DNA of 64,000 nt from positions 31,251 through 95,250 of the forward strand of contig JAJVIN010000017.1 of the NCBI GenBank assembly GCA_022071945.1, in the 5' to 3' direction. The DNA is from Thermoanaerobaculia bacterium. GTDB lineage: Bacteria > Acidobacteriota > Thermoanaerobaculia > UBA5066. A program made the translations under genes and the position numbers. Below the pieces are notes generated by a model. The model did not search any database. It was not told the DNA's origin and worked only from the letters and a program-made list of their open reading frames with translations. Of this stretch, positions 1-64,000 are shown piece by piece (within the stretch, counting starts at the first letter, position 1; the number at the start of each line of letters is the position of its first letter).

Positions 1-2725
1 GCGAGACGAAGTCGCCGCCCACGGAGAGCCAGGCGCCTCCCGGTCCGATCTTCGTCCCGAGCCTCACGGGATCCGTCCCCGCGTTCTGGATCTTCACCCG
101 CTGGGACGGCGGGTTCCCCGCCCCCGTGTGGCGGAAGGTGATCTCGTTCGTGCCGGCGTACCTGAGCTGGGAGCCGCGGCTGTCGGCCGGACCCACCTCG
201 AAGACGGAAAGCGTGACCACGGAAGACACGCTGCCGCCGTCCCACGTCCCCGTGAGAACGCCCGTCATCTGGCCGGCGCTGGCCGTCACATCGGACCCGA
301 ACGTCAGCCTGGTGGTGACATCCTGTCCGGGTGCGACGCCATTGAATTGAAAGGGCGTGGCCCCGGCCAGGATCCCTGATGTCGACAGGGCCAGGGAACC
401 CGGGGATCCGCCCGTGTTGCGCAGGACGACCTCGAAGTCAGCCGGTGCTGCCGCACCTTTCACCACGGACAGGACCGGAACAGCCGTCAGAACAGTGAAC
501 AGCGCCGGGGGCACTCGCACATTCACTTTGGCCGCGGCGGAAAAACCGCCTTCACATCCCGTCGCCGAGATCGCCCGGACGCGGAAGCAAGCGACAGTGG
601 CCTCCCCGGCAGGCGTTGGCACCGTGATCCAGGTGTTGCGGGTCGAGAGCCGCTCGGGATCGGCGCACGAGTCCTTTGTGGAGACCTCCACCTCGTAGCT
701 CCCGCCCGACGCGACGTCGACGGTCGCCGTCCAGCCGGCCGTGATCGGCGAGCCCGCCGATACGGCAGCAGGCAGGGACGTGATGGAGGGGGGCTCCGGC
801 TTCTGGCAGGACGTGACCGTCAGACTGTAGGACTTCTGTCCCGGGCAACCCCCACCGTCAGTCGCCCCGACGACGAAGCTGAACGAGCCGGCCGCCGACG
901 GGGTTCCCGACAGGGTCCCCGCGCTGAAACTCAGCCCCGCCGGGAGATTCCCTTGAAGGCTCCACTGATAGGGCGAGGTGCCGCCAGATGCGGTGAACGT
1001 CACCGAGTAGGCCTTGCCGAGCTCCGCTGAAGGGAGCGCCGCCGGCGAAATCTCGATGACGGGGCAGGCGACCCCGGCCTGATTGACGAGAAAGTCCACG
1101 GTCGCGACGCGGATCGTGCCGGAGCGGGCCGAGCGCCCGGGGTTCGCCAGAACGGAATAGTCGACCGTCCCCGGGCCCGTTCCCGAGGAGGCTCCAGTCA
1201 GGACGATCCAGGAAGCGGAGGGCGATGCGGTCCACTCGCAGCCCATGTCTGTCTGGACGAGGAGACTCATCCCGGACGCGCCCTCGGCGGTGAAGCTCGC
1301 CTCGCTCGGGACGACTCCGAAGCCGCAGGCCGCTCCCTGCGTGACCGTGAAGGTCTGGCCCCCGGCTGTGATCGTCCCCGTACGTGCCGCGCCAGTGGAT
1401 GCGGCGACATTGAACACGACCGCGCCGGTGCCGGTTCCGGAGCTCCCCAGAGTCACGACAATCCAGTTCACGTTGGAGACCGCCGTCCAGGCGCAGCCAT
1501 TGGCGGTGATGACGGCGAAGGTCAGTCCGGTGCCGCCGCCCGCCGGGACCGACATCGAGGCCGGCTCCAGCGTGTACGTGCACGAGCCTCCCTGATGCAC
1601 CGTGAACGTCTGACCGCCCGCCGTGATCGTGCCCGTGCGCGAGGGACCCGGGTTGGCGGCGACCGAGAACGTCACGACACCCGGTCCGTCACCGGAGAAG
1701 CCGCCCGTGATCGGGATCCAAGTCTCGTTCGACGTCACCGTCCAGGGACATCCCTGGCCCGTGACGACAGCGAACTGAAGCCCGCTGGCGCCGGAGTTCG
1801 ATACGTTGGCGGACGAGGGATCGAGCACGTAGGTACAGGTCCCGGCCTGGTTCACGGTGAAGGTCTGGCCGCCAGCCGTGATCGTCCCGCTCCGCGCGGC
1901 CCCCGTGTTCGGCTCGACGAAGTAGAAGACACTGCCCGGGCCGCTGCCGGTACTGCCGCCCGTGACGAAGATCCAGGCCGCGGTGGAAACGGCGCTCCAG
2001 GCGCAGCCGCCGAGGGTCTGAACCGCGAACATCTGCTGAGCGGCCCCGCCCACCCCGATCGATGCGGATGTGGGATCGAGCGAGTAGGAGCAGCTCGCCG
2101 CCGCCTGATTGACGGTGAAGACCCGGCCGGCAACGGCGATCGTCCCGGAACGCGCCGCCCCGGAGTTCGTCTGGACGGAGAACGTGACGGCTCCGGGTCC
2201 GCTGCCCGAGGATCCTCCCGTCACCGTGATCCACCAGGAATCGGCGCTGGGGGCGGCCGTCCAGGCGCAGCCGCTTCCCGTTTCGACCTGGAACGAAAAG
2301 CCCGATCCGCCGAGAGCGGGCACGGTGGCGCTGTCGGGAGCCAGGAGATACGAGCAGGACCCGGCCTGAGTGATCGTGAAGGCCGACGAGCCGATATTGA
2401 CGATCCCGACTCTCGCCGGCCCCGGGTTCGGCCCCACGAAGTAGAGAAACTGTGCGGGGAGGGGCCCCGTGTAGGGTCCGGCATTCAGGAGATCGATCCA
2501 GGTGTCCGACGTCTGGGCTGTCCACATACACCCCCCCTGCGTCGTGACAGTGACGGGGGTGAACTGGGTCATCCCGGCGACCCCGACGGACGCCGTGGGA
2601 GGCATCACTTCATACGTGCACTGCCCCGCAGCGCGAGGCGCCGGAAGGAGCAGGAGAACCAGAAGACCGTTGAACCCGAGAAACGCACATCGCCCGCGCC
2701 GGGCGTTGCTGATGAGCTCGAACAT
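1..2725 (-). CDS. Secreted repeat protein, 3' end truncated by the window edge. It has an N-terminal signal peptide, about six tandem BACON-like repeats of roughly 85 aa, then putative Ig-like domains.
   Basis: I translated the minus strand by hand from the ATG at 2725. It reads MFELISNARRGRCAFLGFNGLLVLLLLPAPRAAGQCTYEV, which is signal-peptide-like. A unit recurs along the protein with the pattern QAGSC.Y.L.P.SA.V...GG.G..F.V.T..GC.WTA.S...WI.VTGGSSGSG.G.V.F.V..N.GAARSGTI.V.G..FTVNQA. It is followed by LPAGLSFSAGTLSGTP-type Ig-like segments. The frame stays open to position 1. It is absent from the supplied ORF track because no stop falls inside the window. Confidence 0.7.
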   Translation of the reverse strand, partial: MFELISNARRGRCAFLGFNGLLVLLLLPAPRAAGQCTYEVMPPTASVGVAGMTQFTPVTVTTQGGCMWTAQTSDTWIDLLNAGPYTGPLPAQFLYFVGPNPGPARVGIVNIGSSAFTITQAGSCSYLLAPDSATVPALGGSGFSFQVETGSGCAWTAAPSADSWWITVTGGSSGSGPGAVTFSVQTNSGAARSGTIAVAGRVFTVNQAAASCSYSLDPTSASIGVGGAAQQMFAVQTLGGCAWSAVSTAAWIFVTGGSTGSGPGSVFYFVEPNTGAARSGTITAGGQTFTVNQAGTCTYVLDPSSANVSNSGASGLQFAVVTGQGCPWTVTSNETWIPITGGFSGDGPGVVTFSVAANPGPSRTGTITAGGQTFTVHQGGSCTYTLEPASMSVPAGGGTGLTFAVITANGCAWTAVSNVNWIVVTLGSSGTGTGAVVFNVAASTGAARTGTITAGGQTFTVTQGAACGFGVVPSEASFTAEGASGMSLLVQTDMGCEWTASPSASWIVLTGASSGTGPGTVDYSVLANPGRSARSGTIRVATVDFLVNQAGVACPVIEISPAALPSAELGKAYSVTFTASGGTSPYQWSLQGNLPAGLSFSAGTLSGTPSAAGSFSFVVGATDGGGCPGQKSYSLTVTSCQKPEPPSITSLPAAVSAGSPITAGWTATVDVASGGSYEVEVSTKDSCADPERLSTRNTWITVPTPAGEATVACFRVRAISATGCEGGFSAAAKVNVRVPPALFTVLTAVPVLSVVKGAAAPADFEVVLRNTGGSPGSLALSTSGILAGATPFQFNGVAPGQDVTTRLTFGSDVTASAGQMTGVLTGTWDGGSVSSVVTLSVFEVGPADSRGSQLRYAGTNEITFRHTGAGNPPSQRVKIQNAGTDPVRLGTKIGPGGAWLSVGGDFVS

Positions 2726-2768
2726 CGATCCCTCCGTGTTCCCGACTGCCCCAGGCGTCGGAAGTCAG

Positions 2769-2800
2769 AGCCGGCCGGTTCCTCCGGCCGGCTCCCGTTT
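2769..2800. terminator. GC-rich hairpin: a 10-bp stem (agccggccgg / ccggccggct) with a 5-nt loop, lying in the gap between two convergent or tandem minus-strand genes.
   Basis: Perfect inverted repeat seen directly. The U-tract is weak, so function as an intrinsic terminator is uncertain. Confidence 0.3.
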
Positions 2801-2813
2801 CAGGCCGGCGCGT

Positions 2814-4922
2814 TCACTTCGCCGCGGGCTTGCAATACCGGTCGATCCACTCGAGAACCGTCTCGTGCCACTGCTGGGAGTTGTTCGGCTTGGCGACCCA
2901 GTGGTTCTCGTCCGGGAAGACGAGAAGCCGCGAGGGAACGCCCTGCCGCTGGAGGGCCGTGAAGGTCGACAGTCCCTGCACGTAAACGACCCGGAAGTCC
3001 TTCATGCCGTGGACGACCAGGGTCGGCGTCTTCCACTTCGAAACGTGGTCGATCGGATTGTGCTTGGTGTAGGTCGTCTTCGGATCCCACGGCAGCCCGC
3101 CGTGCTCCCATTCCGGGAACCAGAGCTCCTCGGTATCGTAGTAGGCCATCCGCTCGTCGAGATTGCCCGAGTGGACGACGAGCGCCTTGAACCGGTTGGT
3201 CTGGCCCGCGATCCAGTTGATCATGTAGCCGCCGTAGGAAGCACCGAGGGCACACATCCTGTTGGGATCGAGAAACGAGTACTTCTTGAGCGCGAAGTCG
3301 AGGCCCTTCATCAGGTCCTCGTACGGCGCCCCGCCCCAGTCTCCATTGATCGCGTCCGTGAAGGCCTGTCCGTAGCCGGTCGAGCCATGGAAGTCGATCA
3401 TCACGGCGGCGTAACCGGCGCCCGCGTAGAACTGCGGGTTCCACCGGTAGTGGAAGTCGTTGCCGAAGGAGCCCTGCGGGCCGCCGTGCACGAGGAAGGC
3501 GACCGGGTACTTCTTCGCCGGGTCAAAGCCGGCGGGCTTGACGACGTAGCCGTAGACCTTCTCGTTTTTCGCTCCCGTGAATGTGAACTGTTCCGGCTGA
3601 CCGAACTGCGCCGAGGCAACCCTCGCATCGTTGATCCCGGTCAGCTTCTCGGGCTTGCCGCCCGAAAGGGGGACGAGGTAAAGCTCCGTCGGACCCAGGA
3701 GAGAGTGCAGACCGTAGAGGATCCGGCCTCCCTTGACGGTCTGCGGGGACTCGACAGACCCTTCTCCGACGACGATCCGGCTCTTCCCGGTCGCCACGTC
3801 CGTGGCGAAAAGGGCCTTCTGTCCAAGGTGGTCCGCGGTCGTGATCAGCTCCTTGCCATCCTCCGACCAAGAGAGCGACTGCGGCGAACGGTCTCCGAAC
3901 TTCCCGTCATCGACGCGAAGGTCGATCGAACGCTCCTTGCCCGAGGCCAGCTCACGGACGACGATCCTGTAGCGATCGGCCTCGTAGCCCGCGCGCGACA
4001 TCGCGAGGTAGGCGAGACTCTTTCCGTCCGGCGAGAAGCGAGGGCTCGTGTCCCAGGCGGGATTCTGGGTGATCCGCTTGGGAGGAGACGCGCCAGCCGC
4101 GGTTGGCGCGCCAACCACGGTTGGCGCGCCGTCGGCCGGGACCGAGAAGAGGTCGTAGTTGGTGGACCACGCCTCCTTGGTCCCCTCGTCCTTGGCGGTG
4201 AAGATCAGGGTTTTTCCGTCGGCCGACAGGGCGGTCTCGTCGAGCCCGCCGAACGGCTTGGAGGGAGCATCGGCATCCATGGCCGGCATGAGGTCCTTCG
4301 CCGGGCCCCCCGGGAGCGGGAAGACGAAGACGTGGTTGCGCGTCCCGTCCTTCCAGGTGTCCCAGTGGCGGACCATGAGGCGGTCGTAGACCTTTCCCGA
4401 GCGCTTCGACTTCTCGCGAGTGTCGAGCTCCTGCTTGGTCTCCGCAGGGCTCTTCCCCGGAAAGACCGCCATCGCCAGAACGAGCGACTTTCCATCGGGA
4501 GAAACCTCGAAGTCATCGATGTCGAGGGGTTCGCGGGTGATCTGTTCGGGCTCGCCGCCGTTCAAGGGGAGGCGCCACACCTGACCCGAGCCGCTCCTCG
4601 TCGAGAGGAAGTAGAGGCTCTTCCCATCGGCGGCAAAGCGCGGGTTCGTGTCACTTGCCTCGTTTGCCGTCAGCCGCCTCACTTCCCGTGTCGTCAGGTC
4701 GAGGAGATGGATGTCGGTCCGGCCCTTGTTGGCCTCCATGTCGGTGACGCGGACTGTGAAGGCGGCGAGTCTCCCATCCGGGGAGACGCGAGGATCGGAG
4801 ATTCTCTCCATCGCCAGCATGTCCTTGACGGAGAAGGGGTGTGTCCCTTCGGCCAGAGCCGGGCTCGTCAGGCCGAGGGCACACAGCCCAACCAGGGGCA
4901 AGAATCGGAAACTAGTTCTCAT
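2814..4922 (-). CDS. S9-family serine peptidase (prolyl oligopeptidase / acylaminoacyl peptidase type) with an N-terminal TolB/PD40-like beta-propeller. Secreted.
   Basis: 702-aa ORF. Signal peptide MRTSFRFLPLVGLCALGLTSPALA. Nucleophile elbow GASYGGYM (GxSxGG). C-terminal HGMKDF...FPDENHW block typical of the S9 alpha/beta hydrolase domain. Confidence 0.9.
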   Translation of the reverse strand: MRTSFRFLPLVGLCALGLTSPALAEGTHPFSVKDMLAMERISDPRVSPDGRLAAFTVRVTDMEANKGRTDIHLLDLTTREVRRLTANEASDTNPRFAADGKSLYFLSTRSGSGQVWRLPLNGGEPEQITREPLDIDDFEVSPDGKSLVLAMAVFPGKSPAETKQELDTREKSKRSGKVYDRLMVRHWDTWKDGTRNHVFVFPLPGGPAKDLMPAMDADAPSKPFGGLDETALSADGKTLIFTAKDEGTKEAWSTNYDLFSVPADGAPTVVGAPTAAGASPPKRITQNPAWDTSPRFSPDGKSLAYLAMSRAGYEADRYRIVVRELASGKERSIDLRVDDGKFGDRSPQSLSWSEDGKELITTADHLGQKALFATDVATGKSRIVVGEGSVESPQTVKGGRILYGLHSLLGPTELYLVPLSGGKPEKLTGINDARVASAQFGQPEQFTFTGAKNEKVYGYVVKPAGFDPAKKYPVAFLVHGGPQGSFGNDFHYRWNPQFYAGAGYAAVMIDFHGSTGYGQAFTDAINGDWGGAPYEDLMKGLDFALKKYSFLDPNRMCALGASYGGYMINWIAGQTNRFKALVVHSGNLDERMAYYDTEELWFPEWEHGGLPWDPKTTYTKHNPIDHVSKWKTPTLVVHGMKDFRVVYVQGLSTFTALQRQGVPSRLLVFPDENHWVAKPNNSQQWHETVLEWIDRYCKPAAK

Positions 4923-5013
4923 ACATTGATCGTACCTCCGGCGGGGCCATTGCCGGGGGGGACGGTCCTATACTCCGGTGCGGTCCACGAGACTAAGCGG
5001 AGGAAAGAGCGAA

Positions 5014-5622
5014 ATGGCACGACTAGAGAAACTCTTCGAGAGCGGCCGCGCGATCGAGGCCGATTACTTCCACAAGAAGGAGCAGGAGCTCATCGCGAAG
5101 CTCCGTCAGCGGGCGGCCAGGGTGGCCGAGCGCCAGGGGCTGGCGGAAGAGACGGGTATTTCCGACGAGGCGATTCTCCAGACGCTCGAAGAGCTTGGTT
5201 TCAGCCGCGACCTGGTCAAGGTGGTCCACATGTTCCCGCTGGTGGCGGTTGCCTGGGCCGACGGCGAAGTTTCCGACAAGGAGAAGGGTCTCATTCTCCA
5301 GGCAGCGCAGGTCTGGGGCGTGGCCGAGGGAACGCCTGGCCATGCCAAGCTGACCGACTGGCTCGAGAAGCGCCCGGACCCGGCCTATGCCGATCAGCTC
5401 ATACGCGTGATCAAGGACATCAAGTCCGTCCGTCAGGAAGGCAAGCAGGAGCAATTCGAGACGAACATCCTGAACCTGTGCACGCAGGTCGCCGAGGCCT
5501 CCGGAGGATTCCTGGGCCTCGGACGCAAGATCTCGATCGAGGAACAGCAGGTGATCGACCGGATCACCCGCGAGATCGCCACGAACCACCCCGACGCCGC
5601 CAGGAAGGTCTCTGAGACCTGA
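5014..5622 (+). CDS. TerB-like (tellurite-resistance TerB / DjlA N-terminal type) domain protein
   Basis: ATG at 5014 preceded by GGAGGAAAGAG. Motif VAVAWADGEVSDKEKGLI is typical of the TerB family. The product is all-alpha and charged. Confidence 0.6.
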   Translation: MARLEKLFESGRAIEADYFHKKEQELIAKLRQRAARVAERQGLAEETGISDEAILQTLEELGFSRDLVKVVHMFPLVAVAWADGEVSDKEKGLILQAAQVWGVAEGTPGHAKLTDWLEKRPDPAYADQLIRVIKDIKSVRQEGKQEQFETNILNLCTQVAEASGGFLGLGRKISIEEQQVIDRITREIATNHPDAARKVSET

Positions 5623-5670
5623 TGAGCCCGAGAACGGGTGAGGCCGGGATAGGGGCCTGACTCCACTTCG

Positions 5671-6456
5671 ATGAAGGTCGCGCTCCTGCAACTCGACACC
5701 GTCTGGGAGGACTGGCAGACCAACCACGGCCGGGCGGCACGCCTGCTCTCCCGCGCCGCCAGTCTAGGCGCGGAGCTCGCGGTCTTGCCGGAGATGTTCG
5801 CGACGGGGTTCTCGATGGACCCCGGACGCGTGGCCCAGGAGCCGGGCGGCCCCACCGAGCGGTGGCTTCTCGGCATGTCTCGAGGACTCGGGCTCCACAT
5901 CCTCGCGGGGGTGGCGGAGATCGAGGTCCCGAGACCCGTCAACAACGCGCTTCTCGTCTCGCCGGACGGCGGGATCGAGCGGTTCTCGAAGCTCCATCCG
6001 TTTTCGTTCGCGGGGGAGCACCACCACTACGCCTCCGGGTCGTGCGTGACGACGTGGCTGGTGCGCGGAGTCCGGGTCACGCCCCTCATTTGCTACGACC
6101 TGCGGTTCCCGGAGGTCTTCCGGCTGGCGGCGGAAGAGACCGATGTTTTCATCGTGATCGCCAACTGGCCCGACCGCCGCAGGGAGCACTGGCGGACCCT
6201 CCTGCGCGCCCGGGCAGTCGAGAACCTGGCCTACGTCGTCGGGGTGAACCGGGTGGGCGACGGCGATGGCCTCCACTACGCGGGCGACTCGGCGGCGATC
6301 AGCCCGTGGGGAGAGACTCTCGTCTCGGCCAGTGAGGCCGAGACGGTCCTCGTGGTCGAGATCGACCCGGGGGAGGTCGCCTCCGCGCGGAGCCGCTTCC
6401 CAGTCCTTTCCGACCGACGGACCTCGGGCGTGTCCCGGCGGCTTCCTACCGGCTGA
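5671..6456 (+). CDS. Carbon-nitrogen hydrolase family protein (nitrilase / omega-amidase-like)
   Basis: 261 aa. Catalytic E-K-C triad context present: LPEMF, SKLHPF, LICYDLRFPE. Confidence 0.9.
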   Translation: MKVALLQLDTVWEDWQTNHGRAARLLSRAASLGAELAVLPEMFATGFSMDPGRVAQEPGGPTERWLLGMSRGLGLHILAGVAEIEVPRPVNNALLVSPDGGIERFSKLHPFSFAGEHHHYASGSCVTTWLVRGVRVTPLICYDLRFPEVFRLAAEETDVFIVIANWPDRRREHWRTLLRARAVENLAYVVGVNRVGDGDGLHYAGDSAAISPWGETLVSASEAETVLVVEIDPGEVASARSRFPVLSDRRTSGVSRRLPTG

Positions 6457-9136
6457 CGGGCCGGGCGGCCGTCACGGCGACTCCCTCGGCGACGGCCAGG
6501 CTGGAGACCGGCTCGACGAGCTCGGCCGTGAGGCTCTTTCCGTCCCTTGCGATTCCAAACGTCTCGATGGCGTGGCCCGGATCCGGTGAGAGAAGGACGC
6601 GACTCTCGATGGGGGACCGCGCGTTCGGATCGAAATCCGACACCAGGATGGCGAGGGCCCCTTTCTCGTCGAGGCCGGTATAGGCGATGCTCCGGCCATC
6701 CGGGAACCAGCGGGACCGCCCGAGACCTGGCCTGCGGCCCGACCCGGCTTCCAGGACGAGGGGCAGCTGTTCTCCTGAGCGAAGGCGGACGAACCGGATG
6801 ACCGAGCGCCCGCCTTCTCCCGCCGCGAGATAGGCGGCGATCTCGCCGTCCGGCGAGACCTCGGGCAAGAGAGCCCGGCCCTTGATCAGCTGGTCCTCCT
6901 GGCCCGAGGCGAGATCCACGCGCCAGAGCCCGAGGCGGGCCGGGTTCGTGGAGCTGTAGACGGCGAACCGCCCGTCGGGCGTGGGAGACGGATTCTGAGC
7001 GTCGACGCCGTCGTTCGAGAGCCGTTTCAGCCCCGAGCCGTCGGAGCTCGAGATCCAGATCTCGAAGTAGCCGGTCCGGTTGGAGCTCCACAGAAGCCGG
7101 TCCCCGCCGCCCACAAAGGCCGGATCCCACTCGTCCGCGGAGTTCTCCGTGAGGTTCTTGAGCGCGCCGTTCTCCAGCGAGAGACGCCAGAGCTCCCAGT
7201 TCCCCGTCCTGTTGGAGGCGAAGACGACAAAACGCCCGTCCGGCGAGTAGACCGGCTGGCGGTCGGTTCCCGGTCCGTGAGTGAACCAGCGCCGGCTCCC
7301 CGTCACGTGTTTTCCCGAAAGGCCGAGCTCCTGGAGGTTTCCCCGGATCACCCGGGCTTCCAGGACCAGCTTGCCCTCGTCGAGGATGTCCATGCCGAAA
7401 CCGAAGCTCGGGAGCCAGAAGAGTGTGCGGGTCTTCTTCGGCCTTCCCGGAGTCACGAGGAGGAGCTCCGAGGCCCTGTTGGCGTTCAGGACGAAAGGCG
7501 TACTGTTTTCCGCCCGGGCGAAGACCAGGCCGCGGTCACCCGCCCAGGCCGCGGCGGAAACCGTCGCCCCGGCCCCTTCCATGACCGGAGTGAGGGTCCG
7601 CGATTTGACGTCGACGATGAAGTGCCCTCCCAGGGTGTCGGACAGGGGATCGCTCGTCACGACGATGAGGCCGCCATCGGGCGACCACCTCGGCTGGTGG
7701 AGCGTCAGGCGCTCCGCCTCGACGATGATCCTCGGATCCCCGCCGTCGGCCGTGGCGATCCCGACGAGCGAGACGCGCTTGCCCCCGCGCTCGAGCCACC
7801 GCGTGAAGACGACCTCCCTGCCCGATGGCGAGTAGTCGGCCCCGCTGACGTCCGTCAAGAGCCGCCGCGGCTCTCCTCCCACGGCCGGGACCCGGAAGAG
7901 CTCGCCCTGCCCGTTCAGATCCCTGATGAAGAGGATCTGCGAGGCGTCCGGTGAGAAGCGCGGAGCATCATCCGGCCCCTCCGTGAGGGGGACCTCGGCC
8001 CCGGTCTGAAGGTCCTTGAGCCAGATCCTGAAGCGGCCGTCGCGAGCGGAGACGAACGCGATCAGGTCGCCTCGCGGCGAGGCGTCGGGCGAGAAGTCCT
8101 GGCCGGAAAACGTAAGGGGCCGGACCGGTGGAGGCACGAACAGGGGGGGGCTGCGAAGAACCCAGCCGAGGCAGAAGGCGGCGGTCACACAGACGAGCGC
8201 GACCCCGATCCAGGGGAGGAGATGCAGGACTCCCGGCCTCCCCGCCTCGCCCTCTCCCCTCGTTGGCTGGGGCGCCGGCGCGGGCACGGTCTGGATCCGC
8301 TCGACGGCCTCCAGGGCGAGAAGGAGCTCTCGAGTCGACCCGTAGCGCTTGCGCGGGTCCTTCTCGAGGCAGCGGCGCACCACGTCGAGAAGGGCAGGGG
8401 GAAGTCCTGGAACCATCGTACCGAGCGGCTTCGGTTCGCTCTCGATGATGGCGACCATGGTCTGGACGGCCGAGCCGCTCGCGAAGGGCAGGTTCCCGGA
8501 GAGCATCTCGTACAGGAGGATCCCGACGGCGAACTGGTCGGACTGGAACGTCACGGGCTCGCCCCGGGCCTGCTCGGGCGACATGTAGTAAGCGGTCCCG
8601 ACGACGAACCCCGTCCGGGTGAGCCTCTCGTCGGCGTGGGACCACTCGATCCCCGAGGTGGGCGTCAGCTTCGCGAGACCAAAGTCGATGATCTTCACCA
8701 GGCCGTCCGGCCGGATCATGATGTTTTCCGGCTTGAGGTCCCGGTGGACGATTCCGGCCTCGTGCGCCTTTGCGAGACCCGCGGCGGCCTGTTTGGCGAT
8801 CTTCAGCGAGGATCGAAGAGACAGCGGGCCCCTGTCGAGCCTGTCCCTGAGCGACTCTCCGGGCACGAGCTCCATCACGATGAAGGGGTTGCCGTCGAAG
8901 TTGCCGGTGTCGAACACCGTGACCAGATTCGGGTGGGACAAGGACGAAGCGGCCCGGGCCTCCTGGATGAAGCGGGACAGGGCGGCCGGGTCCGGCGAGT
9001 TCTGCACCAGGATCTTCAGGGCGACGTCGCGTCCGAGCTTCGTGTCCCTGGCCTGGTAGAGGGTGCCCCCTCCGCCGCCGCCAAGAGGCGCGATCACCTC
9101 ATAGGGCCCGATGCGCGTGCCGGATTGCAGAAACAT
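6446..9136 (-). CDS. Ser/Thr protein kinase with a transmembrane segment and a long C-terminal TolB/PD40 beta-propeller region
   Basis: Kinase subdomains present: GxGxxG-like LGGGGGGTLYQA, VALK, HRDLKPEN, DFGLAK, SPEQ. Then a hydrophobic segment and repeated 'SPDG'-type PD40 repeats. Confidence 0.9.
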   Translation of the reverse strand: MFLQSGTRIGPYEVIAPLGGGGGGTLYQARDTKLGRDVALKILVQNSPDPAALSRFIQEARAASSLSHPNLVTVFDTGNFDGNPFIVMELVPGESLRDRLDRGPLSLRSSLKIAKQAAAGLAKAHEAGIVHRDLKPENIMIRPDGLVKIIDFGLAKLTPTSGIEWSHADERLTRTGFVVGTAYYMSPEQARGEPVTFQSDQFAVGILLYEMLSGNLPFASGSAVQTMVAIIESEPKPLGTMVPGLPPALLDVVRRCLEKDPRKRYGSTRELLLALEAVERIQTVPAPAPQPTRGEGEAGRPGVLHLLPWIGVALVCVTAAFCLGWVLRSPPLFVPPPVRPLTFSGQDFSPDASPRGDLIAFVSARDGRFRIWLKDLQTGAEVPLTEGPDDAPRFSPDASQILFIRDLNGQGELFRVPAVGGEPRRLLTDVSGADYSPSGREVVFTRWLERGGKRVSLVGIATADGGDPRIIVEAERLTLHQPRWSPDGGLIVVTSDPLSDTLGGHFIVDVKSRTLTPVMEGAGATVSAAAWAGDRGLVFARAENSTPFVLNANRASELLLVTPGRPKKTRTLFWLPSFGFGMDILDEGKLVLEARVIRGNLQELGLSGKHVTGSRRWFTHGPGTDRQPVYSPDGRFVVFASNRTGNWELWRLSLENGALKNLTENSADEWDPAFVGGGDRLLWSSNRTGYFEIWISSSDGSGLKRLSNDGVDAQNPSPTPDGRFAVYSSTNPARLGLWRVDLASGQEDQLIKGRALLPEVSPDGEIAAYLAAGEGGRSVIRFVRLRSGEQLPLVLEAGSGRRPGLGRSRWFPDGRSIAYTGLDEKGALAILVSDFDPNARSPIESRVLLSPDPGHAIETFGIARDGKSLTAELVEPVSSLAVAEGVAVTAARPVSR

Positions 9137-9171
9137 GTTTGAAAAGTCTAGCGGATCCAGCCGGAAGGCCT

Positions 9172-12100
9172 TCAGGGCTCCTCGTCTCCGTCTGGTCCGG
9201 CCTCGAGCACGGCACTGGATTCTCTCGGTAACCAGATCCTGAACGTCGAGCCCTGTCCCTTCCGGGAATGGACCTCGATTACGCCGCCCAGGAGACGGCA
9301 GACCCTCTGGGTCACCGTCAGCCCGAGTCCCGTTCCCCCGTAAGTCCTCGACGTGCTGTCATCCGCCTGGACGAAGGGCCTGAAGATCCGGCTCCTCTCG
9401 GCCGGCGTCATCCCGATCCCGGTGTCGGTGACGGTGAACCAGATGCCCTCTCTCCCGGCGCGCAGCCCCTTCTCGACCTCGAGTGCGACCTTGCCGTCCT
9501 TCGTGAACTTGGCGGCATTGCTTCCCAGGTTGAGGAGAGCCTGCCTCACCTTCATCTCGTCCGAGCGCATGGTTCCGACAGACTCCCCCACGACCACGCT
9601 GAAGTCGTTCCCGTTCCGGGTAGCCAATGTGCGAAGGGTCTCTCCGACGTCGCGCGCGACGGTTTCCACGTCGAACTCGGTCAGGACGACGTTCATCTTG
9701 CCTGCCTCGATCTTCGAGAGGTCGAGGACGTCGTTGATCAGGCCGAGGAGGTGGCGGGCCGACTGGCGGATCTTCTCGAGATCCTCGAGCTGATCCAACC
9801 GGTTTCTCTCCCGCGAGTCCTCGGTGAGGAGCTCCGCATAGCCTATGACGGCCGTCAGCGGCGTCCGGAGCTCGTGGCTCATGTTGGCCAGGAACTGGCT
9901 CTTGGCCCGGTTCGCTTCCTGGGCCCGCCTTTCGGAGGCCCGCAGCTCACGCGTCCGCTGCGCCACCCGGGCTTCCAGCGCCGTCTTCTGCCGCTCGAGG
10001 GCGGCGACCCTCAGCCGGATCAGGAGCAGGATCAACGAAAGGGCGGCGCAGGCGTAGAGCCCGAACGCCCACCAGGTGAGCCAAGGTGCCGGCCTGATGC
10101 GGAAGGCCAGCTCGACCGGCCCCGTCACGTGTCCGCTCGCGTCTCTTGCCCAGACGCGGAAGGTGTATCGCCCGGCGGAAAGGTTGGTGAACGTCCGGCT
10201 CTCCTCCGGGCTCCAGGCCGATTGAGAGGTCTCGAAGCCCTCGAGCTGGGACCGGTACCTCGACTCGCGCTCCCGAAACAGGGAAAGGAGGGCGAACTCG
10301 AATCGGACCTGCGTTTCCCACGGCTCGAGGGCCCGGGCCTCGGAGGGATCCCGCGACTCCCCGTTGACGACCACCCTCTCGATGTGGAGGGGCGGCGTGC
10401 CCGCAACCGTCCATTCCCGGCTGGGATCGAAAAGGGCTGCTCCCCTGACGGTGCCGACCCACACGCGGTCTCTCGAGTCGACAATCGAACTGCCATAGGT
10501 CGCCGCGTTGCCGGGAAGACCGTCCTCCGTCAAGTAGGTCGTCATCTCGAGACGCTCGGAACCCCTGAGGAACCCGAGACGGGCGACACCGCGGTTCGTG
10601 CCGACGTACACGTCGCCTTGCCGGCTCTGGACGATGCTCTGAACGACGTTGCTCGGTAGGAACGGCATCGATGCCGAGGAGACGACCCGGAGTCCCTGGT
10701 GGGCCTGATCGATGGCCAGCCGGGCGAGTCCGGCCGTGGTGGCGATCCAGAGTTCCCTGACGCCGCCGGCCGGCCGGTGAACGAGCGAAAGCCCCCGGAC
10801 CTCGTTGTTCGGAAGGCCCTGCTGGCTCGTGAAGACCGTCACGCCGCCGTCACGAATCCGCGCGAGCCCCCGGCGGGTGCCAGCCCAGATCGAAGTGGAG
10901 CCATCCTCCTCGGGCACCGCGCAAATGGAGAGCACGGAGTTGTGAGGGAGTCCCGCAGAGGTGTTGATGAAGGTCCACTTCCCTTCCCTGAGAACCGCCA
11001 GGCCCAGATCGTCCGTTGCCACGAGGAGAGACGTGTTTTCCCCCGAGCCGGCTCGGGCGAGCGCATTGATCCTCCGGCTGGGGATCCGCCCCCCCTCGGA
11101 GAACGGAACGAACCGCTCACCATCCCAGAGAACGAGGCCCTCCGCCGCCAGAGCCACGAGCAGCCTGTTTGCAAGAGGTGAAGGCCAGGGCAGGAGGGCC
11201 GAGATCTGGTTACCCGGAAGTCCCTTCTTGACGCCAAAGATCTCGAATCGGCCCGCCCGGAAGAGAGCGAGGCCACCGTTCGTCCCGAACCAGAACTCCG
11301 GCCGCCCCGAGCGGTCGCGGGTCTCGGCGATGGCATACACCTGGTTGCTGGGAAGCCCCTGGACGACGTCGAACCCGATCCAGCGGCCCATGCGGATCGA
11401 GGCGAGCCCGCCTCCCCCCATTCCCACCCAGATCGCCCCCGCCCCGGGCCCCGTGGTGGGGCCGAGCACGAAGTAGACGTTGTTGCTCGGGAGCCCGGCG
11501 TGAACTCCGTAGGCGACGATCGTCCGGCCATCGTTGGAGATCCTCAGGAGCCCGGCGCCGCTCGTCCCCGCCCACAGGTACCTCGCTCCGTCCTGTTCGC
11601 GAGCCTCGATCAGCGAGGTCACCTGGTTGGAGGGGAACCCGGTGTCCACGTCGAACACGCGGACGTCGTTCCCCTCGATCCGGACGAGCCCGCGTCCCCA
11701 CGACCCGGCCCAGAGAACGGGGTTGCCCGCATCCGAGAGCGACTGCAGGAGGCTGCTGTAGGAGATGGCGGGAAGGCGGCCGGCAGCGTCGAAGGGGACG
11801 AATCGCGCCCCGTCGAGGTAGGCGAGGCCCTTCTCGGTGGAAACCCAAACGGTCTTCCTGCCCGCGGGTGAAATGCCCTCGATGAGAGACCACACCCTCG
11901 GATCCGGAAGCCCCGATTCCGTCGACATCACCCGGAACTTCCCGGCCTCCAGGACGGCCACGCCCTCGCCGTAGGTCCCGAAAAGCAGCCGCCGTCCGCC
12001 CTCCAGGAGGTCGGACTCCAGGATGCTGTTGACCCTCTCATGGGGAAAGTGGCCGGGAGCCTCGAACCACGTCCACTGGTGGCCGAAGAGGCGGGCGACG

Positions 12101-12480
12101 CCCCCGTCCTGACGGCCGAACCAGATGCTGCCGTCCGAGGCGGGGTAGACGACCCGGACATAGTTCGAAGACGCCCGGTTGGGCATCGGGACCGCCCGCC
12201 ACGCCACTCCGTTGTAGACGGCCGCCCCGTCCTGCGTGGCGGCCCACAGGTACCCTCTCTGATCGAAGGCCATGGAGAGGACGGTGTTCTGCGGGAGACC
12301 GTCGCGATCGTCGAAAACCCGGATCGGGAGCCGACCCACGTCTGCCACATCCTCACCCGCCGTCAGGAACCCGCCGGGGAGGTCGTGGGACGCGGCTTCG
12401 AACGCACACGCGCAGCTGGCCAGGAGCAAGATCAGCCTGACCAAGGCAACAGCGCGGCGGGTGTCTCGGCCCGTCCCCAC
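9172..12480 (-). CDS. Sensor histidine kinase with a periplasmic two-component-regulator-propeller repeat region, Y_Y_Y domain, TM helix, coiled coil, HisKA and HATPase_c
   Basis: The ORF is open to 12708, but its first roughly 75 codons are Arg-rich and overlap the purE upstream region. I prefer the GTG at 12480 (VGTGRDTRRAVALVRLILLLASCACAFEAAS), which gives a signal-like N-terminus. H-box HELRTPL. HATPase motifs DTGIGM and GGTGLGL. There is no receiver domain. Confidence 0.8.
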   Translation of the reverse strand: MGTGRDTRRAVALVRLILLLASCACAFEAASHDLPGGFLTAGEDVADVGRLPIRVFDDRDGLPQNTVLSMAFDQRGYLWAATQDGAAVYNGVAWRAVPMPNRASSNYVRVVYPASDGSIWFGRQDGGVARLFGHQWTWFEAPGHFPHERVNSILESDLLEGGRRLLFGTYGEGVAVLEAGKFRVMSTESGLPDPRVWSLIEGISPAGRKTVWVSTEKGLAYLDGARFVPFDAAGRLPAISYSSLLQSLSDAGNPVLWAGSWGRGLVRIEGNDVRVFDVDTGFPSNQVTSLIEAREQDGARYLWAGTSGAGLLRISNDGRTIVAYGVHAGLPSNNVYFVLGPTTGPGAGAIWVGMGGGGLASIRMGRWIGFDVVQGLPSNQVYAIAETRDRSGRPEFWFGTNGGLALFRAGRFEIFGVKKGLPGNQISALLPWPSPLANRLLVALAAEGLVLWDGERFVPFSEGGRIPSRRINALARAGSGENTSLLVATDDLGLAVLREGKWTFINTSAGLPHNSVLSICAVPEEDGSTSIWAGTRRGLARIRDGGVTVFTSQQGLPNNEVRGLSLVHRPAGGVRELWIATTAGLARLAIDQAHQGLRVVSSASMPFLPSNVVQSIVQSRQGDVYVGTNRGVARLGFLRGSERLEMTTYLTEDGLPGNAATYGSSIVDSRDRVWVGTVRGAALFDPSREWTVAGTPPLHIERVVVNGESRDPSEARALEPWETQVRFEFALLSLFRERESRYRSQLEGFETSQSAWSPEESRTFTNLSAGRYTFRVWARDASGHVTGPVELAFRIRPAPWLTWWAFGLYACAALSLILLLIRLRVAALERQKTALEARVAQRTRELRASERRAQEANRAKSQFLANMSHELRTPLTAVIGYAELLTEDSRERNRLDQLEDLEKIRQSARHLLGLINDVLDLSKIEAGKMNVVLTEFDVETVARDVGETLRTLATRNGNDFSVVVGESVGTMRSDEMKVRQALLNLGSNAAKFTKDGKVALEVEKGLRAGREGIWFTVTDTGIGMTPAERSRIFRPFVQADDSTSRTYGGTGLGLTVTQRVCRLLGGVIEVHSRKGQGSTFRIWLPRESSAVLEAGPDGDEEP

Positions 12481-12652
12481 GAGAACTCGCCGGAAGAATA
12501 GCGCGTCCTGACGGGCGCGGCCCCTGACGCTCACGAGGAGAAGGCACCGGACGTCTCTCCCGGTGTGCGCGGGCGGGCCTGGCCGGAGTGGAGAGGGCGT
12601 CGTTCCCCGATCCTTGACTTCCCGCAGGCGACCGTTCAGTCTCCGCGCGAAG

Positions 12653-13156
12653 ATGAAGGACGAGCCGTCCGACCCCCGTCCCATCGTTGGCATCATCATG
12701 GGGAGCAAGAGCGACTACGAGTTCCTCTCCCCGGCCGTGGAGATCCTCAGGGAGCTCGGGATCCCTCACGAAGTCGAGGTCGTCTCGGCCCACCGGACCC
12801 CAGACCGGATGTTCGCCTACGCGGAAGCAGCCGAATCACGCGGACTGAAAGTGATCATCGCCGGGGCCGGCGGTGCGGCTCACTTGCCCGGAATGGTCGC
12901 CGCCAAGACGCTCGTCCCCGTCCTGGGCGTTCCGGTTCCCGCGACGCTTCTCAACGGCCTGGACGCGCTCCTGTCGATTGTCCAGATGCCGAAGGGGGTG
13001 CCCGTCGGGACTCTCGCGATCGGAAAGCCCGGAGCGGCAAACGCCGCTCTTCTGGCCGCCGAGATCGCCGGGATCTCCGACCCAGCCGTCAGGGAGCGGC
13101 TTCGTGGATGGCGAGAGGCCAGGCGCGCCGAGGCCGAAGCCATGCGGGTTTCGTGA
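12653..13156 (+). CDS. purE: N5-carboxyaminoimidazole ribonucleotide mutase
   Basis: [15 protein letters not shown]...[18 protein letters not shown] is the PurE signature. The start codon is an ATG at 12653. Stop codon TGA overlaps the purK start (ATGA). Confidence 0.9.
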
Positions 13157-14352
13157 TGGCGGTCCCGCCGGGAGCCCTTCTCGGGGTGCTGGGCGGGGGC
13201 CAGCTGGGGCGGATGCTCGGGCTCGCGGGCCGCCCCATGGGCTTTCGCTTCGCCTTCGCGGACCCGGATCCCGCCTGCGCGGCCGCCTTTCTCGCCGAGA
13301 GTCTCGAGACGGCCCCCTTCGAGGACCCTGGGGCGGTGGAACGGCTCGCCCGACGGGCGGACGTTCTGACGATCGAGATCGAGAAGGTCTCGATCGAGGG
13401 AATGCGCCGGGCCCAGGCGTTCTGTCCCGTGCGCCCGGGCCCCGGCATCGTCGAGATGGTCCAGGATCGCATCCGGCAGAAGGACTGGCTGACCCGGAAC
13501 GGATTCCCCGTGGCACCCTGGCGAGCGGCCCGGTCGGCGGCGGAGGCAAGGAGCGCCTCTGAACACTTCGGCGGAGCCGTCTTTCTCAAGGCGGCTCACG
13601 GCGGCTACGACGGGCGCGGACAGGCCGTCGTAGAGAACCCCGAGGGAGCCCGGCAGGCCTTCGAGAGCCTTGGCGGCACGCCCTGCGCGGTCGAGGAGTC
13701 GCAGGATCTCACGGCCGAGCTGTCGGTGATGGTGGCGCGGCGGCCCTCGGGACAGATCGCGGTCTTTCCCCCGGCCCTCAACCACCACGAGAACCAGATC
13801 CTTGCCTGGTCCGTTCTGCCCGCGCCCCTGCCAGACGAGATCTTGGTGGAAGCGAGGAAGATCGCGGCCAGCCTGGCGGAGGAGCTCCGCCTCGAGGGTC
13901 TTCTCTGCGTGGAGCTCTTCCTGGTCGGGGAAGGACGGCTCCTCGTCAACGAGCTCGCCCCGCGGCCCCACAACTCGTTTCACGCCACGGAGATGGCGAC
14001 CGCCACGAGCCAGTTCGAGCAAGCCATCCGGGCGGTCTGCGATCTCCCCCTCGGCGACACCTCCGTGCTTCGGCCCGCCGCGATCGTCAATCTCCTCGGT
14101 GACCTGTGGGTGGAAGGAAACGCCCCCCCCTTCGCCCGCGCGCTCGAGATCCCGGGAGTCCGCCTGTTTCTCTACGGAAAGGGCGAACCGCGGCCGGGCC
14201 GCAAGATGGGCCATCTCGAAGCCACGGGCGCGACATCGGACGAGGCCGTCGAGCGCGTTATTTCGGGACTCGGCAGGATCCAGGCGGCGGTTGGCGGCAC
14301 GAATGTCGAGACAGGCGTCCCCCCGGACCGGGGCAGGACGCAGGAAGAGTAG
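13156..14352 (+). CDS. purK: N5-carboxyaminoimidazole ribonucleotide synthase (ATP-grasp)
   Basis: LGVLGGGQLGRM N-terminus and ATP-grasp body. Start is the ATG at 13156, translationally coupled to purE. Confidence 0.9.
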   Translation: MAVPPGALLGVLGGGQLGRMLGLAGRPMGFRFAFADPDPACAAAFLAESLETAPFEDPGAVERLARRADVLTIEIEKVSIEGMRRAQAFCPVRPGPGIVEMVQDRIRQKDWLTRNGFPVAPWRAARSAAEARSASEHFGGAVFLKAAHGGYDGRGQAVVENPEGARQAFESLGGTPCAVEESQDLTAELSVMVARRPSGQIAVFPPALNHHENQILAWSVLPAPLPDEILVEARKIAASLAEELRLEGLLCVELFLVGEGRLLVNELAPRPHNSFHATEMATATSQFEQAIRAVCDLPLGDTSVLRPAAIVNLLGDLWVEGNAPPFARALEIPGVRLFLYGKGEPRPGRKMGHLEATGATSDEAVERVISGLGRIQAAVGGTNVETGVPPDRGRTQEE

Positions 14353-14363
14353 ACTTCGCCCGA

Positions 14364-16331
14364 TTGAATACCGAGGCACCTGGCCCCCCGAACGGTCCTT
14401 TTCAGAGCGGCGTCACGACGGCCCCAACCGGCCTCAGCACGGGGACCCATCCACACGCCGCACCCCAGGGCCGATACCTCGTCGTGCTCTCCATCGCCGC
14501 CATGGGTGTCGTTTTTGGAGACATCGGGACGAGCCCCCTCTACGCGCTTCGCGAGTGCTTCAGCGGCCCGCACGGGATTGCCCCGGCTTCGGCAAACATC
14601 CTGGGCGTTCTCTCGCTGATCTTCTGGTCGCTGCTTCTCGTCATCTCGGTCAAGTACCTGCTCTTCGTCCTCAGGGCCGACAACAGGGGCGAGGGCGGAA
14701 TCCTGGCCCTGATGTCCCTGATCATCCCGGTCCTTCCGGCCACGGCCAGCGTTCAGCGGTACCTGATGATCGCCATGGGCCTGTTCGGAGCCGCGCTCTT
14801 GTACGGCGACGGGATGATCACGCCGGCCATCACGGTCCTGTCCGCCGTCGAGGGGATGGAGGTCGCGACCCCGGCCTTCACGCCGTACATCCTGCCCGCG
14901 ACTGTTTTCATTCTGATCCTTCTCTTCCTCGTTCAGAGAAAGGGCACGGCGGGGGTCGGTGCCGTCTTCGGGCCCGTGATGCTCTTCTGGTTCGTCGTCC
15001 TGGCGGCGCTCGGCCTCTACCAGACCGTGCAGGCCCCGCAAGTGCTGGCCGCGGTGAATCCGTGGCACGGCATCTCGTTCTTCATGAGGAACGGCATCCA
15101 CGGGTTCCTCATCCTCGGTTCGGTCTTCCTCGTCGTCACCGGGGGTGAGGCTCTCTACGCGGACATGGGCCATTTCGGGGCCCGGCCGATCAAGCTGACG
15201 TGGTTCTTCGTCGTCCTGCCCGCCCTTCTCCTGAACTACTTCGGGCAGGGAGCGCTCCTCTTGAGGAATCCGGCCATGGCGGACAACCCGCTCTTCAAGA
15301 TGGCGCCGGGATGGTTCCTCTACCCGGTGGTCGCGCTCGCGACCCTGGCCTCCGTCATCGCCTCGCAGGCCGTCATCTCGGGAGCCTTTTCCCTGACGCG
15401 GCAGGCCATTCTCCTCGGGTACGTACCCCGCCTGAAGATCGATCACACCTCCGAGAAAGAGATCGGCCAGATCTACCTGCCGACTGTCAACTGGACGCTG
15501 ATGGTCTGCTGCATCTGGCTCGTCCTCGAGTTTCGCTCCTCGAGCCGGCTGGCCGCCGCCTACGGCATTGCCGTGACGACGACAATGGTCATCACCACGA
15601 TGCTCCTCTTCTTCTTCTTCACCCTGAAGTGGAAGATCAACCCCTGGATCGCCGGCCTGTCGACGGCGGCGTTCCTGATAGTCGACCTCGCGTTCTTCGG
15701 CGCCAATATCGTCAAGATCGGCCACGGCGGCTGGTTCCCGCTCGCCGTCGCCATCATCATCTACCTGTTGATGGCGACCTGGAAGCGCGGGCGCGAGATC
15801 CTCTCCGACAGGCTGCGCGAGGTCACCCTCCCCGTCGGCGTCCTGCTCGCCGACGTCGAGAAGAGGACTCCCATTCGGGTGCGAGGGACCGCCGTCTACA
15901 TGGACCGCCTGCCGGACGGCGTCCCGCCCGCCCTTTTCCACAACATGAAGCACAACAAGATCCTGCACGAGCGGGTGGTCTTCTTGACAGTGGTCGTCGA
16001 CGACGTCCCCACTGTGTCGGAACGCGAGAGGCAGCGGACGGAAAACCTCGGCTTCGGCTTCTACCGGATGACGCTCCACTATGGCTTCATGGAGAACATC
16101 GACGTCCCCGCGGCCCTGAAGCGCCTGAAGGTCGACGGCCGCGGCTTCGAGGAACTGGACACAACCTATTTCCTCGGGCGCGAGACGTTGATCGCGAGCA
16201 AGAGACCCGGCATGGCCCTGTGGCGTGAGCGGCTCTTCGCCTGGATGTCGCGCACGGAGGGACGGGCAACGTCGTTCTTCCAGATTCCGCCCGGCCGGGT
16301 CGTCGAGCTCGGAATCCAGATCGAGCTCTGA
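14364..16331 (+). CDS. kup: KUP/HAK/KT potassium uptake transporter
   Basis: GVVFGDIGTSPLYAL signature and 12 TM-like helices. The start is uncertain. There is no ATG between the purK stop and the signature, so TTG at 14364 is a guess. Confidence 0.8.
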   Translation: MNTEAPGPPNGPFQSGVTTAPTGLSTGTHPHAAPQGRYLVVLSIAAMGVVFGDIGTSPLYALRECFSGPHGIAPASANILGVLSLIFWSLLLVISVKYLLFVLRADNRGEGGILALMSLIIPVLPATASVQRYLMIAMGLFGAALLYGDGMITPAITVLSAVEGMEVATPAFTPYILPATVFILILLFLVQRKGTAGVGAVFGPVMLFWFVVLAALGLYQTVQAPQVLAAVNPWHGISFFMRNGIHGFLILGSVFLVVTGGEALYADMGHFGARPIKLTWFFVVLPALLLNYFGQGALLLRNPAMADNPLFKMAPGWFLYPVVALATLASVIASQAVISGAFSLTRQAILLGYVPRLKIDHTSEKEIGQIYLPTVNWTLMVCCIWLVLEFRSSSRLAAAYGIAVTTTMVITTMLLFFFFTLKWKINPWIAGLSTAAFLIVDLAFFGANIVKIGHGGWFPLAVAIIIYLLMATWKRGREILSDRLREVTLPVGVLLADVEKRTPIRVRGTAVYMDRLPDGVPPALFHNMKHNKILHERVVFLTVVVDDVPTVSERERQRTENLGFGFYRMTLHYGFMENIDVPAALKRLKVDGRGFEELDTTYFLGRETLIASKRPGMALWRERLFAWMSRTEGRATSFFQIPPGRVVELGIQIEL

Positions 16332-16352
16332 GCGGCCCCGAGGGGAGCGGCC

Positions 16353-17165
16353 TCAGGGCTTCGGCGAGAAGAGCTCCCTGTCGAAGGCATCGGAGAGATA
16401 CCGGGCCGCCTCCCCGCCGGCATCGAGGTCTTCACAGACGCCCGCCATCTCCGAGCAGGCCTCGGCGAGCGGTCTCCCCGATGCGAGCGACTCGTAGAAG
16501 ACCCTGGCCGCCTCGTCGATCTCGAAAAACGCGGGCTCCTCGTCCTCGCCCCTGAAGATCACGAGGCTGTGGGGCCTTCGGACGGGACGGGCGGGCGGAG
16601 AGGACTCGAGAAAGAACGCCTCCACCTCGAATTCCAGGGACAGAAACCGCACCGAGGGCCGAAAGCAGAACGTCAACTCGGGCCATTCAGCGGGCGGAAC
16701 GGGCGCCAGCATGGATCTGAGAAGCGCCGGGGCGTCCAGGGCCTGAAAACAGTCGAGCCACTCCCACTCGAGCCGCGCGAGATCCGGGAGGAACGGGAGG
16801 GAGCTCGTAAGCGGCGACGACTCAAGATGGCGCGGGAGCGGCCTCCCGAGCCATCTCAGGGAAGGTTCGGACGGGGGGTGGGCCACGAGGAAATCGGTGA
16901 CGAGGTTGTGAAAGGCCGTCTCTCCAAGGACTCCCCTGGTCCGCGGAAAGTCCTCGGCCAGAACATCCCTCAACCGGAAGAAGTACATGTTCGCGTAGAT
17001 GTCGACCCGGGCGAGGGCCCCGAGCCGCTCGTCCCCCCGAAAGTGCGCCGAGAAGAGGTCCCCGGCGGGCATTCCCGCGGCAGAGAGCCCGGCCAGGCCC
17101 CTTGCCACTCCCTCCGGAGCTTCGAGAAGGGAGAGAAAGAAGCTCTGGAGCTCTTCGAGGTTCAC
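16353..17165 (-). CDS. DUF2063-family protein (BufC/HvfC/MbnC-like partner of MNIO enzymes)
   Basis: About 270 aa, starting at a GTG that overlaps the upstream gene stop (GTGA). N-terminus VNLEELQSFFLSLLEAP. Conserved YANMYFFRL and DLARLEWEWLD blocks typical of DUF2063. Confidence 0.8.
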   Translation of the reverse strand: MNLEELQSFFLSLLEAPEGVARGLAGLSAAGMPAGDLFSAHFRGDERLGALARVDIYANMYFFRLRDVLAEDFPRTRGVLGETAFHNLVTDFLVAHPPSEPSLRWLGRPLPRHLESSPLTSSLPFLPDLARLEWEWLDCFQALDAPALLRSMLAPVPPAEWPELTFCFRPSVRFLSLEFEVEAFFLESSPPARPVRRPHSLVIFRGEDEEPAFFEIDEAARVFYESLASGRPLAEACSEMAGVCEDLDAGGEAARYLSDAFDRELFSPKP

Positions 17166-18136
17166 GAGGGGTCTCCCGGTCCCCGCCGGAGCTCCTCGTC
17201 CATCAGCCGGGCCGCTTTCTGCCGCTCCGCCGAAAGGACACTCCACTCGGGAATCTTGTCGTCCCACTCCACGAGGCTCGAGACGGCGCCGAATCGCCGG
17301 ACGGCCCGCCTGTAAAGCTCCCAGACTCGATCCGGGACAGGGTGGTCGTGCGTGTCGATCAGGAGAGGTCCCATCTCGGACGGGCCCGCGAGATGAAACT
17401 GCCAGACGGAGCCGGGCGGGATTCCCTGGAGGTAGGACTCCCGCTCCCACCCGTGGTTGTGGCACGACACGTCCAGGTTGTTCAGGTCGAGAAGGATGCC
17501 GCACCCCGTGCGAGCCGCGAGCTCCGCGAGGAATTCCCACTCTGAAAGCGTCGAATGGAGAAAGGTGACGTAGCTCGAGGCGTTCTCCAGGGCGATCGCC
17601 CGTCCGAGAAAGTCCTGGACCTGAAGGACGCGCCGCTCCACGTGGGCGAGCGACTCCTCCGTGTAGGGCAGAGGCAGGAGATCGTGCGAGTTGTGGCCCC
17701 GCGCCGAGGTGAAGCAGAGATGATCGGAGATCCACGGCGGTTCGAGCTCAGACGCCAGCCCGCGGAGCGCCTCGAGATAGTCGCCCCGGATGGGATCGCA
17801 CCCGCCGATCGAGAGAGAGACCCCGTGCAGGACGACGGGGAACCGCTCGCGGATCGAAAAGAGAATCCGGCGCGCGCGTCCGCCGGCCCCGAGGAAGTTC
17901 TCGGTGATGACCTCGAACCAGTCGCACTCGACGCTTCCCGATAGAACATCGGGGTAGTGGCACCGTCGAAGTCCGGCACCGTGGCCCAGGAAGGGCGGTC
18001 TCTGGCCCGGGGCCGGCGAAAAAACACCCCCTCCCCGCCGAGGCGTGGAGGGGGCGACGTTCCCACCCGGCGAGGAAATCAGCGGGATTTCTTCCCTTCG
18101 GCCGGCTTCTCGTTCTTGGCCTTCAGAGCCGTGCAT
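17162..18136 (-). CDS. DUF692 / MNIO (multinuclear non-haem iron-dependent oxidative enzyme; MbnB/BufB/HvfB-like TIM-barrel)
   Basis: DWFEVITENFLG, PVVLHGVSLSIGG, PPWISDHLCFTS, LLPLPYTEESLAHV, ALENASSYV, ILLDLNNLDVSCHNHG, QFHLAGP, DTHDHPVPDRVWELY. This is a near-textbook DUF692 motif set. The only in-frame start codon is the ATG at 18136. It overlaps the last 58 nt of the precursor gene in another frame. Confidence 0.9.
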   Translation of the reverse strand: MHGSEGQEREAGRREEIPLISSPGGNVAPSTPRRGGGVFSPAPGQRPPFLGHGAGLRRCHYPDVLSGSVECDWFEVITENFLGAGGRARRILFSIRERFPVVLHGVSLSIGGCDPIRGDYLEALRGLASELEPPWISDHLCFTSARGHNSHDLLPLPYTEESLAHVERRVLQVQDFLGRAIALENASSYVTFLHSTLSEWEFLAELAARTGCGILLDLNNLDVSCHNHGWERESYLQGIPPGSVWQFHLAGPSEMGPLLIDTHDHPVPDRVWELYRRAVRRFGAVSSLVEWDDKIPEWSVLSAERQKAARLMDEELRRGPGDPS

Positions 18137-18381
18137 TCCTTCTCATCGGCGGCCATGACCCAACCCTTGCCCTTGCACGAGTTCTGGCCGTGGCAGGAGT
18201 GTCCCCCCGGCACGCCGCACTCGCTCGTCGCCTTGCAGGCGTTCCCGCCGACACACTTGTACTTCTTTTCGGCCTTCGGCTTGTCGGCCGCCTTCTTGGT
18301 CTCCGCAAGGGCTCCGTTGGCGACGAGCACAGTCGCCGCCGCCATCGCGATCGCCGTCCCGAGGGCTTTCTTCTGGTTCAT
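18079..18381 (-). CDS. Small secreted Cys-rich precursor peptide (bufferin-like, DUF2282/BUF_6Cys-like)
   Basis: 100 aa. Sec signal MNQKKALGTAIAMAAATVLVANGALA with an AxA cleavage site. Lys-rich mature part with 6 Cys: KC VGGNAC KATSEC GVPGGHSC HGQNSC KGKGW...KEC. It sits immediately upstream of the DUF692-DUF2063 pair. RBS GGAAGGAGA lies 8 nt before the ATG. Confidence 0.75.
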   Translation of the reverse strand: MNQKKALGTAIAMAAATVLVANGALAETKKAADKPKAEKKYKCVGGNACKATSECGVPGGHSCHGQNSCKGKGWVMAADEKECTALKAKNEKPAEGKKSR

Positions 18382-18470
18382 GCCTGATGTCTCCTTCCCG
18401 GCACTGCCGTGGCGGCAGGCTTCGAACCAAAACTTTATAGTTTAGCACCAGATTGGCCAGGGAAACGGCA
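18382..18470 (-). promoter_or_regulatory. Putative promoter and 5'UTR of the precursor operon: a local AT-rich patch (CTAAACTATAAAGTTTTGG on the coding strand) and a 5-bp hairpin (CTGCC-GCCAC-GGCAG) just before the RBS
   Basis: An AT-rich island in an otherwise roughly 68% GC context, directly upstream of the first gene of the three-gene cluster. There is no gene upstream on the same strand for 115 bp. Confidence 0.3.
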
Positions 18471-18495
18471 ACGCCCTCGGCATCGAGACCTGTTC

Positions 18496-19596
18496 TCAGG
18501 GTGTCGCCGGGGGGGGAGGGGCCTCTTCGGGAATCAGCTTTTCCGCTTTTTCGAGCGCCTTGCGGGCGGCAGCCTCGTTGCCGAGAGCCTGCTGCGCGCG
18601 CGCGATCGCCCAGAGCGGCTCCTGGATCTTGCGATCCCTCCGGTGCGCCTGCTGGTAGTACTTGAGGGCTTCCTTGTGGTGTTTCTGCGCGAACTCGATG
18701 TCGCCCACGGCGATGAGGAAGTAGGGCGAGGCCATTCCGTGATTGGCCGCCGCCAGGGCCGCGCGGGCGTCCTCCCTGCGGCCCATCTCGAGATAGATGC
18801 TGGCCACATTGTTGAGGATCGAGGGCCGCTGCTTGTCCAGGGCGAGCCCGATGCGAAAGGCCTCGAACGCGCCTTCCTTGTCCCCCACCTTCCACCGCAC
18901 GAGGCCCAGGTTCCCGTAAATGTCGGGTAAGAGCGGAGAGAGCCGGGCGGCGGTTTCCAGAAGCTCGTGGGCCCGAGAGAGATCCCCTTGCTTGAGGGCC
19001 TCGACGCCCCAGTTGCTCGCCGAGATGGCGGCGACCTCCAGGTCATCGATCAGGACGAGCTCGCCTCTCGACTCTTGTCTCTGCTGATAGAAGTCGAAGA
19101 CGGTCGCGTTGTTGCCCTTCGGGAGCGCCGCGACCATGTGGCCGTAGACCACGACGAGGTCGCCGTGCTTGGACGTATCCCCCCTGCGGGTCAGGAGCGC
19201 GGCCTGGACGGGCTTTCCAAGACTTCGCGCCATCGCGATGAAGAGGTTCGTGAACGAAACGCAGTTCCCCTTCTTCTTGGCGAGCGTCTCCGCGGCGGTA
19301 TAGGAGGCGATCCGGTCGTACTCGAAGGTGAAGTCCTTCGAATCGAGAAGGGCGAGCTGGAGCCGCCTGAGGGGCTCGAGTGCCGTCCCTCCTCCCCCGA
19401 CCCTGAGGGCGAATTCCCGGATCTCCGGAGTGATCAGCATCGGGTGAGGAACCTTTTCGGGATCGAGCCCCTTCTTCTGCACTTCCACGGCCCAGTTCGC
19501 GGCGCTGAGGTTCAAGGCTTCCTTGGGCCTCGACGAGGCGCAGCCCGTCACGGCGAGCGAAAGGAAGAGAGCCGCGAGCGAAAAGGCCCGTCTCAT
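18496..19596 (-). CDS. Lipoprotein with a transglutaminase-like cysteine protease domain and C-terminal TPR repeats
   Basis: Start ATG at 19596 with upstream GAGGTG. MRRAFSLAALFLSLAVTGC lipobox. GNCVSFTNLFIAMARSLG matches the transglutaminase-core Cys motif. TPR-like repeats lie in the C-terminal half. Confidence 0.8.
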   Translation of the reverse strand: MRRAFSLAALFLSLAVTGCASSRPKEALNLSAANWAVEVQKKGLDPEKVPHPMLITPEIREFALRVGGGGTALEPLRRLQLALLDSKDFTFEYDRIASYTAAETLAKKKGNCVSFTNLFIAMARSLGKPVQAALLTRRGDTSKHGDLVVVYGHMVAALPKGNNATVFDFYQQRQESRGELVLIDDLEVAAISASNWGVEALKQGDLSRAHELLETAARLSPLLPDIYGNLGLVRWKVGDKEGAFEAFRIGLALDKQRPSILNNVASIYLEMGRREDARAALAAANHGMASPYFLIAVGDIEFAQKHHKEALKYYQQAHRRDRKIQEPLWAIARAQQALGNEAAARKALEKAEKLIPEEAPPPPATP

Positions 19597-19805
19597 TGAA
19601 TTCACCTCGGCAGCAGCGGCATGCTCTCCCATGGTATCTCCAGGTACGTTGGCCATGCAGAAAGAGTTGCCTGGAGCCCGAGTCTCCCTGACCTGTCCGA
19701 AAAGAGGGCCGGCTTGCGACGGACTTGGCAAAAGGGACACACCGGAAGGCGGCCGTTCGTAGAATCGAGCGGGGTGAGCCGCTGCCCACCCAGCAGGAGG
19801 TCGTC

Positions 19806-21674
19806 ATGGACTCTGAAAGCCCCTCTCGCTCCCGGGTGCTCAGGATGGCCACATCCCTCTATCAGGGCGCCGAGACGGTGATCCGCTTCGCGCTGACGTT
19901 CGTCCTTCTCGGGCTTCTCGCCGCCCTCGCCCTGGCCGTCTGGCGCGGCAGGCCGCGCGTCCCGTCCGGGGCGGCCCTCGTCTTGGACATCAAGGGGGAC
20001 ATCGTCGAGGAGCTGTCCGCCCGCTCGGCCAGAGACGTCCTTCGCGGCGCGGGCGGCGGCACGCGCCAGGAGACCTCCGCGCGCGACCTCATCGACGCCC
20101 TCAACGCCGCCCGCGACGACCGCCGCATCAAGGCCCTTCTTCTCTCGCTGGACGACATGGACGGAGCGGGGGTGGCCCGGCTTCAGGACATCCGGACGGC
20201 GCTCGTGAACTTCAAGAAGTCGGGCAAGAAGGTCGTCGCCTACGCGGACAGCTACACGCAGTACCCCTATTACCTGGCTTCCCTGGCGGATGAGATCCAC
20301 ATGCATCCGCAGGGGATCGTCCTGATCGAGGGACTCGCCCGGTATCGCATGTACTACCGAGAGGCGATCGACAAGCTCGGCCTCGAGTGGCACGTCTTCC
20401 GCGTGGGCGAGTACAAGTCCGCGGTCGAGCCGTTCCTTCTCGACGGGATGTCGCCCGAGGCCAGGGAGGCGGACCTGGACTGGATGGGCGATATCTGGCG
20501 CTCCTATCTTGCGGACGTGGCCGCCGCGAGAAAGAAGACGCCCGAAGAGCTGACGGCCCTCATCGAGAACTACGTCGGCCGCCTCGAGGAGTCCGGAGGC
20601 GACGGAGGCCGGCTCGCCCTGAAGGAAAAGCTCGTGGACAAGCTCTCCCAAAGAGACGAGCTCAGGAAGCGGATGATCGAGCTTTCGGGCGAGGACAAGA
20701 AACGCAAGTCTTTCAACCGCATCGGTTTTCGTGAGTACCTCTCCGCCCTCGGAGACGACCGGAAAAAGAAGGGCAAGGGAGACGCGGTCGCCGTCATCGT
20801 CGCCAAGGGCGAGATTCTGGGCGGGTCGCAGCCAGCGGGCACGATCGGGGGCGACTCCACGGCGGCCCTGATCAGAAAGGCCCGTGAGAACGAGGACGTC
20901 AAGGCCATCGTCCTGCGCGTGGACAGCCCCGGCGGGAGCGCCTTTGCGTCCGAGGTGATCCGGCGCGAGCTCGAGCTGGTGAGAAACGAGAAGAAACCCG
21001 TGGTCGTGTCGATGGGGGGCGTCGCTGCCTCCGGGGGCTACTGGATCTCGACATCCTCGGATGAGATCTGGGCGAACCCGAACACCATCACCGGTTCGAT
21101 CGGAATCTTCGGCATGTTCCCGAACTTCGGGAAGGCCCTCGCCAAGCACCTCGGCATCCACGTGGATGGCGTCGGGACCACGCCGCTCGCCGGGGCGTTT
21201 CGCCCCGACCGCCCCCTCGACGCCCGGGTCGCCGAGGGGATCCAGGCGACCATCAACCGGGGGTACGAGGAGTTCCTGGAGAGAGTCGCCGCTGCCCGGA
21301 AGATGAAGAAAGAGGACGTCGACAGGATCGCGCGCGGCCGCGTCTGGAGCGGCGCGGACGCCCACAAGATCGGTCTCGTCGACAAGCTCGGCGGCCTCGA
21401 GGAAGCCATCGCCTCGGCCGCTCGGAAGGCAAAGCTCCCCGGGGACCACCGCGTCCTCTACATCCAGAAGGACCTCTCGCTGAAGGAGAAGCTCCTCGGG
21501 TCGTTCACCTCCCGGGATGGCTTCCTCGCCCGTCTGCTGGCGGAGGAGGACGGACGCCCGGATTCGTCCGTCCTCCGCGTCATCGAGCAGAACCTCGAGG
21601 AAGAAGCCGGGCGGCTCGCCTCCTGGAACGATCCGCGCGGCATGTACGCTCACTGCCTGTGCGAGGTTCCCTGA
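19806..21674 (+). CDS. sppA: Signal peptide peptidase SppA, 67K type (protease IV)
   Basis: Two tandem ClpP/crotonase-like S49 domains. VVSMGGVAASGGYWIS serine region. N-terminal TM. AGGAGG lies 6 nt upstream of the ATG at 19806. An alternative start exists at 19725. Confidence 0.85.
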   Translation: MDSESPSRSRVLRMATSLYQGAETVIRFALTFVLLGLLAALALAVWRGRPRVPSGAALVLDIKGDIVEELSARSARDVLRGAGGGTRQETSARDLIDALNAARDDRRIKALLLSLDDMDGAGVARLQDIRTALVNFKKSGKKVVAYADSYTQYPYYLASLADEIHMHPQGIVLIEGLARYRMYYREAIDKLGLEWHVFRVGEYKSAVEPFLLDGMSPEAREADLDWMGDIWRSYLADVAAARKKTPEELTALIENYVGRLEESGGDGGRLALKEKLVDKLSQRDELRKRMIELSGEDKKRKSFNRIGFREYLSALGDDRKKKGKGDAVAVIVAKGEILGGSQPAGTIGGDSTAALIRKARENEDVKAIVLRVDSPGGSAFASEVIRRELELVRNEKKPVVVSMGGVAASGGYWISTSSDEIWANPNTITGSIGIFGMFPNFGKALAKHLGIHVDGVGTTPLAGAFRPDRPLDARVAEGIQATINRGYEEFLERVAAARKMKKEDVDRIARGRVWSGADAHKIGLVDKLGGLEEAIASAARKAKLPGDHRVLYIQKDLSLKEKLLGSFTSRDGFLARLLAEEDGRPDSSVLRVIEQNLEEEAGRLASWNDPRGMYAHCLCEVP

Positions 21675-21715
21675 AACGGGCTGGCTGAAAAGCGAGGCGG
21701 CGGCCACGAACGGCA

Positions 21716-21735
21716 GGGGCGGCTTTCACCGCCCC
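21716..21735. terminator. Hairpin GGGGCGG-cuuuca-CCGCCCC between convergent sppA and the DUF2911 gene
   Basis: 7-bp perfect stem with no clear U-tract. Possible bidirectional terminator. Confidence 0.3.
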
Positions 21736-21754
21736 CGATCCTCCCCATGGAGCC

Positions 21755-22894
21755 TCAGATGTCCTTGCCGGCCTCCAGCTGCTCGATCATCCGCTGGATG
21801 CTCTTCTTGTTCAGGTCGTCTGGAGCCTGTGGCAGGGCGAGGCGCGCGAACTTGAGGGCCTCCTTCTTCTTGCCCACGCCGGCGTAGCCGCGGGCCAGGC
21901 CGACATTGACCGGCCACGCATTCGGGTGCTTCTTCGCGTTCAGCTCGAAAACCTTCAGCGCCTCTTCCTTCTTCCCTTCTCCCTGCAGCTGGCGGCCGTA
22001 CATGTGCAGATCGATCGGGCCGGCCGTCGGATGCTCCACGGCTCTCTGCATCGACTTCTGGGCCTCGGCGGTCTGTCCGTTTGCCGCCTGGAGCTGGGAC
22101 AGAGTTCTCAAGGTCGAGAACATCTCGCGTCCAATCCCGGGTCCCGAAACGGCCGTCTCCGCCCATTTCAGACCCTCGGCGAGGTTGGTCTTCTTCTGGA
22201 GGCAGAACTCCGCCGCCTGCTCCCACCCTCGGTAGGTGAACCCGGAACTCGACCGGAGTTCCTTGCGGATCTCCGCGAGATAGATTTGATCGGGGTTCTC
22301 GACCACGATGGTGAAGGGAACGGCCAGGTTCTCCCAGGCGAGGGCCACCGTCGCCTTCGCGGGGGTTCGCTCGGTGAACTCGTAGGTCAGCCAGTGCCGG
22401 TACTCGGACTTCTGTGGCTTGACCTGGACTCTCAGGGCGTCCTCTTTCGCGTCGTAGAAGTAGCTCCCCCAGGAGGTCGAGTTCTTCGAGAAGATGACGG
22501 TCCACTCGTCCCGGCCAGGGATCATGTGCAGGCCGTAGGTTCCGGCCGGCAAGTCCTTGCCCTCGACCTTGACGGCGTGGGACGTGGAAAAGACGGTGTT
22601 CTCGTTGGCCCCCGCGCGCCAGGGGCACTCGCTGCCACACGTCCCGAAACCGAGATTGGCCATGCCGTAGGGGACGAGTTCGCCCCAGATCTTCCCTTTC
22701 CGGTCGGTGCCGTCGGGGGCGGTGACCTTCGGGCTCGAGTAGGAGATGCGGATCTCGACGAGGCCGATCCGCTGCGAAACCGTGGCTTGCTGGTTGTCCC
22801 CGGAGGGAGGGAGACTCAGGCTCTGGGCAGCGACGGGCAGGTGCGAAAGGACCAGAATCAGGCCGAGGCCGGTGAAGGCGGAACGCATTCTCAT
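21755..22894 (-). CDS. Secreted DUF2911-domain protein with C-terminal TPR repeats
   Basis: Start MRMRSAFTGLGLILVLSHLPVAAQS at 22894. The longer ORF upstream is Arg-rich junk. Core RIGLVEIRISYSSPKV...KIWGELVPYGMANLGFGTC...WRAGANENTVFSTSHAVKVEGKDLPAGTYGLHMIPGRDEWTVIFSKN matches DUF2911. TPR-like tail. Confidence 0.7.
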   Translation of the reverse strand: MRMRSAFTGLGLILVLSHLPVAAQSLSLPPSGDNQQATVSQRIGLVEIRISYSSPKVTAPDGTDRKGKIWGELVPYGMANLGFGTCGSECPWRAGANENTVFSTSHAVKVEGKDLPAGTYGLHMIPGRDEWTVIFSKNSTSWGSYFYDAKEDALRVQVKPQKSEYRHWLTYEFTERTPAKATVALAWENLAVPFTIVVENPDQIYLAEIRKELRSSSGFTYRGWEQAAEFCLQKKTNLAEGLKWAETAVSGPGIGREMFSTLRTLSQLQAANGQTAEAQKSMQRAVEHPTAGPIDLHMYGRQLQGEGKKEEALKVFELNAKKHPNAWPVNVGLARGYAGVGKKKEALKFARLALPQAPDDLNKKSIQRMIEQLEAGKDI

Positions 22895-23036
22895 GGAGCA
22901 ACTCTCCTCGGGCAAAGTCTTCCCGCAACTCGAGCGCTGAGGTTCGAGAGGGGAGCAACCGATGTACGCACCAGGGAGGGAAAGGTTCGAATCCAAGAAT
23001 GCGGCGGACGCGGAGCGGTCGAGAGGGGAACGGCGG

Positions 23037-23468
23037 ATGAAAGACGTTGGAAAGGACGAGGAGCCGGACCTCGTGTTCTTTGATGGCGACTGCACCCTGT
23101 GCCAGCGGTCAGTCCTCTTCCTGCTCCGGCGCGACCCCGAGGGGAGGCGCTTCCGTTTCGGTTCGCAGCAGGGAGAAACTTTCGAGCGGACCGTTCCGCT
23201 CGGAGCCCGTGCCGCTTTCGCGGGGAGCCTCGTCGTCGTGACCCCCCGGCAACGGGTCGAGATCCGGTCCGGTGCCGTCGTTCGGCTCTTGCACCGGCTG
23301 GGAGGGGGTTGGTCCGTCCTAGGACTTCTCTTGTCCTGGGTGCCCCTGTTCCTCCGGGACCGGACGTACGACTTGGTCGCCTGGGCCAGGAACGCGCTGC
23401 CCGGCTCGGATCGCGGCAAGGCTTGTGCGATGATTCCGGTCTCACTCCGGGGCCGGTTTCTCGCTTGA
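23037..23468 (+). CDS. Thiol-disulfide oxidoreductase, DCC family (DUF393)
   Basis: LVFFDGDCTLCQRSV motif. Confidence 0.8.
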   Translation: MKDVGKDEEPDLVFFDGDCTLCQRSVLFLLRRDPEGRRFRFGSQQGETFERTVPLGARAAFAGSLVVVTPRQRVEIRSGAVVRLLHRLGGGWSVLGLLLSWVPLFLRDRTYDLVAWARNALPGSDRGKACAMIPVSLRGRFLA

Positions 23469-23532
23469 AGCCTGAGCCGTCACTTGACGGGCGCCTCCGG
23501 ATTCTTCAACATCAGGATTCACGGAGGAAAAA

Positions 23533-24465
23533 ATGCACCGGTGTCCAGACGCTAGAACGTCCCGTTTAAGAGCCTCCATACTCGCGGTTCTCACCGGCGC
23601 TCTGATGGGGCTTTCCGGGTGTGCCTCGAAGCTCAATCTCGAGCCTCCCGGATACGACGCCGAGTGGGAGAAACGGCTGGACTCGCTCGCGGAGGCCTAC
23701 ATCTCCCGTGACGTCGACAAAGTCCTCTCGTTCTACGACGAGGAGAACTACAGCCTCTCGTTCAACCAGACCTACAAGTTCGACACGGGAAAGAAGTCGG
23801 CCCGGCAATCGCTGGCGGAGCGCTTCAAGGTCGTTCAGCTCGGCCGGCTGAGCTTCGGACCCGACACCCAGGTCTGGAAGCGCGACAGCGGCAAGGTCTG
23901 GACTCTCCGGAGCCTCGAAATCGACGCGAACATCATCAATGGCGACCAGATCAAGTTCAAGGGGAAGCACAGCGCGATCTGGGAGCAGAAGAATGGGGCG
24001 TGGATCATCGGGTACGAGCACTTCTGGGGAGATCCGCAGATCACCCGGGTGGCGGCTGCCCCCGTTCCTCCGCCGGCTCCCGCGCCCCCGCCGGGCCCGC
24101 CCGAGCTCGCGTCCATCGCGGAAGCCCAGGGTTATCTGAAGGACATCTACTTCGACCTCGACAAGTGGAACATCCGGGAGGATCAGGCGGAAACGGCGGT
24201 CAAGAACCTCGAGTTCTTGAAGAAATACCCCTCGGTCGAGTTCACGATCGAGGGCCACTGTGACGACCGCGCCAGCCGCCCGTACAACATTCGCCTCGGC
24301 GAGAAGCGCGCCAACGAGGTGAAGGACTACTTGATCGCCGGCGGAATCGCCGCCAACCGGATCACGACGAAGACGTTCGGCAAGGAGAGACCCTTCGCCC
24401 AGGGCACGGATGAAGACTCCCGCCAGTCGAACAGGCGTGCCCACTTCGTCGTGACGAAAAAGTAA
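23533..24465 (+). CDS. Lipoprotein with an NTF2/SnoaL-like N-terminal domain and a C-terminal OmpA/Pal-like peptidoglycan-binding domain
   Basis: Lipobox LSGCAS. RBS GGAGGAAAAA. C-terminal YFDLDKWNIREDQ...EGHCDDRASRPYNIRLGEKRANEV is the OmpA_C signature. Confidence 0.85.
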   Translation: MHRCPDARTSRLRASILAVLTGALMGLSGCASKLNLEPPGYDAEWEKRLDSLAEAYISRDVDKVLSFYDEENYSLSFNQTYKFDTGKKSARQSLAERFKVVQLGRLSFGPDTQVWKRDSGKVWTLRSLEIDANIINGDQIKFKGKHSAIWEQKNGAWIIGYEHFWGDPQITRVAAAPVPPPAPAPPPGPPELASIAEAQGYLKDIYFDLDKWNIREDQAETAVKNLEFLKKYPSVEFTIEGHCDDRASRPYNIRLGEKRANEVKDYLIAGGIAANRITTKTFGKERPFAQGTDEDSRQSNRRAHFVVTKK

Positions 24466-24498
24466 GCCCCGGTTCTCGAGACATTCGTCCTTTCGCAA

Positions 24499-24536
24499 GA
24501 ACGGCTCCGGTCATCCCGGAGCCGTTCCTGTTTCTC
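24499..24536. terminator. Bidirectional intrinsic terminator: a 12-bp perfect stem (GAACGGCTCCGG / CCGGAGCCGTTC) with a 5-nt loop, followed by CTGTTTCTC
   Basis: Perfect inverted repeat between the convergent lipoprotein gene and glgC. Confidence 0.6.
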
Positions 24537-24595
24537 GGGGCAGCGAGTTCCCTATCCGGGAGTCGTCGCCCCGAACACCGTGGAATGAGGCCGGG

Positions 24596-25885
24596 CTAGA
24601 CGACGGTTCCCGGCTTGATGAGGGTGTCCTTCGGGACGATGACGACCCCGTCCCGCAGATACCAGCCATCCCCGTCCTCGTCCGGGCGCGCCGGATTGCC
24701 ACGGAGGATCGAGCCGGCCCCGATCCTCGCGTTCTTGTCGATGATGGCCCTCTCGATGATGCAGTCCGGACCGATGCCGGCCGCGGGGATGCCGCGGGCC
24801 AGATTCGCCGCCCGAAGCTCGTCGTCCTCGAAGAAGTCGTTTCCCATGAGGATCGCGTCCTTCAGGCGGGCTCCCCTCTGGATCCGGGTCCTCACGCCGA
24901 CGACACAGTGGTCGAGCTCAGAGCCGTAGATGAGGCACCCGTCACTGATGATGCTTCTCTCCACCTTGACGTCGAGGTACCGGGAGGCCGGCAGGAAGCG
25001 GAGCCGCGTGAAGATCGGAGCTGTTTCGTGGAAGAACCGGAAGGAGGGGTGCTCCTCGGTCAATTCGAGATTCGCCTGGAAGAACGACGAGATCGTTCCG
25101 ATGTCTCTCCAGTAGCCCTTGAAGAGGAAGGAGTAGACACCGTGTGAACCGATGAGGCGCGGCAGGATGTCTTTTCCGAAGTCGAGATTCTGGGGATCGG
25201 CGAGGGCGTCACGGAGAACCCCCATCCGGAAGATGTAGACCCCCATGCTCGCGACGAACTGGCCCTCCGGGAGTCCCCATCTTTCCCTCAGCTCGAGGGG
25301 CGGAGCCAAGGACCGGATGTCCTCGTCAGGCTTGGGTTTCTCCTTGAAGGCATAGACGCGACCGTCCGACTTGGCCGAGAGGATCCCGAAGCCATCGCAC
25401 TCCTTCCGAGAGACCGGGATGACGCTCACGGTCACGTCGGCACTCGTCCGGACGTGCTGGTCGTACATCTCCCCATAGTCCATGCGGTAGAGGTGGTCGC
25501 CCGACAGGATCATGACGTGGTCGTAGGCGTTCTCGTCGATGTTCTTCAAGAGCTTGCGGACGGCGTCGGCGGTGCCCTCGAACCACTCGCCCCCCTCCTC
25601 GGTCTGCTGGGCGGCGAAGATCTCGACGCTTCCTCTGCCGAACACGTCGAATCTATAGGTATCCGAGATGTGCCGGTTCAAAGACGCGGACATGAACTGA
25701 GTCAGGACTGCGATCCGCCGGAAACCCGAGTTGATCGCGTTAGAAACGGGAATGTCGATGAGCCGGTACTTGGCGCCGAGGGGGACGGCAGGCTTGGCTC
25801 GATGACGTGTGAGGGGATAGAGGCGGGTTCCGCGTCCTCCCCCAAGGATGACGGTGTAGACACGATGACGGGAGGCGTCAGTCAT
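24596..25885 (-). CDS. glgC: Glucose-1-phosphate adenylyltransferase
   Basis: MTDASRHRVYTVILGGGRGTRLYPLTRHRAKPAVPLGAKYRLIDIPVSNAINSGF is the canonical GlgC N-terminus. Left-handed beta-helix C-terminus. Start chosen at the ATG at 25885. The ORF extends to 25930. Confidence 0.9.
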   Translation of the reverse strand: MTDASRHRVYTVILGGGRGTRLYPLTRHRAKPAVPLGAKYRLIDIPVSNAINSGFRRIAVLTQFMSASLNRHISDTYRFDVFGRGSVEIFAAQQTEEGGEWFEGTADAVRKLLKNIDENAYDHVMILSGDHLYRMDYGEMYDQHVRTSADVTVSVIPVSRKECDGFGILSAKSDGRVYAFKEKPKPDEDIRSLAPPLELRERWGLPEGQFVASMGVYIFRMGVLRDALADPQNLDFGKDILPRLIGSHGVYSFLFKGYWRDIGTISSFFQANLELTEEHPSFRFFHETAPIFTRLRFLPASRYLDVKVERSIISDGCLIYGSELDHCVVGVRTRIQRGARLKDAILMGNDFFEDDELRAANLARGIPAAGIGPDCIIERAIIDKNARIGAGSILRGNPARPDEDGDGWYLRDGVVIVPKDTLIKPGTVV

Positions 25886-26071
25886 GCATTCCTCTCTGCC
25901 TCGCCATCTTAGCTCAGCGTCATGAATCAAACGGACTATGCCGTCTAGACCAAAAAACGCATCAAAAGATCCAAATCATGCAAAGCGTGCGTTATGTCGA
26001 AATGATGGCGATGTGCGCTAGACTTCGACTCCAGTGGTCGCATTCGGACCCGCTTACCGGAGGGCTGAATC

Positions 26072-27649
26072 ATGAGAAGAATGTTGCCGGTCGCGACGCT
26101 GGTGAGCTTTGTCACCATCTCTCTTCTGGCTGGATGCCACCCCGCCAGCGCGCCAAAGACCGCCCCGGAAGCTCCCAAGGCAGCGGTGCCGACGGCCCTT
26201 CCGGCCGCGCCACCAAAGGCTTTGGCGCCGATGGACTGGCGGGACGCCGTTCTCTATTTCGTGATCGTCGACCGCTTCGCGGACGGCGATCCGGCGAACA
26301 ACGAGAACGTGGACACGAAGGCCAAGGGGACTTTTTACGGGGGCGACCTCAAGGGCCTGACGAAGAATTTGGATGAAATTGCCAGCCTAGGCGTTAACGC
26401 AGTCTGGATAACGCCGATCGTCGAGAACATCCCCAAATTCGTGACCGGGGCGGGATTCCCGGACTGGGGCTACCACGGCTACTGGGCGGATGATTTCACC
26501 AAGATCGACCGCCGTTTCGGGACCGAGGAAGACATGCAGGCCTTCGTGAATGCCTGCCACGCCCGCGGGATCCGCGTGCTTTTGGACATCGTTTACAACC
26601 ACGCCGGGTACAACTCGAAACTGACCCGGGACCCCAAGATGCGTAACTGGTTCCGCTCCAATGAGATCGGCAACTGCGGAAGCGACGATCTGACGTCCTG
26701 CGTGGCCGGGCTACCCGATTTCAAGACCGAGATGCCGGAGGTGGCGGACTACTTAATGACCCAGCAGATCGCCTGGGCGAAGAAGTTCGGGATCGATGGC
26801 TTCCGGCTGGACACGGTCAAGCACGTTGACCACCCGTTCTGGCAGGAGCACCGCAAGAGGACGCGGGACGCCCTCGGAAAGGGCTTTTTCCTGCTGGGCG
26901 AGGTCTGGGGCGGCGAGGTCAAGGGTCTCGACGGGTGGTTCGTCAACGACGAGATGGATGCCGGGTTCGAGTTCATGTTCCAGGGCTCGACGATCGCCTT
27001 CCTCTCGGGGCGCGGACGGACTCAGGGTTACGACCGCTATCTCAAGTCCCGGGAGAAGGTTCGCCAGGGCTACCACCTGTCGCACTTCCTCTCCTCCCAC
27101 GACGTGGACGGGGCGCTCTTCCAGTTCGAGGGGAACAAGGCGCTCTTCAGGCTCGCGGCCCTCCTGCAGCTTTCGACAGCCGGGATTCCGGTCGTTTACT
27201 ACGGCGAGGAAGTGGGACGGCTGGGCGGGAAGTGGCCCGACAACCGCAGCGCCATGCCCTGGGGCAGCAAGGACATCCAGCCCGGGAAGGGACTGGAGCG
27301 CGACGAGGCGCTCCGGGCGGACTATGCCAAGTGGATCGGCATTCGAAACGCCCACCCCGCACTTCGCCGCGGGGTCCACGAGGGAATCGTCATGGAGCAG
27401 AACCTCTATGCCTTTTCCCGCAAGGACGCGGAGACGAAGGACGCGGTCGTCGTGGCGGTGAACCGGGGGACGGAAGCGGCCACGCTGAGCTTCTCCGCCC
27501 TGCCGGAGTGGACGGACAAGCAGGTTCTCGACCGGTTGACGGGCAAGCCCGTCGAGATCAAGGACGGGAAAATCGAAATCCCCGTCGAGGGTCTCGGCGC
27601 CCGCATCCTGGCTCCGGCACCACAGGCCCCCGCCAAAGCGGGGAAGTAA
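26072..27649 (+). CDS. Secreted alpha-amylase family glycoside hydrolase (GH13), lipoprotein
   Basis: LLAGC lipobox. DAVLYFVIVDRFADGD (region I). GFRLDTVKHV (region II catalytic Asp). EVWGG. FLSSHD. Confidence 0.9.
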   Translation: MRRMLPVATLVSFVTISLLAGCHPASAPKTAPEAPKAAVPTALPAAPPKALAPMDWRDAVLYFVIVDRFADGDPANNENVDTKAKGTFYGGDLKGLTKNLDEIASLGVNAVWITPIVENIPKFVTGAGFPDWGYHGYWADDFTKIDRRFGTEEDMQAFVNACHARGIRVLLDIVYNHAGYNSKLTRDPKMRNWFRSNEIGNCGSDDLTSCVAGLPDFKTEMPEVADYLMTQQIAWAKKFGIDGFRLDTVKHVDHPFWQEHRKRTRDALGKGFFLLGEVWGGEVKGLDGWFVNDEMDAGFEFMFQGSTIAFLSGRGRTQGYDRYLKSREKVRQGYHLSHFLSSHDVDGALFQFEGNKALFRLAALLQLSTAGIPVVYYGEEVGRLGGKWPDNRSAMPWGSKDIQPGKGLERDEALRADYAKWIGIRNAHPALRRGVHEGIVMEQNLYAFSRKDAETKDAVVVAVNRGTEAATLSFSALPEWTDKQVLDRLTGKPVEIKDGKIEIPVEGLGARILAPAPQAPAKAGK

Positions 27650-27675
27650 TTCGGAAAGGACGAAAGGACTTCTTT

Positions 27676-28767
27676 ATGGCGGGTGTCGTCTTCGAGAAGG
27701 TCGCGAAGCGTTACGGGGAGGTCTCGATCATCGAGGGACTGAACCTCGATATTCAGGACAAGGAATTCATGGTCTTGGTCGGTCCGTCCGGCTGCGGCAA
27801 ATCGACGGCGCTCCGGATGATCGCCGGGCTGGAGGAGATCTCGGACGGTCACGTGAAGATCGGGGAACGTGTCGTCAACGAGGTGGCGCCGAAGGACCGG
27901 GACATCGCGATGGTCTTCCAGAGCTATGCCCTCTACCCGCACATGACGATCCGGGAGAACCTGGAATTCGGCCTCAAGATCAGAAAGACGCCTCAGGCGG
28001 AGGTCGACCGGCTCGTCAAGGAGGCGGCCGAGATCCTCGGCATCTCCCACCTGCTCGACCGCAAGCCGAAGCAACTCTCGGGGGGACAGAGGCAGCGGGT
28101 GGCGGTCGGACGCGCCATCGTGCGAAAGCCGGCGGTATTCCTCTTCGACGAGCCCCTCTCCAACCTCGACGCCAAGCTCCGCGTGCAGATGCGGGCCGAG
28201 ATCACAAAGCTCCAGCAGCGGCTCCAGACGACGACCGTGTACGTCACGCACGATCAGGTCGAGGCGATGACGATGGGACACCGGATCGCCGTCATGAAGG
28301 ACGGGAAGCTCCAGCAGGTCGGAACCCCTCTCGAGGTCTACGAGCAGCCCTCGAACCTGTTCGTGGCGGCCTTCATCGGGACCCCGCCGATGAACTTCGT
28401 CAAGGCCCAGATCCGCAATGAAGGGACGCTGATCGCCGCCGCGAAGTTCGCCCTGCCGGTCCCCGTCAAGCTCCGGCACCTCACGGTCCCGCGCGATGGC
28501 GCGAACGTGGTCGTGGGCATCCGCCCCGAAAACATCGTCGACCCCTCCAAGCCGACCCGTGGTGAAACCGCGATGATCCAGGCGAAGGTCGACATCGCCG
28601 AACCCCTGGGACACGAAGTCCTGGTGTACGCCTCCATCGGAGACGACACGCTGGTCGCCAAGGTCGATCCCCACCGCGCCCCTCAACTCGACTCGATCGT
28701 CGACCTCGTGGTCGAGCTCGAGTCTCTTCACCTGTTCGACGCGGCCACGGAACGCCGCCTGGCCTAA
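27676..28767 (+). CDS. Sugar ABC transporter ATP-binding protein (MalK/UgpC type)
   Basis: Walker A GPSGCGKST. LSGGQRQRVAVGRA. Walker B LFDEPLSNLD. C-terminal TOBE-like regulatory domain. Confidence 0.9.
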   Translation: MAGVVFEKVAKRYGEVSIIEGLNLDIQDKEFMVLVGPSGCGKSTALRMIAGLEEISDGHVKIGERVVNEVAPKDRDIAMVFQSYALYPHMTIRENLEFGLKIRKTPQAEVDRLVKEAAEILGISHLLDRKPKQLSGGQRQRVAVGRAIVRKPAVFLFDEPLSNLDAKLRVQMRAEITKLQQRLQTTTVYVTHDQVEAMTMGHRIAVMKDGKLQQVGTPLEVYEQPSNLFVAAFIGTPPMNFVKAQIRNEGTLIAAAKFALPVPVKLRHLTVPRDGANVVVGIRPENIVDPSKPTRGETAMIQAKVDIAEPLGHEVLVYASIGDDTLVAKVDPHRAPQLDSIVDLVVELESLHLFDAATERRLA

Positions 28768-28799
28768 CGGCTCTCAACTGAAGGAAACGGAGGACGTTC

Positions 28800-30044
28800 A
28801 TGAAGCGCTCGCTCACATCGATCCTTGGACTTGCCGCGGCCCTCGTGTTCCCGGCTTCTGCGGCCCTTGCCCAGGCGCCGGCTGCTCCGGCGGCCAAGGA
28901 AGTCATCGTCTGGCACGCCTATCGTGCCGAAGAGAAGACGGCCTTCGAGAAAGTCGTCGCCGAGTACAACAAGGCGGCCGCCGGAAAGGGCATCAAGGTC
29001 ACGACCCTCGCCGTTCCCTATGACGCCTTCGCCGACAAGATCTCCGCGGCCGTTCCCCGCGGCAAGGGCCCGGACATCTTCATCTACGCCCAGGACCGCC
29101 TCGGCGGCTGGATCGCGGCCGGCAACACGGTCGAGCCCATCGACTTCTACCTCGACAAGGCCACGAAGGACCGCTACATCCCGACGACTCTGGAAGCGAT
29201 GACCTACAGAAAGCAGATCTTCGGGCTGCCGCTGAACTACAAGGTCATCACCCTCATCTACAACAAGAAGCTCGTCACGGCTCCCCCGAAGACCTCCAAG
29301 GAGCTCGTCAAGCTGGCCAAATCGCTCACCAACAAGTCGGCCGGCCGCTTCGGCCTGGCTTACGCCTACTCCGACTTCTACTACCACGCCTGCCTGATGA
29401 ACGGCTTCGGCGGCGGCGTCTTCGATGCGGAGTTCAAGCCCACCCTGAACCGGAAGGAGAACGTCAAGTCCCTCGATCTGCTCCTAAAGTGGATCGACAA
29501 GGAAGAGATCCTCCCGGCCGAGCCCTCGAGCGCCCTGATCACGTCGCTCTTCAACGAAGGGAAGGCCGCGATGGTCTTCTCCGGCCCCTGGTTCCTGGGC
29601 GAGATCGCCAAGGGCGTCGATTACGGTCTGGCGATGCTCCCCACGCTCAACGAGGCGGATGACAAGCCGATGCGTCCCTGGATGACGGTCGAGGGCGTCT
29701 ACGTCGCCGCCCCGTCGAAGAACAAGGAAGCGGCCTTCGACTTCGTGAAGTACGTGACCGACAAGCCGGCCGGCGTCATCATGGCCCTCGAGGGGCGCCA
29801 GACCCCTGCCAACAAGTTCGTCTACGAGGATTCCAAGGTGGGCGCAGACAGCATCTTGAAGGCCTTCCGCCAGCAGGTCGACGTGGCGATCCCGATGCCC
29901 AACCTGCCCGAGATGACGATGGTCTGGTCCCCGGCGACCACCGCGATGAACTCGATCGTCAAGAAGTCCGCAAAGCCCAAGGCTGCGATGGCCCAAGCTC
30001 AGCAGTCCGTCGAGAAGGACATCGCGGGCCTGAGGAAGAAGTAA
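28800..30044 (+). CDS. Extracellular solute-binding protein, maltose/maltodextrin-binding (MalE-like)
   Basis: Signal peptide, followed by a periplasmic binding-protein family 1 fold. Confidence 0.85.
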   Translation: MKRSLTSILGLAAALVFPASAALAQAPAAPAAKEVIVWHAYRAEEKTAFEKVVAEYNKAAAGKGIKVTTLAVPYDAFADKISAAVPRGKGPDIFIYAQDRLGGWIAAGNTVEPIDFYLDKATKDRYIPTTLEAMTYRKQIFGLPLNYKVITLIYNKKLVTAPPKTSKELVKLAKSLTNKSAGRFGLAYAYSDFYYHACLMNGFGGGVFDAEFKPTLNRKENVKSLDLLLKWIDKEEILPAEPSSALITSLFNEGKAAMVFSGPWFLGEIAKGVDYGLAMLPTLNEADDKPMRPWMTVEGVYVAAPSKNKEAAFDFVKYVTDKPAGVIMALEGRQTPANKFVYEDSKVGADSILKAFRQQVDVAIPMPNLPEMTMVWSPATTAMNSIVKKSAKPKAAMAQAQQSVEKDIAGLRKK

Positions 30045-30045
30045 C

Positions 30046-32007
30046 GTGGAAAGCGGCTCCCCGTCACACCGGCTGCGCTTCGGTATCGGAATCGGGGCGG
30101 GGGCGGCCGTCGCGATCCTCCTGGGTCACTTCCTGCTCGGCGGGGCCCTTTCGAACCTCGCCGAGCAGCGTGAGACCCGCCAGGGCATCGTGACCCTGCG
30201 CGCGCTCTCAGATCTCGTCTCCCGCACGGCGGATGGAGACGGTCTCCGCAAGGCGGTGACCGAGTTCCAGAAGGCCTACCCCGAGCTCAAGTCCATCCGG
30301 GTCGTCCTCCTGGAGGGCGCCTCGCTGGAGGCGTCCACCGACCCCGCGGACACGGGCGAGTGGGCGGCGCCCCGCCAGCTCTCGCGGGACGAGAAGAAGA
30401 ACGAGAAGCCCGTCTTCGACCTGATGCAGAAGATCCGCGGAACGGTCGAGGCTAACCGCGAGGAAAAGACGGCCAAGGAAGAGCTCGAGATCGGCCGCCT
30501 GGCGGACGGGAGTGGATTCAGCCTTGCTGGTCCGCTGGAAAAGAACGGCGAGGTCACCGGTCTCGTCGAGATCAAGCGCTCCTCGGCCGCCGCCGCCACT
30601 CGTCCCGGCTGGATCACGACGCTCCTCTACATCGCCGTTCCCATCCTGCTCCTGGTCGGACTCTCCTTCGGTGTCGGCAACAAGCAGATTCCGCTCGCCA
30701 TCTGTGCCGCCGTCCTTCTGATCGGGACCATCTGGGGCTACGGCGTCCAGTCGCGGTCCAAGATCAACCGCGAGGGCCTCGCCGCCTCCGACGCGGTCGC
30801 CTCGACGGCGAAGACGGGCGGGGAGCGGGTGCAATCCATCCTCCAGGGGCTCGGCATTCAGGCCGAACCCGCGCTGAATCCAGCGAGCTGGGACTCGGAC
30901 CTCGCGCGCCGTCCTCGCGCCGTCCTCACACCGGACCTCAAGGTCGACCCGGCAAAGGCCATGAGCGCCTTCGCCGGAGTCGGGACGGCCGTGACCCGCG
31001 CCACGATCCTCCTCATCATCCTCGGTGTCGCAATCGCCCTCTTCTTCGGAATGGGGTGGGCCGAGCTCTTCGCGAGAACGCTCAGAGTCCACAGGACCGC
31101 CTACTACTACGTCACGCCGGCGATGGTCGGCATGATCATCCTGGTCTTTTTCCCGTTTGCCTACGGCATCACCCTCTCCTTCACCGACTACAACATTTAC
31201 ACCACGGGCAAGCCCCTCACCGAGATCTTCAACGGCTTCCAGAACTACGTCGAGATCCTGACGGACTTCCAGATCGCGAAGCGCTCGGCCGACGGGTCGT
31301 GGGCGTTCAACTACTACAATTTCTACTGGACGTTCTTCTTCACGATCGTCTGGACCATCTCGAACGTGACGATCGGGGTGACCCTCGGGTTGATCCTGGC
31401 TCTCGTCTTGAACACGAAGACCCTGGCTCTCAAGCCGATCTACCGTGTTCTCCTCGTCTTGCCATGGGCCGTTCCGAACTACATCACGGCCCTCGTGTGG
31501 CGCGGCATGTTCCACCAGCAGTACGGTGTCGTGAACCAGGCGATCCAGATGTTCGGGGGCTCTCCGGTCTCGTGGTCGGACACTCCGTTCACGTCGTTCC
31601 TGACGGCGCTGGCCACGAACGGGTGGCTCAGCTTCCCGTTCATGATGGTCGTCTCGCTCGGAGCGTTGCAGTCGATCCCGGCTGACCTCTACGAGGCCGC
31701 CCGCGTGGACGGCGCGACCCGCTGGCAGCAGTTCACGTCGATCACCCTTCCCTCCCTCAAACCCGCGCTGGTCCCGGCCATCATTCTCTCGGTGGTGTGG
31801 ACATTCAACATGTTCAACATCATCTATCTCGTCACCGCCGGACAGCCCGCGGGTTCGACCGAGATCCTGATCACCCAGGCGTACAAATTCGCGTTCGAGA
31901 AGTACCGCTACGGCTACGCCGCCGCGTACTCGACCGTCATCTTCGGCATCCTCTTGGTCTATGGTGTCTTCCAGAACCGGATCACGAAGGCATCGGAAGG
32001 AATCTGA
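30046..32007 (+). CDS. ABC transporter permease (MalF-like) with a roughly 330-aa N-terminal extension
   Basis: GTG start 1 nt after the malE-like stop. C-terminal half has the MalF-type EAA loop region (ALVWRGMFHQ..., DLYEAARVDGATRWQQF). Confidence 0.85.
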   Translation: MESGSPSHRLRFGIGIGAGAAVAILLGHFLLGGALSNLAEQRETRQGIVTLRALSDLVSRTADGDGLRKAVTEFQKAYPELKSIRVVLLEGASLEASTDPADTGEWAAPRQLSRDEKKNEKPVFDLMQKIRGTVEANREEKTAKEELEIGRLADGSGFSLAGPLEKNGEVTGLVEIKRSSAAAATRPGWITTLLYIAVPILLLVGLSFGVGNKQIPLAICAAVLLIGTIWGYGVQSRSKINREGLAASDAVASTAKTGGERVQSILQGLGIQAEPALNPASWDSDLARRPRAVLTPDLKVDPAKAMSAFAGVGTAVTRATILLIILGVAIALFFGMGWAELFARTLRVHRTAYYYVTPAMVGMIILVFFPFAYGITLSFTDYNIYTTGKPLTEIFNGFQNYVEILTDFQIAKRSADGSWAFNYYNFYWTFFFTIVWTISNVTIGVTLGLILALVLNTKTLALKPIYRVLLVLPWAVPNYITALVWRGMFHQQYGVVNQAIQMFGGSPVSWSDTPFTSFLTALATNGWLSFPFMMVVSLGALQSIPADLYEAARVDGATRWQQFTSITLPSLKPALVPAIILSVVWTFNMFNIIYLVTAGQPAGSTEILITQAYKFAFEKYRYGYAAAYSTVIFGILLVYGVFQNRITKASEGI

Positions 32008-32021
32008 GCTCGGGGCGTGTG

Positions 32022-33125
32022 ATGAAAGACAAAGCCGGACACGACGAACTCCCCCATCTTCCCCTGCACATCTTCCTGATCATCTTCGTTCTGATCGCCA
32101 CCTACCCGATCCTCTGGGTCGTCACGATTGCCCTGTCTGGGAAACAGAGCCTAGCTCTGGCCACCCTGCCCGACCGGATCGCGGTCACAGAGGAGAGGCT
32201 CGTCCAGAACATCCCCGGGCTGAATGACGAAGAAGCCACGGCCATCGTGGAGGCCCTCGAAAACGCCAAGTGGATCGACGAGAGGGGAATCCTGACCCTC
32301 AAGCCGGAACGCGACAAGGTCGCGCCCCTCCTGCCGGCAGAGCTTTCGAAGTACGCGGAGCCGCTCCACAAGGACCTGATGGTCTGCCTGGCCGAGCCGT
32401 CCACCCTGGACCGGCTCCGGGCCATCACCCCCTGGCCCGAGACGTTCTCCCTCGAGAACTTCCGGGCCGTCTTCAGGGATCAGCCATTTGGCCGCTGGAT
32501 CATCAACAGCGCGGTGATCGCGACGGCCACGACGATCCTCGGTGTCTTTCTCGCGTGTACCGCCGGCTACGCGTTCTCGCGTTTCAGCTTTCCCGGCCGC
32601 CGCGCGGGCCTGATGTCGTTCCTCGTCTCCCAGATGTTTCCCGGAACCCTGATGCTGGTTCCGCTGTACATCATCGTGGTGCAGTGGCTCCAGCTGGGGA
32701 GTTCCCGGATAGGCCTGACCCTCATCTACGCCACCACATCGATCCCCTTCTGCGTCTGGATGCTGAAAGGGTACTTCGACACGATCCCGAAGGAGCTCGA
32801 GGAGGCCGCCCTGATCGACGGGGCCTCCCCCGGTGTGATTTTCTGGCGAATCGTGCTCCCCCTGGCCAAGCCAGCGGTGGCGGTGACGGCCCTCTTCTCG
32901 TTCATGACGGGCTGGAACGAGTTCATCCAGGCGGCCACGTTCATGGACAAGGAAGAGCTCTACACGGCGCCGGTGGGCCTCCGATTCTTCGTCGGCGGCT
33001 TCAGCCAGCAGTGGGGCTACTTCTCTGCCGGCGCCATCATCGTGTCGATCCCGATCGTCATCCTGTTCCTGTTCTTGCAGAAATATCTCGTATCCGGTCT
33101 TACTGCCGGAAGTGTCAAGGGTTGA
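32022..33125 (+). CDS. ABC transporter permease (MalG-like) with an enlarged periplasmic loop
   Basis: EAALIDGASPGVIFWRIVLP EAA motif and 6 TM segments. Start is the ATG at 32022. Confidence 0.85.
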   Translation: MKDKAGHDELPHLPLHIFLIIFVLIATYPILWVVTIALSGKQSLALATLPDRIAVTEERLVQNIPGLNDEEATAIVEALENAKWIDERGILTLKPERDKVAPLLPAELSKYAEPLHKDLMVCLAEPSTLDRLRAITPWPETFSLENFRAVFRDQPFGRWIINSAVIATATTILGVFLACTAGYAFSRFSFPGRRAGLMSFLVSQMFPGTLMLVPLYIIVVQWLQLGSSRIGLTLIYATTSIPFCVWMLKGYFDTIPKELEEAALIDGASPGVIFWRIVLPLAKPAVAVTALFSFMTGWNEFIQAATFMDKEELYTAPVGLRFFVGGFSQQWGYFSAGAIIVSIPIVILFLFLQKYLVSGLTAGSVKG

Positions 33126-33158
33126 CCCTTGCCCAAATTCAACTGGAGGTACGTTTCG

Positions 33159-33968
33159 ATGAAGAAGCTCCTGCGTCTATCCATTCTCGGCCTCGCGGCC
33201 GCCGTCCTGGCGGGCCCGGTTCTCGCCCAGGAGGTCAGTTTCAAGGACCCATCCGGGGATGACTTTGGTCCGGGCGCGTACACCTACCCGACCGACAAGG
33301 TTTACAAGAACGGTTCGTTCGACCTTGCCGGCTTCTCCATGAAGGTGAAGGGAGACAAGGCCGATTTCCAGGTGACCCTCAACAGCTCCCTCGAGGACCC
33401 CTGGGGCATGGGCAATGGTTTCGCCGTCCAGATGGTGTTCATCTTCATCCAGACCGACGTCAAGGAAGGCCGCTTCACCAAGACCCTCCCGGGCCTCAAC
33501 GTCCAGTTCGGGCCGGAGGACGGCTGGAACAAATGCGTTATCCTCTCCCCCCAGCCGCAGAACCGTGTCATGAGCGAAGTCGAGAGCAAGGCCTCCTGGG
33601 CAAAGAACGCGGTCGTGGTTCCGGTCCGGACCCGTGGCGCCGGCCGCGCCATCTCCGGGTCGGTTGACCTTTCCGCCCTCGGCGCGGGCGACCCGACCAA
33701 GTGGGGCTACCAGGTCATCGTGCAATCCAACGAGGGCTTCCCGGATGCCGGCGACGTCCTGACCCGGAAGGTCAACGAGTTCGAGGGCCAGCACCGCTTC
33801 GGCGGCGGCACCGATACCGACTGCGACCCGCACGCGATCGACCTCGTCGCGGGCAAGGGAACCGGCGACAAGAGTGAAATCGAAGAGCAGAAGAAGATGC
33901 TCGCCTACGAGTGCAACCCGGATGGCTCTGCCAAGAAGCTGGCGACCATCACCATGATCCGCAAGTGA
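33159..33968 (+). CDS. Secreted glucodextranase-like C-terminal domain protein
   Basis: Signal peptide MKKLLRLSILGLAAAVLAGPVLA. DPSGDDFGPGAYTYPTD matches the motif of the glucodextranase-like domain found in amylopullulanases. Confidence 0.55.
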   Translation: MKKLLRLSILGLAAAVLAGPVLAQEVSFKDPSGDDFGPGAYTYPTDKVYKNGSFDLAGFSMKVKGDKADFQVTLNSSLEDPWGMGNGFAVQMVFIFIQTDVKEGRFTKTLPGLNVQFGPEDGWNKCVILSPQPQNRVMSEVESKASWAKNAVVVPVRTRGAGRAISGSVDLSALGAGDPTKWGYQVIVQSNEGFPDAGDVLTRKVNEFEGQHRFGGGTDTDCDPHAIDLVAGKGTGDKSEIEEQKKMLAYECNPDGSAKKLATITMIRK

Positions 33969-34006
33969 AGCGGACGAACGACAACCTGACTCACTGGAGG
34001 AGTTGT

Positions 34007-36202
34007 ATGCGCTTTTCGAGAAAGCTAGCTCTCCTGGCGGCGGCTGCGGTCTTTTCGACCTCGGCGTTCGCGCAGCAGGGCCCCAAACTGACCATCGGTG
34101 GAACCACCTATACCAAGTGGCTCTGGGGCAACGCCCGCGACCAGGGCGCCCTCTTCAACTTCAAGGATGCGCCGGGCGAGGGCTGGGGCGACAACGGTCA
34201 GGGGACCGAGATCGAGCTCCTGCTCAAGGCCAAGGTCTCCCGGGCCGTCCAAGTGGACGCTCGCCTTCACAGCCGGTTCTACCAGAACTTCTGGACGAAC
34301 ATGGGCGGCTGGGGCAACCCCTCTGGCGGGAACGACTGCGCCTCTTCGGGGACGTCGGTCGGCTGTGGTGAGTTCGACCCGCGCTCGAACCAGTACGTCA
34401 AGCTCCGTGGCGTCACCGTCACCCTGACCCCCGGCTACAAGTGGATCGACTCCGCCACGATCGGTTCCTCCGACTGGGGCATGTTCGACCCGTTCGTCGT
34501 GGGCCGCATCCGCTACATCGACCGTGACAACGTCGCGGGTCTCCTCTTCCAGGGCTCCGCGATGGGCCGGAAGATGACCTGGGACGTCGCCCGCATCTCT
34601 CTGCCGCGCCTGTTCGCCGGCCCCTCCTACAACACCGGGAACTTCCACGCCGCCGACGGCGCCTACGTCTTCCAGTCGAAGATCGCGCCGAACTCGATGT
34701 TCGACATGACCGCCCTCATGGAGTGGGTGAACGACCTCGAGGTCAATGCCAAGGACATCAACTGGGACAACGGCAAGGAAACCCGGATGCGGTTCCGCCA
34801 GACCGTCTTCGGCGGCAAGCTCGGCTTCCACCCGAGCGCCAAGGTCGACGTCCGCGCCGCTGGCTACTACTCGACCTACGAGTCCGCCAACGACCTGGCC
34901 CCCGCGGACTTCTTCGGCGTCTCCGGCTTCTCTCCGGTCCCCGCTGGCAAGCACAAGGACTGGAGCGGAAAGCTCAACCTCGACTTCATCGATCCGTTCG
35001 ACGTCGGCCTGACGTTCAACATCGAAGCGTTCCACATCGGCGCCGAGTACGCGTCAGTGATGGCTGCCCGCCGTGAGTCCGACGTCCTCCTCACCGAGGG
35101 CCACGACGGCACATGGTCGGCCCCTGGCCCGACGAACGCCTCCTACGGCGTGTTCGGTGGCAACCCGACGATCATCGGCTACGGCGGCTGGTCCGGAAAC
35201 GCCCAGCAGGTCGCGACGATCAACGTCGACAACCAGTTCACCGACTTCAACGAGCCCATGGCCGAGAGCGCCATCGGTTGGGAAGGCATCACCTTCCAGC
35301 CGGTGTTCCAGAAGGGCGCCCTGGACATGGCCGCCGAGTACAGCTACATCTCCTACGACACGAACTGGCAGGCCTGGGGCAACCCGAACCGGGCGATCCT
35401 CTCCTCCCTGTATCCGAACATGGAGTCCGACGCCGGTCTCGGCCACTACCGCAATGCCTACGCGCCGTTCCAGGACAAGACCACCCAGATCGCTCTCGTC
35501 CGCGGCAAGTACGTCCTGCCGGTCGGCAAGGGCATCGACCTGTTCGGCAAGATCAAGTTCATCGACGAGACCGACAAGCGCATGAACGAGGCCCGCTACC
35601 TCCCCTACAAGGCGGGTGACTGCGCGACTTCCGGGACCCTGGGCTGCAAGGGCGAGAAGAACTTCTACTCCCCCGGCAACTCCACCGCCGATCTCTACGG
35701 CAACCCCGAAGTCATCACGGTCAACGGCGTGACCGGCTACAAGTGGAAGCCGTTCAACAGCCTCTCCGACGACGACCGCGACATGAGCTACTTCATGTTC
35801 AACCTCGGCGGCGGATACCAGTTCACGAACGACTTCTACTCCTCGCTCGAGTACGTCCGCTACAACGTCGACCTCAAGGACGGAAACACCGCGTTCCAGG
35901 CCTACAACCTGCACGAGATGGCTTCCGGCTACCACAAGAAGAACCAGATCATCTGGAAGATCCGTTACACGCTCGGCGGCATCTCCGAGTGCGGCATGGA
36001 GTACCAGTACAACTTCGGCTCTTTCGAGCCCGACTTCGGCGGCGGCTTCGTTCCGCAGCGCGCCTCGGCCGACGTGGCCAACAGCAATCACGTCGAGCCC
36101 GGCTCGCTTGGCTTCCAGAACCGCTTCGGCGGCTGGAACAGCCTCGAGACCAGGGACTTCAGCCACCAGCGCCTCAAGGCGTACATGAAGATCCTCTTCT
36201 AA
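34007..36202 (+). CDS. Outer-membrane beta-barrel protein, candidate maltodextrin porin of the locus
   Basis: RBS GGAGG lies 6 nt upstream. Signal peptide MRFSRKLALLAAAAVFSTSAFA. Aromatic and Gly-rich amphipathic strands throughout. C-terminal ...YMKILF with a terminal Phe, typical of BAM-dependent barrels. Confidence 0.6.
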   Translation: MRFSRKLALLAAAAVFSTSAFAQQGPKLTIGGTTYTKWLWGNARDQGALFNFKDAPGEGWGDNGQGTEIELLLKAKVSRAVQVDARLHSRFYQNFWTNMGGWGNPSGGNDCASSGTSVGCGEFDPRSNQYVKLRGVTVTLTPGYKWIDSATIGSSDWGMFDPFVVGRIRYIDRDNVAGLLFQGSAMGRKMTWDVARISLPRLFAGPSYNTGNFHAADGAYVFQSKIAPNSMFDMTALMEWVNDLEVNAKDINWDNGKETRMRFRQTVFGGKLGFHPSAKVDVRAAGYYSTYESANDLAPADFFGVSGFSPVPAGKHKDWSGKLNLDFIDPFDVGLTFNIEAFHIGAEYASVMAARRESDVLLTEGHDGTWSAPGPTNASYGVFGGNPTIIGYGGWSGNAQQVATINVDNQFTDFNEPMAESAIGWEGITFQPVFQKGALDMAAEYSYISYDTNWQAWGNPNRAILSSLYPNMESDAGLGHYRNAYAPFQDKTTQIALVRGKYVLPVGKGIDLFGKIKFIDETDKRMNEARYLPYKAGDCATSGTLGCKGEKNFYSPGNSTADLYGNPEVITVNGVTGYKWKPFNSLSDDDRDMSYFMFNLGGGYQFTNDFYSSLEYVRYNVDLKDGNTAFQAYNLHEMASGYHKKNQIIWKIRYTLGGISECGMEYQYNFGSFEPDFGGGFVPQRASADVANSNHVEPGSLGFQNRFGGWNSLETRDFSHQRLKAYMKILF

Positions 36203-36224
36203 AGCTCGACCTTCCGAGTTTTTG

Positions 36225-36259
36225 CGCCCGGCGGCCTCGCCCGCCGGGCGTTTTTCTTG
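36225..36259 (+). terminator. Rho-independent terminator: CGCCCGGCGG-ccucgc-CCGCCGGGCG followed by TTTTTCTTG
   Basis: Perfect 10-bp GC stem plus T-tract, immediately after the outer-membrane protein gene stop. Confidence 0.75.
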
Positions 36260-36282
36260 CCGCCCCCCTTGACGAATCAACC

Positions 36283-37035
36283 GTGACTCTCCATACTTCT
36301 CTTGTGGTCAGACCTCTTACCAGTGAGCCGCACACCCTCCCGGTTCCTCTTCGTCCCGCGGAACACGCGGAATCCGTCCTCATCTCGGCCATCCTGGACG
36401 GAACTCACCCCGCCGGCTCGGACCTTCCCGCCGAGAGGGTTCTCGCCACGTCGATCGGAGTGACCCGCCCCACCCTGCGCGAGGCGCTCAAGAAGCTCGA
36501 ACGTGACGGGTGGATCAGCATCCAGCACGGCAAACCGACCCGGGTCGCCGACGTGTTCGAGGAGGGAGGCCTCAACATCCTGGGAAGCCTGGTGAGGCAT
36601 CCGGGGGCTCTCCCGCCCGGGTTCGTGGAGAAGCTGCTGGAGGTCCGGCTCGCGATGGCGCCCGCCTACACGGCCCTCGCCGTCGCGCGGGCCCCACGGG
36701 ATCTCGCCTCGTTCCTGGGCGGCGCGCCGTCGCTCACGGACGAGCCGGAGGCGTTCGCCGCCTTCGACTGGCGCCTTCACCTCCGATTGACGAAGCTCTC
36801 GGGCAACTTCGTCTTCCGTCTGATCCTGAACGGCTTCCAGGGTTTCTACGAGGAGCTGGCCCGGCTCTACTTCGCACCTGAGGCGGCACGAATGGAATCT
36901 CGCAACTACTACGAGGAACTCTCGGCCACGTGCCTCGCGGCAGCCCCGCAGGCGGCAGAACAGCTCACGAGGCGGGTCATGGCCCGCAGTCTCGACCTCT
37001 GGAAGTCGAGTGGCGGAAGAGAGGTGAGAGCATGA
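36283..37035 (+). CDS. GntR-family transcriptional regulator, FadR/FCD subfamily
   Basis: wHTH: RVLATSIGVTRPTLREALKKLERDGWISIQHGKPTRV. Followed by an all-alpha FCD-like domain. Start is uncertain; I used the GTG at 36283. Confidence 0.75.
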   Translation: MTLHTSLVVRPLTSEPHTLPVPLRPAEHAESVLISAILDGTHPAGSDLPAERVLATSIGVTRPTLREALKKLERDGWISIQHGKPTRVADVFEEGGLNILGSLVRHPGALPPGFVEKLLEVRLAMAPAYTALAVARAPRDLASFLGGAPSLTDEPEAFAAFDWRLHLRLTKLSGNFVFRLILNGFQGFYEELARLYFAPEAARMESRNYYEELSATCLAAAPQAAEQLTRRVMARSLDLWKSSGGREVRA

Positions 37036-38639
37036 AACGCTGGAACGGGTGGGGAGACGACTCCGTCAACGCCAACGTCCCCGCAGCCGCACTGCGGCTT
37101 CTGGAATCGATCGTCGGGGCCCCGGCCACGCCGAGGGACGCCTCACGCGAGAAGGTTCTCGCTTCCGTTCCCCCTTCCAGGCTTTCGGGGGAGACAGGGA
37201 TCGACACCCGCCCGGAGGCCCGGCTGGCGCACGCGTGCGGCCAGAGCCTGCCCGACTGGATGGCCCTGCGGACGGGAACCGTGGGCGTCTTTCCGGACGG
37301 GGTTGCGTTCCCCGAGAGCCGCGAAGACGTTCGAGCCCTCATCGGCACGGCCCGGAATCGGGGGTGGCGGCTGATCCCCTACGGCGGCGGGACGAGCGTG
37401 GCCGGCCACATCACTCCGGAGCCCTCCGACGCGCCCGTCGTCACCGTGGACGTATCTCGAATGAACGCTCTCTTGGAACTCGATGCCGAGAGCCAGCTCG
37501 CGCGGTTCGGCGCCGGAGTGGCCGGGCCCGACCTCGAGGCCGCCCTCAGGGCGCGCGGATTCACCCTCGGGCACTTCCCGCAGTCCTTCGAGTACTCGAC
37601 CCTCGGAGGCTGGATCGCGACTCGCTCGAGCGGCCAGCAGTCCCTCTTCTACGGCCGGATCGAGCGGCTCTTCGCATCCGGACATGTCGAGACTCCGACA
37701 GGGAGCCTGTCGATCTCCGCGGTGCCCGCTTCCGCCGCCGGGCCGGATCTGCGCGAGATCGTCCTCGGTTCCGAGGGGCGGATCGGCATCATCACCGACG
37801 CGACGGTTCGAGTGAGCCGGATGCCGGAAGAAGAGGACTTCCACGGCATCTTCTTTCCGTCCTTCGACGCCGCACTCTCCGCGCTCCGCGAACTCCTCCA
37901 GGGGAGGCTGCCGCTCTCGATGCTGCGGCTGTCGACGCCCGAAGAGACACGCACAACCCTCCTCCTCGCGGGGCATGCGAGGCTGATACGCGCACTCGAG
38001 GGGATCCTTGCCTTGCGTGGAGCGGGAACGGGAAAGTGCATGCTGCTCGCGGGGCTGACGGGCCAGGAGCGCGTCGTCGCGGCGGCGAGGAAGGAACTCC
38101 TCTCCGTCTGCCGCCGCCACGGAGCGATCCACGTTGGCAAGAGCTTCGGGCACGCCTTCAAGAAGAACCGGTTCCGGGCGCCCTACCTCCGTAATGACCT
38201 CTGGGAGAAGGGCTACGCGGTCGACACGCTCGAGACGGCGGTCCGATGGTCGCGGCTCCCGGGCCTCATCTCCGGTGTCGAATCCGCCATCAGGGGAGCC
38301 CTCGCCGCAGACGGGGAAGCCGTCCACGTCTTCACGCACCTCTCGCATCCGTACCAGGACGGCTCGAGCATCTACACGACGTACCTGTACCGGCTCTCGG
38401 GCGATCCCGCGCGAGACCTCGAGAGGTGGCGGCGCATGAAGCGCGCGGCCAGCCTGGCCATCGTCGAGCACGGGGGAACGATCTCGCACCAGCACGGCGT
38501 GGGAATCGACCACGCCCCCTACCTCGCAGCCGAGAAGGGAGGCCGCGGCATGGAATTCCTGGCATCGGCCCTGTCTCATTTCGACCCTCAGGGACTCATG
38601 AACCCGGGAAAGCTGATCCGGGCGGAGGCTCGCTCGTGA
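37032..38639 (+). CDS. FAD-linked oxidase (PCMH-type FAD-binding), alkyldihydroxyacetone-phosphate synthase (AGPS)-like
   Basis: Start overlaps the regulator stop (ATGA). N-terminal MKRWNGWGDDS carries the WNGWG motif I associate with AGPS. FAD-binding PYGGGTSVAGH. C-terminal HQHGVGIDHAPY. Confidence 0.8.
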   Translation: MKRWNGWGDDSVNANVPAAALRLLESIVGAPATPRDASREKVLASVPPSRLSGETGIDTRPEARLAHACGQSLPDWMALRTGTVGVFPDGVAFPESREDVRALIGTARNRGWRLIPYGGGTSVAGHITPEPSDAPVVTVDVSRMNALLELDAESQLARFGAGVAGPDLEAALRARGFTLGHFPQSFEYSTLGGWIATRSSGQQSLFYGRIERLFASGHVETPTGSLSISAVPASAAGPDLREIVLGSEGRIGIITDATVRVSRMPEEEDFHGIFFPSFDAALSALRELLQGRLPLSMLRLSTPEETRTTLLLAGHARLIRALEGILALRGAGTGKCMLLAGLTGQERVVAAARKELLSVCRRHGAIHVGKSFGHAFKKNRFRAPYLRNDLWEKGYAVDTLETAVRWSRLPGLISGVESAIRGALAADGEAVHVFTHLSHPYQDGSSIYTTYLYRLSGDPARDLERWRRMKRAASLAIVEHGGTISHQHGVGIDHAPYLAAEKGGRGMEFLASALSHFDPQGLMNPGKLIRAEARS

Positions 38640-40306
38640 ACTCCGGGGAAAGCCGCAGAAAGGCCCTCGAATCCGCCTCGCGCCAGGGCTTCGACCTCCT
38701 GATCATCGGCGGCGGGATCACCGGCGCGGGGATCCTGAAAGAAGCCGTGGAGCTGGGGCTGACGGCCATCCTCGTGGAGCAGCGGGACTTTGCCTGGGGC
38801 ACCTCGAGCCGCTCCTCCAAGCTCGTCCACGGGGGGCTTCGGTACCTGGCCCAGGGCAAGCTCCGCCTCACTCGAGATTCGGTCCGCGAACGGCAGCGCC
38901 TGCTCTCGGAGGCCCCTGGTCTCGTCGAGCCTCTCGACTTCCTCTTGCCGACGTACAGGAAGTCGAGTCCGGGCCCCGTCGCACTGACGGCAGGGCTGAC
39001 TCTGTACGATCTCCTCGCCCTCTCGTGGAGCCATCGCTCGTACGGGTCCGTCGACTTCCAGATGCTCGCCCCGCGCATCAACGCCCGTGGACTCGAGGGC
39101 GGCTTTCGCTATCGCGACGCACAGACCGACGACGCGCGGCTCGTCTTCCGCCTGATCCGGGAAGCCGTCCTGGACGGCGCCCTCGCCTTCAACGACACCT
39201 CCGTCGAGGATTTCGTGCGGACGGGGGACAAGATCCAGGGGGCCGTCGTCCGCGACCAGCTGACGCGCGAGACGTTCACGATCCGGGCGAAGGCCGTCAT
39301 CAACGCCACGGGCGTCTGGGCGGACAAGCTGCGGAGTTCGACCGGAGGATCGCCGAAACTCAGGCCGCTGCGCGGCAGCCACCTCGTCTTTCCCGCCTGG
39401 CGGCTGCCCGTCGCGCAGGCCGTGGGGTTCTCCCACCCGAAAGACCGGCGGCCCGTCTTTCTCCTGCCCTGGGAGGGTGTCACCCTCGCCGGCACGACCG
39501 ACGTCGACCACTCCCCCTCTCTCGATAGGGAGCCCTCGATCAGCGACGAAGAGGTCCAGTACATCCTCGACGCCCTGACCGACCGGTTCCCCGCCGCGAA
39601 CCTGGGAAGGCAGGATGTCCTGTCGACCTTCAGCGGAGTCCGGCCCGTGGTGGCCTCGGGAACTCAGGACCCCTCCAAGGAGTCGCGGGATCACGCCGTG
39701 TGGGAGGAGTCTGGACTCGTCACGGTCACGGGAGGAAAGCTGACGACCTTCCGCCTGATCGCCCGGGACGCCCTCGAGGCAGCCCGGAAGCTCCTGGGCA
39801 GATCACTCGAGTGGCGAAAGACAGCCCGGATTTTCGACCCCGTCGAACCGGGACTTCTCGATGACTATCCTCTCGAGCCGGCGATCAAGGGCCGTCTCCT
39901 CGGCCGGCACGGCAAGGAGGCCCCCGAGGTCCTCCGGAAGGCGCCGGCACGTGAACGGGCTCTCATTCCCGGAACTGGGTACCTCTGGGCGGAGCTTCGC
40001 TGGGCTCTCTGTCGCGAGGCGGTCCACCACCTCGACGACCTGCTCCTGCGGCGGACACGGATCGGCCTCGTCCTCCCCGAGGGCGGGGCCGGCCTCTTCG
40101 ACCGGGTCGAGACGCTCTGCACGACGGAAGCGGGCTGGTCCAGGGAGCGATGGGAAGTGGAGAAGGAGCGTTACCTGGAACTCCATCGAACCAGTTACAG
40201 CCTCTCCGGAGCGCGTGCGAAGATGACGCGCCCGGCCGGTGAACCGAAGCGAGACACTCCGGAAGGGAAGAACCAGAGTGAACGAGCCGTCCCGATCCGC
40301 GTCTGA
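38636..40306 (+). CDS. glpD: FAD-dependent glycerol-3-phosphate dehydrogenase
   Basis: GTG start overlapping the previous stop (GTGA). [14 protein letters not shown] dinucleotide-binding motif. [15 protein letters not shown] is the GlpD signature. Confidence 0.9.
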
Positions 40307-41882
40307 GAAGGGGGAAGACCTGCTGCTGGCGATCGACGCCGGCACCCAGAGCATTCGCGCCCTCGCCTTCGACCTCGCAGGGAACCTCGTCGCCAAGGCC
40401 AGAGTTCCTCTCGTCCCGTACGTCTCGCCGCACCCTGGCTGGGCCGAGCAGGATCCCGCCTACTACTGGAGATCGCTCTCGGAGGCCTGCCAGACTCTGT
40501 TTGCCGGGAATCCGGGCCTCTCAGAGAGGATCCGGGGCGTCGCGCTGACCACCCAGCGCGCCACGACCGTCTGCCTGGACGGCAACGGCGAGCCTCTCCG
40601 GCCGGCCATCGTCTGGCTCGACCAGCGCCGGACGGAGGGACTCGACCCGATCCGGGGACTCTGGGGCCTAGCCTTCAAGCTCTCCGGGATGTCGGAGACC
40701 GTCTCCTACTTCCAGGCCGAGGCAGAAGTGAACTGGCTGGCCGCCCATGAGCCAGAGGTCTGGAAGGCGACGCGCCACTACGTCCTTCTCTCCGGATACC
40801 TCACCTACAAGCTGACCGGCCGGTTCGTCGACTCGACCGGATGCCAGGTGGCCTACATCCCATTCGATTACAAAAGCCACCAGTGGGCCCGGAGCTGGGA
40901 CTGGAAGTGGCAGGCACTGCCGCTCGATAGAAAGCAACTGCCCGAGATCGTCCCCCCCGGGCAGCCGCTGGGCGAGATCTCGGAGGCAGCCTCGGCCGCG
41001 ACGGGCCTTCCGAAAGGTCTCCCCGTCATCGCGGCCGCCGCCGACAAGGCCTGCGAGGTGCTCGGCGCGGGGTGTCTCGAACCAGACATCGCGTGCCTGA
41101 GTTACGGGACGACCGCAACGATCAACACGACTCACAGGAGCTACGTCGAACCCTACCCGCTCATCCCACCCTATCCGGCGGCGCTCCCGGGCGCCTACAA
41201 CCTCGAGATCCAGATCTACCGTGGCTTCTGGATGGTGAGCTGGTTCCGGCAGGAGTTCGGGCACCGGGAAGAGGAACTCGCCCGCGAACGGGGCGTGGCT
41301 CCCGAGGTTCTCTTCGACGAACTCGTGGCGGACGTGCCGCCCGGGTCGATGGGTCTGATCCTCCAGCCCTACTGGTCCCCCGGAGTGAAGATCCCGGGCC
41401 CCGAAGCCAAGGGCGCGATCATCGGATTCGGGGACGTCCACACCCGGGCTCACATGTACCGCGCCATCCTGGAAGGTCTCGCCTATGCCCTGAGGGAAGG
41501 GAAGGAACGGACGGAGCGGCGGAGCAAGCTCCCGATCCGGGAGATCCGGGTCGCGGGCGGAGGGTCTCAGAGCGACGCGGCCATGCAACTGACGGCGGAC
41601 GTCTTCAACCTCCCCGCAAAAAGGCCGCACGTCTACGAAGCCTCAGGACTGGGCGCGGCCATCGTCCTCTCCGTCGGGCTCGGTCTGCACCCGAGCTTCG
41701 AAGCCGCCGTCGCCTCGATGACGCGTGTGGGCCGGACCTTCACGCCCGACCCGAAGACCGTCGCGATCTACGACCGTCTCTACGAGCGCGTCTACAAGCA
41801 GATGTACAAGCGGCTCCGCCCGCTCTACGAGGAGATCCGGGAGATCACGGGGTACCCGCCGAGGCCGGGGAAGACGGGCTGA
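40278..41882 (+). CDS. FGGY-family carbohydrate kinase (glycerol-kinase-like)
   Basis: [15 protein letters not shown]-terminal actin-fold motif. [13 protein letters not shown]-terminal motif. Start GTG at 40278 (or 40239) overlaps the end of glpD. Confidence 0.85.
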
Positions 41883-42175
41883 AGGACCGCTTCAATCTTC
41901 GTTCCGCGTTCCGCTGATCCATGAGGGCGTCCATGAGAGCCGCCGTGTCGCCACCGTCCAGGGGGCGCGCCTGCATCGAGGAGGTCACACCGGGCCGGAA
42001 TCGCACGCCTCTGTGCCACCAACCTGTCGAGAATGCCGGAGTTCTCCGGTAGTGGCCCGAGGAGTGCCACAGGGCGTCCACGAGAGAGCACCTGCAGCGT
42101 GACGCCCCGAGACACCTGGGTGAGGTGCCCGCTCAGATGCTGCCGCAACTCACTGACGGTGACCGTGGCCTCCAT
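41825..42175 (-). CDS. Phd/YefM-type antitoxin domain protein with no cognate toxin (orphan or remnant)
   Basis: [44 protein letters not shown] is a typical Phd/YefM fold. The remaining roughly 70 codons are unstructured and overlap the 3' end of the convergent FGGY kinase gene. No Doc/YoeB/PIN-like ORF sits on either side. Confidence 0.4.
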
Positions 42176-42206
42176 GTCGCACAGTGTAGGACCGGCGCGG
42201 CTCACC

Positions 42207-44936
42207 TCACGGGTTGCAGACCGCCGACCTGGGCGCCGGCTCGGACGCGGGACGCGCCTCGAGAACCACTCCTGGCTCGTTCCCGAGAAGCCAGTTACGC
42301 ATGGTGTCGTGATACGAGAAGAGACCCGTCCCGTTCGATACTTTGTCCTCCAGGAACTTCGGGTTATTGCGGAGAGCGGTGTGGTTGTCGCAGTGCGGTC
42401 CGTAGAGGCCCGGGTTCATCGAGATCCCGGCCTTCTCCTCGGCAGTTGACTGTATGCGGGAGAGCCGGTCCAGATGGTCCCAGGTCGCCTGGGCGTACTG
42501 GTACAGCTGGGAACCGAACGGCCATTCGGGCGTTCCGAACGCATCCGTCGTGTTCGGATCGATCAGGTCCTGCCTGAGGAAAAAGGGCGTTGTGATGTGG
42601 TTCTCCCGGACGTGAGCTGGGTCGGCGCAACGCCAGGCGTCGGCGGGGTGGAAGGTCAGACATGACTCATCCATGCGTCCCGCCATCAGCACGCCGAAGA
42701 CGCGCAGGCTCGACTGCCTGGAAGACTGATACGTCGGGAAGCTCTCGTTTGACGGCTCGTTGGCAGCGTCCATGATGCCGCGGACAACGAGCCTGCCGGG
42801 GTTGCGGTTCGTGCTCGCGAAGTAAGGCGCGAGCCGGTCCACGTTCCTCTGGACCCCGCCGGACCCCGCGGACTCCCCCGCGAACAGGATCACTTCCGCG
42901 TCGTCGAGACTCGGGAGAGCCATCGACTGATCGGACGCGGCATCCTTGTAGGTCACGCCTCCTCGCAGTTCGCTGATCACGGCTTCCAGGATCCGGGCGC
43001 CCTGGAAGTTGATCGTGTAGGCGCGCCCCGTCTCGTCCGTGAGATACCGGCTCGCCACTCGTCCGGTCCAGGAGTCCGAGCTGCAGTAGTAGACCCAGAC
43101 CTTGTTGAAGTCGGTGAAGGCATTGATCGGTCCGGTGAAGAGAATGCCGCCGATCCCGATCCCCTTCGCCGTCAGGAACCGCGTCGACATCTTGTCCGCG
43201 CCGAAGTTCGTGTCGATCGAACACCACCGCATCGCGCAGGCCGTCCCCTCACCGCAGAAGCCGCCCCCCTCGAGATAGATGATCCAGCGGTTCGAGCTCG
43301 CCCCCGTTCCCTTGCGCACGTAGAAGAGCCCAGGGGTCCCATCGTTGCAGACGGCCTCCGGATACCGGTCGAGGTCGATCACGACGCGAGAGAGGTTCGT
43401 CCCGGCGGCCACGCCCCCGGCGGAACCCTCCTTCGGGGCGCAGGGACTCGTCACGGAGAAGTTCGGCGGGAGCTCGATCTCGGGATAGGCAAAGGAGTAG
43501 ATGACCGGGTCTCCCGTCCCGTTGTCGATGACGGAGGCATAGACATCCACCGTTCCGTCGCCGAGGAGAACCTCGAGAGTCGAGTTCTCGGGAATCGTGA
43601 CCTCAGGGAAGAGATCCCCGAGGGAGGGCTGGAAGAAGGCGTAGGGACCAAGGCTGACCGCACCCGCGCGGGAGGAAAGGGACACTCCCGCGCGGTCACG
43701 AAGGGTGATGTCGACGACAGCACCGGCGGGACCGGCGAGAAACCCGACGTTGGTTCGATATCCCGGGGTCTCGCTCCCGTGCGTGAGCCCGATGAAGGAG
43801 CCCGTCAGGCCCTTCACGAGGTACCGATCCGGTGCTCGCGTCTTCTGGACGGCTCCGAACGTCGATCCGTCCGCACGGATGTTCGAGGTCCTCCCGAGGA
43901 CGAGAAGGGGCCCGTCGGTCTCGAACCGGAGGGAGCCGCTGGTCCCCTCCGGGGCTCCGAGGGCCCGCAGGATGTCGTTTACCTCTCTGACGGCCCGCGC
44001 CGGGACATCGACCGTGAGGCTTCCCGAGTACGGCTGGCCGGCCGCCACGAGAGAGACCCCCCTGACCGCGACCTTGCGGGAGACGGATTCGGGATTCACG
44101 AGCCTCACATCGGTGCGGAAGAACGTCTCGAATCGTCCCGGACCGCGCGAGGCCCCATCGAGGTACACATCGGTCCAGCTGCCCGGAGTGATCCTCTGCG
44201 GCTGGACCGCGAAGCCGTCACCCGTCACGTTGTCGACCACGGCGCTGTAGCCCGTGACCTTGCCCGAGGTCACCCTGAGCTCGAGCCTGGCCACCGAAAG
44301 CTCGGAGAGAGCGGCGCCCGCGATCTCACGGATGTTGACCTGAGTGGCCAGTGGCCCTCCAGAAAACGTCCTTCGGCCGAGTTCCTTCCCCGCCGTGCCG
44401 AAGACCAAGGCGTCAACCGAGGAACCCGGCTCGGCGAGGACGATGGCGATGTTGGTCCGGAACCCAGTCGAGCTCTCCGCCGACTCGGAGACCCACCCGA
44501 TGTGGCCGGTCTGTCCGGCCACGAGCAGCTTCTCGGTGGGCTCGGCCTCGAGAGCCAGACCGAACGTTCCCGCCGGATCGGCGCTGTTGTAGGTTCGAGC
44601 CGAGATCAGAAGACCTCCCGATGCGGTCACGCGGGCGGCGCCGACACGATCCCCCGGCCCGAAAAGTTCTTCCAAGGCATTCGGCAGGACGAGCGTCTCC
44701 CCCGCGCCGATCCTTCGCGACGCGGGTGCGGCATCGCCCCCCAGGATCGGAATCAGGGCGAACGTGACGTCGACGGGCGATGCCGAGGTATTCCGCAGCT
44801 TCAGGTCGCTCTTGAAGAACGTCTCATTCCTTCCGGGCGCATTGGTGAGCCCCGGCACGATCCACTCGGCACCCAGAACCGGGAGGAATGGAAACCCCAG
44901 TGTGAAAACGAGGATCGCCCGGACGGCTCTCTTCAT
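42207..44936 (-). CDS. Secreted multidomain protein: three roughly 130-aa tandem N-terminal repeats followed by a pectin-acetylesterase (PAE)/Notum-like esterase domain
   Basis: Signal peptide MKRAVRAILVFTLGFPFLPVLGA. Repeats begin NETFFKSDLKLRN / RFETFFRTDVRLVNP / TPGYRTNVGFLAG. Esterase part NRWIIYLEGGGFCGEGTAC...VWVYYCSSDSWTG...FAGESAGSGG. Confidence 0.7.
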   Translation of the reverse strand: MKRAVRAILVFTLGFPFLPVLGAEWIVPGLTNAPGRNETFFKSDLKLRNTSASPVDVTFALIPILGGDAAPASRRIGAGETLVLPNALEELFGPGDRVGAARVTASGGLLISARTYNSADPAGTFGLALEAEPTEKLLVAGQTGHIGWVSESAESSTGFRTNIAIVLAEPGSSVDALVFGTAGKELGRRTFSGGPLATQVNIREIAGAALSELSVARLELRVTSGKVTGYSAVVDNVTGDGFAVQPQRITPGSWTDVYLDGASRGPGRFETFFRTDVRLVNPESVSRKVAVRGVSLVAAGQPYSGSLTVDVPARAVREVNDILRALGAPEGTSGSLRFETDGPLLVLGRTSNIRADGSTFGAVQKTRAPDRYLVKGLTGSFIGLTHGSETPGYRTNVGFLAGPAGAVVDITLRDRAGVSLSSRAGAVSLGPYAFFQPSLGDLFPEVTIPENSTLEVLLGDGTVDVYASVIDNGTGDPVIYSFAYPEIELPPNFSVTSPCAPKEGSAGGVAAGTNLSRVVIDLDRYPEAVCNDGTPGLFYVRKGTGASSNRWIIYLEGGGFCGEGTACAMRWCSIDTNFGADKMSTRFLTAKGIGIGGILFTGPINAFTDFNKVWVYYCSSDSWTGRVASRYLTDETGRAYTINFQGARILEAVISELRGGVTYKDAASDQSMALPSLDDAEVILFAGESAGSGGVQRNVDRLAPYFASTNRNPGRLVVRGIMDAANEPSNESFPTYQSSRQSSLRVFGVLMAGRMDESCLTFHPADAWRCADPAHVRENHITTPFFLRQDLIDPNTTDAFGTPEWPFGSQLYQYAQATWDHLDRLSRIQSTAEEKAGISMNPGLYGPHCDNHTALRNNPKFLEDKVSNGTGLFSYHDTMRNWLLGNEPGVVLEARPASEPAPRSAVCNP

Positions 44937-45065
44937 GAGGAACTCCTGAATCCTTGATTTCCAACTATTGACGCGTGAAGCTGTGCCGGAGTTTACCAGC
45001 CGCGCCCGTTTACGCGTTCCCGCTGCTAGACTGAACCACTTCGACTGGACCCGAGCCCGGCCCGC

Positions 45066-48000
45066 GTGTCAGAGGAGGCCTCGATGAGCTACGCCGCTGT
45101 CGAACCGGAAGTCCCCTGGCTGGGAAGTCCTCGCTTCCGCAGGGTCCTCTCCACCGTGATCCTGGCCGCGCTCCTTCTGTTCCTCGTCGGGAGCGTCAGG
45201 GTCGCCTTGAAGAAGCCATCGGGCTCGCAGGTCTTCCTTTATGGCCAGACGGCTCTCTCGCCCGGAAAACCGGCTTCCTTCCGAGCTTTCGTGCTCGATT
45301 CCCGGGATCGCCGGCCCCTATCCGGGGCGGCCGTTTCGGCCAGGCTCGTCTCGGCTTCCGGAAAGTCCCGTCCCCTCGCTCAGGTGAAGACCGGCGAGGA
45401 TGGAACCGTCCAGATCTCCGGCGAGATCCCGCCGGATCTCCCGGAAGGCAGCTACAGGCTCGCCGTCGAGGCGGACTCTGCCGCCGGGACGAGCGAAGTC
45501 GCGCGCGACGTTTCGGTGAAACGCTCTTTTCGGACCATGGTCTCGACAGACAAGCCGATCTATCAGCCGGGACAGACCATCCACATCCGGACACTTTCCC
45601 TGCACAGCTCCGATCTGGCTCCAGTCGAGAAGCGGCCCGTCACGATCACGGTGCAGGATCCCAAGGGCAACAAGGTCTTCAAGGCCCTCAAGACCACGTC
45701 CGCATACGGGATCGCATCGGCTGACTTCGTGCTCGCCGACCAGGTCAACACCGGCGACTATGCAATCGAGGCCGTCCTGGGCGACACCGTCTCGCGCCGC
45801 AGCGTGGAAGTGAAGGTCTACACCCTTCCCAAGTACCGGATCGAGCTCTCGACGCAGCGCGGCTATTTCCAGCCGGGAGAAACCGCCGCCGTGACCCTCC
45901 GGGCGACGTACACGTTCGGCAAACCCGTGCGCGAGGCCGAGATCGTCATCACGGCCCAGGAGTTCATCGAGAAGTTCAGGCCTTTCGCCGAGGTCCGGGG
46001 CGAGACCGATGCCGAAGGGCGCTTTCGCGCCGAGATTCCCCTGCCGCGAACCTTCGCCGGCCAGGGTGTCAGGAAGGGCGACGCTCCGCTGAAGATCGAG
46101 GCAAAGGTCACGGACAAGGCGGGCCACACCCAGGAGCGTTCCCTCGACCTGACCGTCTCCGAGGAGCCGATCCGCGTCGAGGCATTCCCCGAGAGCGGCG
46201 TGCTCGTCCCCCGGGTCGAGAACATCGTCTACATCGTGACGGCCTACCCCGATGGACGGCCGGCCGAGACCACCCTGACCGTCGGAAAGGATTCGAGGTC
46301 CGTGAAGACCTCGGCTTACGGCATCGCGAAGGTCACCCTGATACCCGATGGTGGAGACCTCTCGGTGCCCATCCGGGCGACCGACTCACACGGTGCTTCC
46401 GTCTCGGTCACGCGGACGCTCAAACCGGGACCAGCGGACGGGTTCATCCTGCGCACAAGCCGGCCGGTCTACCGCGCCGGCGAGACCGCGCACCTCTCGA
46501 TCCTGTCCGCGGCCGAGTCAGGACGGGTCTTCGTCGACGCGGTCAAGGGAGGCCAGACCGTCCTGACGGACACGGTCGACATCAAGGGGCACCACGGGGA
46601 GCTGGCTCTCGATATCAGCCCCGACCTCGCCGGCACGATCGAGGTGCACGCCTACCGGCTCCTGCCAAACGGAGAGTTCGTCAGGGACAGCCGAGTCATC
46701 CAGGTGGAGCCGGCCTCGGACCTTTCGATCGGAGTGGAGCTCGACCGGGAGACCTATCGCCCCGGCGAAAAGGCGCTCTTGAAGTTCCTCGTCGAGAGGA
46801 GGAAGGGGGAGCCCGTTCAGGCGGCTCTCAGCCTCGCCGGCGTCGACGAGGCCGTCTTCGCGCTCTCCGAGATGCGCCCCGGCCTCGAGGAAGTCTTCTT
46901 CCTCCTCCAGGAGGAGATCCTGAAACCCCGCTGGGAGCTTCATGCGGCCCTGCCGGTTGCGCCCGGGAGCGTGCTTGCCGAAGGTGGCGAGCCGCGTCCA
47001 GACCGGGAGGAGGCAAAAAAGGTCCTCTTTGCGGCGGCGGGCGGATGCTCGGCGCCCCAGGTCACCGTCAGCAAGGGATACGAAGAGAAGGTCCGGCAAA
47101 CGCGGGACGAGAAGCGTGCGTACGCGCGACACGTCCTGGCGGGGCTCGCGCTCCTTCCGACGCTCCTCTTCGCCATCTCCACCCTTCTCCTCGGCTTCTA
47201 CGCGGTCGTCCGGCTGATTCACAGGGGTCAACCGGCGGACCTGAGCGCGGAGCATCACGCAGAGCTGCGGTCCACTTCGGGGTGGGTGATCTGGACCTGG
47301 ATGCTCACTCCGTACCTCGTGCTCGCGACCGCGGCGGGCTCGGCCGCGCTTCTCGGCCGGGTCTCGTACCGGTGGGAGAAGGGGGCCGGGGTCCTGGCGG
47401 CCCTGGTCCATCTCGCCCTCTTCGTCGTCCTTCTCAGGGCGGCGAAACGCTGGAAGAGTTCCCCCGCGGCAACCGCGACTCCCCTTCTGAGGAAGCTCCT
47501 CTGGACCGTTCCCACAGCTAGCATTTGCCTCGGACTCGGGTTTGTCGCGCTTCTTCTGGGACTTCAGGGCTACCCCCGTGTGATCCCCGAGGAGCTCGGC
47601 GCGATCGCCCTGGGGACGCTTCTGACCGGCACCCTGCTCATGGCGGGTTTTCTCGCGATCGCGCGCCAGTGCGCGCTCCGGCCGGCCAGCGCGGGTCGCT
47701 GGTTCTGGCTTCTTCTCAGCCGCCCGGCGGCCCTGGCGCTGCCCGCTCTTCTCATGGCGCTCGTCGCCTTCGCCGGGGCTCGACGGTCCAGCCCCATGTT
47801 GGCCGGAAAGATCGCGGATGACGGAGCGATGCGGCTCGAGATGGCCCCGCCGGCCGCCGCCGAGGCGAAAAAGCAGGACGTGATTGGCGCGCCTGCCGGC
47901 ACGCTCGTGGAACCCACGCGAGTCCGCCGGTTCTTCCCGGAAACGCTCTTCTTCCTGCCCGAGGTCATCACGGACGCGGAAGGGAAAGCCCAGGTCGAGA

Positions 48001-50024
48001 TCCCGCTCGCCGACTCCATCACGACCTGGAGGGTCGGGATGAGCGCGGTCTCGGGAAAGGGAGAACTCGGCAGTCGAGACGTGGGCCTGAGAGTCTTCCA
48101 GGACTTCTTCGTCGACGTCGACTTCCCCGCCACTCTGACCCAGCACGACTCCGTGAGCGTCCCTCTGGCCGTCTACAACTACCTCTCCGCCGCTCAGACC
48201 GTGGAGCTCGAGGTGCAGCCGGGAGACTGGTTCGAGTTGAAGGGGGATCGGGTCCGGAGGCTGAGCGTGGGACCGGGCCAGGTCACGAGCGTGTCTCTCG
48301 ACATCCGGGCCCTGAAGCCAGGCCGGCACGGCTTGACGGTGAAGGCCCGGGGCTCCTCGCAGGGAGATGCGGTCGAGCGGACGGTCACCGTCGCTCCCGA
48401 TGGCCGCCCCGTGGTCGAGACCTGGAGCGGCCGCCTTTCAGGGAAGGCCGGCCAGACGTTTACGATCCCCGAGACGGCCATCGACGGGGCGAACGATCTC
48501 TTCGTGAAGATCTACCCGGGATCCTTCAGCCAGGTCGTGGAAGGGCTCGATTCGATCCTCCGCATGCCGTCCGGCTGCTTCGAGCAGACCTCCTCGACGA
48601 CCTACCCGAACGTCCTCGTCCTCGACTACCTCAGGCGCACGAAGCAGGCCAGACCGAAGGTCGAGATGAAGGCCGCCGAGTACATCAACCTCGGCTACCA
48701 GCGCCTTCTCTCGTACGAGGTTCAAGGAGGGGGATTCGAGTGGTTCGGGAAAGCCCCCGCGCACATCGTTCTGACCGCCTACGGGCTTCTCGAGTTCCAT
48801 GACATGTCCAAGGTCCACGAAGTGGATCCCGCCGTCATCGAGAGGACGCGAAAGTGGCTCTATGGTCAGCAGAAGGCAGATGGAACGTGGGAGCCGGCCG
48901 CCGGGGGGATCGCCGAGGGGGCCATCAACGCCTTTCAGGGGGCCACGCTCCGCACGACGGCGTACGTCGCGTGGGCCCTGGCGGAGACGGGGGACAAGGA
49001 TCCTCGGCTCGGCCGTGCTCTCGATCACCTCTCGCGCCCCTCGACGTGGCAGGCCGCCGGGGACGACGCCTACGCCCTCGCCCTGACCGGCAACGCCCTC
49101 GCCTCTGCTGGCCGGAATTCCGAGGCGGCTCCCGTTCTCGAGAAGTTGATGAAGCTCTCGGTTGCCGAAGGAGAGACCCTCCACTGGCAACCGAAGTCCT
49201 CCGGGGTCACCGAGTCTCGTGGGAGAGCCTTCGAGATCGAGACGACGTCGATCGCGGCTCAGGCCCTGATGAAGTCCCAGTACGACGTGGCCGCCGCGCA
49301 CAAGGCGCTCGCCTGGCTCGTTTCGAAGAAGGACTCCTTCGGCACGTGGAGCTCGACCCAGGCGACCATTCAGGCGATGAGGGCCCTGCTCGGAGGGTCC
49401 GAGCCGGGTGGTGGGAAAGGGAGCGCCAAGGTTGCCGTCGCGGCAAATGGTCGCTCCGTCGAGTCGCTCGAGATCACACCCGAGACGAGTGATGTCTTTC
49501 GCCTCGTCAGCCTGAGGAATGAAGTGCGGCCGGGTCAGAACGAGGTCGCCATCGAGCTGACGGGCGAGGGGAACCTCGCCTACCAGATCGTGGCGACGCA
49601 CTACGTGCCGTGGGGCGCCAGGAGTGAGGCGAAAGAAGAGCCCGCTATGTCGATCGAGCTCACCTACGACACCAGGCAGGTCAGAAGAGATGCGATCCTG
49701 AAGGTTGGGGCCCTCGTCAGGTACAACCGGCCGGGCGCGGCCAGGATGGTGGTCGTCGACCTCGGCATCCCTCCGGGCTTCGATGTCGATCCGAAAACCT
49801 TCGAGGACATGAAAGCGACCGGCCGAATCGAGCGCTTCTCCTTGACCTCCCGTCAGGTGATCCTCTACATCGAGGAGCTCGAAAACGAAAAGGCGCTCGC
49901 GTTCTCGTACACGCTTCGGGCCCGGTACCCGGTGAGGGCAAAGACGCCGGTCTCGGCCGCCTACCCCTACTACGAACCCGAGGCCCGGAGCGAGGCCAAA
50001 CCCACGGAGCTCGTGATCGAGTAG
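45066..50024 (+). CDS. Alpha-2-macroglobulin family protein (MG domains, thioester motif CFEQ) with an internal polytopic membrane insertion
   Basis: 1652 aa. N-terminal signal anchor. Repeated MG/bMG beta-sandwich regions. GCFEQTSSTTYPNV is a thioester-like CxEQ. Residues around 685-930 form 6-8 strongly hydrophobic helices in the same uninterrupted frame. Confidence 0.8.
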   Translation: MSEEASMSYAAVEPEVPWLGSPRFRRVLSTVILAALLLFLVGSVRVALKKPSGSQVFLYGQTALSPGKPASFRAFVLDSRDRRPLSGAAVSARLVSASGKSRPLAQVKTGEDGTVQISGEIPPDLPEGSYRLAVEADSAAGTSEVARDVSVKRSFRTMVSTDKPIYQPGQTIHIRTLSLHSSDLAPVEKRPVTITVQDPKGNKVFKALKTTSAYGIASADFVLADQVNTGDYAIEAVLGDTVSRRSVEVKVYTLPKYRIELSTQRGYFQPGETAAVTLRATYTFGKPVREAEIVITAQEFIEKFRPFAEVRGETDAEGRFRAEIPLPRTFAGQGVRKGDAPLKIEAKVTDKAGHTQERSLDLTVSEEPIRVEAFPESGVLVPRVENIVYIVTAYPDGRPAETTLTVGKDSRSVKTSAYGIAKVTLIPDGGDLSVPIRATDSHGASVSVTRTLKPGPADGFILRTSRPVYRAGETAHLSILSAAESGRVFVDAVKGGQTVLTDTVDIKGHHGELALDISPDLAGTIEVHAYRLLPNGEFVRDSRVIQVEPASDLSIGVELDRETYRPGEKALLKFLVERRKGEPVQAALSLAGVDEAVFALSEMRPGLEEVFFLLQEEILKPRWELHAALPVAPGSVLAEGGEPRPDREEAKKVLFAAAGGCSAPQVTVSKGYEEKVRQTRDEKRAYARHVLAGLALLPTLLFAISTLLLGFYAVVRLIHRGQPADLSAEHHAELRSTSGWVIWTWMLTPYLVLATAAGSAALLGRVSYRWEKGAGVLAALVHLALFVVLLRAAKRWKSSPAATATPLLRKLLWTVPTASICLGLGFVALLLGLQGYPRVIPEELGAIALGTLLTGTLLMAGFLAIARQCALRPASAGRWFWLLLSRPAALALPALLMALVAFAGARRSSPMLAGKIADDGAMRLEMAPPAAAEAKKQDVIGAPAGTLVEPTRVRRFFPETLFFLPEVITDAEGKAQVEIPLADSITTWRVGMSAVSGKGELGSRDVGLRVFQDFFVDVDFPATLTQHDSVSVPLAVYNYLSAAQTVELEVQPGDWFELKGDRVRRLSVGPGQVTSVSLDIRALKPGRHGLTVKARGSSQGDAVERTVTVAPDGRPVVETWSGRLSGKAGQTFTIPETAIDGANDLFVKIYPGSFSQVVEGLDSILRMPSGCFEQTSSTTYPNVLVLDYLRRTKQARPKVEMKAAEYINLGYQRLLSYEVQGGGFEWFGKAPAHIVLTAYGLLEFHDMSKVHEVDPAVIERTRKWLYGQQKADGTWEPAAGGIAEGAINAFQGATLRTTAYVAWALAETGDKDPRLGRALDHLSRPSTWQAAGDDAYALALTGNALASAGRNSEAAPVLEKLMKLSVAEGETLHWQPKSSGVTESRGRAFEIETTSIAAQALMKSQYDVAAAHKALAWLVSKKDSFGTWSSTQATIQAMRALLGGSEPGGGKGSAKVAVAANGRSVESLEITPETSDVFRLVSLRNEVRPGQNEVAIELTGEGNLAYQIVATHYVPWGARSEAKEEPAMSIELTYDTRQVRRDAILKVGALVRYNRPGAARMVVVDLGIPPGFDVDPKTFEDMKATGRIERFSLTSRQVILYIEELENEKALAFSYTLRARYPVRAKTPVSAAYPYYEPEARSEAKPTELVIE

Positions 50025-50061
50025 GAGAAGGGCCTCACGGTTCGAGAAGCCTGTATCAGCC

Positions 50062-53000
50062 TCACGGGGAACCGGACTCGGCTGCCTTCTCTCTGTGGCA
50101 GCTCGCGAGGTGTTCCCGGATCTCCTCGAGGGCTTGACGGGCCTCCGCGAAGTCGAGGCGAGAAATCTGGTTCTCGAGCTCTCTCACGATGTCCGCCGGA
50201 CAGAGCGAGTGCAGAGTGGGCCGGACCATCTTGAAGAGCGTCAGAGCCTCGAGGTTCTGCTCGCCGAGGCGAACGTCGAGATGGGCGAGGAGATCGCCGA
50301 GAGCGCCGGGATCGAGAGTGTGCGGGAGCTCCCCGTCTCCTGCCACAAGGCCGTCCGATTCGACCCAGCACCCCGCCAGGGCTCTCTCGAGAACCTCGAC
50401 CGCCTCTTCCCTGATGCCCCCCTCGGCCGCGGCGGATTCGATGTCTCTCGCGGCATCGGCAATGGCCTTTGCGGAAAGAGTCGCCGCGGATCCCTTGAGA
50501 GTGTGGGAGATGTGCTTGATCTCCTCGAAATCCCGCCTCTTCTCGGCCTCTCGAATCCGGCGCGGGTCGTCGCGATGCTGGAAAACGAAGTCGGACACGA
50601 CCTCGACGAGGAGGGTCCGGTTTCCGGAGAAGCGCCTCAGCGCCGTCGCCTCGTCTATCCCGAAAAGCCGCGCCTGCGCCTCGCCGGCGACTGGGTTTGG
50701 CATCCTTGGGCCAGGCGCGGCAGAGGCGAGCGGAGCGTGCAGGAGCTCCGCGAGCACCTCGGTCAGGCTCTCGGGTTCGAGGGGTTTGGCGACGTGGGCG
50801 GACATTCCAGCGGCGAGGAGCCGGCGGGCTTCCTCGGGATCCGAGTGCGCCGTCATCGCCACGACGGGGAGGTCGGGGTACTTCTCGCGAATGTGGCGCA
50901 AGGTGGCGAGCCCTCCCATTCGGGGCATCTCGATGTCGAGGAGGACGATCTCAGGTGGACCTTCCTTCTGCATGAGCTCGAGGGCTTCCTCTCCGTCAGC
51001 TGCCTCCAGGACCTCGTAGGAAGCTCCGGCAAGGACTTGCCGCGCCATCGTCCGGTTCACCGGGTCGTCGTCGGCCACGAGGACCCGAGACGGCCTCGGC
51101 GCGCTCTCCCTTGGAATGGAAAGTGAAGGACGTCTCAGGACTCCGGAGGCCTTCTCGCGCTCGAACCGCAGACCCAGGCGTCCCTCGATCAGGCCGAAGA
51201 TCGCTTCTTCCCGGTAGGGCTTGAAGAGGACGTCGTCAGCCCCGGCCGTGCGAAGGGCTCCCGATTCGGACTCGAAGACGCTGGCGGTCTGCGCCACGAT
51301 CACCGTTCGCGTACGGCCGGTTCGTGCCTCTTCCTGGCGAATCCGCTCCGTCGCCTCCCGTCCGTCCATCACGGGCATCCTCACGTCCATGAACACGAGG
51401 TGGGGAGCCCACTCGCGCCAGAGGGTGAGGGCTTCCTGCCCGTTGGCCGCTGTCTTGACATCCAGCCCGACGGTCGTCAGAAGGGTCGAGAGGAGGGAGC
51501 GGTTCTCGAAGGTATCGTCCACCACGGCGATGCGCGGAGAGGTCTGCCCGGCCGCCAGCCTGGTGATCCGGGCGGGTTCGGTCCTCGCCGGCCTTTGGTC
51601 CGAGCGCGGGAGAGCCACCTCGAAACGGAACGTGGTGCCCTCTCCCTTCTTGCTCGACACGGCAATCGACCCGTCCATCAGCTCCACGATCCGCTTGGTG
51701 ATCGCAAGGCCGAGCCCGGTTCCCTCCCGAACCGAGCGGCCGGATTCGGTCTGCACGAACGGCGTGAAGAGCTTGCCGATCTCTTCTTCCGCGATCCCGA
51801 TCCCCGTGTCGGAGACGGCGAAGGAAGCCCGTCCCTCCCTCCAGGCCGCCACGAGCGAGACCGTCCCGGCCGTATCCCTGGCCAGGGAGGCACCGGCAGT
51901 CCTCCTGGCAGACCGGTCTTCCAGCGCGGCCGCCGTGAACTTCACGGCATTGCCCAGGAGGTTGATCAGGACTTGCCGGAGCTTTCCTGGATCTCCGAGA
52001 ACCACAGGGGGGAGCTCGCTCGAAAGCTCGACCGAGAACCTCAGATCCGCCTCCTCGCAACGGGCCGTGAACATCCGCTCGACGGTCTGGATGAGCTCCT
52101 TCAGGTCGAAGGGCTCCGCGTCGAGCGTCATCTTTCCCGCCTCGATCTTCGAGATCGAAAGGACCTGGTTGATCAGCGAGAGCAGGTGCTCGCCGCTTCG
52201 CAGGATGATCGAGAGATGGTCCCTGTCCGCCGGGGTCAGGGTCGAGCTTCTCTTCATGAGACGCGCGAACCCGAGAACCGCATTCAAGGGGGTGCGCAGC
52301 TCGTGGCTCATGTTCGCGAGGAAGACGCTCTTGGCATCGCTCGCCTCCAGGGCGCGCTGTTCCGAATCCCTCAACTCACGGGTCCGTTCCCGAACGAGCG
52401 CATGGAGCACCGACTGGCGTTGCCGCATCAGGTGAAGCCGGATCCTGTAGAGCGGCCACGTCAGGCTCACGAGGAGGAGGACCGCCGCGATCCGGAAGGG
52501 AAGGCGCTGGTAGAGCGCGGGTTCGATGGTGACGGGCAGGGCCAGGGCAGACGTGCCAAACACCCCCTCACGGTTGGAGCCCTGGGCTTCGAGCGTGTAG
52601 GTGCCGGGGGGCAACGAAGTGTAGGTCGTGGTGCGGTGGGAGGCATCGGCCTGGCGCCATTCGCGGTCGAAACCCGAAAGCCGGTAGCGGTAGCGGATCC
52701 GCGAAGGCGCGGAGAAGTCGAGGGCGGCGAACTCGAAGGCGACGGACTCGTGGCCCGGTGAAAGCCGGAGCCGGGAGAGCCCGTGAGGCACCCAGGGCCG
52801 TCCATCCACCAACAGGGAGGTCAGGACGATGGGAGGAGAAAAGCTCCAGTCCAGAAGCCCCCGCGGATCGATGAGGAGAAGCCCGTCGGGGCCCCCGAAA
52901 ACCAGCTGCCCGGAGCGGGTTTCGATGGCCGCGCCTTGCCAGATCGAGCGTCCCGTCCCTTCATCTGGCCCGAAGTGGCGAATCGCGAAAGTTGTGGGAT

Positions 53001-54966
53001 CGAACCTGAGAGTGTCCTCGACCCAGATCTTCCCCGCTCGATCCTCCAGCAGGTTGTCGCACCGTTCGTTGGCGACACCGAGCCGCGCCGAGAGATCGAT
53101 GAAGGCCGCCGCCTTCCCGTCGAATCCAGAAAGCTCGACGATCCCCGAGCTCAGCCCGGCAAAGAGCCTTCCCGATGCGGTCGAGAGGAGATCGATCGGA
53201 CTTCCCGGCGGGAGCGTCCCCGAGGTGTTCTCCTTGGTGCTCAGACGGATGAAGCGTGTTGCTCCCGGAGGCAGGACGGCCAGGCCAGTCGGAGATGCGA
53301 CCCAGAGGGCGTCCCCGTGCCAGGCGATGTCGGTGATCCCGCCCATGATTCTCTTTCCGTCCGTGAACGCCGCCGCCTCGGCCGCTCCCTTCTCGAAGTC
53401 GAAAAACCCGAGACCCGCCGTCGATCCGACCCACAGGCCGCGGCCCTCGCGATCCGGGAGCAGCGTGCTGATACGTCCCGTCGTCTTGCCGAAGGCCTGG
53501 GCCGTGAACCACTCGATTCGTCCCGTGCGGCGGTCGAGCCGATTGAGGGTTCCGGAGGTCCCCAGCCAGATCGCCCCGTCCGCCGTTTCCGTCATGGCGC
53601 CGACTCGGCCCTGGTCCAGCGACCGGCCGTCCTTCGGCCCTGGCCTGTACCCCGCCACTCTCCGTGCGCTATCGAACACGTCGGCCCCGTTGGAATGCGT
53701 TCCGACCCAGAGAAAGCCATCCGAGGATTCGAAGACCGACTCCACCTCTTCCGCCGACAAGCCGTCCGGCCGCAGGGGCGAGTGACGGAGGAGCCGGATC
53801 CCGGCCTCCGCCGGGCTGTAACGGACGAGGCCGCTTCCGATCGTCCCGATCCAGACGAGACCGCTCTCATCCACGAGCAGGCTGGAGATCCGGTTGCTCG
53901 ATACAGACTCCGGCACGGAGGCGTCGTGCCGATAGACCGCGCGGAGCTCGCCGCTTCTGGAATCGCGGACTTCGACCCCGTTCGCCGGGGTGCCGAGCCA
54001 GATCGTCTCGTCGTCCGTCTGGGCGAATGCATAGGCCCGAGCCTCCGGTTCGAGAAACCGTGCCCGGCCCGAGGCGGGATCGACCCGGGCAACACCTCCT
54101 CCGAAGATGCCCACCCAGATCGCGCCATCCCGCGCCTCGTGCAGGCGATACACCGGCCGTCCGGAGAGAGACTCCCCTCCTCCCGCCTTCTCGTCCGCCA
54201 CGGCCTCCACGCCGCCGCTTTGGCGGCGGACGGCGAGACCCGCGGCGCTGCCAATGAAGAGATCGCCGCGGCGGGAGAGGAGCAAAGCACCCAGCCGCGA
54301 CCGGTCCGGATCGAGAGAACCCTTCGGACGCGGGTCGACCCGGGTCACGGCGAGGCCCTTCGGCTCGACGAGATCGAGGCCGCCGGCACCGGAAACCCAC
54401 ATCTTCCCGTCCGGACGCTCGGCGATATCCCGGATGCTGTCCGACGCCAGGCCCTTGGGCGAGGCTGACAGGTTCTGAAACGACTCCGTCGCCGGGTCGA
54501 AGATCGACAGGCCCGAGTCGTCCGTCCCGATCCAGACCTTGCCATCCCTGGCTCCCCGGATCACCCGAATCCGGTTGCCCGAAAGCGACCTGGGATCGCG
54601 GGCATCGCGCCGGAAGACGCGAAACGTGTATCCGTCGTAGCGGACCACCCCGTCATGGGTGCCGATCCACAGGAATCCCGTTCGGTCCTGCGCCAGGCAC
54701 GTGACGTCCCGCTCGGGAATGGAACGCGAGTCTCCGACACGATGGAAGATGGGCTCTCCGAGCTGGTACTTCAGCTCGGGGCCTTCACGAGCCTGGGCCG
54801 GCGCGACGAAGAGCGCGGCGAAGAGCGCCGCGAGGAGGATCCCCTGGCCGACCGCGAGCCGCGCCGCGCCCTTTCCGGGGCGAACCGAGCCTTCCTCGTA
54901 GCGGAAGACCGCTCCCCGACACGCATCCAGGGCGCGCCTTGGCGACTCGGGCTTTGGGGGAACCAC
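50062..54966 (-). CDS. Hybrid sensor histidine kinase/response regulator: periplasmic regulator-propeller repeats, Y_Y_Y, TM, HisKA, HATPase_c, two receiver domains and a C-terminal HPt domain
   Basis: 1634 aa. H-box MSHELRTPLNAVLGF. HATPase DTGIGI. Two CheY-like blocks (RIAVVDD..., RVLVADDD...). HPt HTLKGSAATL. Confidence 0.9.
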   Translation of the reverse strand: MVPPKPESPRRALDACRGAVFRYEEGSVRPGKGAARLAVGQGILLAALFAALFVAPAQAREGPELKYQLGEPIFHRVGDSRSIPERDVTCLAQDRTGFLWIGTHDGVVRYDGYTFRVFRRDARDPRSLSGNRIRVIRGARDGKVWIGTDDSGLSIFDPATESFQNLSASPKGLASDSIRDIAERPDGKMWVSGAGGLDLVEPKGLAVTRVDPRPKGSLDPDRSRLGALLLSRRGDLFIGSAAGLAVRRQSGGVEAVADEKAGGGESLSGRPVYRLHEARDGAIWVGIFGGGVARVDPASGRARFLEPEARAYAFAQTDDETIWLGTPANGVEVRDSRSGELRAVYRHDASVPESVSSNRISSLLVDESGLVWIGTIGSGLVRYSPAEAGIRLLRHSPLRPDGLSAEEVESVFESSDGFLWVGTHSNGADVFDSARRVAGYRPGPKDGRSLDQGRVGAMTETADGAIWLGTSGTLNRLDRRTGRIEWFTAQAFGKTTGRISTLLPDREGRGLWVGSTAGLGFFDFEKGAAEAAAFTDGKRIMGGITDIAWHGDALWVASPTGLAVLPPGATRFIRLSTKENTSGTLPPGSPIDLLSTASGRLFAGLSSGIVELSGFDGKAAAFIDLSARLGVANERCDNLLEDRAGKIWVEDTLRFDPTTFAIRHFGPDEGTGRSIWQGAAIETRSGQLVFGGPDGLLLIDPRGLLDWSFSPPIVLTSLLVDGRPWVPHGLSRLRLSPGHESVAFEFAALDFSAPSRIRYRYRLSGFDREWRQADASHRTTTYTSLPPGTYTLEAQGSNREGVFGTSALALPVTIEPALYQRLPFRIAAVLLLVSLTWPLYRIRLHLMRQRQSVLHALVRERTRELRDSEQRALEASDAKSVFLANMSHELRTPLNAVLGFARLMKRSSTLTPADRDHLSIILRSGEHLLSLINQVLSISKIEAGKMTLDAEPFDLKELIQTVERMFTARCEEADLRFSVELSSELPPVVLGDPGKLRQVLINLLGNAVKFTAAALEDRSARRTAGASLARDTAGTVSLVAAWREGRASFAVSDTGIGIAEEEIGKLFTPFVQTESGRSVREGTGLGLAITKRIVELMDGSIAVSSKKGEGTTFRFEVALPRSDQRPARTEPARITRLAAGQTSPRIAVVDDTFENRSLLSTLLTTVGLDVKTAANGQEALTLWREWAPHLVFMDVRMPVMDGREATERIRQEEARTGRTRTVIVAQTASVFESESGALRTAGADDVLFKPYREEAIFGLIEGRLGLRFEREKASGVLRRPSLSIPRESAPRPSRVLVADDDPVNRTMARQVLAGASYEVLEAADGEEALELMQKEGPPEIVLLDIEMPRMGGLATLRHIREKYPDLPVVAMTAHSDPEEARRLLAAGMSAHVAKPLEPESLTEVLAELLHAPLASAAPGPRMPNPVAGEAQARLFGIDEATALRRFSGNRTLLVEVVSDFVFQHRDDPRRIREAEKRRDFEEIKHISHTLKGSAATLSAKAIADAARDIESAAAEGGIREEAVEVLERALAGCWVESDGLVAGDGELPHTLDPGALGDLLAHLDVRLGEQNLEALTLFKMVRPTLHSLCPADIVRELENQISRLDFAEARQALEEIREHLASCHREKAAESGSP

Positions 54967-55032
54967 GGCGGGGATTCTACGAGTGAGGCCCAGCCTTGCT
55001 TCGCACGCGCGCGGGGCCGCGCTCAGCCGCCC

Positions 55033-57937
55033 TCAGTTCACCGGACCGAGGATCTCTCTCACCTTCGTCAGGAGGGCCACCGGACTGTAGGGCTTCTGCA
55101 GGAAGGCGAGTCCGCTCCGAAGCGCCGCCTCGACCGCGGCCGCGTCGGAGGAGTACCCGGAGACCAGGAGCACGTTCTGACCGGGCCTCGCCTCCTTTAG
55201 CTTCTCGGCGAGTTCTTGACCATTGCCGCCCGGCAGCACGAGGTCTGTCAACAGGAGGTCGATCCCGTCCCCATGACGTTCCGATTGGGACACGGCCTCG
55301 CGGAAGTCCGCCGCGACGATCACCCTGTACCCGCGGGATCGGAGGAGCTCGGATGTCATGGCCCGAAGAGCGCCGTCGTCCTCCACGAGGAGGATCGTCT
55401 CGTTGCCGCCCGGTAGCTGGGCCATCGACTCGAGAGCGGACTGAGATGAGACGGCCGCCTCGACCATCGGGAAGAAAAGCCTGAAGGTCGTCCCTTTTCC
55501 CTCGACGCTCTCCAGCGTGATGCCGCCCCCGCTCTGACGGACGATTCCGTAGACCGTCGACAGGCCGAGCCCCGTCCCCTTGCCCGTCTCCTTGGTGGTG
55601 AAGAACGGCTCGAAGACCTTAGACTGGATCTCCTCCGGAATACCCTGTCCCGTATCCGCGACGGTGAGAACGACGCTGGCTCCGGCCCGGGCCAGGCCTA
55701 TGGCCGCGGCTCTCTCCTCCGGGATCTCTTCGTTTGCGGTCCGGATCGCAACCCTGCCGCCCGACGGCATGGCATCGCGGGCGTTCACCGCGAGGTTCAT
55801 CAGGACCTGCTCGAGTTGCCCGGGATCGGCCAGGATGGTGGCTGGCGAGGCCTCGGCCCTCACCTCGAGCTCGATGTCCTCGCCTATCAGGCGCGTCAGC
55901 ATCTTCCGGGTCTCGTTCACGGTCTGGTTGAGGTCCAGAATCCTGACCTCCTGAGGCTGCTTGCGGGAAAACGCCAGGAGCTGGCGGGTGAGACTGGCGG
56001 CTCTCTGGCCCGCCTTCCTGATCTCCTGAACGTTTCGCCTCACCGGATGCGCCTCGGCGAGGGAATCCTCCGCGAGCTCCGCGTACCCCAGGATGACGCT
56101 GAGGAGGTTGTTGAAGTCGTGGGCGACGCCCCCCGCGAGCCGGCCCACCGCCTCCATCTTCTGCGCGTGCAAGAGCTGGCTCTTGGAATCTCTCAGAAGC
56201 TCTTCCGAGCGCATCTTCTCGCTGATGTCCTGCTTCACGGCGATGAAGTGGCGGAGGCTCCCGTTCTCGACGACCGGGGCGATCAGCATCGACTCCCAGT
56301 ACCTCTCCCCCGACTTCTTGCGGTTGAGGAGCTCGCCTCGCCACTCCCGCCCCGCCAAGATGGTCTCCCACAGCTCGCGGTAGACCCGCGGCTCCTGGGC
56401 TCCCGAGCGGAGAATCCTCGGCGACTTTCCCAGCGTCTCGTCGCGGGTGTAGCCCGTCATCTCGCAGAAGCGCCGGTTGACGTACTCGATGGCGCCGTCC
56501 CGGCTGGTGATCATGACCCCGACCGGGCTCTGCTCGACGGCGAGCAGCAGTTTGCGGACTTCCGCCTGGGCATACTGAACCGGCCTCCTCGGCCTTCTTT
56601 CGCTCCGAGATGTCGCGCAGGATCGCCAGGATGAACTCCGAATCTCCGTCCCTGACGAGCTTTCCGCTGACCTCGAACGGTATGGCCCGGCCGGTCCTGT
56701 CCCGGTGCACGGTTTCCCAGACGAGGCTCCCCGCAAGCGAGGCCTTCTGGAGAATCGACGCCGCGGCGGGAGCCGTGCCGGGCGCGCGGAGGTCTGCCAC
56801 CGTCATCTCCCGGAGCTCCTGGCGCGTGCGGCCGTACGTGGACTCGGCCTTCTGGTTCGCGTCGAGGATCCGGCCATCGAGAGAGACGAAGAGGATGACG
56901 TCGTTTGCCTGGGAGAGAACCGCCGAGAACCTCGATTCCTCGCGGGCGAGGACGGCGGCGTGCCGGATGTGCTGGGCGCGAAGCAGGACGAGCCCAGAGA
57001 GGAAGGCGCACCCGACCACGAACCAGGATGCCCGGGCGCGGTTCCTCACTCTGTCGTCCGAGGTCTTCCAGACTTCCTGCCGGTCCACCGAGACGGCCAC
57101 CGCGAAGCCCGGGTCCTCGAGCCTGTACGCCGCGACGAGCATCTCGCGGCCTCCCGGGGCTGGCGAAAAGCCGACAAGCGAGCTCCCCGGCACCTCGTCG
57201 AAGATCGAAGCCTCCACCAGGCTGGGTCCCGCCGCGGCTCCCAATGGCCCCGGCGCACGCGGCCCTCGGGGCCGCTCCAGCCTGAGACGAGAGGCCTGAT
57301 CCCGGAACAGGACAGCACAGTCGATCGACGCGGACGTTCCCCACGCGCAGTCCAGGCGGGACAGCACCGCCTGCCAGAGATCAGCCTTGACCACCAGAAT
57401 CCCGCCGGGTCGGCCCGGCTCGCCCCCGGGTAGCGGCACCCACCAGGAAACGAAGCCGCCGCCTTCCGGACCCCGCGACACCTGCCTCGCTGCCTTCCCG
57501 GAAGAGAGCACGTCCCGAACGAGAAGTCCCGCATCCTCCAGAACATCCCGGCCTCCGGCAGACACGATGGGGACGCCATCAGCGGCGAGAAGCTGGATCG
57601 AGGTGAGTCTGTGTTCCTCACGAATGATCTCGAGGACCTTTTCCGCCTCGGGACGGCCTCCATCCCTGGTGAGAAGGGCCTCCTGCAGGACGGGTTGACC
57701 CGCGATGGCCCGCGCCTCTCCCTCGAGCCACTCGAGCCACGATTCGAGCGCGATCTGCCAGTGAACAGCCGTGGTCCGGACCAGTCCCTTCCATGTGCTC
57801 TCGGCGATCGCTCTTTCCTGGGGGATCACCAGGAACTCGATGTAGCCGGCCACCAGGGCGACAAGGAGCGGAAAGACGATCAGGGCCACGAGCACCGGTG
57901 GCGACACTCGGAATCGAGGAGACTGGCTTCGAATCAT
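55033..57937 (-). pseudogene. Multi-PAS hybrid sensor histidine kinase (TM sensor, PAS, PAS, HisKA, HATPase_c, receiver) interrupted by a single frameshift near 56590
   Basis: ORF 55619..57937 encodes a plausible TM sensor plus PAS up to ...ILRDISERKKAEEA, then degenerates into Arg/Pro-rich nonsense. ORF 55033..56736 is nonsense at its 5' end and becomes a plausible protein from ...QYAQAEVRKLLLAVEQSPVGVMITSRDG (PAS), then HDFNNLLSVILGYAE (HisKA), DTGQGI (HATPase) and a C-terminal receiver. The two meaningful halves abut at gaggaggccggttcagtatgccc, where a 1-nt indel would fuse them. Confidence 0.55.
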
Positions 57938-58148
57938 CCGGATCCTGCAAGTCTAGTCCCTCACCAGGACCGTGACGGGGAGAGTCCCAAGGAGCCGGGG
58001 GAATTCCCTGTTCGAGAACGAGACAGGCGACGCGCCGCTCCTCCTGGCGGCGGAGGAAGCGGACGCCTTCCCTTCCGCCAGGTCCCTGAAACGGGGGGAA
58101 GCCGCGAGAGAATGCCGGGCAGGCACACGGACACGTGAGGAGGACACG

Positions 58149-59861
58149 ATGAAGAGAGAGAAGGTGGTTGTGGCCGCGCTGGGGTTGCTCGCCATCACCG
58201 GCCAGGCAGCCGCTGGCGACCTGCCGGCCCGCGGCCGCGGGAGTGCCACGCGCTCCGTCGTGTGGGCCCGGGGCGGAATGGTGGCCGCGGCGCAGCCGCT
58301 CGCTGTCCAGGCAGGTCTCGACATCCTCAAGCAGGGGGGCAACGCCGTCGACGCCGCGATCGCGGCCAACGCCTGTCTTGCCGTCATGGAACCGACCGCC
58401 TGCGGGCTCGGGGGCGACATCTTCGTGCTCCTGTGGGACCCCAAGCTCGGAAAGCCCGTGGGCCTCAACGGGTCGGGGCGGGCTCCCCTCGCCCTGACAC
58501 CCGAGAAGGTCCCGCCGCAACAGAACGGAACGATCCCTCTTCACTCTCCCTATGCCTGGACGGTTCCCGGATGCGCGGGCGGGTGGTTCGACCTGCATGC
58601 GCGGTACGGGAAGCTCCCGATGAAGACGATTCTGGCGGCCGCCATCCGGTACGCGGACGAGGGCTTCCCCGTCTCGCCGGTGATCTCCTCGGACTGGGCC
58701 CGGAGCGTTCGAGTCTTCAAGGACAAGCCCGGCTTTTCCGAGGTCTTCGCTCCGGCGGGCCGGGCTCCTTCCGAGGGCGAGATCTTCCGCAACCCTGCCC
58801 TGAAGAAGACCCTCGCCCTCCTGGCCGAGAAGGGACGCGACGCCTTCTACAAGGGTCCGATCGCCGAGGCGATCGTGGAGTACTCGAAAAAGCACGGCGG
58901 GTTCTTCTCGCTTGCGGACTTCGAGCGGCACACATCGACGTGGGAGGACCCCATCACGACGAGCTACAGGGGCCTCGACGTCTGGGAGCTGCCCCCGAAC
59001 GGCCAGGGACTGGCGGCTCTCCAGATGCTCAATATCCTGGAGCGGTTCGATCTGAAGAAACTGGGGAGGAACTCCGGCGATTTCTGGCACGTCATGGTCG
59101 AGGCCAAGAAGCTCGCCTACGCTGACAGGGCCCGCTATTACGCGGACCCAGCGTTCGCCCGGACCCCCGTCGAGGCCCTCCTGTCGAAAGACTACGCGGG
59201 CAAGCGGGCGGCCCTGGTCAGCATGGAAAAGGCGGCGCCCATCGACTCGCCCGGCGACCCGGCCGCCCTCTCTCGCAAGGAAACCACCTACCTGTGCACG
59301 GCGGACCAGAGCGGCTTGATGGTCTCGCTGATCCAGAGCAACTACACGGGCTTCGGCTCGGGATACGTCGTTCCCGAGTTAGGGTTTGGCATCCAGAACC
59401 GGGGCTCTCAGTTCGCGCTCGCCGAAGGCCACCCGAACAGGCTCGCCCCGGCCAAGAGGCCCTTCCACACGATCATCCCGGCCCTGGTCACGAAGGGAGG
59501 GGTTCCCTGGATGGTCTTCGGCGTCATGGGCGGAGACATGCAGCCGCAGGGGCACGTCCAGGTGATCGTCAACCTCGTCGACTTCGGGATGAACCTGCAA
59601 GAGGCCGGGGACGCCGCCCGCTTCCACCACACCGGGTCGACCGAACCGACCGGAACCGTGATGAGAACGGGAGGCATCCTCCATCTCGAAGACGATGTTC
59701 CGGCGGCAGTCGTGGAGGAGCTGAAGAGGAGAGGACACACGATCGAGCCCACGGCCGTGGGCACGTACGGGGGGTACCAGGCGATTTACCGCGACCCTGC
59801 GACCGGGATGTTTGCCGGAGCGACGGAAAAGCGAAAGGACGGCGCCGCTTCGGGGTTCTGA
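58149..59861 (+). CDS. ggt: Gamma-glutamyltranspeptidase
   Basis: RBS GAGGAGGA lies 8 nt upstream. Signal peptide. TTYLCTADQSG contains the autocatalytic/nucleophile Thr context. GGD and MGGDMQPQGH blocks. Confidence 0.9.
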   Translation: MKREKVVVAALGLLAITGQAAAGDLPARGRGSATRSVVWARGGMVAAAQPLAVQAGLDILKQGGNAVDAAIAANACLAVMEPTACGLGGDIFVLLWDPKLGKPVGLNGSGRAPLALTPEKVPPQQNGTIPLHSPYAWTVPGCAGGWFDLHARYGKLPMKTILAAAIRYADEGFPVSPVISSDWARSVRVFKDKPGFSEVFAPAGRAPSEGEIFRNPALKKTLALLAEKGRDAFYKGPIAEAIVEYSKKHGGFFSLADFERHTSTWEDPITTSYRGLDVWELPPNGQGLAALQMLNILERFDLKKLGRNSGDFWHVMVEAKKLAYADRARYYADPAFARTPVEALLSKDYAGKRAALVSMEKAAPIDSPGDPAALSRKETTYLCTADQSGLMVSLIQSNYTGFGSGYVVPELGFGIQNRGSQFALAEGHPNRLAPAKRPFHTIIPALVTKGGVPWMVFGVMGGDMQPQGHVQVIVNLVDFGMNLQEAGDAARFHHTGSTEPTGTVMRTGGILHLEDDVPAAVVEELKRRGHTIEPTAVGTYGGYQAIYRDPATGMFAGATEKRKDGAASGF

Positions 59862-59897
59862 GTTTCGTTCGGGGCCCGCCGGGCCCCGTCACACCCC

Positions 59898-60113
59898 TCA
59901 AGAACCTCCGTAGCCGACGCTGACCTTGCCATCCTCGACGATGACCGGCACGGCGCGGCTTCCCGCGGAGTACTTCAGCATCAGCTCGAGTTCCGATGCC
60001 TCCCGCTTCACGTTGCGATAGTCGACGTCATAACCCTTCTGCGCGAAGACCTCACGGGCCTCCATCGTGTAGGGTCAGGTGTCTTTTCCGAAGATCAGGA
60101 CCTTTCTTGGCAT
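59898..60113 (-). CDS. Glutaredoxin-like small protein with an in-frame TGA at the position of the first active-site Cys. Candidate selenoprotein or disrupted gene.
   Basis: Hand translation: MPRKVLIFGKDT-TGA-PYTMEAREVFAQKGYDVDYRNVKREASELELMLKYSAGSRAVPVIVEDGKVSVGYGGS*. It aligns with the Grx pattern (V)xIFxKxxCPYCxxAKxLLxxKG...PxIFIxGKxIGG. The TGA lies at 60075..60077. Confidence 0.45.
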
Positions 60114-60133
60114 GTTCACCGCCAAATGATATT

Positions 60134-61144
60134 TCAGGCGGTCGTTCCCCGGAATGCCGGGGCGTAGCGGGCGGCGGCCAGGATCGCCTCGACCATGCTG
60201 ACGGCGCTGGCGATCCCCTTGCCCGCGATGTCGAAGGCCGTCCCGTGATCGACCGAGGTCCGGAGAAACGGCAGCCCGTTCGTGATCGACACCGTTCGCT
60301 CGAAGTCGAGCATCTTCGCCGCGATGTGTCCCTGATCATGGTAAAGGCTGAGAACCGCGTCGAACTGCCCGCTGGCCGCCTGCCAGAAGACGGAATCCGC
60401 GGGATAGGGCCCCTTCGCCTCGACTCCCAGGGCCCGCGCATCCTCGATGGCGGGACGGAGCTCTCTCTCCTCCTCGTCTCCGAAGAGGCCGTGCTCGCCG
60501 GCGTGCGGATTGAGCGCCGCGACGGCAATCCGGGGAGAGTCGATTCCGAGACGTGAGAGGGCCTCCTGGCAGCGAAGGAGGGCGGTCTTCGTCCGCTCCC
60601 GCGTGACCTGGCGGACCGCCTCGCCGAGCGAGAGGTGCCGTGTGAGAAAGAAGATGCGGAGGCTCTTCGTTTCGAACATCGTCAGCGGGTCGGCCGTGCC
60701 CGTCAGCTCGCCGAAGATCTCGGTGTGGCCGATCTGGGAGACTCCGGCCGCCCGGAAAGCCTCCTTGTTGACCGGAGCTGTCGCCACGGCGTCGAGCTCC
60801 CCGGCCAGGGCCAGCTCGATGGCTTTGCGGATGAACTCGAACGCCGCCCGGCCTGCCTTCGCCTGGATCTTTCCCCATTCGATCTCGTCGCTCGGCAGGC
60901 CGGGAACCTCGAGGAGATCCAGGGAACCTCGCACGCAACGAGCGTCTGAAACAGCTCGGATCCTGTTGAGAGCCAGCGGCAAGCCGCAGAGGGCGATGAT
61001 CCTCTCGAGGGGCCTCGCGCTCCCGATCACGACGGGCCGTGCCACTTTGAAGATCTCCGTGTCCGAAAAAGCCTTGGCGACGATCTCCGGGCCGATCGAG
61101 GCCGGATCGCCGAGGGTCACCCCCACGCACGGGCGTCGTTCCAT
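60134..61144 (-). CDS. pdxA: 4-hydroxythreonine-4-phosphate dehydrogenase
   Basis: VGVTLGDPASIGPEIV N-terminus. HTEIFGELTG. HAGEHGLFGDEE and TSVDHGTAFDIAGKG blocks typical of PdxA. Confidence 0.9.
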   Translation of the reverse strand: MERRPCVGVTLGDPASIGPEIVAKAFSDTEIFKVARPVVIGSARPLERIIALCGLPLALNRIRAVSDARCVRGSLDLLEVPGLPSDEIEWGKIQAKAGRAAFEFIRKAIELALAGELDAVATAPVNKEAFRAAGVSQIGHTEIFGELTGTADPLTMFETKSLRIFFLTRHLSLGEAVRQVTRERTKTALLRCQEALSRLGIDSPRIAVAALNPHAGEHGLFGDEEERELRPAIEDARALGVEAKGPYPADSVFWQAASGQFDAVLSLYHDQGHIAAKMLDFERTVSITNGLPFLRTSVDHGTAFDIAGKGIASAVSMVEAILAAARYAPAFRGTTA

Positions 61145-61464
61145 TCTCCGCCTCCCCCGGGGCGAATCTTATCCGCCCTCCGACGCAAGTGAGACCCCGC
61201 CGGAAGGCCGGGAGCGGCAGGCCCACCGGGCGAAATCCTGACCCGCCCGTCCGTCCGTGAACCCGCCAGCCACGGATCAACTTCTGACCCTGCCTTCGTC
61301 AGCCGGTCCCTTCCCCCCTCGGAAACGACCCCCAAAGCCCATATAACTATCTGCACCACAACTACTTGTACCCACGATCGAAAGCGAACTCAAATGGCGG
61401 CACGGATTCTGCAGTTGAAACGTCAGACGAATTCGAACTTCACCCAATCTAAGGAGGAATCAAC

Positions 61465-63879
61465 GTGAAACTTCGGAACTTCATCCCACTGGTCCTGCTC
61501 GGAGCAGTCGCTTTCACTTCCCAGGCCGCCTGGAACCAGGATGGCGAGAGGATTGGCGGTGCGTCGCGCGAGCAGAAGCGCGCCTTCAACCGCATGGGCG
61601 AGGATGTGAACATTTCCCTCGATTCCAACGGCGTCCCGTCGGCCATCATGGGCAGGGTGGGCACTCGGGCCTACCGGATGCCGGAAGCGGCGGCCCAGGC
61701 GGCCCTCGAGGACCATGGCGCGGCGTTCCGCCGGGGCAGCGAGGATTCCTTCCTGTACAGGACGGAGACATCTGACGAGCTCGGACAGACGCACGTCCGG
61801 ATGACCCAGACTTTCCGCGGCATCCCGGTCGTGGGCGGCGAGCTGATCGTCCACATGACCGATGACGATGTCATCGGCATCAACGGCCGCTTCGTCCCGG
61901 ATCTCGACGTCGACACTCGCGTGTCGATCTCCGACAGCACGGCCGCCGCTCGCGCGCTCGGCTACATCGAGTCACAGGGCGGCGTGGATCTGCAGGTCAC
62001 GGAGATCCGCCCGAACGTGATCCACTCCGGGCGGATGGCGATCCCGGTACACGTCGGCTACAGCCACGTCAACGGTGACGAGATCGACGAGATCTACATC
62101 GACGCCAAGACCGGCGCGATTCTGGGCAAGGAGCCTCTGGTCCACCGCGCCAAGAACCGTCAGGTCTACAACGGCAACCAGTCCTGCAGCACGAGCTCTC
62201 TTCCGGGCACGCTGATGTTCTCCGAGGGCGGTTCCTCGACCGACACGGTCGCGATGGGGGCCTACAACAACACCGGTTACACCTGGGACTACTACAAGGC
62301 GACCTTCAATCGCGACTCCTACAACAACGCCGGCGCGACGCTGAAGTCGACCGTCCACTTCCAGTTCAACACGGGCAGCAGCTGCACGAAGAACAACGCC
62401 GCGTGGTTCTCCTCGCTCGGTCTGATGGCCTATGGCGATGGCGACGGCACGACGTTCACCCCGCTCGCCAATAGCCTCGACGTCACCGCCCACGAGTTGA
62501 CGCACGCCGTCACGTCCTCGACCGCCAATCTCGCCTACCAGAAGGACTCCGGCGCCCTCAACGAGGCGACGTCCGACATCCTGGGCGAGGCGGTAGCCTT
62601 CTACAAGGGAATGGGCGACTGGAAGATCGGCGCCGAGGTCTACACCCCGAGCACATCCGGCGACGCTCTCCGCTACTTCACGAACCCGACCCAGGACGGC
62701 TACTCCAAGGACTACTACCCCGAGCGCCTCTATCCCTCCAACTGCACGCCGTCCTCTTCCAACGACCAGTGCGGCGTCCACGGCAACAGCGGCATCGCGA
62801 ATCTCTTCTTCTATCTCCTCTCCCAGGGCGGCACGCACCCCCGCGGCAAGACGACCGTCGCCGTGACCGGCATCGGCATCTCCAAGGCCCAGCAGATCTG
62901 GTACCGCGCCCTCGTCTCCTACATGACCTCCTCCACGACCTTCGAGGGCGCCCGCACCGCGACGGCCCAGGCTGCCGCTGACCTCTACGGCGGGACCTGC
63001 ACGCCGGAGTGGACGGCCGTTCACAAGGGCTGGGATGCCGTCGGCGTTCCGGGCACCTGGTCCTGCGGCGGCACGCCTCCGCCCACTGGCCTCCCCGAGT
63101 CCGCTCACCCCTACGCGAACAACTACGACAACACCTGGACCTACACCCTCACCGGTTCGCCTGCCTCCATCAACGTGACCTTCGACTCCCAGACCTCCGT
63201 CGAGTCCAACTACGACTACATCTACGTGATGGACAAGAACGGCGTCAACATCAGCGGCTCGCCCTTCACCGGAACGACGCTCGCCAATGCCACGAAGACG
63301 GTCACGGGTGACACGGTCAAGATCCGCCTGAAGACCGACTCCTCCGTCACGGCCTACGGCTTCAAGGTCACCGGCGTCACGGCTGGGAGCGGCGGCGGCG
63401 GCACATGCACCCCGGCGCAGCTCATTGCCAACGGCGGCTTCGAGTCCGGCGCCACCTCCTGGACCCAGACCACCGGCGTCATCACGAACAGCACGTCCCG
63501 CACCCCGCGCACGGGCAGCTACTACGCCTGGCTCGGCGGCAACGGCAAGACCACGAGCGAGTACCTGTATCAGTCCGTGGCCATCCCCGCCTGCACGACG
63601 ACGGCGACCCTCTCCTTCTACCTGAAGATCGACACGGCCGAGACCACTACGACGACCGCGTACGACAAGCTCCAGGTTCAGGTTCGCAACAGCTCCGGCA
63701 CCGTCCTCGCCACGCTCGCGACCTACTCCAACCTCAACAAGGGCACGAGCTACGTCCAGAAGACCTTCAACCTGGCCTCCTACAAGGGCCAGACCGTTCG
63801 GGTCTATCTCCTGATGAACGAGGACTCCACGCTGCAGACGTCCTTCCTCGTCGACGACGTCACGCTGAACACCAACTAG
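61465..63879 (+). CDS. Secreted M4-family (thermolysin-like) zinc metalloprotease with an FTP/PepSY propeptide and a roughly 270-aa C-terminal beta-rich extension
   Basis: RBS AAGGAGG and a GTG start. Signal peptide. HELTHAV (HExxH) plus NEATSDILGE (ExxxD). C-terminal region of pre-peptidase/CBM-like repeats. Confidence 0.9.
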   Translation: MKLRNFIPLVLLGAVAFTSQAAWNQDGERIGGASREQKRAFNRMGEDVNISLDSNGVPSAIMGRVGTRAYRMPEAAAQAALEDHGAAFRRGSEDSFLYRTETSDELGQTHVRMTQTFRGIPVVGGELIVHMTDDDVIGINGRFVPDLDVDTRVSISDSTAAARALGYIESQGGVDLQVTEIRPNVIHSGRMAIPVHVGYSHVNGDEIDEIYIDAKTGAILGKEPLVHRAKNRQVYNGNQSCSTSSLPGTLMFSEGGSSTDTVAMGAYNNTGYTWDYYKATFNRDSYNNAGATLKSTVHFQFNTGSSCTKNNAAWFSSLGLMAYGDGDGTTFTPLANSLDVTAHELTHAVTSSTANLAYQKDSGALNEATSDILGEAVAFYKGMGDWKIGAEVYTPSTSGDALRYFTNPTQDGYSKDYYPERLYPSNCTPSSSNDQCGVHGNSGIANLFFYLLSQGGTHPRGKTTVAVTGIGISKAQQIWYRALVSYMTSSTTFEGARTATAQAAADLYGGTCTPEWTAVHKGWDAVGVPGTWSCGGTPPPTGLPESAHPYANNYDNTWTYTLTGSPASINVTFDSQTSVESNYDYIYVMDKNGVNISGSPFTGTTLANATKTVTGDTVKIRLKTDSSVTAYGFKVTGVTAGSGGGGTCTPAQLIANGGFESGATSWTQTTGVITNSTSRTPRTGSYYAWLGGNGKTTSEYLYQSVAIPACTTTATLSFYLKIDTAETTTTTAYDKLQVQVRNSSGTVLATLATYSNLNKGTSYVQKTFNLASYKGQTVRVYLLMNEDSTLQTSFLVDDVTLNTN

Positions 63880-63903
63880 ATCTCGACTCTCCTCGGATGA
63901 AAC

Positions 63904-63938
63904 CTCGGGGGCTCCGGAAGGGGCCCCCGATTTCTTTT
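63904..63938 (+). terminator. Rho-independent terminator: TCGGGGGC-uccggaag-GCCCCCGA followed by TTTCTTTTT
   Basis: 8-bp GC stem plus T-tract, 25 nt after the protease stop. Confidence 0.7.
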
Positions 63939-64000
63939 TGACCCGCGCCCTTCCCGGCGTCTGATTTCGAGGGAAGCTAAGATCCAGTTCCAGGCGATGG

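Follow-up and report, generated by a model that had tools for sequence, protein, structure and literature searches.

The three-gene locus at 16353-18470 of the window (the whole 64-kb stretch of DNA analysed here, forward-strand positions 31,251-95,250 of contig JAJVIN010000017.1 in assembly GCA_022071945.1) is most probably a bufA2-bufB2-bufC2 operon for a Buf2-type bufferin, one of the 'Cys-Lys' captophorins. We give this reading a probability of roughly 0.85, with the cysteine chemistry and copper binding attributed by homology. The host is an uncultured Acidobacteriota (Thermoanaerobaculia) bacterium. The Buf2-type kind is already known and widespread, and the operon is a standard one; it adds one more Buf2 operon, from uncultured Thermoanaerobaculia, to a family that is counted in thousands and has already been reported in Acidobacteriota. 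An earlier note on this DNA had proposed an MNIO-type bufferin-like RiPP cluster, and HMM matches, conservation among homologues, a structure model and gene order all agree with that proposal.

The features of the locus are listed in Table 1. The three co-directional minus-strand genes that had been described were recovered as ORFs at the same coordinates, with bufA directly 5' of bufB, and the bufB stop and bufC start share the sequence GTGA (17162-17165), as had been noted for the DUF692 and DUF2063 genes. A-B-C is the conserved gene order of the family (PMC12452194) and was found in 46 of the 75 informative related loci. A chance origin of the locus is disfavoured by HMM E-values, invariant cysteines and recurrence on other contigs, the identical precursor being found on 14 contigs from independent assemblies.

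Table 1. Features of the bufABC locus, with positions in the window.
Feature	Position	Strand	Description and basis
bufA, Buf2-type bufferin precursor	18079..18381	-	100 aa; NF050166 match and invariant Cys
AAGGAG Shine-Dalgarno	18391..18396	-	9 nt 5' of bufA ATG; direct sequence reading
Terminator-like stem-loop and U6	18019..18056	-	fold prediction; within long bufB ORF
bufB, MNIO (DUF692) bufferin maturase	17162..18136	-	longest ORF, 324 aa; PF05114 and NF050167
bufC, DUF2063/PME1 partner	16353..17165	-	270 aa, GTG start; PF09836 and structure model

Precursor, enzyme and partner proteins

The precursor had been described as a Lys-rich, six-Cys protein of 100 aa with a Sec signal, and its composition, hydropathy and cleavage-type site bear this out. 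Lysines K4 and K5 in the n-region are followed by hydrophobic residues 6-25 (peak of 2.45 in an 11-residue hydropathy window), and this hydrophobic N-terminus is kept across homologues. The predicted Sec signal peptide comprises residues 1-26 (nt 18304-18381), and its cleavage site, between ALA and ET, obeys the -3/-1 rule. The Lys-rich core of 74 aa contains 16 Lys and has Cys at positions 43, 49, 55, 63, 69 and 83; the Cys pattern written out previously was correct except for the gap between Cys55 and Cys63, which is seven residues and not six. When conservation of this pattern was checked in an alignment of 35 sequences, all six Cys were invariant, as were G45, N47, K50, N67, K70, G71 and G73; the dyads C49-K50 and C69-K70 are thus fully conserved, in keeping with the Cys-Lys group.

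BufA matched the NF050166 BufA2 model over profile positions 2-75 of 79 (E=5.2e-16) with 58.6 bits, i.e., 1.4 bits below the trusted, curated cutoff of 60, and the same model was matched by 35/35 of the aligned homologues. Of the suggested likeness to DUF2282 and 'BUF_6Cys' precursors, the part concerning BUF_6/12Cys (NF050166) probably holds, while that concerning DUF2282 does not, since the Pfam search gave no PF10048 match in BufA at E<=0.01. A PDB sequence search with BufA found no match. The AlphaFold model, built with 35 homologues, was poor (pLDDT 53), too poor a basis for judging the fold or disulfide of BufA.

The DUF692 assignment of the enzyme was confirmed by PF05114 (330.7 bits, E 7e-99) and by the NF050167 MNIO_BufB equivalog model, whose cutoff of 310 was exceeded with 342.9 bits in a match beginning at residue 52-53. 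Residues H104, D138-H139, E183-N184, D217, N219-N220, H249, D262, H264, E290 and D292 are invariant in 57 homologues. The nearest solved chain is 3BWW (E=1.3e-39), and the BufB sequence E290-W-D292-D293 ('EWDD') aligns with 'ERDF' of 3BWW, Asp293 being shared by 46 of 57 related BufB sequences. In the Cys-Lys group, MNIOs carry Asp at the position where FonB has Phe250, and the preceding FonB-Asp249 is the proposed catalytic base (PMC13097082). Through the 3BWW alignment we infer that BufB Asp292 corresponds to FonB-Asp249, and BufB would then carry the Cys-Lys-group determinant, an Asp right after the catalytic Asp.

The claimed DUF2063 partner is likewise supported, as BufC passed the PF09836 cutoff (62.9 against 27.2 bits, E 3.5e-17). 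A PDB sequence search with BufC gave no match; a Foldseek search with its AlphaFold model (pLDDT 95.3) did, and the model resembles TglI (8HI7_A, E=4e-7, TM 0.67) and NGO1945 (3DEE, E=3e-5, target-normalised TM 0.73). Both TglI and NGO1945 are MNIO partner proteins. The C-terminal part of the model showed a weak likeness to the RRE protein TbiB1 (E about 0.3) in Foldseek.

Proposed mechanism, metal and neighbourhood

The strong ribosome-binding site of bufA, as read from the sequence, is the first element of the mechanism that we propose. The stem-loop and U6 after bufA probably end or stabilise most transcripts, which would give more precursor than enzyme mRNA, and read-through transcripts would supply BufB, a multi-iron O2-dependent oxidase, and BufC, in which DUF2063 is accompanied by an RRE-like domain, the translation of the two genes being coupled through GTGA, as the sequence shows. 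By homology, the BufB-BufC pair would bind the precursor in the cytoplasm and convert Cys to 5-thiooxazoles by four-electron oxidation. Bufferin 5-thiooxazole chemistry has been confirmed (10.64898/2025.12.15.693703), as have the 5-thiooxazoles of related MNIO-PME1 systems (PMC13097082). The Caulobacter Buf2 product shows a -16 Da shift (four Cys, -4.03 Da each) together with one disulfide, and is copper-protective (PMC11626156); by analogy, Cys49, 55, 63 and 69 would be modified here, and a disulfide would join Cys43 to Cys83. After Sec export and a signal peptidase cut, probably after Ala26, the mature 74-residue peptide is expected from its homologues to sequester surplus periplasmic Cu(I)/Cu(II).

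The same 5-thiooxazole chemistry might instead serve to handle another thiophilic metal (gold, mercury, silver or zinc) or play a part in redox or sulphur stress of the periplasm. This would fit with the surroundings of the locus, since the 64-kb window contains neither copper-related genes nor an ECF sigma factor nor any regulator, copper-responsive or other, and the copper link is therefore without local-context support; links with gold induction, with MerC fusions and with other stresses have also been noted for some bufferin clusters (PMC12452194). Nevertheless, Buf1 and Buf2 of Caulobacter are both copper-induced and copper-protective (PMC11626156), and related 5-thiooxazole peptides have been linked to copper detoxification (PMC13097082), so that we consider a role other than copper buffering unlikely.

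The absence of DoxX and of a sigma/anti-sigma pair that had been pointed out holds for the whole window: neither was found, DoxX having been searched for with an HMM made from DoxX sequences of the related loci and with tblastn. The suggestion drawn from it, a minimal or divergent subtype, fails because the prototype operon, buf2 of Caulobacter, has the same make-up (bufA2B2C2) and itself "lacks a bufD1-like gene" (PMC11626156), sigma/anti-sigma genes accompany Buf1 rather than Buf2, and a DoxX-like ORF occurs in only 3/75 informative related loci.

The gene upstream, which had been called a transglutaminase-like TPR lipoprotein, indeed encodes a protein with a transglutaminase core, TPRs and a lipobox-like site (LAVTG followed by C). 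It was considered as a cluster member and rejected, as it occurs only in the close relatives L089, L093 and L171, which share the whole SppA-TGase-bufABC-Kup-PurK synteny, and is missing from the remaining 80 loci; this neighbour is local synteny only. A conserved protein of about 370 aa encoded after bufC in Binatia loci was also set aside as not relevant, being absent from the window and having no Pfam match. The sister lineage L089, with a precursor identity of 78%, retains both operon and synteny, and this conservation, together with the presence of the operon in independent assemblies, suggests that it is under selection.

The hairpin after bufA and the start of bufB

The predicted stem-loop starts 23 nt past the bufA stop and has a G+C-rich stem of 10 bp (18025-18056), with U6 (18019-18024) after it. 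It is stabler than 10/10 dinucleotide shuffles in the window, and in 22 of 38 related loci the corresponding hairpin is stabler than all 10 shuffles. The sister lineage L089 has an orthologous hairpin with a different arm sequence. A simple terminator scan did not detect the hairpin, likely because of its loop limit of 3-8 nt; Rfam gave no family in 15800-19900, and a sigma-70 promoter scan gave nothing in 15800-20200. In the bufferin papers searched for it, no mention of a post-bufA stem-loop was found. The recurrent stem-loop could be a simple general device that sets the precursor-to-enzyme stoichiometry.

The hairpin lies close to an unusual start region. The 58-nt overlap of bufA and bufB (18079-18136) that had been reported is arithmetically right and matches the annotation, and GenBank and gene-caller models agree on the ORF; the overlap is nevertheless a fact of ORF and annotation rather than a proven start, because ATG 18136, the only in-frame ATG, lies within bufA, made by the Glu82-Cys83 codons, and because the conserved MNIO core begins only at about residue 49-53, extending from Phe49 (17992) to the stop. 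Conservation alone cannot settle the matter, since the bufA coding sequence itself dictates an ATG or GTG where CysVI is encoded. For the start of bufB there are two options, the ATG at 18136, within bufA, and a non-canonical codon past the hairpin. At the matching place, L089 has AGGAGA and a TTG start for bufB, in the strain variant L171 the TCG of the window is replaced by TTG, and in a related clade (L094-L102 and L009-L011) a CUG that overlaps the stop of bufA (CUGA) may be the bufB start. Such unusual start contexts of bufB in Acidobacteriota are relevant to cloning. A more specific arrangement, in which bufB has no start codon of its own and is translated from ATG 18136 through the hairpin, so that ribosomes govern the hairpin and with it the precursor:enzyme ratio, is conceivable, and we regard it as rather doubtful.

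The same region invites a reading of decay or poor expression: with the bufB start lost behind a terminator, the strain would make hardly any BufB or none, and the precursor would be exported without modification. From the hairpin to the conserved PFLGHG motif, a stretch in which both L089 and L171 have TTG, this strain has neither ATG nor GTG nor TTG. However, both frames, bufB and bufC, are unbroken with all family-invariant residues kept, the bufB frame is open from ATG 18136, the same 324-aa ORF recurs in several independent assemblies, and bufB has a GC3 (0.81) that is usual for the coding genes of the window. We therefore hold decay to be very improbable, and a functional Buf2-type operon remains the preferred reading.

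Comparison with known bufferin and MNIO systems

Among known systems, Buf2 of Caulobacter vibrioides (CCNA_03001-02999; BUF_6/12Cys) is alike in having an A-B-C operon without DoxX, a six-Cys precursor with a Sec signal, a BufB-type MNIO and a DUF2063 (PME1) partner. The Caulobacter system belongs to Alphaproteobacteria and the present one to Acidobacteriota, and the present precursor differs in its score just under the BufA2 cutoff and in its Lys-rich N- and C-terminal tails. The spacing between CysI and CysVI is 40 residues here, whereas the numbering of Caulobacter BufA2 places them at 24 and 50 (PMC11626156). No SigF/NrsF genes are visible here, and the bufA-bufB stem-loop with U6 and the ambiguous bufB start are further differences.

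The Buf1/gig systems of Caulobacter and Cupriavidus (bufA1B1C1D1) have the same enzyme-partner type and a Sec-exported precursor; 5-thiooxazole chemistry and periplasmic copper chelation are common to Buf1 and Buf2 and would by homology extend to the present locus. Buf1 precursors have four Cys and PF10048, and their clusters usually include DoxX and often sigma/NrsF, which are absent here. A Buf1 (DUF2282) identity was rejected on the six Cys and the lack of a PF10048 match.

HvfABC (oxazolin), fontiphorin, gonophorin and bulbicupramide systems share with this locus an MNIO, a PME1 protein and signal-peptide precursors, and the HvfABC/EGKCG captophorins carry 5-thiooxazoles after structural revision (PMC13097082). 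The earlier note had left the choice open as bufferin/HvfABC-like; the BufB side of this pair holds and the HvfB side does not. An HvfABC/oxazolin-type (EGKCG, 'Lys-Cys') system in place of Buf2 could draw on the significant HvfB and HvfC NCBIfam matches and on 3BWW, which comes from a Histophilus somni locus with a PME1 partner, but it can practically be dismissed, for those matches lie far below their cutoffs (216.2 against 360 bits for BufB with the HvfB model NF003818, and 60 against 142 for BufC with HvfC) while BufB passes its own, the EGKCG repeats of these precursors are absent from BufA, and BufB has Asp, not Phe, after Asp292.

In methanobactin MbnABC, as is proposed for the Buf2-type locus, an MNIO-fold enzyme and a partner modify Cys of a ribosomal peptide to give a copper-binding product. 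Methanobactin differs in its oxazolone-thioamide chemistry, in a leader peptide with dedicated export and in serving copper acquisition rather than buffering, and this identity was rejected on the score of BufB with the MbnB model TIGR04159 (57.5 bits, cutoff 325). BufB was under the cutoffs for the ApyH and ChrH models too.

In GenBank, the labels used for these genes are 'DUF692 domain-containing protein' and 'putative DNA-binding domain-containing protein', whilst NCBI gives one BufC homologue the name 'HvfC/BufC family peptide modification chaperone'. The GenBank records could be re-annotated, with BufA falling just short of the naming cutoff.

Three genes of a bufferin operon

Three co-directional ORFs on the minus strand, bufA (precursor), bufB (MNIO enzyme, DUF692) and bufC (DUF2063 partner), were confirmed as first described in strand, coordinates and the GTGA overlap of bufB and bufC at 17162-17165. 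Their GC3 is high, like that of real genes of the window, whose G+C content is 66%. An identical precursor is carried by 14 contigs, including GCA_023151375.1 and GCA_020845555.1, and GenBank places the identical proteins in Thermoanaerobaculia or Acidobacteriota MAGs.

Features of the buf locus, of other genes of the window and of related loci (L-handles)
Feature	Position	Strand	Remark
bufA	18079-18381	-	ORF, 100 aa
bufB	17162-18136	-	324 aa as longest ORF
bufC	16353-17165	-	ORF, 270 aa, GTG start
Shine-Dalgarno AAGGAG	9 nt upstream of bufA ATG	-	seen in sequence
Hairpin	18025-18056	-	10-bp G+C-rich stem, 23 nt after bufA stop
U6 tract	18019-18024	-	directly after hairpin
DCC1-like oxidoreductase (PF04134)	22962-23468	+	also L001:4914-5345
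763-aa ORF	33911-36202	+	GC3 0.91
Alpha-2-macroglobulin, bacterial	45066-50024	+	1652 aa
Hybrid sensor kinase	50062-54966	-	1634 aa; Reg_prop/Y_Y_Y, two receiver domains, Hpt domain
BufB-BufC fusion	L009:5958-8078		linker ~45 residues
Histidine-triad-like insert	L014:6342-6740, L016:3829-4269, L058:6284-6736		"delta proteobacterium"/Binataceae loci
~370-aa protein (examples)	L015:8082-9197, L025:2323-3459, L041:8405-9502		after bufC

Against the NF050166 model ("BufA2 family periplasmic bufferin-type metallophore"), BufA scored 58.6 bits (E=5.2e-16), which is 1.4 bits short of the cutoff of 60. No Pfam family was matched, so BufA does not belong to DUF2282, to which the earlier note likened it. 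Among 51 homologues found by database search, 35 were aligned, and all 35 match NF050166; the Cys pattern pointed out earlier is conserved, as all six Cys are invariant in this alignment, and so are G45, N47, K50, N67, K70, G71 and G73. A Sec signal peptide is predicted at the N-terminus, where K4-K5 precede a hydrophobic stretch and a cleavage-type site, ALA|ET; the core has 74 residues, 16 of them Lys.

The DUF692 and DUF2063 assignments of the earlier note hold. BufB was matched by PF05114 (MbnB_TglH_ChrH; 330.7 bits) and lies above the cutoff of the NCBIfam equivalog "MNIO family bufferin maturase" (342.9 vs 310 bits), below that of HvfB (216 vs 360 bits) and also below those of the ApyH, MbnB and ChrH models. 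Its closest solved relative is 3BWW (E=1.3e-39). The His/Asp/Glu/Asn motifs invariant in 57 related sequences are all present and are taken to be the MNIO metal site. Asp292, which we take to be the counterpart of FonB-Asp249, the proposed catalytic base, is conserved and directly followed by Asp293 ("EWDD", aligned with "ERDF" of 3BWW). MNIOs of the Cys-Lys group are reported to have Asp at the position of FonB Phe250, modelled as touching the substrate Lys (PMC13097082). Asp293 is thus in keeping with the precursor, in which two Cys-Lys dyads are invariant.

BufC, aligned with 63 homologues, passes PF09836 (DUF2063; 62.9 bits, cutoff 27.2) but falls well short of the HvfC cutoff (60 vs 142). 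Among PDB structures, its AlphaFold model (pLDDT 95.3) agrees best with TglI, partner of the MNIO TglH (8HI7_A, E=4e-7, TM 0.67), and with NGO1945 (3DEE), the PME1 prototype; its C-terminal part also shows a weak likeness to the RRE protein TbiB1. In Thermoanaerobaculia ACID-3 (L009), the nearest species-representative relative, a single ORF encodes a BufB-BufC fusion, and PF05114 and PF09836 also occur together in the proteins P0122 and P0157.

Position among related loci

The locus is a further member of the known, very large bufferin family, and MNIO clusters are already on record for the host phylum Acidobacteriota. The core of the earlier note, a bufferin-type MNIO cluster, stands, but its "minimal or divergent subtype" does not. 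In Caulobacter vibrioides, the founding Buf2 cluster (six-Cys precursor) consists of bufA2B2C2 and "lacks a bufD1-like gene"; even buf1 can do without DoxX (PMC11626156). In 80 related loci of species-representative genomes, 75 of them informative, A-B-C is the common order (46/75), with stand-alone precursors in 20, A-B without BLAST-detectable C in seven and B-C upstream of A in two; a DoxX-like ORF was present in only three of the related loci, co-directional after bufC in only one. The absence of DoxX and sigma factor noted at the locus extends across the window, in which no DoxX gene, second precursor, ECF sigma factor or copper gene was found.

The upstream transglutaminase-TPR lipoprotein was rejected as a cluster component. 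Since it is common only to close relatives sharing the whole SppA-TGase-bufABC-Kup-PurK synteny (L089, a sister lineage; L093; L171, a strain variant) and is absent from other Buf2 loci, it is a neighbour. In three other loci, a small protein (132-150 aa) with a histidine-triad-like motif (FHYHLHLYPR) lies between bufA and bufB. About 20 Binatia-type loci have after bufC a conserved protein (70-95% identity between loci), for which no Pfam family was found and which is absent from the window.

Stem-loop and start of bufB

An orthologous hairpin, whose arms differ in sequence, is present in the sister lineage L089 (precursor identity 78%). When 38 related loci with a 50-260 nt spacer were compared with 10 dinucleotide shuffles each, the hairpin was more stable than all shuffles in 22 (about 3-4 expected by chance), with mean fold energies of -24.4 (observed) and -17.4 kcal/mol (shuffles). 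Because of this result and the T-runs following several of these hairpins, the stem-loop 3' of the precursor gene is a recurrent family feature. By analogy with RiPP operons in general, it probably acts as an attenuator or 3' stabiliser raising the precursor:enzyme mRNA ratio; no mention of it was found in the part of the bufferin literature searched.

The start context of bufB is the only unusual point of the locus. In L089, AGGAGA comes after the hairpin, and bufB starts with TTG, five codons upstream of the conserved Phe-Leu-Gly-His-Gly motif; the same position is used in L106 (ATG) and L122 (GTG), and the window has GGC there. In the window, no ATG, GTG or TTG exists between hairpin and motif, and the sole in-frame canonical start is ATG 18136, made by the bufA Glu82 (GAA) and Cys83 (TGC) codons. 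The 58-nt bufA/bufB overlap of the earlier note is right in arithmetic and agrees with the gene callers and GenBank (324 aa), but as the bufB start it therefore remains an annotation choice. Either translation runs through the hairpin and gives BufB about 48 additional, non-conserved N-terminal residues, or a non-canonical start is used. In L171, TTG replaces the window TCG (codon 40 of the long ORF), so that a canonical start directly follows the hairpin, whose U-tract is interrupted (L171:2375-2560 vs window 17960-18145); the BufB of L171 is called as 285 aa.

In a Holophagales/Thermoanaerobaculia-like clade (L094, L095, L097-L102, L009-L011), only 8-20 nt, free of canonical starts, separate the bufA stop from the PFLGHG motif of BufB, and CTG overlaps this stop (CTGA), at the position of the ATG/GTG/TTG start of other lineages in most loci (offset in L097 and L009). 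Translation of bufB may thus begin at CUG or by termination-reinitiation, or alternatively some 20 codons upstream, at a GTG formed by the Glu-CysVI codons.

Proposed role and other genes of the window

Gene order, ribosome-binding site, hairpin, GTGA coupling and family memberships are directly established, the partner fold comes from the AlphaFold model, and the mechanism follows Caulobacter and Fontimonas/Haemophilus work. By this analogy, BufB-BufC would oxidise the central Cys 49, 55, 63 and 69 to 5-thiooxazoles in the cytoplasm, Cys43 and Cys83 would form a disulfide, and the peptide would be exported by the Sec system with cleavage of its signal peptide and would chelate periplasmic copper. 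Gene context in the 64-kb window gave no support for the copper role.

The PF04134 thiol-disulfide oxidoreductase gene, about 4.6 kb upstream of bufA with the DUF2911, SppA and TGase-TPR genes in between, showed no sign of a link to the operon. The alpha-2-macroglobulin and hybrid sensor kinase are ordinary and unrelated to it. The 763-aa ORF, which closely follows genes for a sugar ABC transporter and a Glucodextran_C/SLH-like protein, matches no Pfam family and, because of its very high GC3, is probably a real gene.

Follow-up and report, generated by a model that had tools for sequence, protein, structure and literature searches.

A FadR-linked operon of AGPS-like, GlpD-like and FGGY-family enzymes: a candidate module for processing glycerolipid backbones

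Bacterial homologues of the alkyl-DHAP synthase AGPS are routinely annotated as ether-lipid synthases, and the presence of such a homologue serves as an argument that certain bacteria, Acidobacteria among them, can make ether lipids. A 64-kb stretch of DNA from a Thermoanaerobaculia bacterium (here, the window) carries such a homologue in a row with genes for a FadR-type regulator, a GlpD-like dehydrogenase, and an FGGY-family kinase. Does this row of genes make ether lipids from glycerol, as an earlier note on the sequence suggested, or does it handle glycerolipid backbones for another end?

Operon layout and predicted operator

Four co-directional open reading frames on the + strand cover positions 36283 to 41882, with coding-type GC3 values of 0.77 to 0.85. 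Their Pfam domains are, in gene order, GntR plus FadR_C (regulator, 36304..37035), FAD_binding_4 plus FAD-oxidase_C (AGPS-family FAD enzyme, 535 aa, 37032..38639), DAO plus DAO_C (GlpD/GlpO-like FAD dehydrogenase, 556 aa, 38636..40306), and FGGY_N plus FGGY_C (kinase, 534 aa, 40278..41882). The earlier note had described each gene as overlapping the next by 4 nt. This holds for two junctions, an ATGA at 37032-37035 that joins the regulator stop to the oxidase start and a GTGA at 38636-38639 that joins the oxidase stop to the GlpD-like start. It does not hold for the third, which reads GTCTGA and lacks an in-frame start codon at 40303. Ahead of a conserved 10-residue stretch, the kinase has just two in-frame starts: GTG 40278, which follows GGAAGGGAAG, and GTG 40239, which would give a protein of 547 aa; the overlap with the GlpD-like gene is 29 or 68 nt depending on this choice.

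The upstream neighbors in the window are carbohydrate (maltodextrin) genes, the last of which ends in an intrinsic terminator with an 11-bp GC-rich stem and a T-run (36224..36256, + strand) that delimits the unit on its 5′ side. Since an identical gene order recurs across phyla, the arrangement is more than chance, and we propose that the four genes form one autoregulated operon.

A promoter scan of 36100-42300 returned a single sigma-70-like site, compared with a mean of 0.3 in shuffled sequence. This site (36269..36297, + strand) consists of TTGACG from 36269, a 17-nt spacer, and CATACT ending at 36297, and it begins about 13 nt past the end of the T-run (~36256). The regulator reading frame opens at GTG 36283, but that codon falls within the spacer of the sole promoter-like site and is therefore doubtful as a start; GTG 36304 is likelier. 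Directly after the -10 hexamer lies a predicted FadR box, the palindrome TTGTGGTCAGACCTCTT (36302..36318, + strand), which spans the predicted transcription start. Its core, TGGTCAGACC at 36305-36314, is the single core match in the 64-kb window. An equivalent predicted box (consensus AACTGGTCAGACCACTT) is found upstream of the FadR gene in 25/25 FadR-linked loci, against a background rate of 7.4% of random 230-nt windows. A box just past the -10 hexamer fits repression, and regulation looks inducible and of the repressor type.

The regulator itself matches FadR_C (7e-34) and GntR (1e-16) in Pfam and passes the NCBIfam FadR model NF003444 (198 bits, cutoff 189). E. coli FadR structures match it over its full length at 2.5e-43 with 37% identity. 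By these sequence measures it is a true FadR homologue, and together with the predicted operator this agrees with the FadR-type assignment made earlier. Aligned with the positions that we take to be acyl-CoA contacts in FadR, it keeps S219, W223, Y172, Y179, and R213, though not G216. A dedicated FadR with a canonical, predicted FadR box over the promoter start would be a new element of an otherwise known cassette.

The three enzymes

The second gene encodes a 535-aa protein that starts MKRWNGWGDD, as the earlier note had read it. That note had taken WNGWG as a mark of AGPS; the motif aligns to KWNGWGDT of Dictyostelium ADPS, and W-x-GWG is frequent among AGPS-family representatives. The Pfam matches are a VAO-type FAD_binding_4 domain (1.4e-30) and FAD-oxidase_C (1.3e-36). 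In a phmmer search of the PDB, the protein matched Dictyostelium ADPS (2uuu) at 2.7e-79, 4bby at 4.4e-57, and D-lactate dehydrogenase (D-LDH) at only 1.6e-24. An AF2 model (pTM 0.82) gave the same order in Foldseek: the best 37 matches were all AGPS, with TMq of 0.66-0.87 (0.76-0.87 for the first 36), and D-LDH came after them at ~0.67-0.69.

The catalytic set defined by mutagenesis of AGPS (PMC3509576) is present as R299, R387, Y448, H486, and H488, all invariant across 24 homologues; the reference residues are R419, Y578, H615, and H617 of the guinea-pig enzyme and R352, R447, and Y508 of the Dictyostelium enzyme. E. coli GlcD reads E/-/V/G/E/H at the corresponding sites. The oxidase lacks an intact HHH loop (H615-H616-H617) and has HQH instead, with the other catalytic residues kept. 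Among the 24 aligned close homologues, Q487 never varies, while HHH occurs in most other AGPS-family representatives and in two members of the oxidase's own neighbor-joining (NJ) clade. Identity to Dictyostelium ADPS is 31.7%, compared with 33.8% between the Dictyostelium and guinea-pig enzymes, and the NJ tree places the oxidase in a separate AGPS subfamily. Taken together, sequence, predicted fold, and catalytic residues assign the oxidase to the AGPS family and not to GlcD/D-LDH. The earlier note had named clustering with glycolate and D-lactate oxidases, along with loss of the catalytic set, as evidence that would count against its idea; because the oxidase groups with AGPS and keeps that set, this test leaves the idea standing.

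The dehydrogenase has GlpO (2rgh, 6e-76) and E. coli GlpD (5e-54) as its best PDB matches, yet it scores 289.5 bits against the NCBIfam GlpD model, below the equivalog cutoff of 360. R54, Y55, H233, T270, R317, R332, and K354 of E. coli GlpD, presumably its G3P-site residues, are conserved in the alignment. With all checkable G3P-site residues kept, plain G3P is still a possible substrate.

The kinase departs further from its glycerol-using namesake. It reaches 163 and 154 bits against GlpK models with cutoffs of 590 and 498, and although GlpK is among its matches, its best NCBIfam model is XylB (xylulokinase), at 251 bits against a cutoff of 380. In an alignment of ~30% identity, it keeps R83, W103, and D245 of GlpK, whereas E84 is replaced by G, S, or A, Y135 by F or L, and F270 is deleted; we take all six to be glycerol ligands. 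The apparent loss of E84, Y135, and F270 in the cassette kinase is a new observation, and because polar ligands of GlpK are lost, the substrate is probably not plain glycerol. On their model scores, the kinase and dehydrogenase do not look like the standard glycerol-catabolic GlpK/GlpD pair for which they had been taken. Most cassette kinases from other loci, in various phyla, share 54-74% identity with the window kinase (lowest 44%, in Agitococcus). A plasmid search found only FGGY kinases, at no more than 34% identity.

Distribution and genomic context

Of 85 loci from the genomes that we fetched, 82 have the AGPS-like and GlpD-like genes side by side, and the kinase gene accompanies them in ~55. 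The loci come from Acidobacteriota, Chloroflexota, Bacillota, Actinomycetota, Myxococcota, and Pseudomonadota. The AGPS subfamily, which is large and well supported, occurs in at least 597 species-level genomes, and its cassette is under apparent FadR control in five phyla; in 28 proteobacterial loci there is an AraC regulator. The nearest relatives of the window genes are from Thermoanaerobaculia and Holophagales, but the cassette is also common in Pseudomonas, Marinobacter, Massilia, and Chloroflexota. Being common outside Acidobacteria, it does not fit the argument from Acidobacteria as producers of ether lipids. The acyl-DHAP-forming or elb partner that the earlier note had looked to did not appear near the cassette: the window flanks hold no DHAP acyltransferase, fatty-acyl reductase (FAR), or elb gene, and none of these genes is conserved across the 85 related loci. 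Nor do these loci conserve any sugar transporter or isomerase alongside the cassette.

By sequence and gene order, the window operon is the counterpart of the PA3026-PA3024 "glycerolipid" operon of P. aeruginosa, with FadR replacing GliR. The window oxidase shares a clade (NJ bootstrap 85/100) with orthologues from Pseudomonas, Marinobacter, and Rhodoferax, to which it is 53-58% identical, and we drew the orthology to the PAO1 operon through other Pseudomonas loci and the Rhodoferax locus. [quoted passage not shown] No YegS homologue (a lipid kinase of the PA3023 type) occurs in the 64-kb window. Kotecka 2021 proposed a glycerol-to-alkyl-DHAP route in silico for PA3026-PA3024 and described GliR as activating the operon jointly with the phospholipase C gene plcA (PMC8151288). 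The ether-lipid route raised in the earlier note is thus not new; for the window operon it is a possible but less likely role.

Other loci add links to lipid metabolism. We found AGPS+GlpD fusions in at least 30 protein clusters from other bacteria, as well as AGPS fusions with a YegS-type lipid kinase or with an acyltransferase. One AGPS-GlpD fusion sits in a same-strand row of FadB, FadE, thioesterase, SDR, aldehyde dehydrogenase, the fusion, NAD epimerase, and patatin, and another has a YegS-type lipid kinase next downstream. The fusions, and the beta-oxidation/patatin context of the first of these two, are new observations. In two loci (L001 and L067), the cassette has GDSL lipase genes nearby. 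We saw such lipid-gene neighborhoods at just a few loci. A fusion can also join enzymes that feed a shared third step, as in FAR-GNPAT, so the AGPS-GlpD fusions are no proof of consecutive reactions.

Possible roles and comparison with known systems

Our best reading is an acyl-CoA-induced module that would apply AGPS-type chemistry to a ketone supplied by the GlpD-like enzyme. FadR on the 17-bp box just past the -10 hexamer would block transcription until a long-chain acyl ligand, most likely an acyl-CoA, freed it from the box. The FGGY kinase would phosphorylate a glycerol-type substrate at its free primary hydroxyl, and the GlpD-like flavoprotein would oxidize the 2-hydroxyl beside the phosphate to a DHAP-type ketone. 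On this ketone, the AGPS-like enzyme might exchange the C1-O substituent through Tyr-assisted enolization and an FAD-N5 adduct. Candidate substrates are 1-O-alkyl- or 1-acyl-glycerol or their 3-phosphates, and the products would be DHAP plus a fatty alcohol or acid for beta-oxidation. What we observe is the gene content, the family assignments, the conserved gene order, the recurring operator, and the fusions, whereas we infer the FadR ligand, each of the substrates, and the direction in which the AGPS-type step runs; we know of no demonstrated case in which an AGPS-type enzyme cleaves an alkoxy leaving group. Between the two broad directions, salvage or remodeling seems more likely than de novo ether-lipid synthesis, and we give about an even chance to the view that the module processes glycerolipid backbones in lipid scavenging or remodeling and does not build ether lipids from glycerol.

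A bolder form of this reading, which we hold tentatively and think doubtful, is that the GlpD-like enzyme takes not free G3P but 1-radyl-sn-glycerol-3-phosphate (alkyl-G3P or lyso-PA) and oxidizes it directly to the 1-radyl-DHAP that the AGPS-type enzyme would use, under an acyl-CoA switch through FadR. The outcome could be ether cleavage, in which kinase, dehydrogenase, and AGPS "in reverse" would yield DHAP and fatty alcohol in what would be the first bacterial pathway that cleaves an alkylglycerol ether bond. Alternatively, it could be a GNPAT-independent route of ester-to-ether remodeling. Either would be a new reaction route in lipid metabolism.

De novo synthesis of ether lipids strikes us as unlikely. 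Here, the kinase would supply G3P from glycerol and the GlpD-like enzyme DHAP, an unlinked acyltransferase would make acyl-DHAP, and the AGPS-like enzyme would put a fatty alcohol in place of the acyl group, yielding alkyl-DHAP and a fatty acid as in the AGPS reaction (EC 2.5.1.26). AGPS family membership with the R/R/Y/H/H set retained favors this route, and AGPS+acyltransferase fusions exist in other bacteria. The KEGG-style mapping proposed for PA3026-PA3024 (PMC8151288) points the same way, as do nearest relatives in Thermoanaerobaculia and Holophagales, given that some Acidobacteria produce ether lipids (PMC13159169). It fits poorly, however, with the missing acyltransferase, FAR, and elb genes in the window flanks and the lack of conservation of any such gene in the 85 loci, when the validated M. 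xanthus enzyme MXAN_1676 is partnered by a FAR+GNPAT fusion (PMC9131029). DHAP is, moreover, a central metabolite for which dedicated supply is unnecessary, the kinase is not GlpK-like, and a FadR repressor is what typically governs fad catabolic genes. Pseudomonas, Marinobacter, and Massilia, in which the cassette is also abundant, have to our knowledge no reputation for ether lipids.

Two catabolic explanations leave ether chemistry aside. The operon could be a plain glycerol/G3P pathway induced in lipid breakdown, with the AGPS-like protein as an accessory redox enzyme such as a hydroxyacid dehydrogenase. The retained GlpD active-site residues and the place of GlpK among FGGY kinases would allow this, and FadR control would tie use of the glycerol backbone to fatty-acid supply. 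Yet the oxidase keeps the non-redox AGPS set and not GlcD/D-LDH-type residues, the kinase lacks three GlpK ligands and falls far under the GlpK cutoffs, and glpF and GlpR are missing from the cassette; we consider this explanation improbable. We think it very improbable that the operon serves another polyol or ketose phosphate, with the AGPS-like enzyme performing a new reaction on a keto-sugar phosphate. The xylulokinase match of the kinase and the carbohydrate genes upstream in the window are in its favor, and an FGGY kinase with a GlpD-like enzyme is the architecture of EryA/EryB in erythritol use. Against it, a terminator and an own promoter separate the cassette from the maltodextrin genes, the regulator is FadR-type rather than a sugar regulator, the 85 loci conserve no sugar transporter or isomerase with it, and the recurrent links are to lipid kinases, acyltransferases, lipases, and beta-oxidation genes.

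Some observations also run against salvage. The kinase residue argument is built on an alignment of only ~30% identity. A P. aeruginosa mutant without PA3026-PA3024 showed no phenotype in Biolog plates and grew normally on glycerol, the latter result speaking against plain glycerol catabolism as well, while certain cassette hosts reportedly have no other glpK/glpD genes, which would fit a housekeeping role in glycerol use (PMC8151288).

This AGPS subfamily is tied to a GlpD-like enzyme, usually with an FGGY kinase, and not to an acyltransferase and reductase, so its presence in a genome should not be taken to indicate ether-lipid synthesis. Tractable hosts such as P. aeruginosa and Marinobacter carry the module, so what bacterial AGPS-like enzymes do can be tested directly.

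Several known systems resemble the operon or its parts. The window operator shares the core TGGTNNGACC with the E. coli fadB operator (ATCTGGTACGACCAGAT), and the regulator has the winged-helix domain plus FadR_C architecture of E. coli FadR. Unlike in the E. coli FadR regulon, the window FadR is the first gene of the operon under its apparent control, and its apparent targets are not fad/fab genes. The oxidase shares its fold, the N-terminal W-x-GWG extension, and catalytic Arg/Arg/Tyr/His/His with eukaryotic and myxobacterial AGPS, but it is partnered by a GlpD-like enzyme and an FGGY kinase, whereas the eukaryotic and myxobacterial pathway combines AGPS with FAR and GNPAT, which in M. xanthus (MXAN_1676-1674) adjoin AGPS as a fusion protein (PMC9131029). 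Canonical glpFK/glpD uses the same enzyme superfamilies in the same kinase-then-FAD-dehydrogenase order, but unlike it the cassette has neither the facilitator nor GlpR. The closest likeness is to PA3026-PA3025-PA3024, where the three enzyme families and their order are the same; there, the regulator is the divergent AraC activator GliR (PA3027), in contrast to the co-transcribed, predicted FadR-family repressor of the window. The two share a link to lipid metabolism. The cassette type is thus the one already described in P. aeruginosa, and the window carries an apparently FadR-controlled copy of this widespread operon tied to lipid metabolism.

Gene layout and the AGPS-type oxidase

Four open reading frames (ORFs) run in one direction between 36283 and 41882, with coding-type GC3 values of 0.77 to 0.85. 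According to Pfam, gene 1 (+ strand) encodes a regulator (GntR+FadR_C), gene 2 a 535-aa oxidase (FAD_binding_4+FAD-oxidase_C), gene 3 a GlpD-like dehydrogenase (DAO+DAO_C), and gene 4 a kinase (FGGY_N+FGGY_C). What the earlier note observed is largely correct. It had described overlaps of 4 nt throughout: the regulator/oxidase junction is ATGA (37032 to 37035) and the oxidase/GlpD-like junction is GTGA (38636 to 38639), but the GlpD-like/kinase junction reads GTCTGA, without an in-frame start codon. Because the kinase can start only at GTG 40278 (after GGAAGGGAAG) or GTG 40239, its overlap with the GlpD-like gene is either 29 or 68 nt.

The oxidase had been proposed to be an alkyl-DHAP synthase (AGPS) from its N-terminus, MKRWNGWGDD, which is present in the ORF translation. 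At the level of family this call is right, as sequence, fold, and catalytic residues agree. A sequence search against solved structures matched Dictyostelium ADPS (2.7e-79), guinea-pig AGPS (4.4e-57), and D-lactate dehydrogenase (D-LDH; 1.6e-24). With an AlphaFold model (pLDDT 79.7, pTM 0.82) as the Foldseek query, the first 37 matches were all AGPS chains; 36 had a TMq of 0.76 to 0.87, and the 37th had one of 0.66. D-LDH came next at about 0.67 to 0.69. Mutagenesis has established the importance of R419, Y578, H615, and H617 in the guinea-pig enzyme and of R352, R447, and Y508 in the Dictyostelium enzyme (PMC3509576). Their counterparts in the oxidase, R299, R387, Y448, H486, and H488, are unchanged in 24/24 homologues, while E. 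coli GlcD carries E/-/V/G/E/H at the AGPS catalytic sites. The sole departure among the catalytic features is the AGPS HHH loop, which is HQH in the oxidase and likewise in each of the 24 close homologues in the alignment.

The oxidase is 31.7% identical to Dictyostelium ADPS and 29.1% identical to guinea-pig AGPS, which are themselves 33.8% identical to each other. In a neighbor-joining tree of 134 sequences, it falls within a 23-member clade (bootstrap 85/100) that includes proteins from Pseudomonas, Marinobacter, Duganella, Archangium, and Herpetosiphon and lies apart from the clade with the eukaryotic enzymes. The deep branches of this tree lack bootstrap support, and we make no claim about the origin of the subfamily; a 2026 PNAS study likewise found the AGPS phylogenetic signal too weak. 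On this evidence, the oxidase neither clusters with GlcD/D-LDH nor lacks the His/Tyr set, and it is best assigned to the AGPS family as a distinct subfamily. Identity as a GlcD or D-LDH is ruled out by the structure-sequence search, the catalytic residues, and Foldseek.

Kinase, dehydrogenase, and the FadR-type regulator

The FGGY kinase and GlpD-like dehydrogenase had been read as the standard pair of glycerol catabolism, a reading that their sequences do not support. The best NCBIfam score of the kinase is for xylulokinase (251 bits, cutoff 380), with GlpK at 163 bits (cutoff 590), and the dehydrogenase reaches 289.5 bits against a cutoff of 360. An alignment of 56 cassette kinases with E. 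coli GlpK shows that, of the six GlpK glycerol ligands, R83, W103, and D245 are kept, E84 is replaced by G, S, or A, Y135 is replaced by F or L, and F270 is deleted. A plasmid tblastn search with the kinase found no orthologue (best matches ≤34% identity). The GlpD-like enzymes keep the E. coli GlpD active-site residues R54, Y55, H233, T270, R317, R332, and K354, so the substrate head group is likely of the glycerol-phosphate type, with or without a substituent at C1.

As the earlier note had it, the regulator is of the FadR type: it matches E. coli FadR structures over its full length (2.5e-43, 37% identity) and passes the NCBIfam FadR model NF003444 (198 bits, cutoff 189). The only sigma-70-like promoter within 36100 to 42300 is TTGACG(36269)-17 nt-CATACT(36297). 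The regulator start first proposed, GTG 36283, falls within its spacer, which makes GTG 36304 the likelier start; if so, the regulator mRNA may be leaderless. Immediately 3' of the -10 hexamer, at 36302 to 36318, lies TTGTGGTCAGACCTCTT, the core of which has a single match across the 64-kb window. Because this FadR box abuts the -10 hexamer, we suspect that the operon as a whole is autorepressed, a block that an acyl ligand would presumably lift. Exactly one palindrome of consensus AACTGGTCAGACCACTT lies 5' of the FadR gene in 25/25 FadR-preceded cassettes, against a background, for the loose pattern with which these boxes were sought, of 7.4% of random 230-nt windows from the same loci. This consensus may be compared with ATCTGGTACGACCAGAT, the fadB operator of the E. 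coli FadR regulon.

Upstream lies a maltodextrin/starch-type cluster (26069 to 36202, + strand) that encodes an alpha-amylase, a solute-binding protein, two ABC permeases, a Glucodextran_C lipoprotein, and a 763-aa protein that has no Pfam match and is possibly an outer-membrane protein. The first permease (30034 to 32007) is extended at its N-terminus by about 440 aa, which likewise lack a Pfam match. An intrinsic terminator (36224 to 36256) closes the cluster, and this terminator and the separate promoter rule out the cassette as part of it. The 324-nt gap that follows the kinase gene contains a small ORF (41825 to 42205, - strand) whose N-terminus weakly resembles Phd/YefM antitoxins (24.1 bits, where Pfam requires 29.8). 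Beyond it, a large convergent gene (42207 to 44936, - strand) encodes a 909-aa protein that ends in a pectinacetylesterase/Notum-type (PAE) domain and whose long N-terminal region has no Pfam match. Farther on (45066 to 56802) are a 1652-aa bacterial alpha-2-macroglobulin and, on the opposite strand, a 1656-aa hybrid sensor kinase with Reg_prop/Y_Y_Y domains and a PAS hybrid kinase.

Distribution, fusions, and the P. aeruginosa counterpart

Scanning one genome per species turned up at least 597 loci with a relative of the oxidase; we analyzed 85, comprising the best 80 of these and 5 fetched earlier. In 82 of them, the AGPS-like gene has a GlpD-like gene as its neighbor, and two of the three that lack one are contig ends; about 55 carry the cassette kinase. 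The hosts include Thermoanaerobaculia, Holophagales, many Chloroflexota, Bacillota, Acidimicrobiia, Archangium, Gemmatimonadota, Pseudomonas, Marinobacter, Massilia, Duganella, and Rhodoferax. Among the matches listed, the nearest relatives of all three enzymes are in Thermoanaerobaculia and Holophagales MAGs (63 to 76% identity), and the window probably derives from an acidobacterium. Many Chloroflexota cassettes (L002, L007, L008, L013, L014, L017, and other loci) have FadR, AGPS-like, and GlpD-like genes without an adjacent FGGY kinase, so the kinase may be dispensable or encoded elsewhere in those genomes. All-versus-all clustering of neighboring ORFs gave no conserved partner other than regulators. 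FadR accompanies the non-proteobacterial versions; in 28 proteobacterial loci, a divergent AraC-type regulator (Arabinose_bd + HTH_18) takes its place.

This AraC-linked arrangement is that of P. aeruginosa PA3027 (GliR)/PA3026-PA3024 (Kotecka et al. 2021, PMC8151288). GliR is a strong activator of the PA3026-PA3024 operon, of plcA, which encodes a phospholipase C, and of PA3342, and deletion of PA3026-PA3024 gave no phenotype on glycerol, on Biolog plates, in motility, or in biofilm (PMC8151288). The cluster was called rare there, at 12/1748 genomes; our scan shows that the cassette is common. We found nothing functional in the literature on AGPS together with glpD or FGGY, or on Rv2251, and P. 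aeruginosa omics papers naming PA3025 or PA3026 were uninformative.

More distant AGPS-family representatives include four AGPS+GlpD fusions of about 1100 aa and one acyltransferase+AGPS fusion. A follow-up search identified at least 30 AGPS+GlpD fusion clusters in KSB1, Calditrichota, Thermodesulfobacteriota, Pseudomonadota, and Riflebacteria, as well as several AGPS+PlsC-type acyltransferase fusions and one AGPS+DAGK_cat/YegS_C fusion. At one locus (L092, 1 to 12379), a tight same-strand row encodes FadB, a FadE-type acyl-CoA dehydrogenase, a thioesterase, an SDR, an aldehyde dehydrogenase, a 1146-aa AGPS-GlpD fusion, an NAD epimerase/NAD_binding_4 protein, and a patatin, and looks like a lipid-catabolic or remodelling operon around the fusion. 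Protein P0372 (L093, 7001 to 9331) joins AGPS to a DAGK_cat/YegS_C lipid kinase, and a KSB1 locus (L096, 1848 to 6356) has an AGPS-GlpD fusion followed by a separate YegS-type lipid kinase. Both mirror PA3023, which lies beside the P. aeruginosa operon; a YegS-type kinase is a direct neighbor only in seven Pseudomonas loci, where it follows the cassette, and in one KSB1 locus. In three related loci (L091, from a Thermodesulfobacteriota MAG, L094, and L095; about 6270 to 10315 in each), a metallo-beta-lactamase-fold (Lactamase_B/ODP) gene abuts or overlaps by a few nt the downstream fusion gene, 3' of which is a response-regulator/CheA/CheD-type set.

Candidate function and comparison with known systems

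FadR control, regulation shared with a phospholipase C, and proximity to genes for beta-oxidation, lipases, and lipid kinases are three independent regulatory or contextual links that tie the AGPS-like/GlpD-like pair to lipid turnover. None of them supplies the acyltransferase and reductase required for de novo ether-lipid synthesis. The simplest explanation for the tight pairing of the two flavoenzymes, and for their fusion in many lineages, is that the AGPS-like enzyme acts on a DHAP-type ketone made by the GlpD-like enzyme. Given these links and this pairing, we favor the cassette as a putative inducible glycerolipid-backbone module. The kinase would yield 1-radyl- or plain glycerol-3-phosphate, the dehydrogenase would form the matching DHAP derivative, and the AGPS-type enzyme would swap or take off the C1-O substituent. 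We infer every substrate assignment and the direction of the AGPS-type last step, and judge salvage or catabolism to be likelier than biosynthesis.

We consider the route from glycerol through DHAP to ether lipids, proposed in the earlier note, unlikely. Gene context gives it no support: the annotated window flanks hold no acyltransferase, fatty-acyl reductase, or elb-type gene. Nor is it new, as a route from glycerol through G3P and DHAP to alkylglycerone-phosphate was put forward for PA3026-PA3024 from database mapping only (PMC8151288). Less probable still are plain glycerol catabolism with an accessory oxidase and an Ery-like polyol pathway.

New in this analysis are the FadR-controlled form with its conserved operator, how widely the cassette is distributed, the GlpK ligands missing from its kinase, and the evidence from fusions. 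The genetically validated bacterial AGPS, M. xanthus MXAN_1676, shares about 42% identity with human AGPS and has as its neighbor a FAR+GNPAT fusion protein (PMC9131029), in contrast to the fusion and lipid-kinase contexts of the AGPS-GlpD genes.

What the first reader, a model, noticed from the sequence alone, without database searches (positions are those of the whole stretch)
45066..50024. Alpha-2-macroglobulin-like protein with a putative thioester and an internal block of 6-8 transmembrane helices, without a pbpC partner
Bacterial A2M homologues (ECAM/YfhM type) are periplasmic lipoproteins of about 1650 aa and usually sit next to pbpC. This 1652-aa protein has the expected MG-domain architecture and a thioester-like GCFEQ. 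In the same uninterrupted frame, however, residues around 685-930 are strongly hydrophobic and helix-like (LAGLALLPTLLFAISTLLLGFYAVV..., LALFVVLL..., ICLGLGFVALLLGL..., ALGTLLTGTLLMAGFLAI..., ALALPALLMALVAFAGA). Neighbouring MG domains are beta-rich and hydrophilic. No PBP1c gene is adjacent. The gene is divergent from the secreted esterase-repeat protein.
Basis: seen in the sequence. Interest (0 to 1): 0.5.

Follow-up and report, generated by a model that had tools for sequence, protein, structure and literature searches.

The report
Membrane-embedded thioester alpha-2-macroglobulin
This Acidobacteria gene encodes a complement/alpha-2-macroglobulin-type thioester protein that carries a six-helix membrane bundle exactly where such proteins normally have their protease "bait". 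I found no description of this design, and most relatives are fused to an anti-sigma domain and paired with an ECF sigma factor.

Summary
ORF 45066-50024 (+) encodes a thioester protein of the eukaryote A2M/C3/CD109 type (probable start ATG 45084). Pfam finds MG2, MG3, A2M_BRD, A2M, TED_complement and A2M_recep, and GCFEQ sits at residues 1170-1174.

Hydropathy, AlphaFold2 (pLDDT 92 for the block) and a family-wide positive-inside pattern all point to six transmembrane helices (residues 689-905) plus an N-terminal anchor helix. The block sits at the bait-region site. A roughly 45-residue disordered, hypervariable linker follows it, just before the invariant RxRxxFPET.

It is not ECAM-type: there is no lipobox, no bMG domains and no pbpC.

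About 72 of 97 relatives carry an extra N-terminal cytoplasmic domain, zf-HC2 in about 24 of them. All five such relatives whose contigs were read have an ECF sigma gene immediately upstream. The window's copy belongs to a short-tailed, stand-alone subclade.

Best reading: an inner-membrane-integrated protease trap or sensor. This is a new variant of a known kind. I found no description in the literature searched.

The parts
45066..50024 (+). Whole ORF: thioester-containing alpha-2-macroglobulin/TEP with seven predicted transmembrane helices. It is 1652 aa from GTG 45066, or 1646 aa from the probable start ATG 45084.
45072..45086 (+). Shine-Dalgarno GAGGAGG (45072-45078) and the probable true start codon ATG (45084-45086).
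   Evidence: Read directly from the sequence. Orthologues P0001, P0002 and P0003 start MSYAAVEPEV.
45084..45149 (+). Short cytoplasmic N-terminal tail carrying the family-wide juxtamembrane motif VEPExxWLGxRRF. W18 is in 100% and F24 in 91% of 69 block-bearing sequences. In long-form relatives an anti-sigma-type domain precedes this motif.
45150..45206 (+). N-terminal signal-anchor helix TM0 (residues 29-47; AF2 helix 22-47). There is no lipobox and no Cys in the first 60 residues.
45225..46865 (+). Periplasmic MG1-MG6 beta-sandwich domains (Pfam MG2, MG3, A2M_BRD).
46866..47078 (+). Conserved helical segment (EMRPGLEEVFFLLQEEILKPR) followed by a variable, lower-confidence linker that leads into the membrane block (residues 601-671).
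47079..47780 (+). Stalk helix plus six-helix transmembrane bundle (residues 672-905). Hydrophobic cores are about 689-716, 739-763, 771-795, 814-834, 844-866 and 880-905. Loops 1-2, 3-4 and 5-6 are cytoplasmic and carry the conserved motifs YAxxRLxxRxP, RxRRx7PLLRK and ARxCAxRxxSxxRW. Both ends of the block are periplasmic.
47781..47915 (+). Disordered, hypervariable linker of about 45 residues (906-950). It lies directly before RVRRFFPET, which is the canonical bait position.
   Evidence: pLDDT below 50 over 905-945. Column identity is 0.30. Query residue 951 aligns to residue 729 of human A2M chain 6tav_A, which I place (from memory of the bait boundaries) just after the bait.
47916..48212 (+). 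Invariant RxRxxFPET motif, the second half of MG6, and MG7 (Pfam A2M domain, residues 960-1049).
48525..49388 (+). Thioester domain (TED_complement, residues 1154-1441). Glu1284 occupies the position of the C3/CD109 catalytic His and the A2M Asn.
48573..48587 (+). Thioester motif GCFEQ (residues 1170-1174). It reads GCFEQT in all 120 listed homologues.
49740..49994 (+). C-terminal MG8/receptor-binding-type domain (A2M_recep, residues 1559-1643).

Best explanation
The gene encodes a thioester protein of the eukaryote A2M/C3/CD109 type that is built into the cytoplasmic membrane of an Acidobacteriota bacterium.

**Topology.**
- A 20-residue cytoplasmic tail leads into anchor helix TM0.
- MG1-MG6 lie in the periplasm.
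- A stalk helix leads into a six-helix membrane bundle inserted at the bait-region site. Both ends of the bundle face the periplasm.
- A roughly 45-residue disordered, hypervariable linker follows the bundle.
- The rest of MG6, then MG7, CUB, the thioester domain and MG8 all lie in the periplasm.

**Shown.** The domain order, the thioester motif, the six hydrophobic helices, their conservation, the position of the insertion and the disordered linker.

**Inferred mechanism.**
- The disordered linker acts as the bait.
- A protease that reaches the membrane surface cuts it.
- The MG/TED assembly then rearranges as in A2M and C3.
- The exposed thioester links the attacker covalently to a molecule that stays held in the membrane by seven helices. 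The thioester is probably amine-reactive, because the catalytic-His position holds Glu.
- The result is a membrane-tethered protease trap or sentinel.

**Family context.** In most relatives the same body carries an N-terminal cytoplasmic anti-sigma-type domain and is co-transcribed with an ECF sigma factor. The family as a whole therefore looks like a transmembrane sensing device. The window's copy belongs to a subclade with only the conserved juxtamembrane tail and no sigma partner, so it most likely acts as a stand-alone trap.
For: **Identity.**
- phmmer against PDB gives human A2M 2.7e-66, then A2ML1, CD109, TEP1, C3 and C4.
- Foldseek of the AF2 model puts CD109, C4b, C3 and A2ML1 at the top.
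- GCFEQT is invariant in all 120 listed homologues.

**Membrane block.**
- Hydropathy peaks occur only at the N-terminus and at 689-906.
- AF2 predicts six long helices, with pLDDT 81-94 in context and 92.2 (pTM 0.85) alone.
- Across 69 sequences, net loop charge is +2.0, -0.1, +4.5, -0.9 and +2.3 for successive loops. Both ends of the block therefore lie outside.
- The block is kept in the 107 best-ranked of the 120 listed homologues. It is also present in Chloroflexota, Vulcanimicrobiota, Myxococcales and Uabimicrobium genomes.

**Bait position.**
- The block plus linker lies between A2M_BRD and RxRxxFPET.
- Query residue 951 aligns to residue 729 of human A2M chain 6tav_A, which I place just after the bait from memory of the bait boundaries.
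- Residues 905-945 have pLDDT below 50. They are the least conserved stretch, with column identity 0.30 against 0.62-0.69 in the MG domains.

**Thioester chemistry.** Glu1284 aligns with the CD109 His and the A2M Asn.

**Family link to sigma factors.**
- Of 97 homologues with a detectable N-terminal anchor helix, 24 have HxxxCxxC and 48 have other long N-termini. Ten further homologues could not be classed.
- P0081's N-terminus matches zf-HC2 at 8.5e-09.
- An ECF sigma gene lies immediately upstream in 5 of 5 long forms looked up, with a 4-bp overlap in 2.

**Stand-alone status of the window's copy.**
- It has no sigma gene and no pbpC.
- Short-form orthologues have unrelated neighbours.
- The window's protein sits in an all-short clade in a rough NJ tree.
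Against: - No biochemical data exist. Protease trapping, thioester formation and bait cleavage are all inferred by homology.
- Model coordinates and PAE were not available. Whether TM0 packs against the six-helix bundle is therefore unknown.
- A simple membrane anchor would not need six helices in addition to TM0. It would also not need conserved motifs in the cytoplasmic loops and tail. This hints at a function on the cytoplasmic side that the trap model does not explain.
- Cutting the linker after TM6 would free the C-terminal half from its membrane tether. That half would then be held only through MG6, so membrane retention of the captured protease is an assumption.
- No TM-prediction program was available. 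Topology rests on Kyte-Doolittle hydropathy, AF2 and the charge rule.
Confidence: 0.6

Rival explanations
1. Transmembrane signalling receptor rather than trap. Activation of the periplasmic A2M 'spring', by bait cleavage or by nucleophile attack on the thioester, would be passed through the seven-helix assembly to the conserved cytoplasmic face. The anti-sigma/ECF-sigma-coupled relatives appear to work this way. The window's copy would signal to a partner encoded elsewhere.
For: - About 72 of 97 classifiable block-bearing homologues carry a cytoplasmic N-terminal domain.
- An ECF sigma gene lies immediately upstream in 5 of 5 long forms examined.
- The best-conserved positions of the block lie in the predicted cytoplasmic loops.
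- The N-terminal tail motif, with W18 in 100% of sequences, is kept even in the short forms.
Against: - The window's protein has only a 20-residue tail and no anti-sigma domain.
- No ECF sigma of this type occurs anywhere in the window.
- No neighbour is conserved among short-form orthologues.
- The adjacent histidine kinase is convergent and is not conserved among orthologues.
- Relatives with a zinc-finger N-terminal domain exist with only a 2-TM hairpin at the bait site (P0081 and L057; L057 also has an ECF sigma gene upstream). The six-helix bundle is therefore not needed for that pairing.
Confidence: 0.2
2. Covalent surface-attachment or opsonin-like protein. The thioester would attach the membrane-anchored molecule to non-protease targets such as polysaccharide, prey or neighbouring cells, or the cell's own envelope polymers. 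It would act as C3/TEPs do, or as the thioester adhesins of Gram-positive bacteria do.
For: - The closest structural matches include C3, C4 and CD109, not only protease inhibitors.
- The block-bearing form is common in Chloroflexota. From general knowledge, many of these are thought to lack an outer membrane, which would expose the protein at the cell surface.
Against: - Glu occupies the position of the catalytic His that C3 and C4B use for hydroxyl attack. This favours amine targets, as in A2M and C4A.
- In a diderm Acidobacterium the protein would sit beneath the outer membrane.
- A disordered, hypervariable, bait-like linker is retained.
Confidence: 0.1
3. The hydrophobic stretch is not a membrane domain. 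It would instead be buried helices of a soluble insert, or a product of mis-assembly or frameshift that fused a membrane-protein gene into an A2M gene.
For: - No dedicated TM predictor was run.
Against: - There are six segments of 20 or more residues with mean hydropathy above 2.0.
- The positive-inside alternation is conserved.
- The single uninterrupted frame is kept in more than 100 homologues from independent assemblies and several phyla.
- The helix count is even also in the 2-TM variants.
Confidence: 0.03
4. An ordinary ECAM/YfhM-type periplasmic lipoprotein A2M whose pbpC partner simply lies elsewhere in the genome.
For: - Similar length (about 1650 aa).
- A thioester is present.
- ECAM and Salmonella A2M appear among the fold matches, at ranks 30 and 50.
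Against: - There is no lipobox, and no Cys in the first 60 residues.
- The Pfam bMG families do not match, with bMG5 at only E=0.09. The eukaryote-type families match strongly.
- No ECAM chain appears among the 60 PDB sequence matches shown, of 69 found.
- No GT51 motif occurs in the 64-kb window.
- None of the homologue loci looked up carries pbpC.
Confidence: 0.02

Closest known systems
Eukaryotic alpha-2-macroglobulin / A2ML1 / CD109 / insect TEP1 / complement C3-C4 (thioester-containing protein superfamily)
   Same: - It has the same Pfam domain set and order: MG2/MG3, A2M_BRD, A2M, TED_complement, A2M_recep.
- It has a GCxEQ thioester.
- The invariant RxxFPET follows straight after the bait/ANA site.
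- These are the best sequence and fold matches.
- Like CD109, it is membrane-attached.
   Different: - At the site where A2M has a bait of about 40 residues and C3 has the anaphylatoxin domain, this protein has a six-helix transmembrane bundle plus a disordered linker.
- It also has an N-terminal anchor helix instead of a cleaved signal peptide. CD109 is held by a GPI anchor (from general knowledge).
- Glu replaces His/Asn at the catalytic position.
Type I bacterial A2M (E. coli ECAM/YfhM, Salmonella Sa-A2M)
   Same: - Bacterial.
- About 1650 aa.
- Carries a thioester.
- Attached to the inner membrane and faces the periplasm.
- Presumed to guard the envelope against proteases.
   Different: - ECAM is a lipoprotein with bacterial-type MG domains, and its gene is usually linked to pbpC (PMC4498604, PMC5764988).
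- The window's protein has no lipobox, no bMG matches and no pbpC. It is polytopic.
- ECAM ranks well below the eukaryotic proteins in both fold and sequence searches.
Type II bacterial A2M (Pseudomonas MagD, mag operon)
   Same: A large multi-MG-domain A2M homologue associated with the inner membrane.
   Different: - MagD lacks the thioester and works within a six-gene mag operon (PMC5764988, PMC3735191).
- The window's protein has GCFEQ and is a stand-alone gene.
Membrane-bound class I anti-sigma factors with a zinc-binding anti-sigma domain (RsiW/RslA type), paired with ECF sigma factors
   Same: Many homologues of the window's protein have an N-terminal zf-HC2 domain, then a TM helix. An ECF sigma gene lies directly upstream and in some cases overlaps.
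   Different: - The window's copy lacks both the anti-sigma domain and the sigma gene.
- In the relatives the extracytoplasmic part is a roughly 1600-residue thioester A2M with seven TM helices.
- The main text of the ECF classification paper does not mention such a type. It lists anti-sigma factors with 1, 2, 3, 4 or 6 TM helices (PMC7826278).

Membership tests
A2M/TEP superfamily (eukaryote-type domain set) | Chain of macroglobulin (MG) beta-sandwich domains, including the split MG6/bait-region domain | tested here: met
   Pfam MG2 1.9e-36, MG3, A2M_BRD 6.8e-16, A2M 3.1e-19. The AF2 model is all-beta outside the block. Foldseek gives CD109, C3 and A2M at E about 1e-40 to 1e-31.
A2M/TEP superfamily (eukaryote-type domain set) | Thioester domain with a CxEQ motif | tested here: met
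   TED_complement 1e-47. GCFEQ at 1170-1174. The motif is invariant in 120 homologues.
A2M/TEP superfamily (eukaryote-type domain set) | C-terminal MG8/receptor-binding domain | tested here: met
   A2M_recep 4.6e-13, residues 1559-1643.
A2M/TEP superfamily (eukaryote-type domain set) | Exposed, protease-sensitive bait (or ANA-type insert) immediately before RxxFPET | tested here: inconclusive
   A disordered (pLDDT below 50), hypervariable linker of about 45 residues is in the right place. It is preceded by a 6-TM bundle that no known member has. Protease sensitivity was not tested.
A2M/TEP superfamily (eukaryote-type domain set) | Formed thioester, and a conformational change with covalent capture after cleavage | not testable with these tools
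   Needs biochemistry: methylamine sensitivity, autolytic fragmentation, adduct mapping.
Type I bacterial A2M (ECAM/YfhM) | Lipoprotein signal peptide with a lipobox Cys | tested here: not met
   There is no Cys in the first 60 residues. The N-terminus is a conserved tail followed by a 19-26-residue anchor helix.
Type I bacterial A2M (ECAM/YfhM) | Bacterial-type MG domain families (bMG3, bMG5, bMG6, bMG10) | tested here: not met
   Only bMG5 appears, at E=0.091 and below its cut-off. NCBIfam has no A2M model hit.
Type I bacterial A2M (ECAM/YfhM) | Gene linked to pbpC (PBP1c) | tested here: not met
   The neighbours are an esterase and a histidine kinase. No GT51 motif occurs in the window. None of 11 homologue loci (10 distinct homologues) carries pbpC.
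Type II bacterial A2M (MagD) | No thioester; encoded in the mag operon | tested here: not met
   GCFEQ is present. The gene is monocistronic, lying between a divergent and a convergent neighbour.
Class I (ZAS) anti-sigma factor / ECF sigma pair | N-terminal cytoplasmic anti-sigma domain (HxxxCxxC / zf-HC2) | tested here: not met
   The window's protein has only a 20-residue tail. The feature is met in 24 homologues, and P0081's N-terminus matches zf-HC2 at 8.5e-09.
Class I (ZAS) anti-sigma factor / ECF sigma pair | Cognate ECF sigma gene adjacent | tested here: not met
   No ECF sigma is detected in the window with a profile built from the partner sigmas. The feature is met in 5 of 5 long-form homologues.

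The most novel reading that the evidence does not exclude
The block-bearing proteins form a previously unrecognised class of bacterial receptor. In it, a complement/A2M-type spring-loaded thioester machine sits on a seven-helix membrane assembly. It would convert an extracytoplasmic proteolytic or nucleophilic attack on its bait or thioester into a cytoplasmic signal. In most members that signal would be release of an ECF sigma factor from the fused anti-sigma domain. The window's short-tailed copy would be either the ancestral or an output-stripped form that still uses the conserved cytoplasmic face (VEPExxWLGxRRF plus the loop motifs).
Probability: 0.3. Interest if true: 0.85.

Novelty: new variant of a known kind. 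Interest (0 to 1): 0.66.

Why it matters
The papers retrieved describe two classes of bacterial A2M: the thioester lipoproteins linked to pbpC, and the thioester-less MagD type. This gene represents a third design that is widespread in environmental phyla.

- It has the domain set of animal A2M, C3 and CD109.
- It is polytopic.
- Its membrane bundle is placed at the one site that controls activation in all thioester proteins.

Most relatives appear to be anti-sigma factors of ECF sigma factors. If so, that would be a direct link between a complement-like protease-sensing machine and bacterial transcription.

The design also gives a natural system for asking how bait cleavage is coupled mechanically to the rest of the molecule.

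The same site carries other inserts in sister clades: a 2-TM hairpin, a block of about 10 TM helices, or a pseudopilin-like domain. It therefore looks like an evolutionary hotspot worth studying.

Tried and rejected
- **Free-standing ancestor of the block.** A profile of 27 block sequences, searched against 1.84 billion representative proteins, found 73 hits. Those that could be placed are A2M genes or their fragments; about 20 hits under 400 aa carry none of the marker motifs and are presumed fragments.
- **ECAM-type with a distant pbpC.** Rejected.
- **Anti-sigma role for the window's own copy.** Rejected, because there is no such domain and no sigma gene.
- **Pfam support for the non-zinc long N-terminal domains.** None was found. 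Their anti-sigma role rests only on sigma-gene adjacency.
- **Conserved partner genes of short-form orthologues.** None was found.
- **Anti-phage defence link.** PADLOC gives no hit.
- **Promoter and terminator consensus scans at both ends of the gene.** Nothing was found.
- **Literature.** Five full-text searches on A2M, bait, transmembrane, anti-sigma and Planctomycetes terms found no description. The ECF classification paper does not mention A2M/MG2, and its supplements are not held.
- **Source organism in GTDB representatives.** The best locus is only 47% identical. GlgC identifies the source as an Acidobacteria MAG.
- **TM0-bundle packing.** I could not inspect model coordinates or PAE, so this question stays open.
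Full report
**What is there**

The longest ORF at the stated place runs 45066..50024 on the + strand and is 1652 aa.
- The true start is probably ATG 45084. It is preceded by GAGGAGG at 45072-45078.
- The closest orthologues all begin MSYAAVEPEV.
- Residue numbers here count from GTG 45066, as in the finding.

Pfam finds MG2 (three stretches), MG3, A2M_BRD (462-600), A2M (960-1049), TED_complement (1154-1441, E=1e-47) and A2M_recep (1559-1643). Nothing matches residues 600-960. NCBIfam has no model for the protein. The thioester motif GCFEQ is at 1170-1174.

**The hydrophobic block**

- Kyte-Doolittle windows at or above 1.6 occur only at the N-terminus and between 689 and 906.
- AlphaFold2 on residues 1-1150 with 76 aligned sequences gave mean pLDDT 85.8. 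The MG domains are all-beta. The predicted helices are 22-47, 672-718, 728-763, 769-798, 814-834, 842-871 and 876-905. Residues 905-945 fall below pLDDT 50.
- The block alone (659-916) gave pLDDT 92.2 and pTM 0.85, again with six long helices.
- Across 69 block-bearing sequences, the net charges of the five connecting loops are +2.0, -0.1, +4.5, -0.9 and +2.3. This fits the positive-inside rule. It puts both ends of the block, and so both beta-rich halves of the protein, on the periplasmic side.
- The N-terminal helix has Arg residues before it. It has no lipobox, and no Cys occurs in the first 60 residues. I read it as a signal anchor.
- The total is seven membrane helices: one at the N-terminus and six in the block. 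The one missed is 739-763.
- The drop in AT skew to -0.34 at 47250-47749 fits hydrophobic codons read in this frame.

**Where the block sits**

It lies between A2M_BRD and the invariant motif RxRxxFPET (R952, R954, F957, P958, E959 and T960 are each in 100% of sequences).
- phmmer aligns query residue 951 to residue 729 of human A2M chain 6tav_A. From memory of the bait boundaries, I place that residue just after the bait region.
- The six-helix bundle therefore occupies the site of the A2M bait and of the C3 anaphylatoxin domain.
- The roughly 45 residues after the bundle (906-950) are disordered in the model. They are also the least conserved part of the protein, with column identity 0.30. 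The block scores 0.38 and the MG domains 0.62-0.69. Hypervariability and disorder are what one expects of a bait.

**Which kind of A2M**

By sequence the nearest solved proteins are human A2M (2.7e-66), A2ML1, CD109, TEP1, C3 and C4. By fold the top hits are CD109, C4b, C3 and A2ML1. ECAM ranks 30th and Salmonella A2M 50th.

Three further points separate it from ECAM:
- It has no lipobox.
- It has no bMG domain matches.
- It has no pbpC. The neighbours are a divergent pectin-acetylesterase-like gene and a convergent hybrid histidine kinase, and no GT51 motif occurs in the window.

The papers retrieved describe two bacterial types: thioester lipoproteins linked to pbpC, and the thioester-less MagD type (PMC5764988, PMC4498604, PMC3735191). 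This protein fits neither.

In the TED alignment, Glu1284 (conserved GGIAEGAIN) takes the place of the CD109 His and the A2M Asn. From what is known of C4A versus C4B, an acidic residue there suggests direct reaction with amines. This is an inference.

**Conservation and spread**

- The homologue search returned 1691 proteins at E<=1e-10.
- The best 107 of the 120 listed (39-97% identity) keep the block. All 120 keep GCFEQT.
- Named sources include Planctomycetota, Phycisphaerae, Verrucomicrobiota, Kiritimatiellae, Thermoanaerobaculaceae and Deltaproteobacteria.
- GTDB genomes add Anaerolineae and other Chloroflexota, Vulcanimicrobiota, a Bacillota MAG, Myxococcales and Candidatus Uabimicrobium.
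- The block evolves fast: it is 15-34% identical to the query where the whole protein is 40-50% identical. Its hydrophobic pattern is nonetheless kept.
- A profile of the block searched against 1.84 billion representative proteins found only 73 hits. Those that could be placed are A2M genes or their fragments.
- The block is therefore specific to this lineage and has no recognisable relative.
- The window's GlgC is 100% identical to a protein of an 'Acidobacteria bacterium' MAG. The host is therefore a diderm, and the protein should sit in the inner membrane facing the periplasm.

**The unexpected family context**

Of 97 homologues with a detectable N-terminal anchor helix:
- 25 have a short N-terminus like the window's copy.
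- 24 have a long N-terminus with HxxxCxxC. P0081's N-terminus matches zf-HC2 at 8.5e-09.
- 48 have other long helical N-termini. These have no Pfam match.

Ten further homologues could not be classed this way.

I looked up the contigs of five long forms of three N-terminal types. Every one has an ECF sigma gene (Sigma70_r2 plus r4_2) immediately upstream on the same strand. In two of them it overlaps the A2M gene by 4 bp.

The short forms differ. The window's copy, four short orthologues and the Chloroflexota copies have no such sigma gene and no shared neighbours. A rough NJ tree places the window's protein in an all-short clade next to the zinc-finger clade.

All block-bearing members, short or long, share the cytoplasmic juxtamembrane motif VEPExxWLGxRRF, with W18 in 100% of sequences. 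The best-conserved positions of the block lie in the predicted cytoplasmic loops.

**How it most likely works**

Shown:
- the architecture and the thioester motif;
- seven hydrophobic helices with a consistent topology;
- the bait-site location;
- the disordered linker;
- the sigma-gene adjacency in relatives.

Inferred:
- The linker 906-950 is the bait.
- Cleavage by a protease that reaches the inner membrane releases the A2M-type rearrangement.
- The thioester then captures the protease on a molecule fixed in the membrane.

I give this trap/sentinel reading about 0.6.

The main rival is that the seven-helix assembly passes the activation event to the cytoplasm, as the sigma-coupled relatives suggest. 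The window's copy would then act through an unknown partner (0.2). The conserved cytoplasmic face argues for that rival. The missing output domain, and the existence of sigma-coupled relatives with only a 2-TM hairpin, argue against it.

A covalent-adhesin reading is possible but less likely (0.1). An artefact or soluble-domain reading (0.03) and an ECAM-type reading (0.02) are close to excluded.

**Novelty**

Five full-text searches found no description of an A2M with a transmembrane insert or of an A2M-type anti-sigma factor. The main text of the ECF sigma classification paper does not mention A2M or MG2. It lists anti-sigma factors with 1, 2, 3, 4 or 6 membrane helices, and its supplements could not be read.

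Absence from this library is not proof that nobody has seen it. I rate the finding a new variant of a known kind.

**Limits**

- No TM-prediction program was available.
- I had no access to model coordinates or PAE.
- The tree is a rough NJ tree with midpoint rooting.
- Sigma adjacency was checked in five long forms only.
- All functional statements rest on homology.

Noticed in passing
window 45066-45086: The longest-ORF start GTG 45066 is probably not the real start. ATG 45084 has a strong Shine-Dalgarno sequence (GAGGAGG, 45072-45078) and matches the N-termini of orthologues, which begin MSYAAVEPEV.
   Followed up: yes
homologues P0108-P0115; loci L039, L058, L059, L066, L083 (bait-region site): Sister-clade A2Ms without membrane helices carry a soluble insert at the same site. 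It has the pseudopilin hallmark DPWG(N)xY, and PF08334 (T2SS protein G) is precomputed for P0109, P0115 and P0119. I know of no description of a GspG-like domain inside an A2M bait region.
   Followed up: partly
P0081; L057:2260-7374; P0116; L064: Other variants of the insert exist. P0081 and L057 have a 2-TM hairpin, both with a zinc-finger anti-sigma N-terminus, and L057 has an ECF sigma gene upstream. P0116 (2055 aa) and L064 have roughly ten helices. The bait site looks like a hotspot for inserts that re-enter the membrane, apparently with an even number of helices (clear for the 2-TM hairpins; the ~10-helix counts are rough).
   Followed up: partly
L001:1465-2016, L002:7289-7897, L085:4441-5004, L086:4456-5004, L087:4440-4958: ECF sigma factor genes lie directly upstream of long-form, block-bearing A2M genes, overlapping them by 4 bp in two loci. 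This implies sigma/anti-sigma pairs in which the anti-sigma factor is a roughly 1700-residue thioester A2M with seven membrane helices.
   Followed up: partly
window 48915-48917 (Glu1284): The TED position that holds the catalytic His in C3, C4B and CD109, and Asn in A2M, is a conserved Glu (GGIAEGAIN). It recalls the Asp of C4A and suggests an amine-reactive thioester.
   Followed up: partly
window 61465-63879 (+): A secreted thermolysin-type (M4) metallopeptidase with an FTP propeptide motif and a weak CUB-like C-terminal region. It is a possible endogenous protease that a membrane-bound A2M could guard against. It is not adjacent to the A2M gene.
   Followed up: no
window 50062-54966 (-) and 9172-12708 (-): Two very large histidine kinases with Reg_prop beta-propeller repeats and a Y_Y_Y domain; the first is a hybrid kinase with receiver and Hpt domains. 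That first one is convergent with the A2M gene, with only 37 bp between the stop codons. It is not conserved next to orthologues.
   Followed up: partly
window 33911-36202 (+) and 19602-21707 (-): Long ORFs of 763 aa and 701 aa with no Pfam match at E<=1e-4. In this 66% GC sequence they may be real unknown genes or spurious ORFs.
   Followed up: no
window 24596-25930 (-): GlgC here is 100% identical to a protein annotated 'MAG: Acidobacteria bacterium' in NCBI. The next-nearest named hits are Acidobacteria and Thermoanaerobaculia. This identifies the source lineage. The best GTDB-representative locus for the A2M is only 47% identical.
   Followed up: yes

Follow-up and report, generated by a model that had tools for sequence, protein, structure and literature searches.

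A probable UXX-star selenoprotein family 1 gene with two recoded UGA codons downstream of pdxA in a Thermoanaerobaculia-like acidobacterium

A short glutaredoxin-like gene between pdxA and ggt

In the window, by which we mean the whole 64-kb stretch of DNA that was analysed, a short minus-strand gene lies directly downstream of pdxA. Two UGA codons stand in its frame ahead of the stop codon that we assign to it, and a hairpin follows each of them. The features of the locus are as follows.

59889..60113, minus strand: complete coding sequence of 74 codons and a stop (from the translation and the NF041114 score)
60111..60113, minus strand: ATG start codon, 12 codons 5' of the first UGA and 20 nt past the pdxA stop codon
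60075..60077, minus strand: predicted Sec codon 1, UGA, residue 13, at the first position of the U-P-Y-T active-site motif
60042..60067, minus strand: putative SECIS element 1 (SECIS1), inside the coding region (RNAfold, −10.0 kcal/mol)
59898..59900, minus strand: predicted Sec codon 2, UGA, residue 72, read as a stop by the GenBank gene calls
59892..59897, minus strand: final two sense codons, GGG GTG, for Gly73-Val74 (from the sequence in frame after UGA-72)
59889..59891, minus strand: true stop codon, UGA (from TGA GGG GTG TGA at 59900..59889)
59870..59888, minus strand: putative SECIS element 2 (SECIS2), in the 3' UTR, with an 8-bp G+C stem, CGGGGCCC-GGC-GGGCCCCG
60134..61144, minus strand: pdxA, upstream of the gene across a 20-nt gap (NF002992 PdxA, 503 bits; cutoff 470)

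Translation of the frame from 60113 to 59898 (minus strand) gives MPRKVLIFGKDT-stop-PYTMEAREVFAQKGYDVDYRNVKREASELELMLKYSAGSRAVPVIVEDGKVSVGYGGS-stop, where the part between the two UGAs begins with PYTM and ends with YGGS. A sequence-only reading of this DNA had described the frame as a glutaredoxin-like ORF of 71 codons, ending at 59898, with an in-frame TGA (60077..60075) at the glutaredoxin active-site position. The TGA was confirmed in the sequence at that position, and the resemblance was borne out by the Pfam Glutaredoxin model PF00462, which scored 42.3 bits (cutoff 22.9) with Cys in place of the stop. The end of the ORF has to be revised, as GGG GTG TGA follows in frame. The in-frame TGA GGG GTG TGA fills the three final positions of the family model, and the gene is therefore 60113..59889. 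With Cys substituted for Sec, the product scored 110.9 bits on NF041114 (cutoff 72), and residues 5–74 covered model positions 1–70 of 70; when the three-residue tail was omitted, the score was 101.9 bits and the match covered positions 1–67 of 70. The gene would contain two Sec codons because the apparent stop is the second of them, followed by Gly-Val-stop. The predicted product of 74 residues is MPRKVLIFGKDT-U-PYTMEAREVFAQKGYDVDYRNVKREASELELMLKYSAGSRAVPVIVEDGKVSVGYGGS-U-GV, and its C-terminus is encoded as GGS-U-G-V-stop. We conclude that the locus is very probably a 74-codon gene of UXX-star selenoprotein family 1 in which both UGAs are recoded to Sec.

All of the features that define UXX-star family 1 are present at the sequence level: U-P-Y-T at residues 13–16, the C-terminal U-x-x-stop, and a small single Grx-like domain. 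Haft and Tolstoy are said to have published the primary paper on the UXX-star families in 2025. NCBI names the Cys-form relatives "UXX-star (seleno)protein family 1". Two reviews list the family as "Distant Grx-like protein 1" (PMC9312934, PMC13188914), and the entry for NF041114 in the 2026 review gives UxxT and two Sec (PMC13188914). The window protein shares with the family a length of about 70–74 residues, the Grx-like character, the U-x-x-T motif, the C-terminal U-x-x-stop, and the two Sec, and it differs from the family in nothing architectural; in comparison with the other members, only the pdxA neighbourhood is peculiar to this Thermoanaerobaculia/Acidobacteriota protein. The gene is an ordinary member of a known, curated family whose UxxT motif and two Sec have already been curated and reviewed, and nothing in it is new in kind. 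The family itself is known and biochemically uncharacterised; the literature yielded no experimental Se incorporation for any UXX-star family 1 member.

The same Grx-like domain ending in U-x-x-stop occurs in UXX-star families 2 and 3 and in the HUGP/GUXX-star fusion, but the window protein remained far below the cutoffs of the corresponding models (NF041211, 37.9 bits with a cutoff of 100; NF047338, 44.7 with 97; NF045501, 48.6 with 325). Family 2 has a single Sec (GxGU) (PMC13188914). The classical dithiol glutaredoxins (Grx3/GRX_bact, TIGR02181) and NrdH (TIGR02194) share with the window protein the fold, the position of the C-P-Y-x motif, the V-P cis-proline, and the GG motif; the window protein differs from them in having Thr for the second Cys of the motif and, judging from the model of a relative, in lacking the C-terminal helix. 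Assignment as a classical dithiol glutaredoxin was rejected, as the motif is U-P-Y-T and not C-x-x-C and the scores are low (TIGR02181, 34.5 bits with a cutoff of 90; NF007923, 28.1 with 129). The score on the NrdH model TIGR02194, 18.4 bits, is likewise far below its equivalog cutoff of 85.75.

Conservation of the two UGA codons and their hairpins

A homologue scan that took one genome per species found 80 loci encoding relatives, and the counts given here were made over 80 sequences, namely 79 usable loci and the window. The relatives belong to Acidobacteriota, Thermodesulfobacteriota/Desulfobacterales, Latescibacterota, Binatia, Gemmatimonadota, Planctomycetota, and other taxa. In-frame translation revealed the same architecture in every locus, with the following codons at the three positions of interest.

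Site 1 (codon 13), n = 80: TGA 60, TGC 11, TGT 9 (Cys in 20)
Site 2 (C-terminal), n = 80: TGA 78, TGC 1 (Cys), TCA 1 (Ser)
Terminal stop, n = 80: TAA 32, TGA 27, TAG 21

The comparison of homologues at UGA-13, which the sequence-only reading had proposed as a check, thus returned only TGA and Cys codons. Both TGAs recur (60/80 and 78/80) with Cys as the alternative, which is more than chance would produce. The active-site motif is [U/C]-P-[Y/F/H]-T in all 80 sequences, the fourth residue being Thr throughout, and between sites 1 and 2 none of the 80 has a further Cys or Sec. In 80/80, exactly two sense codons separate site 2 from the stop; the tail is U-G-V in 43, and the final residue is Val or Ile in 79, with synonymous codon variation. 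The commonest arrangement among the homologues, as in the window, has the start 12 codons ahead of site 1. In the Gly-Lys-Asp-Thr codons before the first UGA, positions 1 and 2 of the first three codons are essentially invariant and the third position is free, and this pattern of invariant first and second and varying third positions is a signature of translation through the UGA. By this codon pattern, the 12 codons upstream of UGA-13 appear to be under purifying selection at the protein level.

The published bSECIS model has a loop of 3–9 nt, a stem of 4–16 bp, a UGA-to-loop distance of 16–37 nt, and an MFE of −7.5 kcal/mol or lower, with a G within the first two positions of the loop that is usually followed by G or U (PMC13188914, Fig. 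2 legend). The hairpin GGAGGCC-CGUGA-GGUCUUC (60063..60045), located 11 nt after the first UGA and already pointed out in the sequence-only reading, was confirmed, and RNAfold extended it to 8+2 bp: an upper stem of 8 bp (60064..60057 with 60051..60044) carries the apical loop CGUGA (60056..60052), and two extra pairs lie beneath a bulged A. The claim that its spacing and loop are those of a bacterial SECIS agrees with the published constraints, within which SECIS1 falls in its loop (CGUGA), stem (8 bp), distance from UGA-13 to the beginning of the loop (18 nt), and energy (−10.0 kcal/mol). The 21-nt core folds at −9.0 kcal/mol (z −2.8), and 3 of 200 shuffled sequences folded as well.

Since SECIS1 lies in coding sequence, the Sec-forms were compared with the Cys-forms. 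The Ala codon is GCY in 59/60 Sec-forms and in 6/20 Cys-forms (Fisher p 3.5e-10), and the Arg codon is CGU or CGG in 59/60 and 4/20, respectively (Fisher p 2.9e-12); synonymous-site constraint on the loop codons of SECIS1 was found in the Sec-forms only. Among the Arg codons of the window, CGU is rare (114/1391). The loop-closing pair covaries, being C-G in 42 and U-A in 13 sequences. The lower stem, taken across the family in the register of the window, is only moderately conserved (59.6% of the cells paired, compared with 56.4% after shuffling), and in this register only the top 2–4 pairs are conserved family-wide; the register of the lower stem differs between lineages. The MFE of the 45 nt after site 1 showed no difference between Sec-forms (−11.1 kcal/mol) and Cys-forms (−11.7 kcal/mol; p 0.78). 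In these alignments, the SECIS1 signal appears as specific synonymous sites and the loop-closing pair, not as the folding energy of the whole region.

SECIS2 is free of coding constraint. In the window it folds at −16.9 kcal/mol (z −3.2), and none of 200 shuffled sequences was as good; its GGC loop, which begins 17 nt past the second UGA, its 8-bp stem, and its energy are all within the bSECIS constraints. Across the family, the stem has at least 7 bp in 57/78 sequences, compared with about 19% of shuffled ones, the loop starts 16–21 nt after the UGA in 68/78, and the loops are mostly GGU, GGC, GGA, or GGUC. In a structure-naive MAFFT alignment, compensatory changes were found at all 7 pairs of the helix. 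Paired cells amounted to 75.3%, compared with 56.7 ± 1.6% in shuffled alignments and at most 49.6% in slid controls, and the covariation score was 0.493 versus 0.185. Rfam, which is uninformative for bacterial SECIS, matched nothing in the window at its gathering thresholds, nor anything in 59800..60200 with E relaxed to 10.

Expression of the gene would proceed as follows. Translation would begin at the ATG at 60113, UGA-13 would be decoded as Sec with the aid of the in-frame hairpin and its CGUGA loop 18 nt downstream, and UGA-72 would be decoded as Sec with the aid of the second, G+C-rich hairpin, which lies past the real stop with its GGC loop 17 nt downstream. The chain would end in Sec-Gly-Val-COOH. 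The sequence-only proposal of a candidate selenoprotein is strengthened by the Sec/Cys pairs and by the constraint on SECIS1, but it had missed the second Sec, the SECIS in the 3' UTR, and the curated family NF041114.

Some variants were observed among the relatives. The C-terminal Sec has been lost in rare members, being replaced with Cys in L025, Ser in L040, and Leu in P0009, and in all three of them site 1 is Cys, not Sec. The database translation of another relative, P0012, has Trp at both sites, which reflects a gene caller's TGA = Trp code applied to a Sec gene. Global reassignment of TGA to Trp was rejected for the window: 22 of its 32 genes end in TGA as an ordinary stop, so the code is not reassigned, and the homologues have Cys, not Trp. 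Of the 20 forms that have Cys at site 1, 9 come from Vicinamibacteria-type Acidobacteriota, where such forms are common (Vicinamibacterales/Acidobacteriota loci L012, L015, L017, L020, L024, L026, L033, L034, and L069). In these forms the SECIS1 signature GCY-CGU-GAR is gone, and the C-terminal Sec and the 3'-UTR hairpin are retained. They look like a natural experiment in which the two recoding events are independent.

Alternative readings of the UGA codons and the genomic context

The GenBank entries for this gene are exactly the 55-aa product that would start at the internal Met, named "glutaredoxin" (MCC6131585.1, MCG3192588.1, and MCK6681681.1), and a probable single-base indel exists elsewhere in the window, in the histidine-kinase gene near 56581. 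Both facts would suit the view that TGA-13 arose from TGC through an error of sequencing or assembly, or that the gene is a decaying pseudogene from which a 55-residue peptide is made starting at Met17 (60065), two possibilities that the sequence-only reading had also raised. Against an error, five contigs that were assembled independently, from separate sequencing runs (four runs and NCBI GCA_023151375.1), agree in both TGAs. Each of these five loci is 96.9–99.6% identical to the window over the full aligned length, and one strain keeps both TGAs in spite of 7 substitutions in a 300-nt region, 3 of which change amino acids. The recurrence of both TGAs in five independent contigs, together with the presence of the 55-aa ORF on 21 contigs of public assemblies, excludes a sequencing error. 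TGA at site 1 in 60/80 homologues from many phyla speaks against both an error and decay. The internal Met is excluded as a start, since only 1/80 homologues has Met17, which is unique to the lineage of the window; the purifying selection on the 12 upstream codons also argues against a pseudogene, and the 55-aa fragment would lack strand 1 and the active site and reaches only 71.4 bits on NF041114, just under the cutoff of 72. We consider error or decay to be scarcely conceivable. A reading in which UGA-13 alone encodes Sec, with the TGA at 59900..59898 as a real stop and the hairpin as a terminator shared with ggt, would account for the gene callers' ending the ORF at 59898 and for the perfectly palindromic G+C hairpin that lies in the 27-nt convergent spacer. 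It is at odds with the two sense codons and stop in 80/80 sequences, where a conserved Gly is followed by Val or Ile with synonymous variation, and with the two homologues that have Cys or Ser at site 2 and read on to G-V-stop. In addition, NF041114 includes the tail positions, so that adding the tail raises the score from 101.9 to 110.9 bits, and the loop (G-G/U) and 16–21 nt spacing of SECIS2 fit the SECIS constraints. As for a terminator, at least 4 U in the 8 nt after the hairpin were found in only 13/78 homologues, and no terminator-like site was found in 59600..61400; in the window, GAACGAAAC comes right after the SECIS2 hairpin. To judge from these sequences, the hairpin is not a canonical Rho-independent terminator. 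A single Sec is strongly disfavoured and, in our estimation, very improbable, and the reading with two Sec codons is preferred.

SECIS2 fills nearly all of the 27-nt spacer (59862–59888) between the true stop at 59889 and the convergent gene ggt, which encodes gamma-glutamyltransferase (57972..59861, plus strand). Its G+C palindrome would fold in the RNA from either strand, and read-through from one convergent gene into the other might be limited by it; the hairpin could also serve as a bidirectional transcription stop between them.

On the upstream side, pdxA is a probable co-transcription partner of the selenoprotein gene in the lineage of the window only. In GenBank, the PdxA encoded there is attributed to MAGs of Acidobacteriota/Thermoanaerobaculia. 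The adjacency of pdxA and ggt is kept only in near-identical contigs or strains, and adjacency to pdxA was seen in 0/79 distant loci. Clustering of the neighbours of the 79 loci found no conserved gene partner and only lineage-specific syntenies. As the pdxA/ggt adjacency is confined to near-identical strains, the neighbouring genes give no clue to the substrate. None of the 32 genes called in the 64-kb window is selA, selB, or selD, and the window contains no tRNA-Sec (selC) and no tRNA at all; a scan of the window for coding-like sequence on both sides of TGA codons gave no convincing second selenoprotein candidate. The gene itself suggests that this Thermoanaerobaculia-like acidobacterium is probably a selenium user.

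Several other genes in the window were noted. The histidine-kinase gene at 55033..57937 (minus strand) contains one extra G at 56580–56581, the sequence being GCCGAGGAGGCCGGTTCAG compared with GCCGAGGAGGCC-GTTCAG in two near-identical contigs. In both of these the gene product is one PAS histidine kinase, of 967 and 957 aa, and in the window the gene is split into the overlapping ORFs 55619..57937 and 55033..56736. The split reflects either a true frameshift or an indel introduced in assembly. A gene of the alpha-2-macroglobulin family (1652 aa, 45066–50024, plus strand), whose Pfam families were taken from the identical gene in related contigs, adjoins a hybrid histidine kinase gene (1634 aa, 50062–54966, minus strand) with Reg_prop/Y_Y_Y sensor repeats, and neither is evidently linked to the selenoprotein. 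At 17162–18381 (minus strand) lies a bufferin-type copper RiPP pair, comprising a BufA2-family precursor (18079..18381; NF050166, 58.6 bits, slightly short of the cutoff of 60) and an MNIO maturase, BufB (17162..18136; NF050167, 342.9 bits, cutoff 310).

Fold and predicted chemistry of the two selenocysteines

The AlphaFold model of P0009, a full-length relative 61% identical to the window protein, has a mean pLDDT of 86.6 and the topology b-a-b-a-b-b, with no C-terminal helix and with a disordered, low-confidence tail at residues 71–74. Its best matches in the PDB are glutaredoxins and NrdH, including cGrx1 and cGrx2 of C. oremlandii, with TM values of 0.75–0.79. In glutaredoxin structures, the last strand exits beside the active site. 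On this fold, Sec13 of the U-P-Y-T motif, in which Thr replaces the usual resolving Cys, would be the active-site residue at the N-terminal end of helix 1, and Sec72 would sit on a flexible Gly-rich C-terminal tail in place of the last helix of the classical glutaredoxins.

The nearest solved protein by sequence is cGrx1 (E 1.3e-5). The cGrx1 protein of Clostridium (Alkaliphilus) oremlandii (PDB 7c10/7c12) is a selenoprotein glutaredoxin according to Kim et al. 2011, as that work is cited in PMC13188914. Like the window protein, it is small and bacterial and has Sec at the first position of the glutaredoxin active site, and it is among the top fold matches, with a TM of 0.76–0.77. It has its own features in a U-x-x-C motif that includes the resolving Cys, a single Sec, and a C-terminal helix without a Sec tail, whereas the motif of the window protein is U-x-x-T and its second Sec lies three residues from the C-terminus.

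Mammalian thioredoxin reductase has a C-terminal Gly-Cys-Sec-Gly tail, which shuttles electrons from a buried redox centre. In common with the window protein, it carries Sec on a flexible Gly-rich tail near its end and has a SECIS in the 3' UTR; it differs in its pyridine nucleotide-disulfide oxidoreductase fold, in its eukaryotic SECIS with SBP2, and in using a Cys-Sec dyad, in contrast to the two distant Sec of the window protein. We took this tail as the model for the mechanism of Sec13 and Sec72.

Because Sec13 and Sec72 are the sole Cys/Sec residues of the family, we infer that they form a redox pair, and we give this slightly less than an even chance. The two would be joined reversibly by a selenenyl-selenide bond, replaced by Se-S in those homologues (25%) whose site 1 is Cys. 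The Sec on the tail would be mobile and face the substrate, much as the C-terminal tail of thioredoxin reductase does. An intramolecular Sec13-Sec72 diselenide is the chemical reading that we prefer, tentatively and with somewhat less than even weight; it would make the protein a natural bacterial diselenide oxidoreductase whose resolving residue has been moved from CxxC to a mobile tail. Since site 2 is Sec in 78/80 and site 1 tolerates Cys in 20/80, the tail residue and not the classical active-site residue would be the critical nucleophile, and this bias suggests that the tail residue may be the one that needs selenium chemistry. The two selenols might, instead of being a catalytic pair, be ligands that bind or traffic a soft metal or metalloid (Hg, As, Cu, or Cd). 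Metal binding has been proposed for the Sec residues of UXX-star proteins (PMC13188914), and two chalcogens, one of them on a flexible tail, suit chelation; a copper-related bufferin RiPP pair is present in the window, though 40 kb away. Such a role is nevertheless unlikely in our view, given that metal-resistance or transport genes are not consistently adjacent in the 79 loci, where the neighbours depend on the lineage (HPr/PtsI, Ndk, or an ABC ATPase), and that the glutaredoxin fold and the conserved V-P (cis-Pro) and GG motifs are typical of thiol-disulfide exchange.

The deposited 55-residue "glutaredoxin" corresponds to 59898–60065 (minus strand), from the internal Met to the second Sec codon. 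The GenBank entry accordingly lacks both Sec, strand 1, the active site, and the C-terminus, and should be a protein of 74 residues with two Sec. If the two Sec are a diselenide couple, the family would offer a compact natural system for Se-Se redox chemistry and, at the level of the message, a case of tandem UGA recoding on one short bacterial mRNA, with one SECIS in the coding sequence and the other in the 3' UTR.
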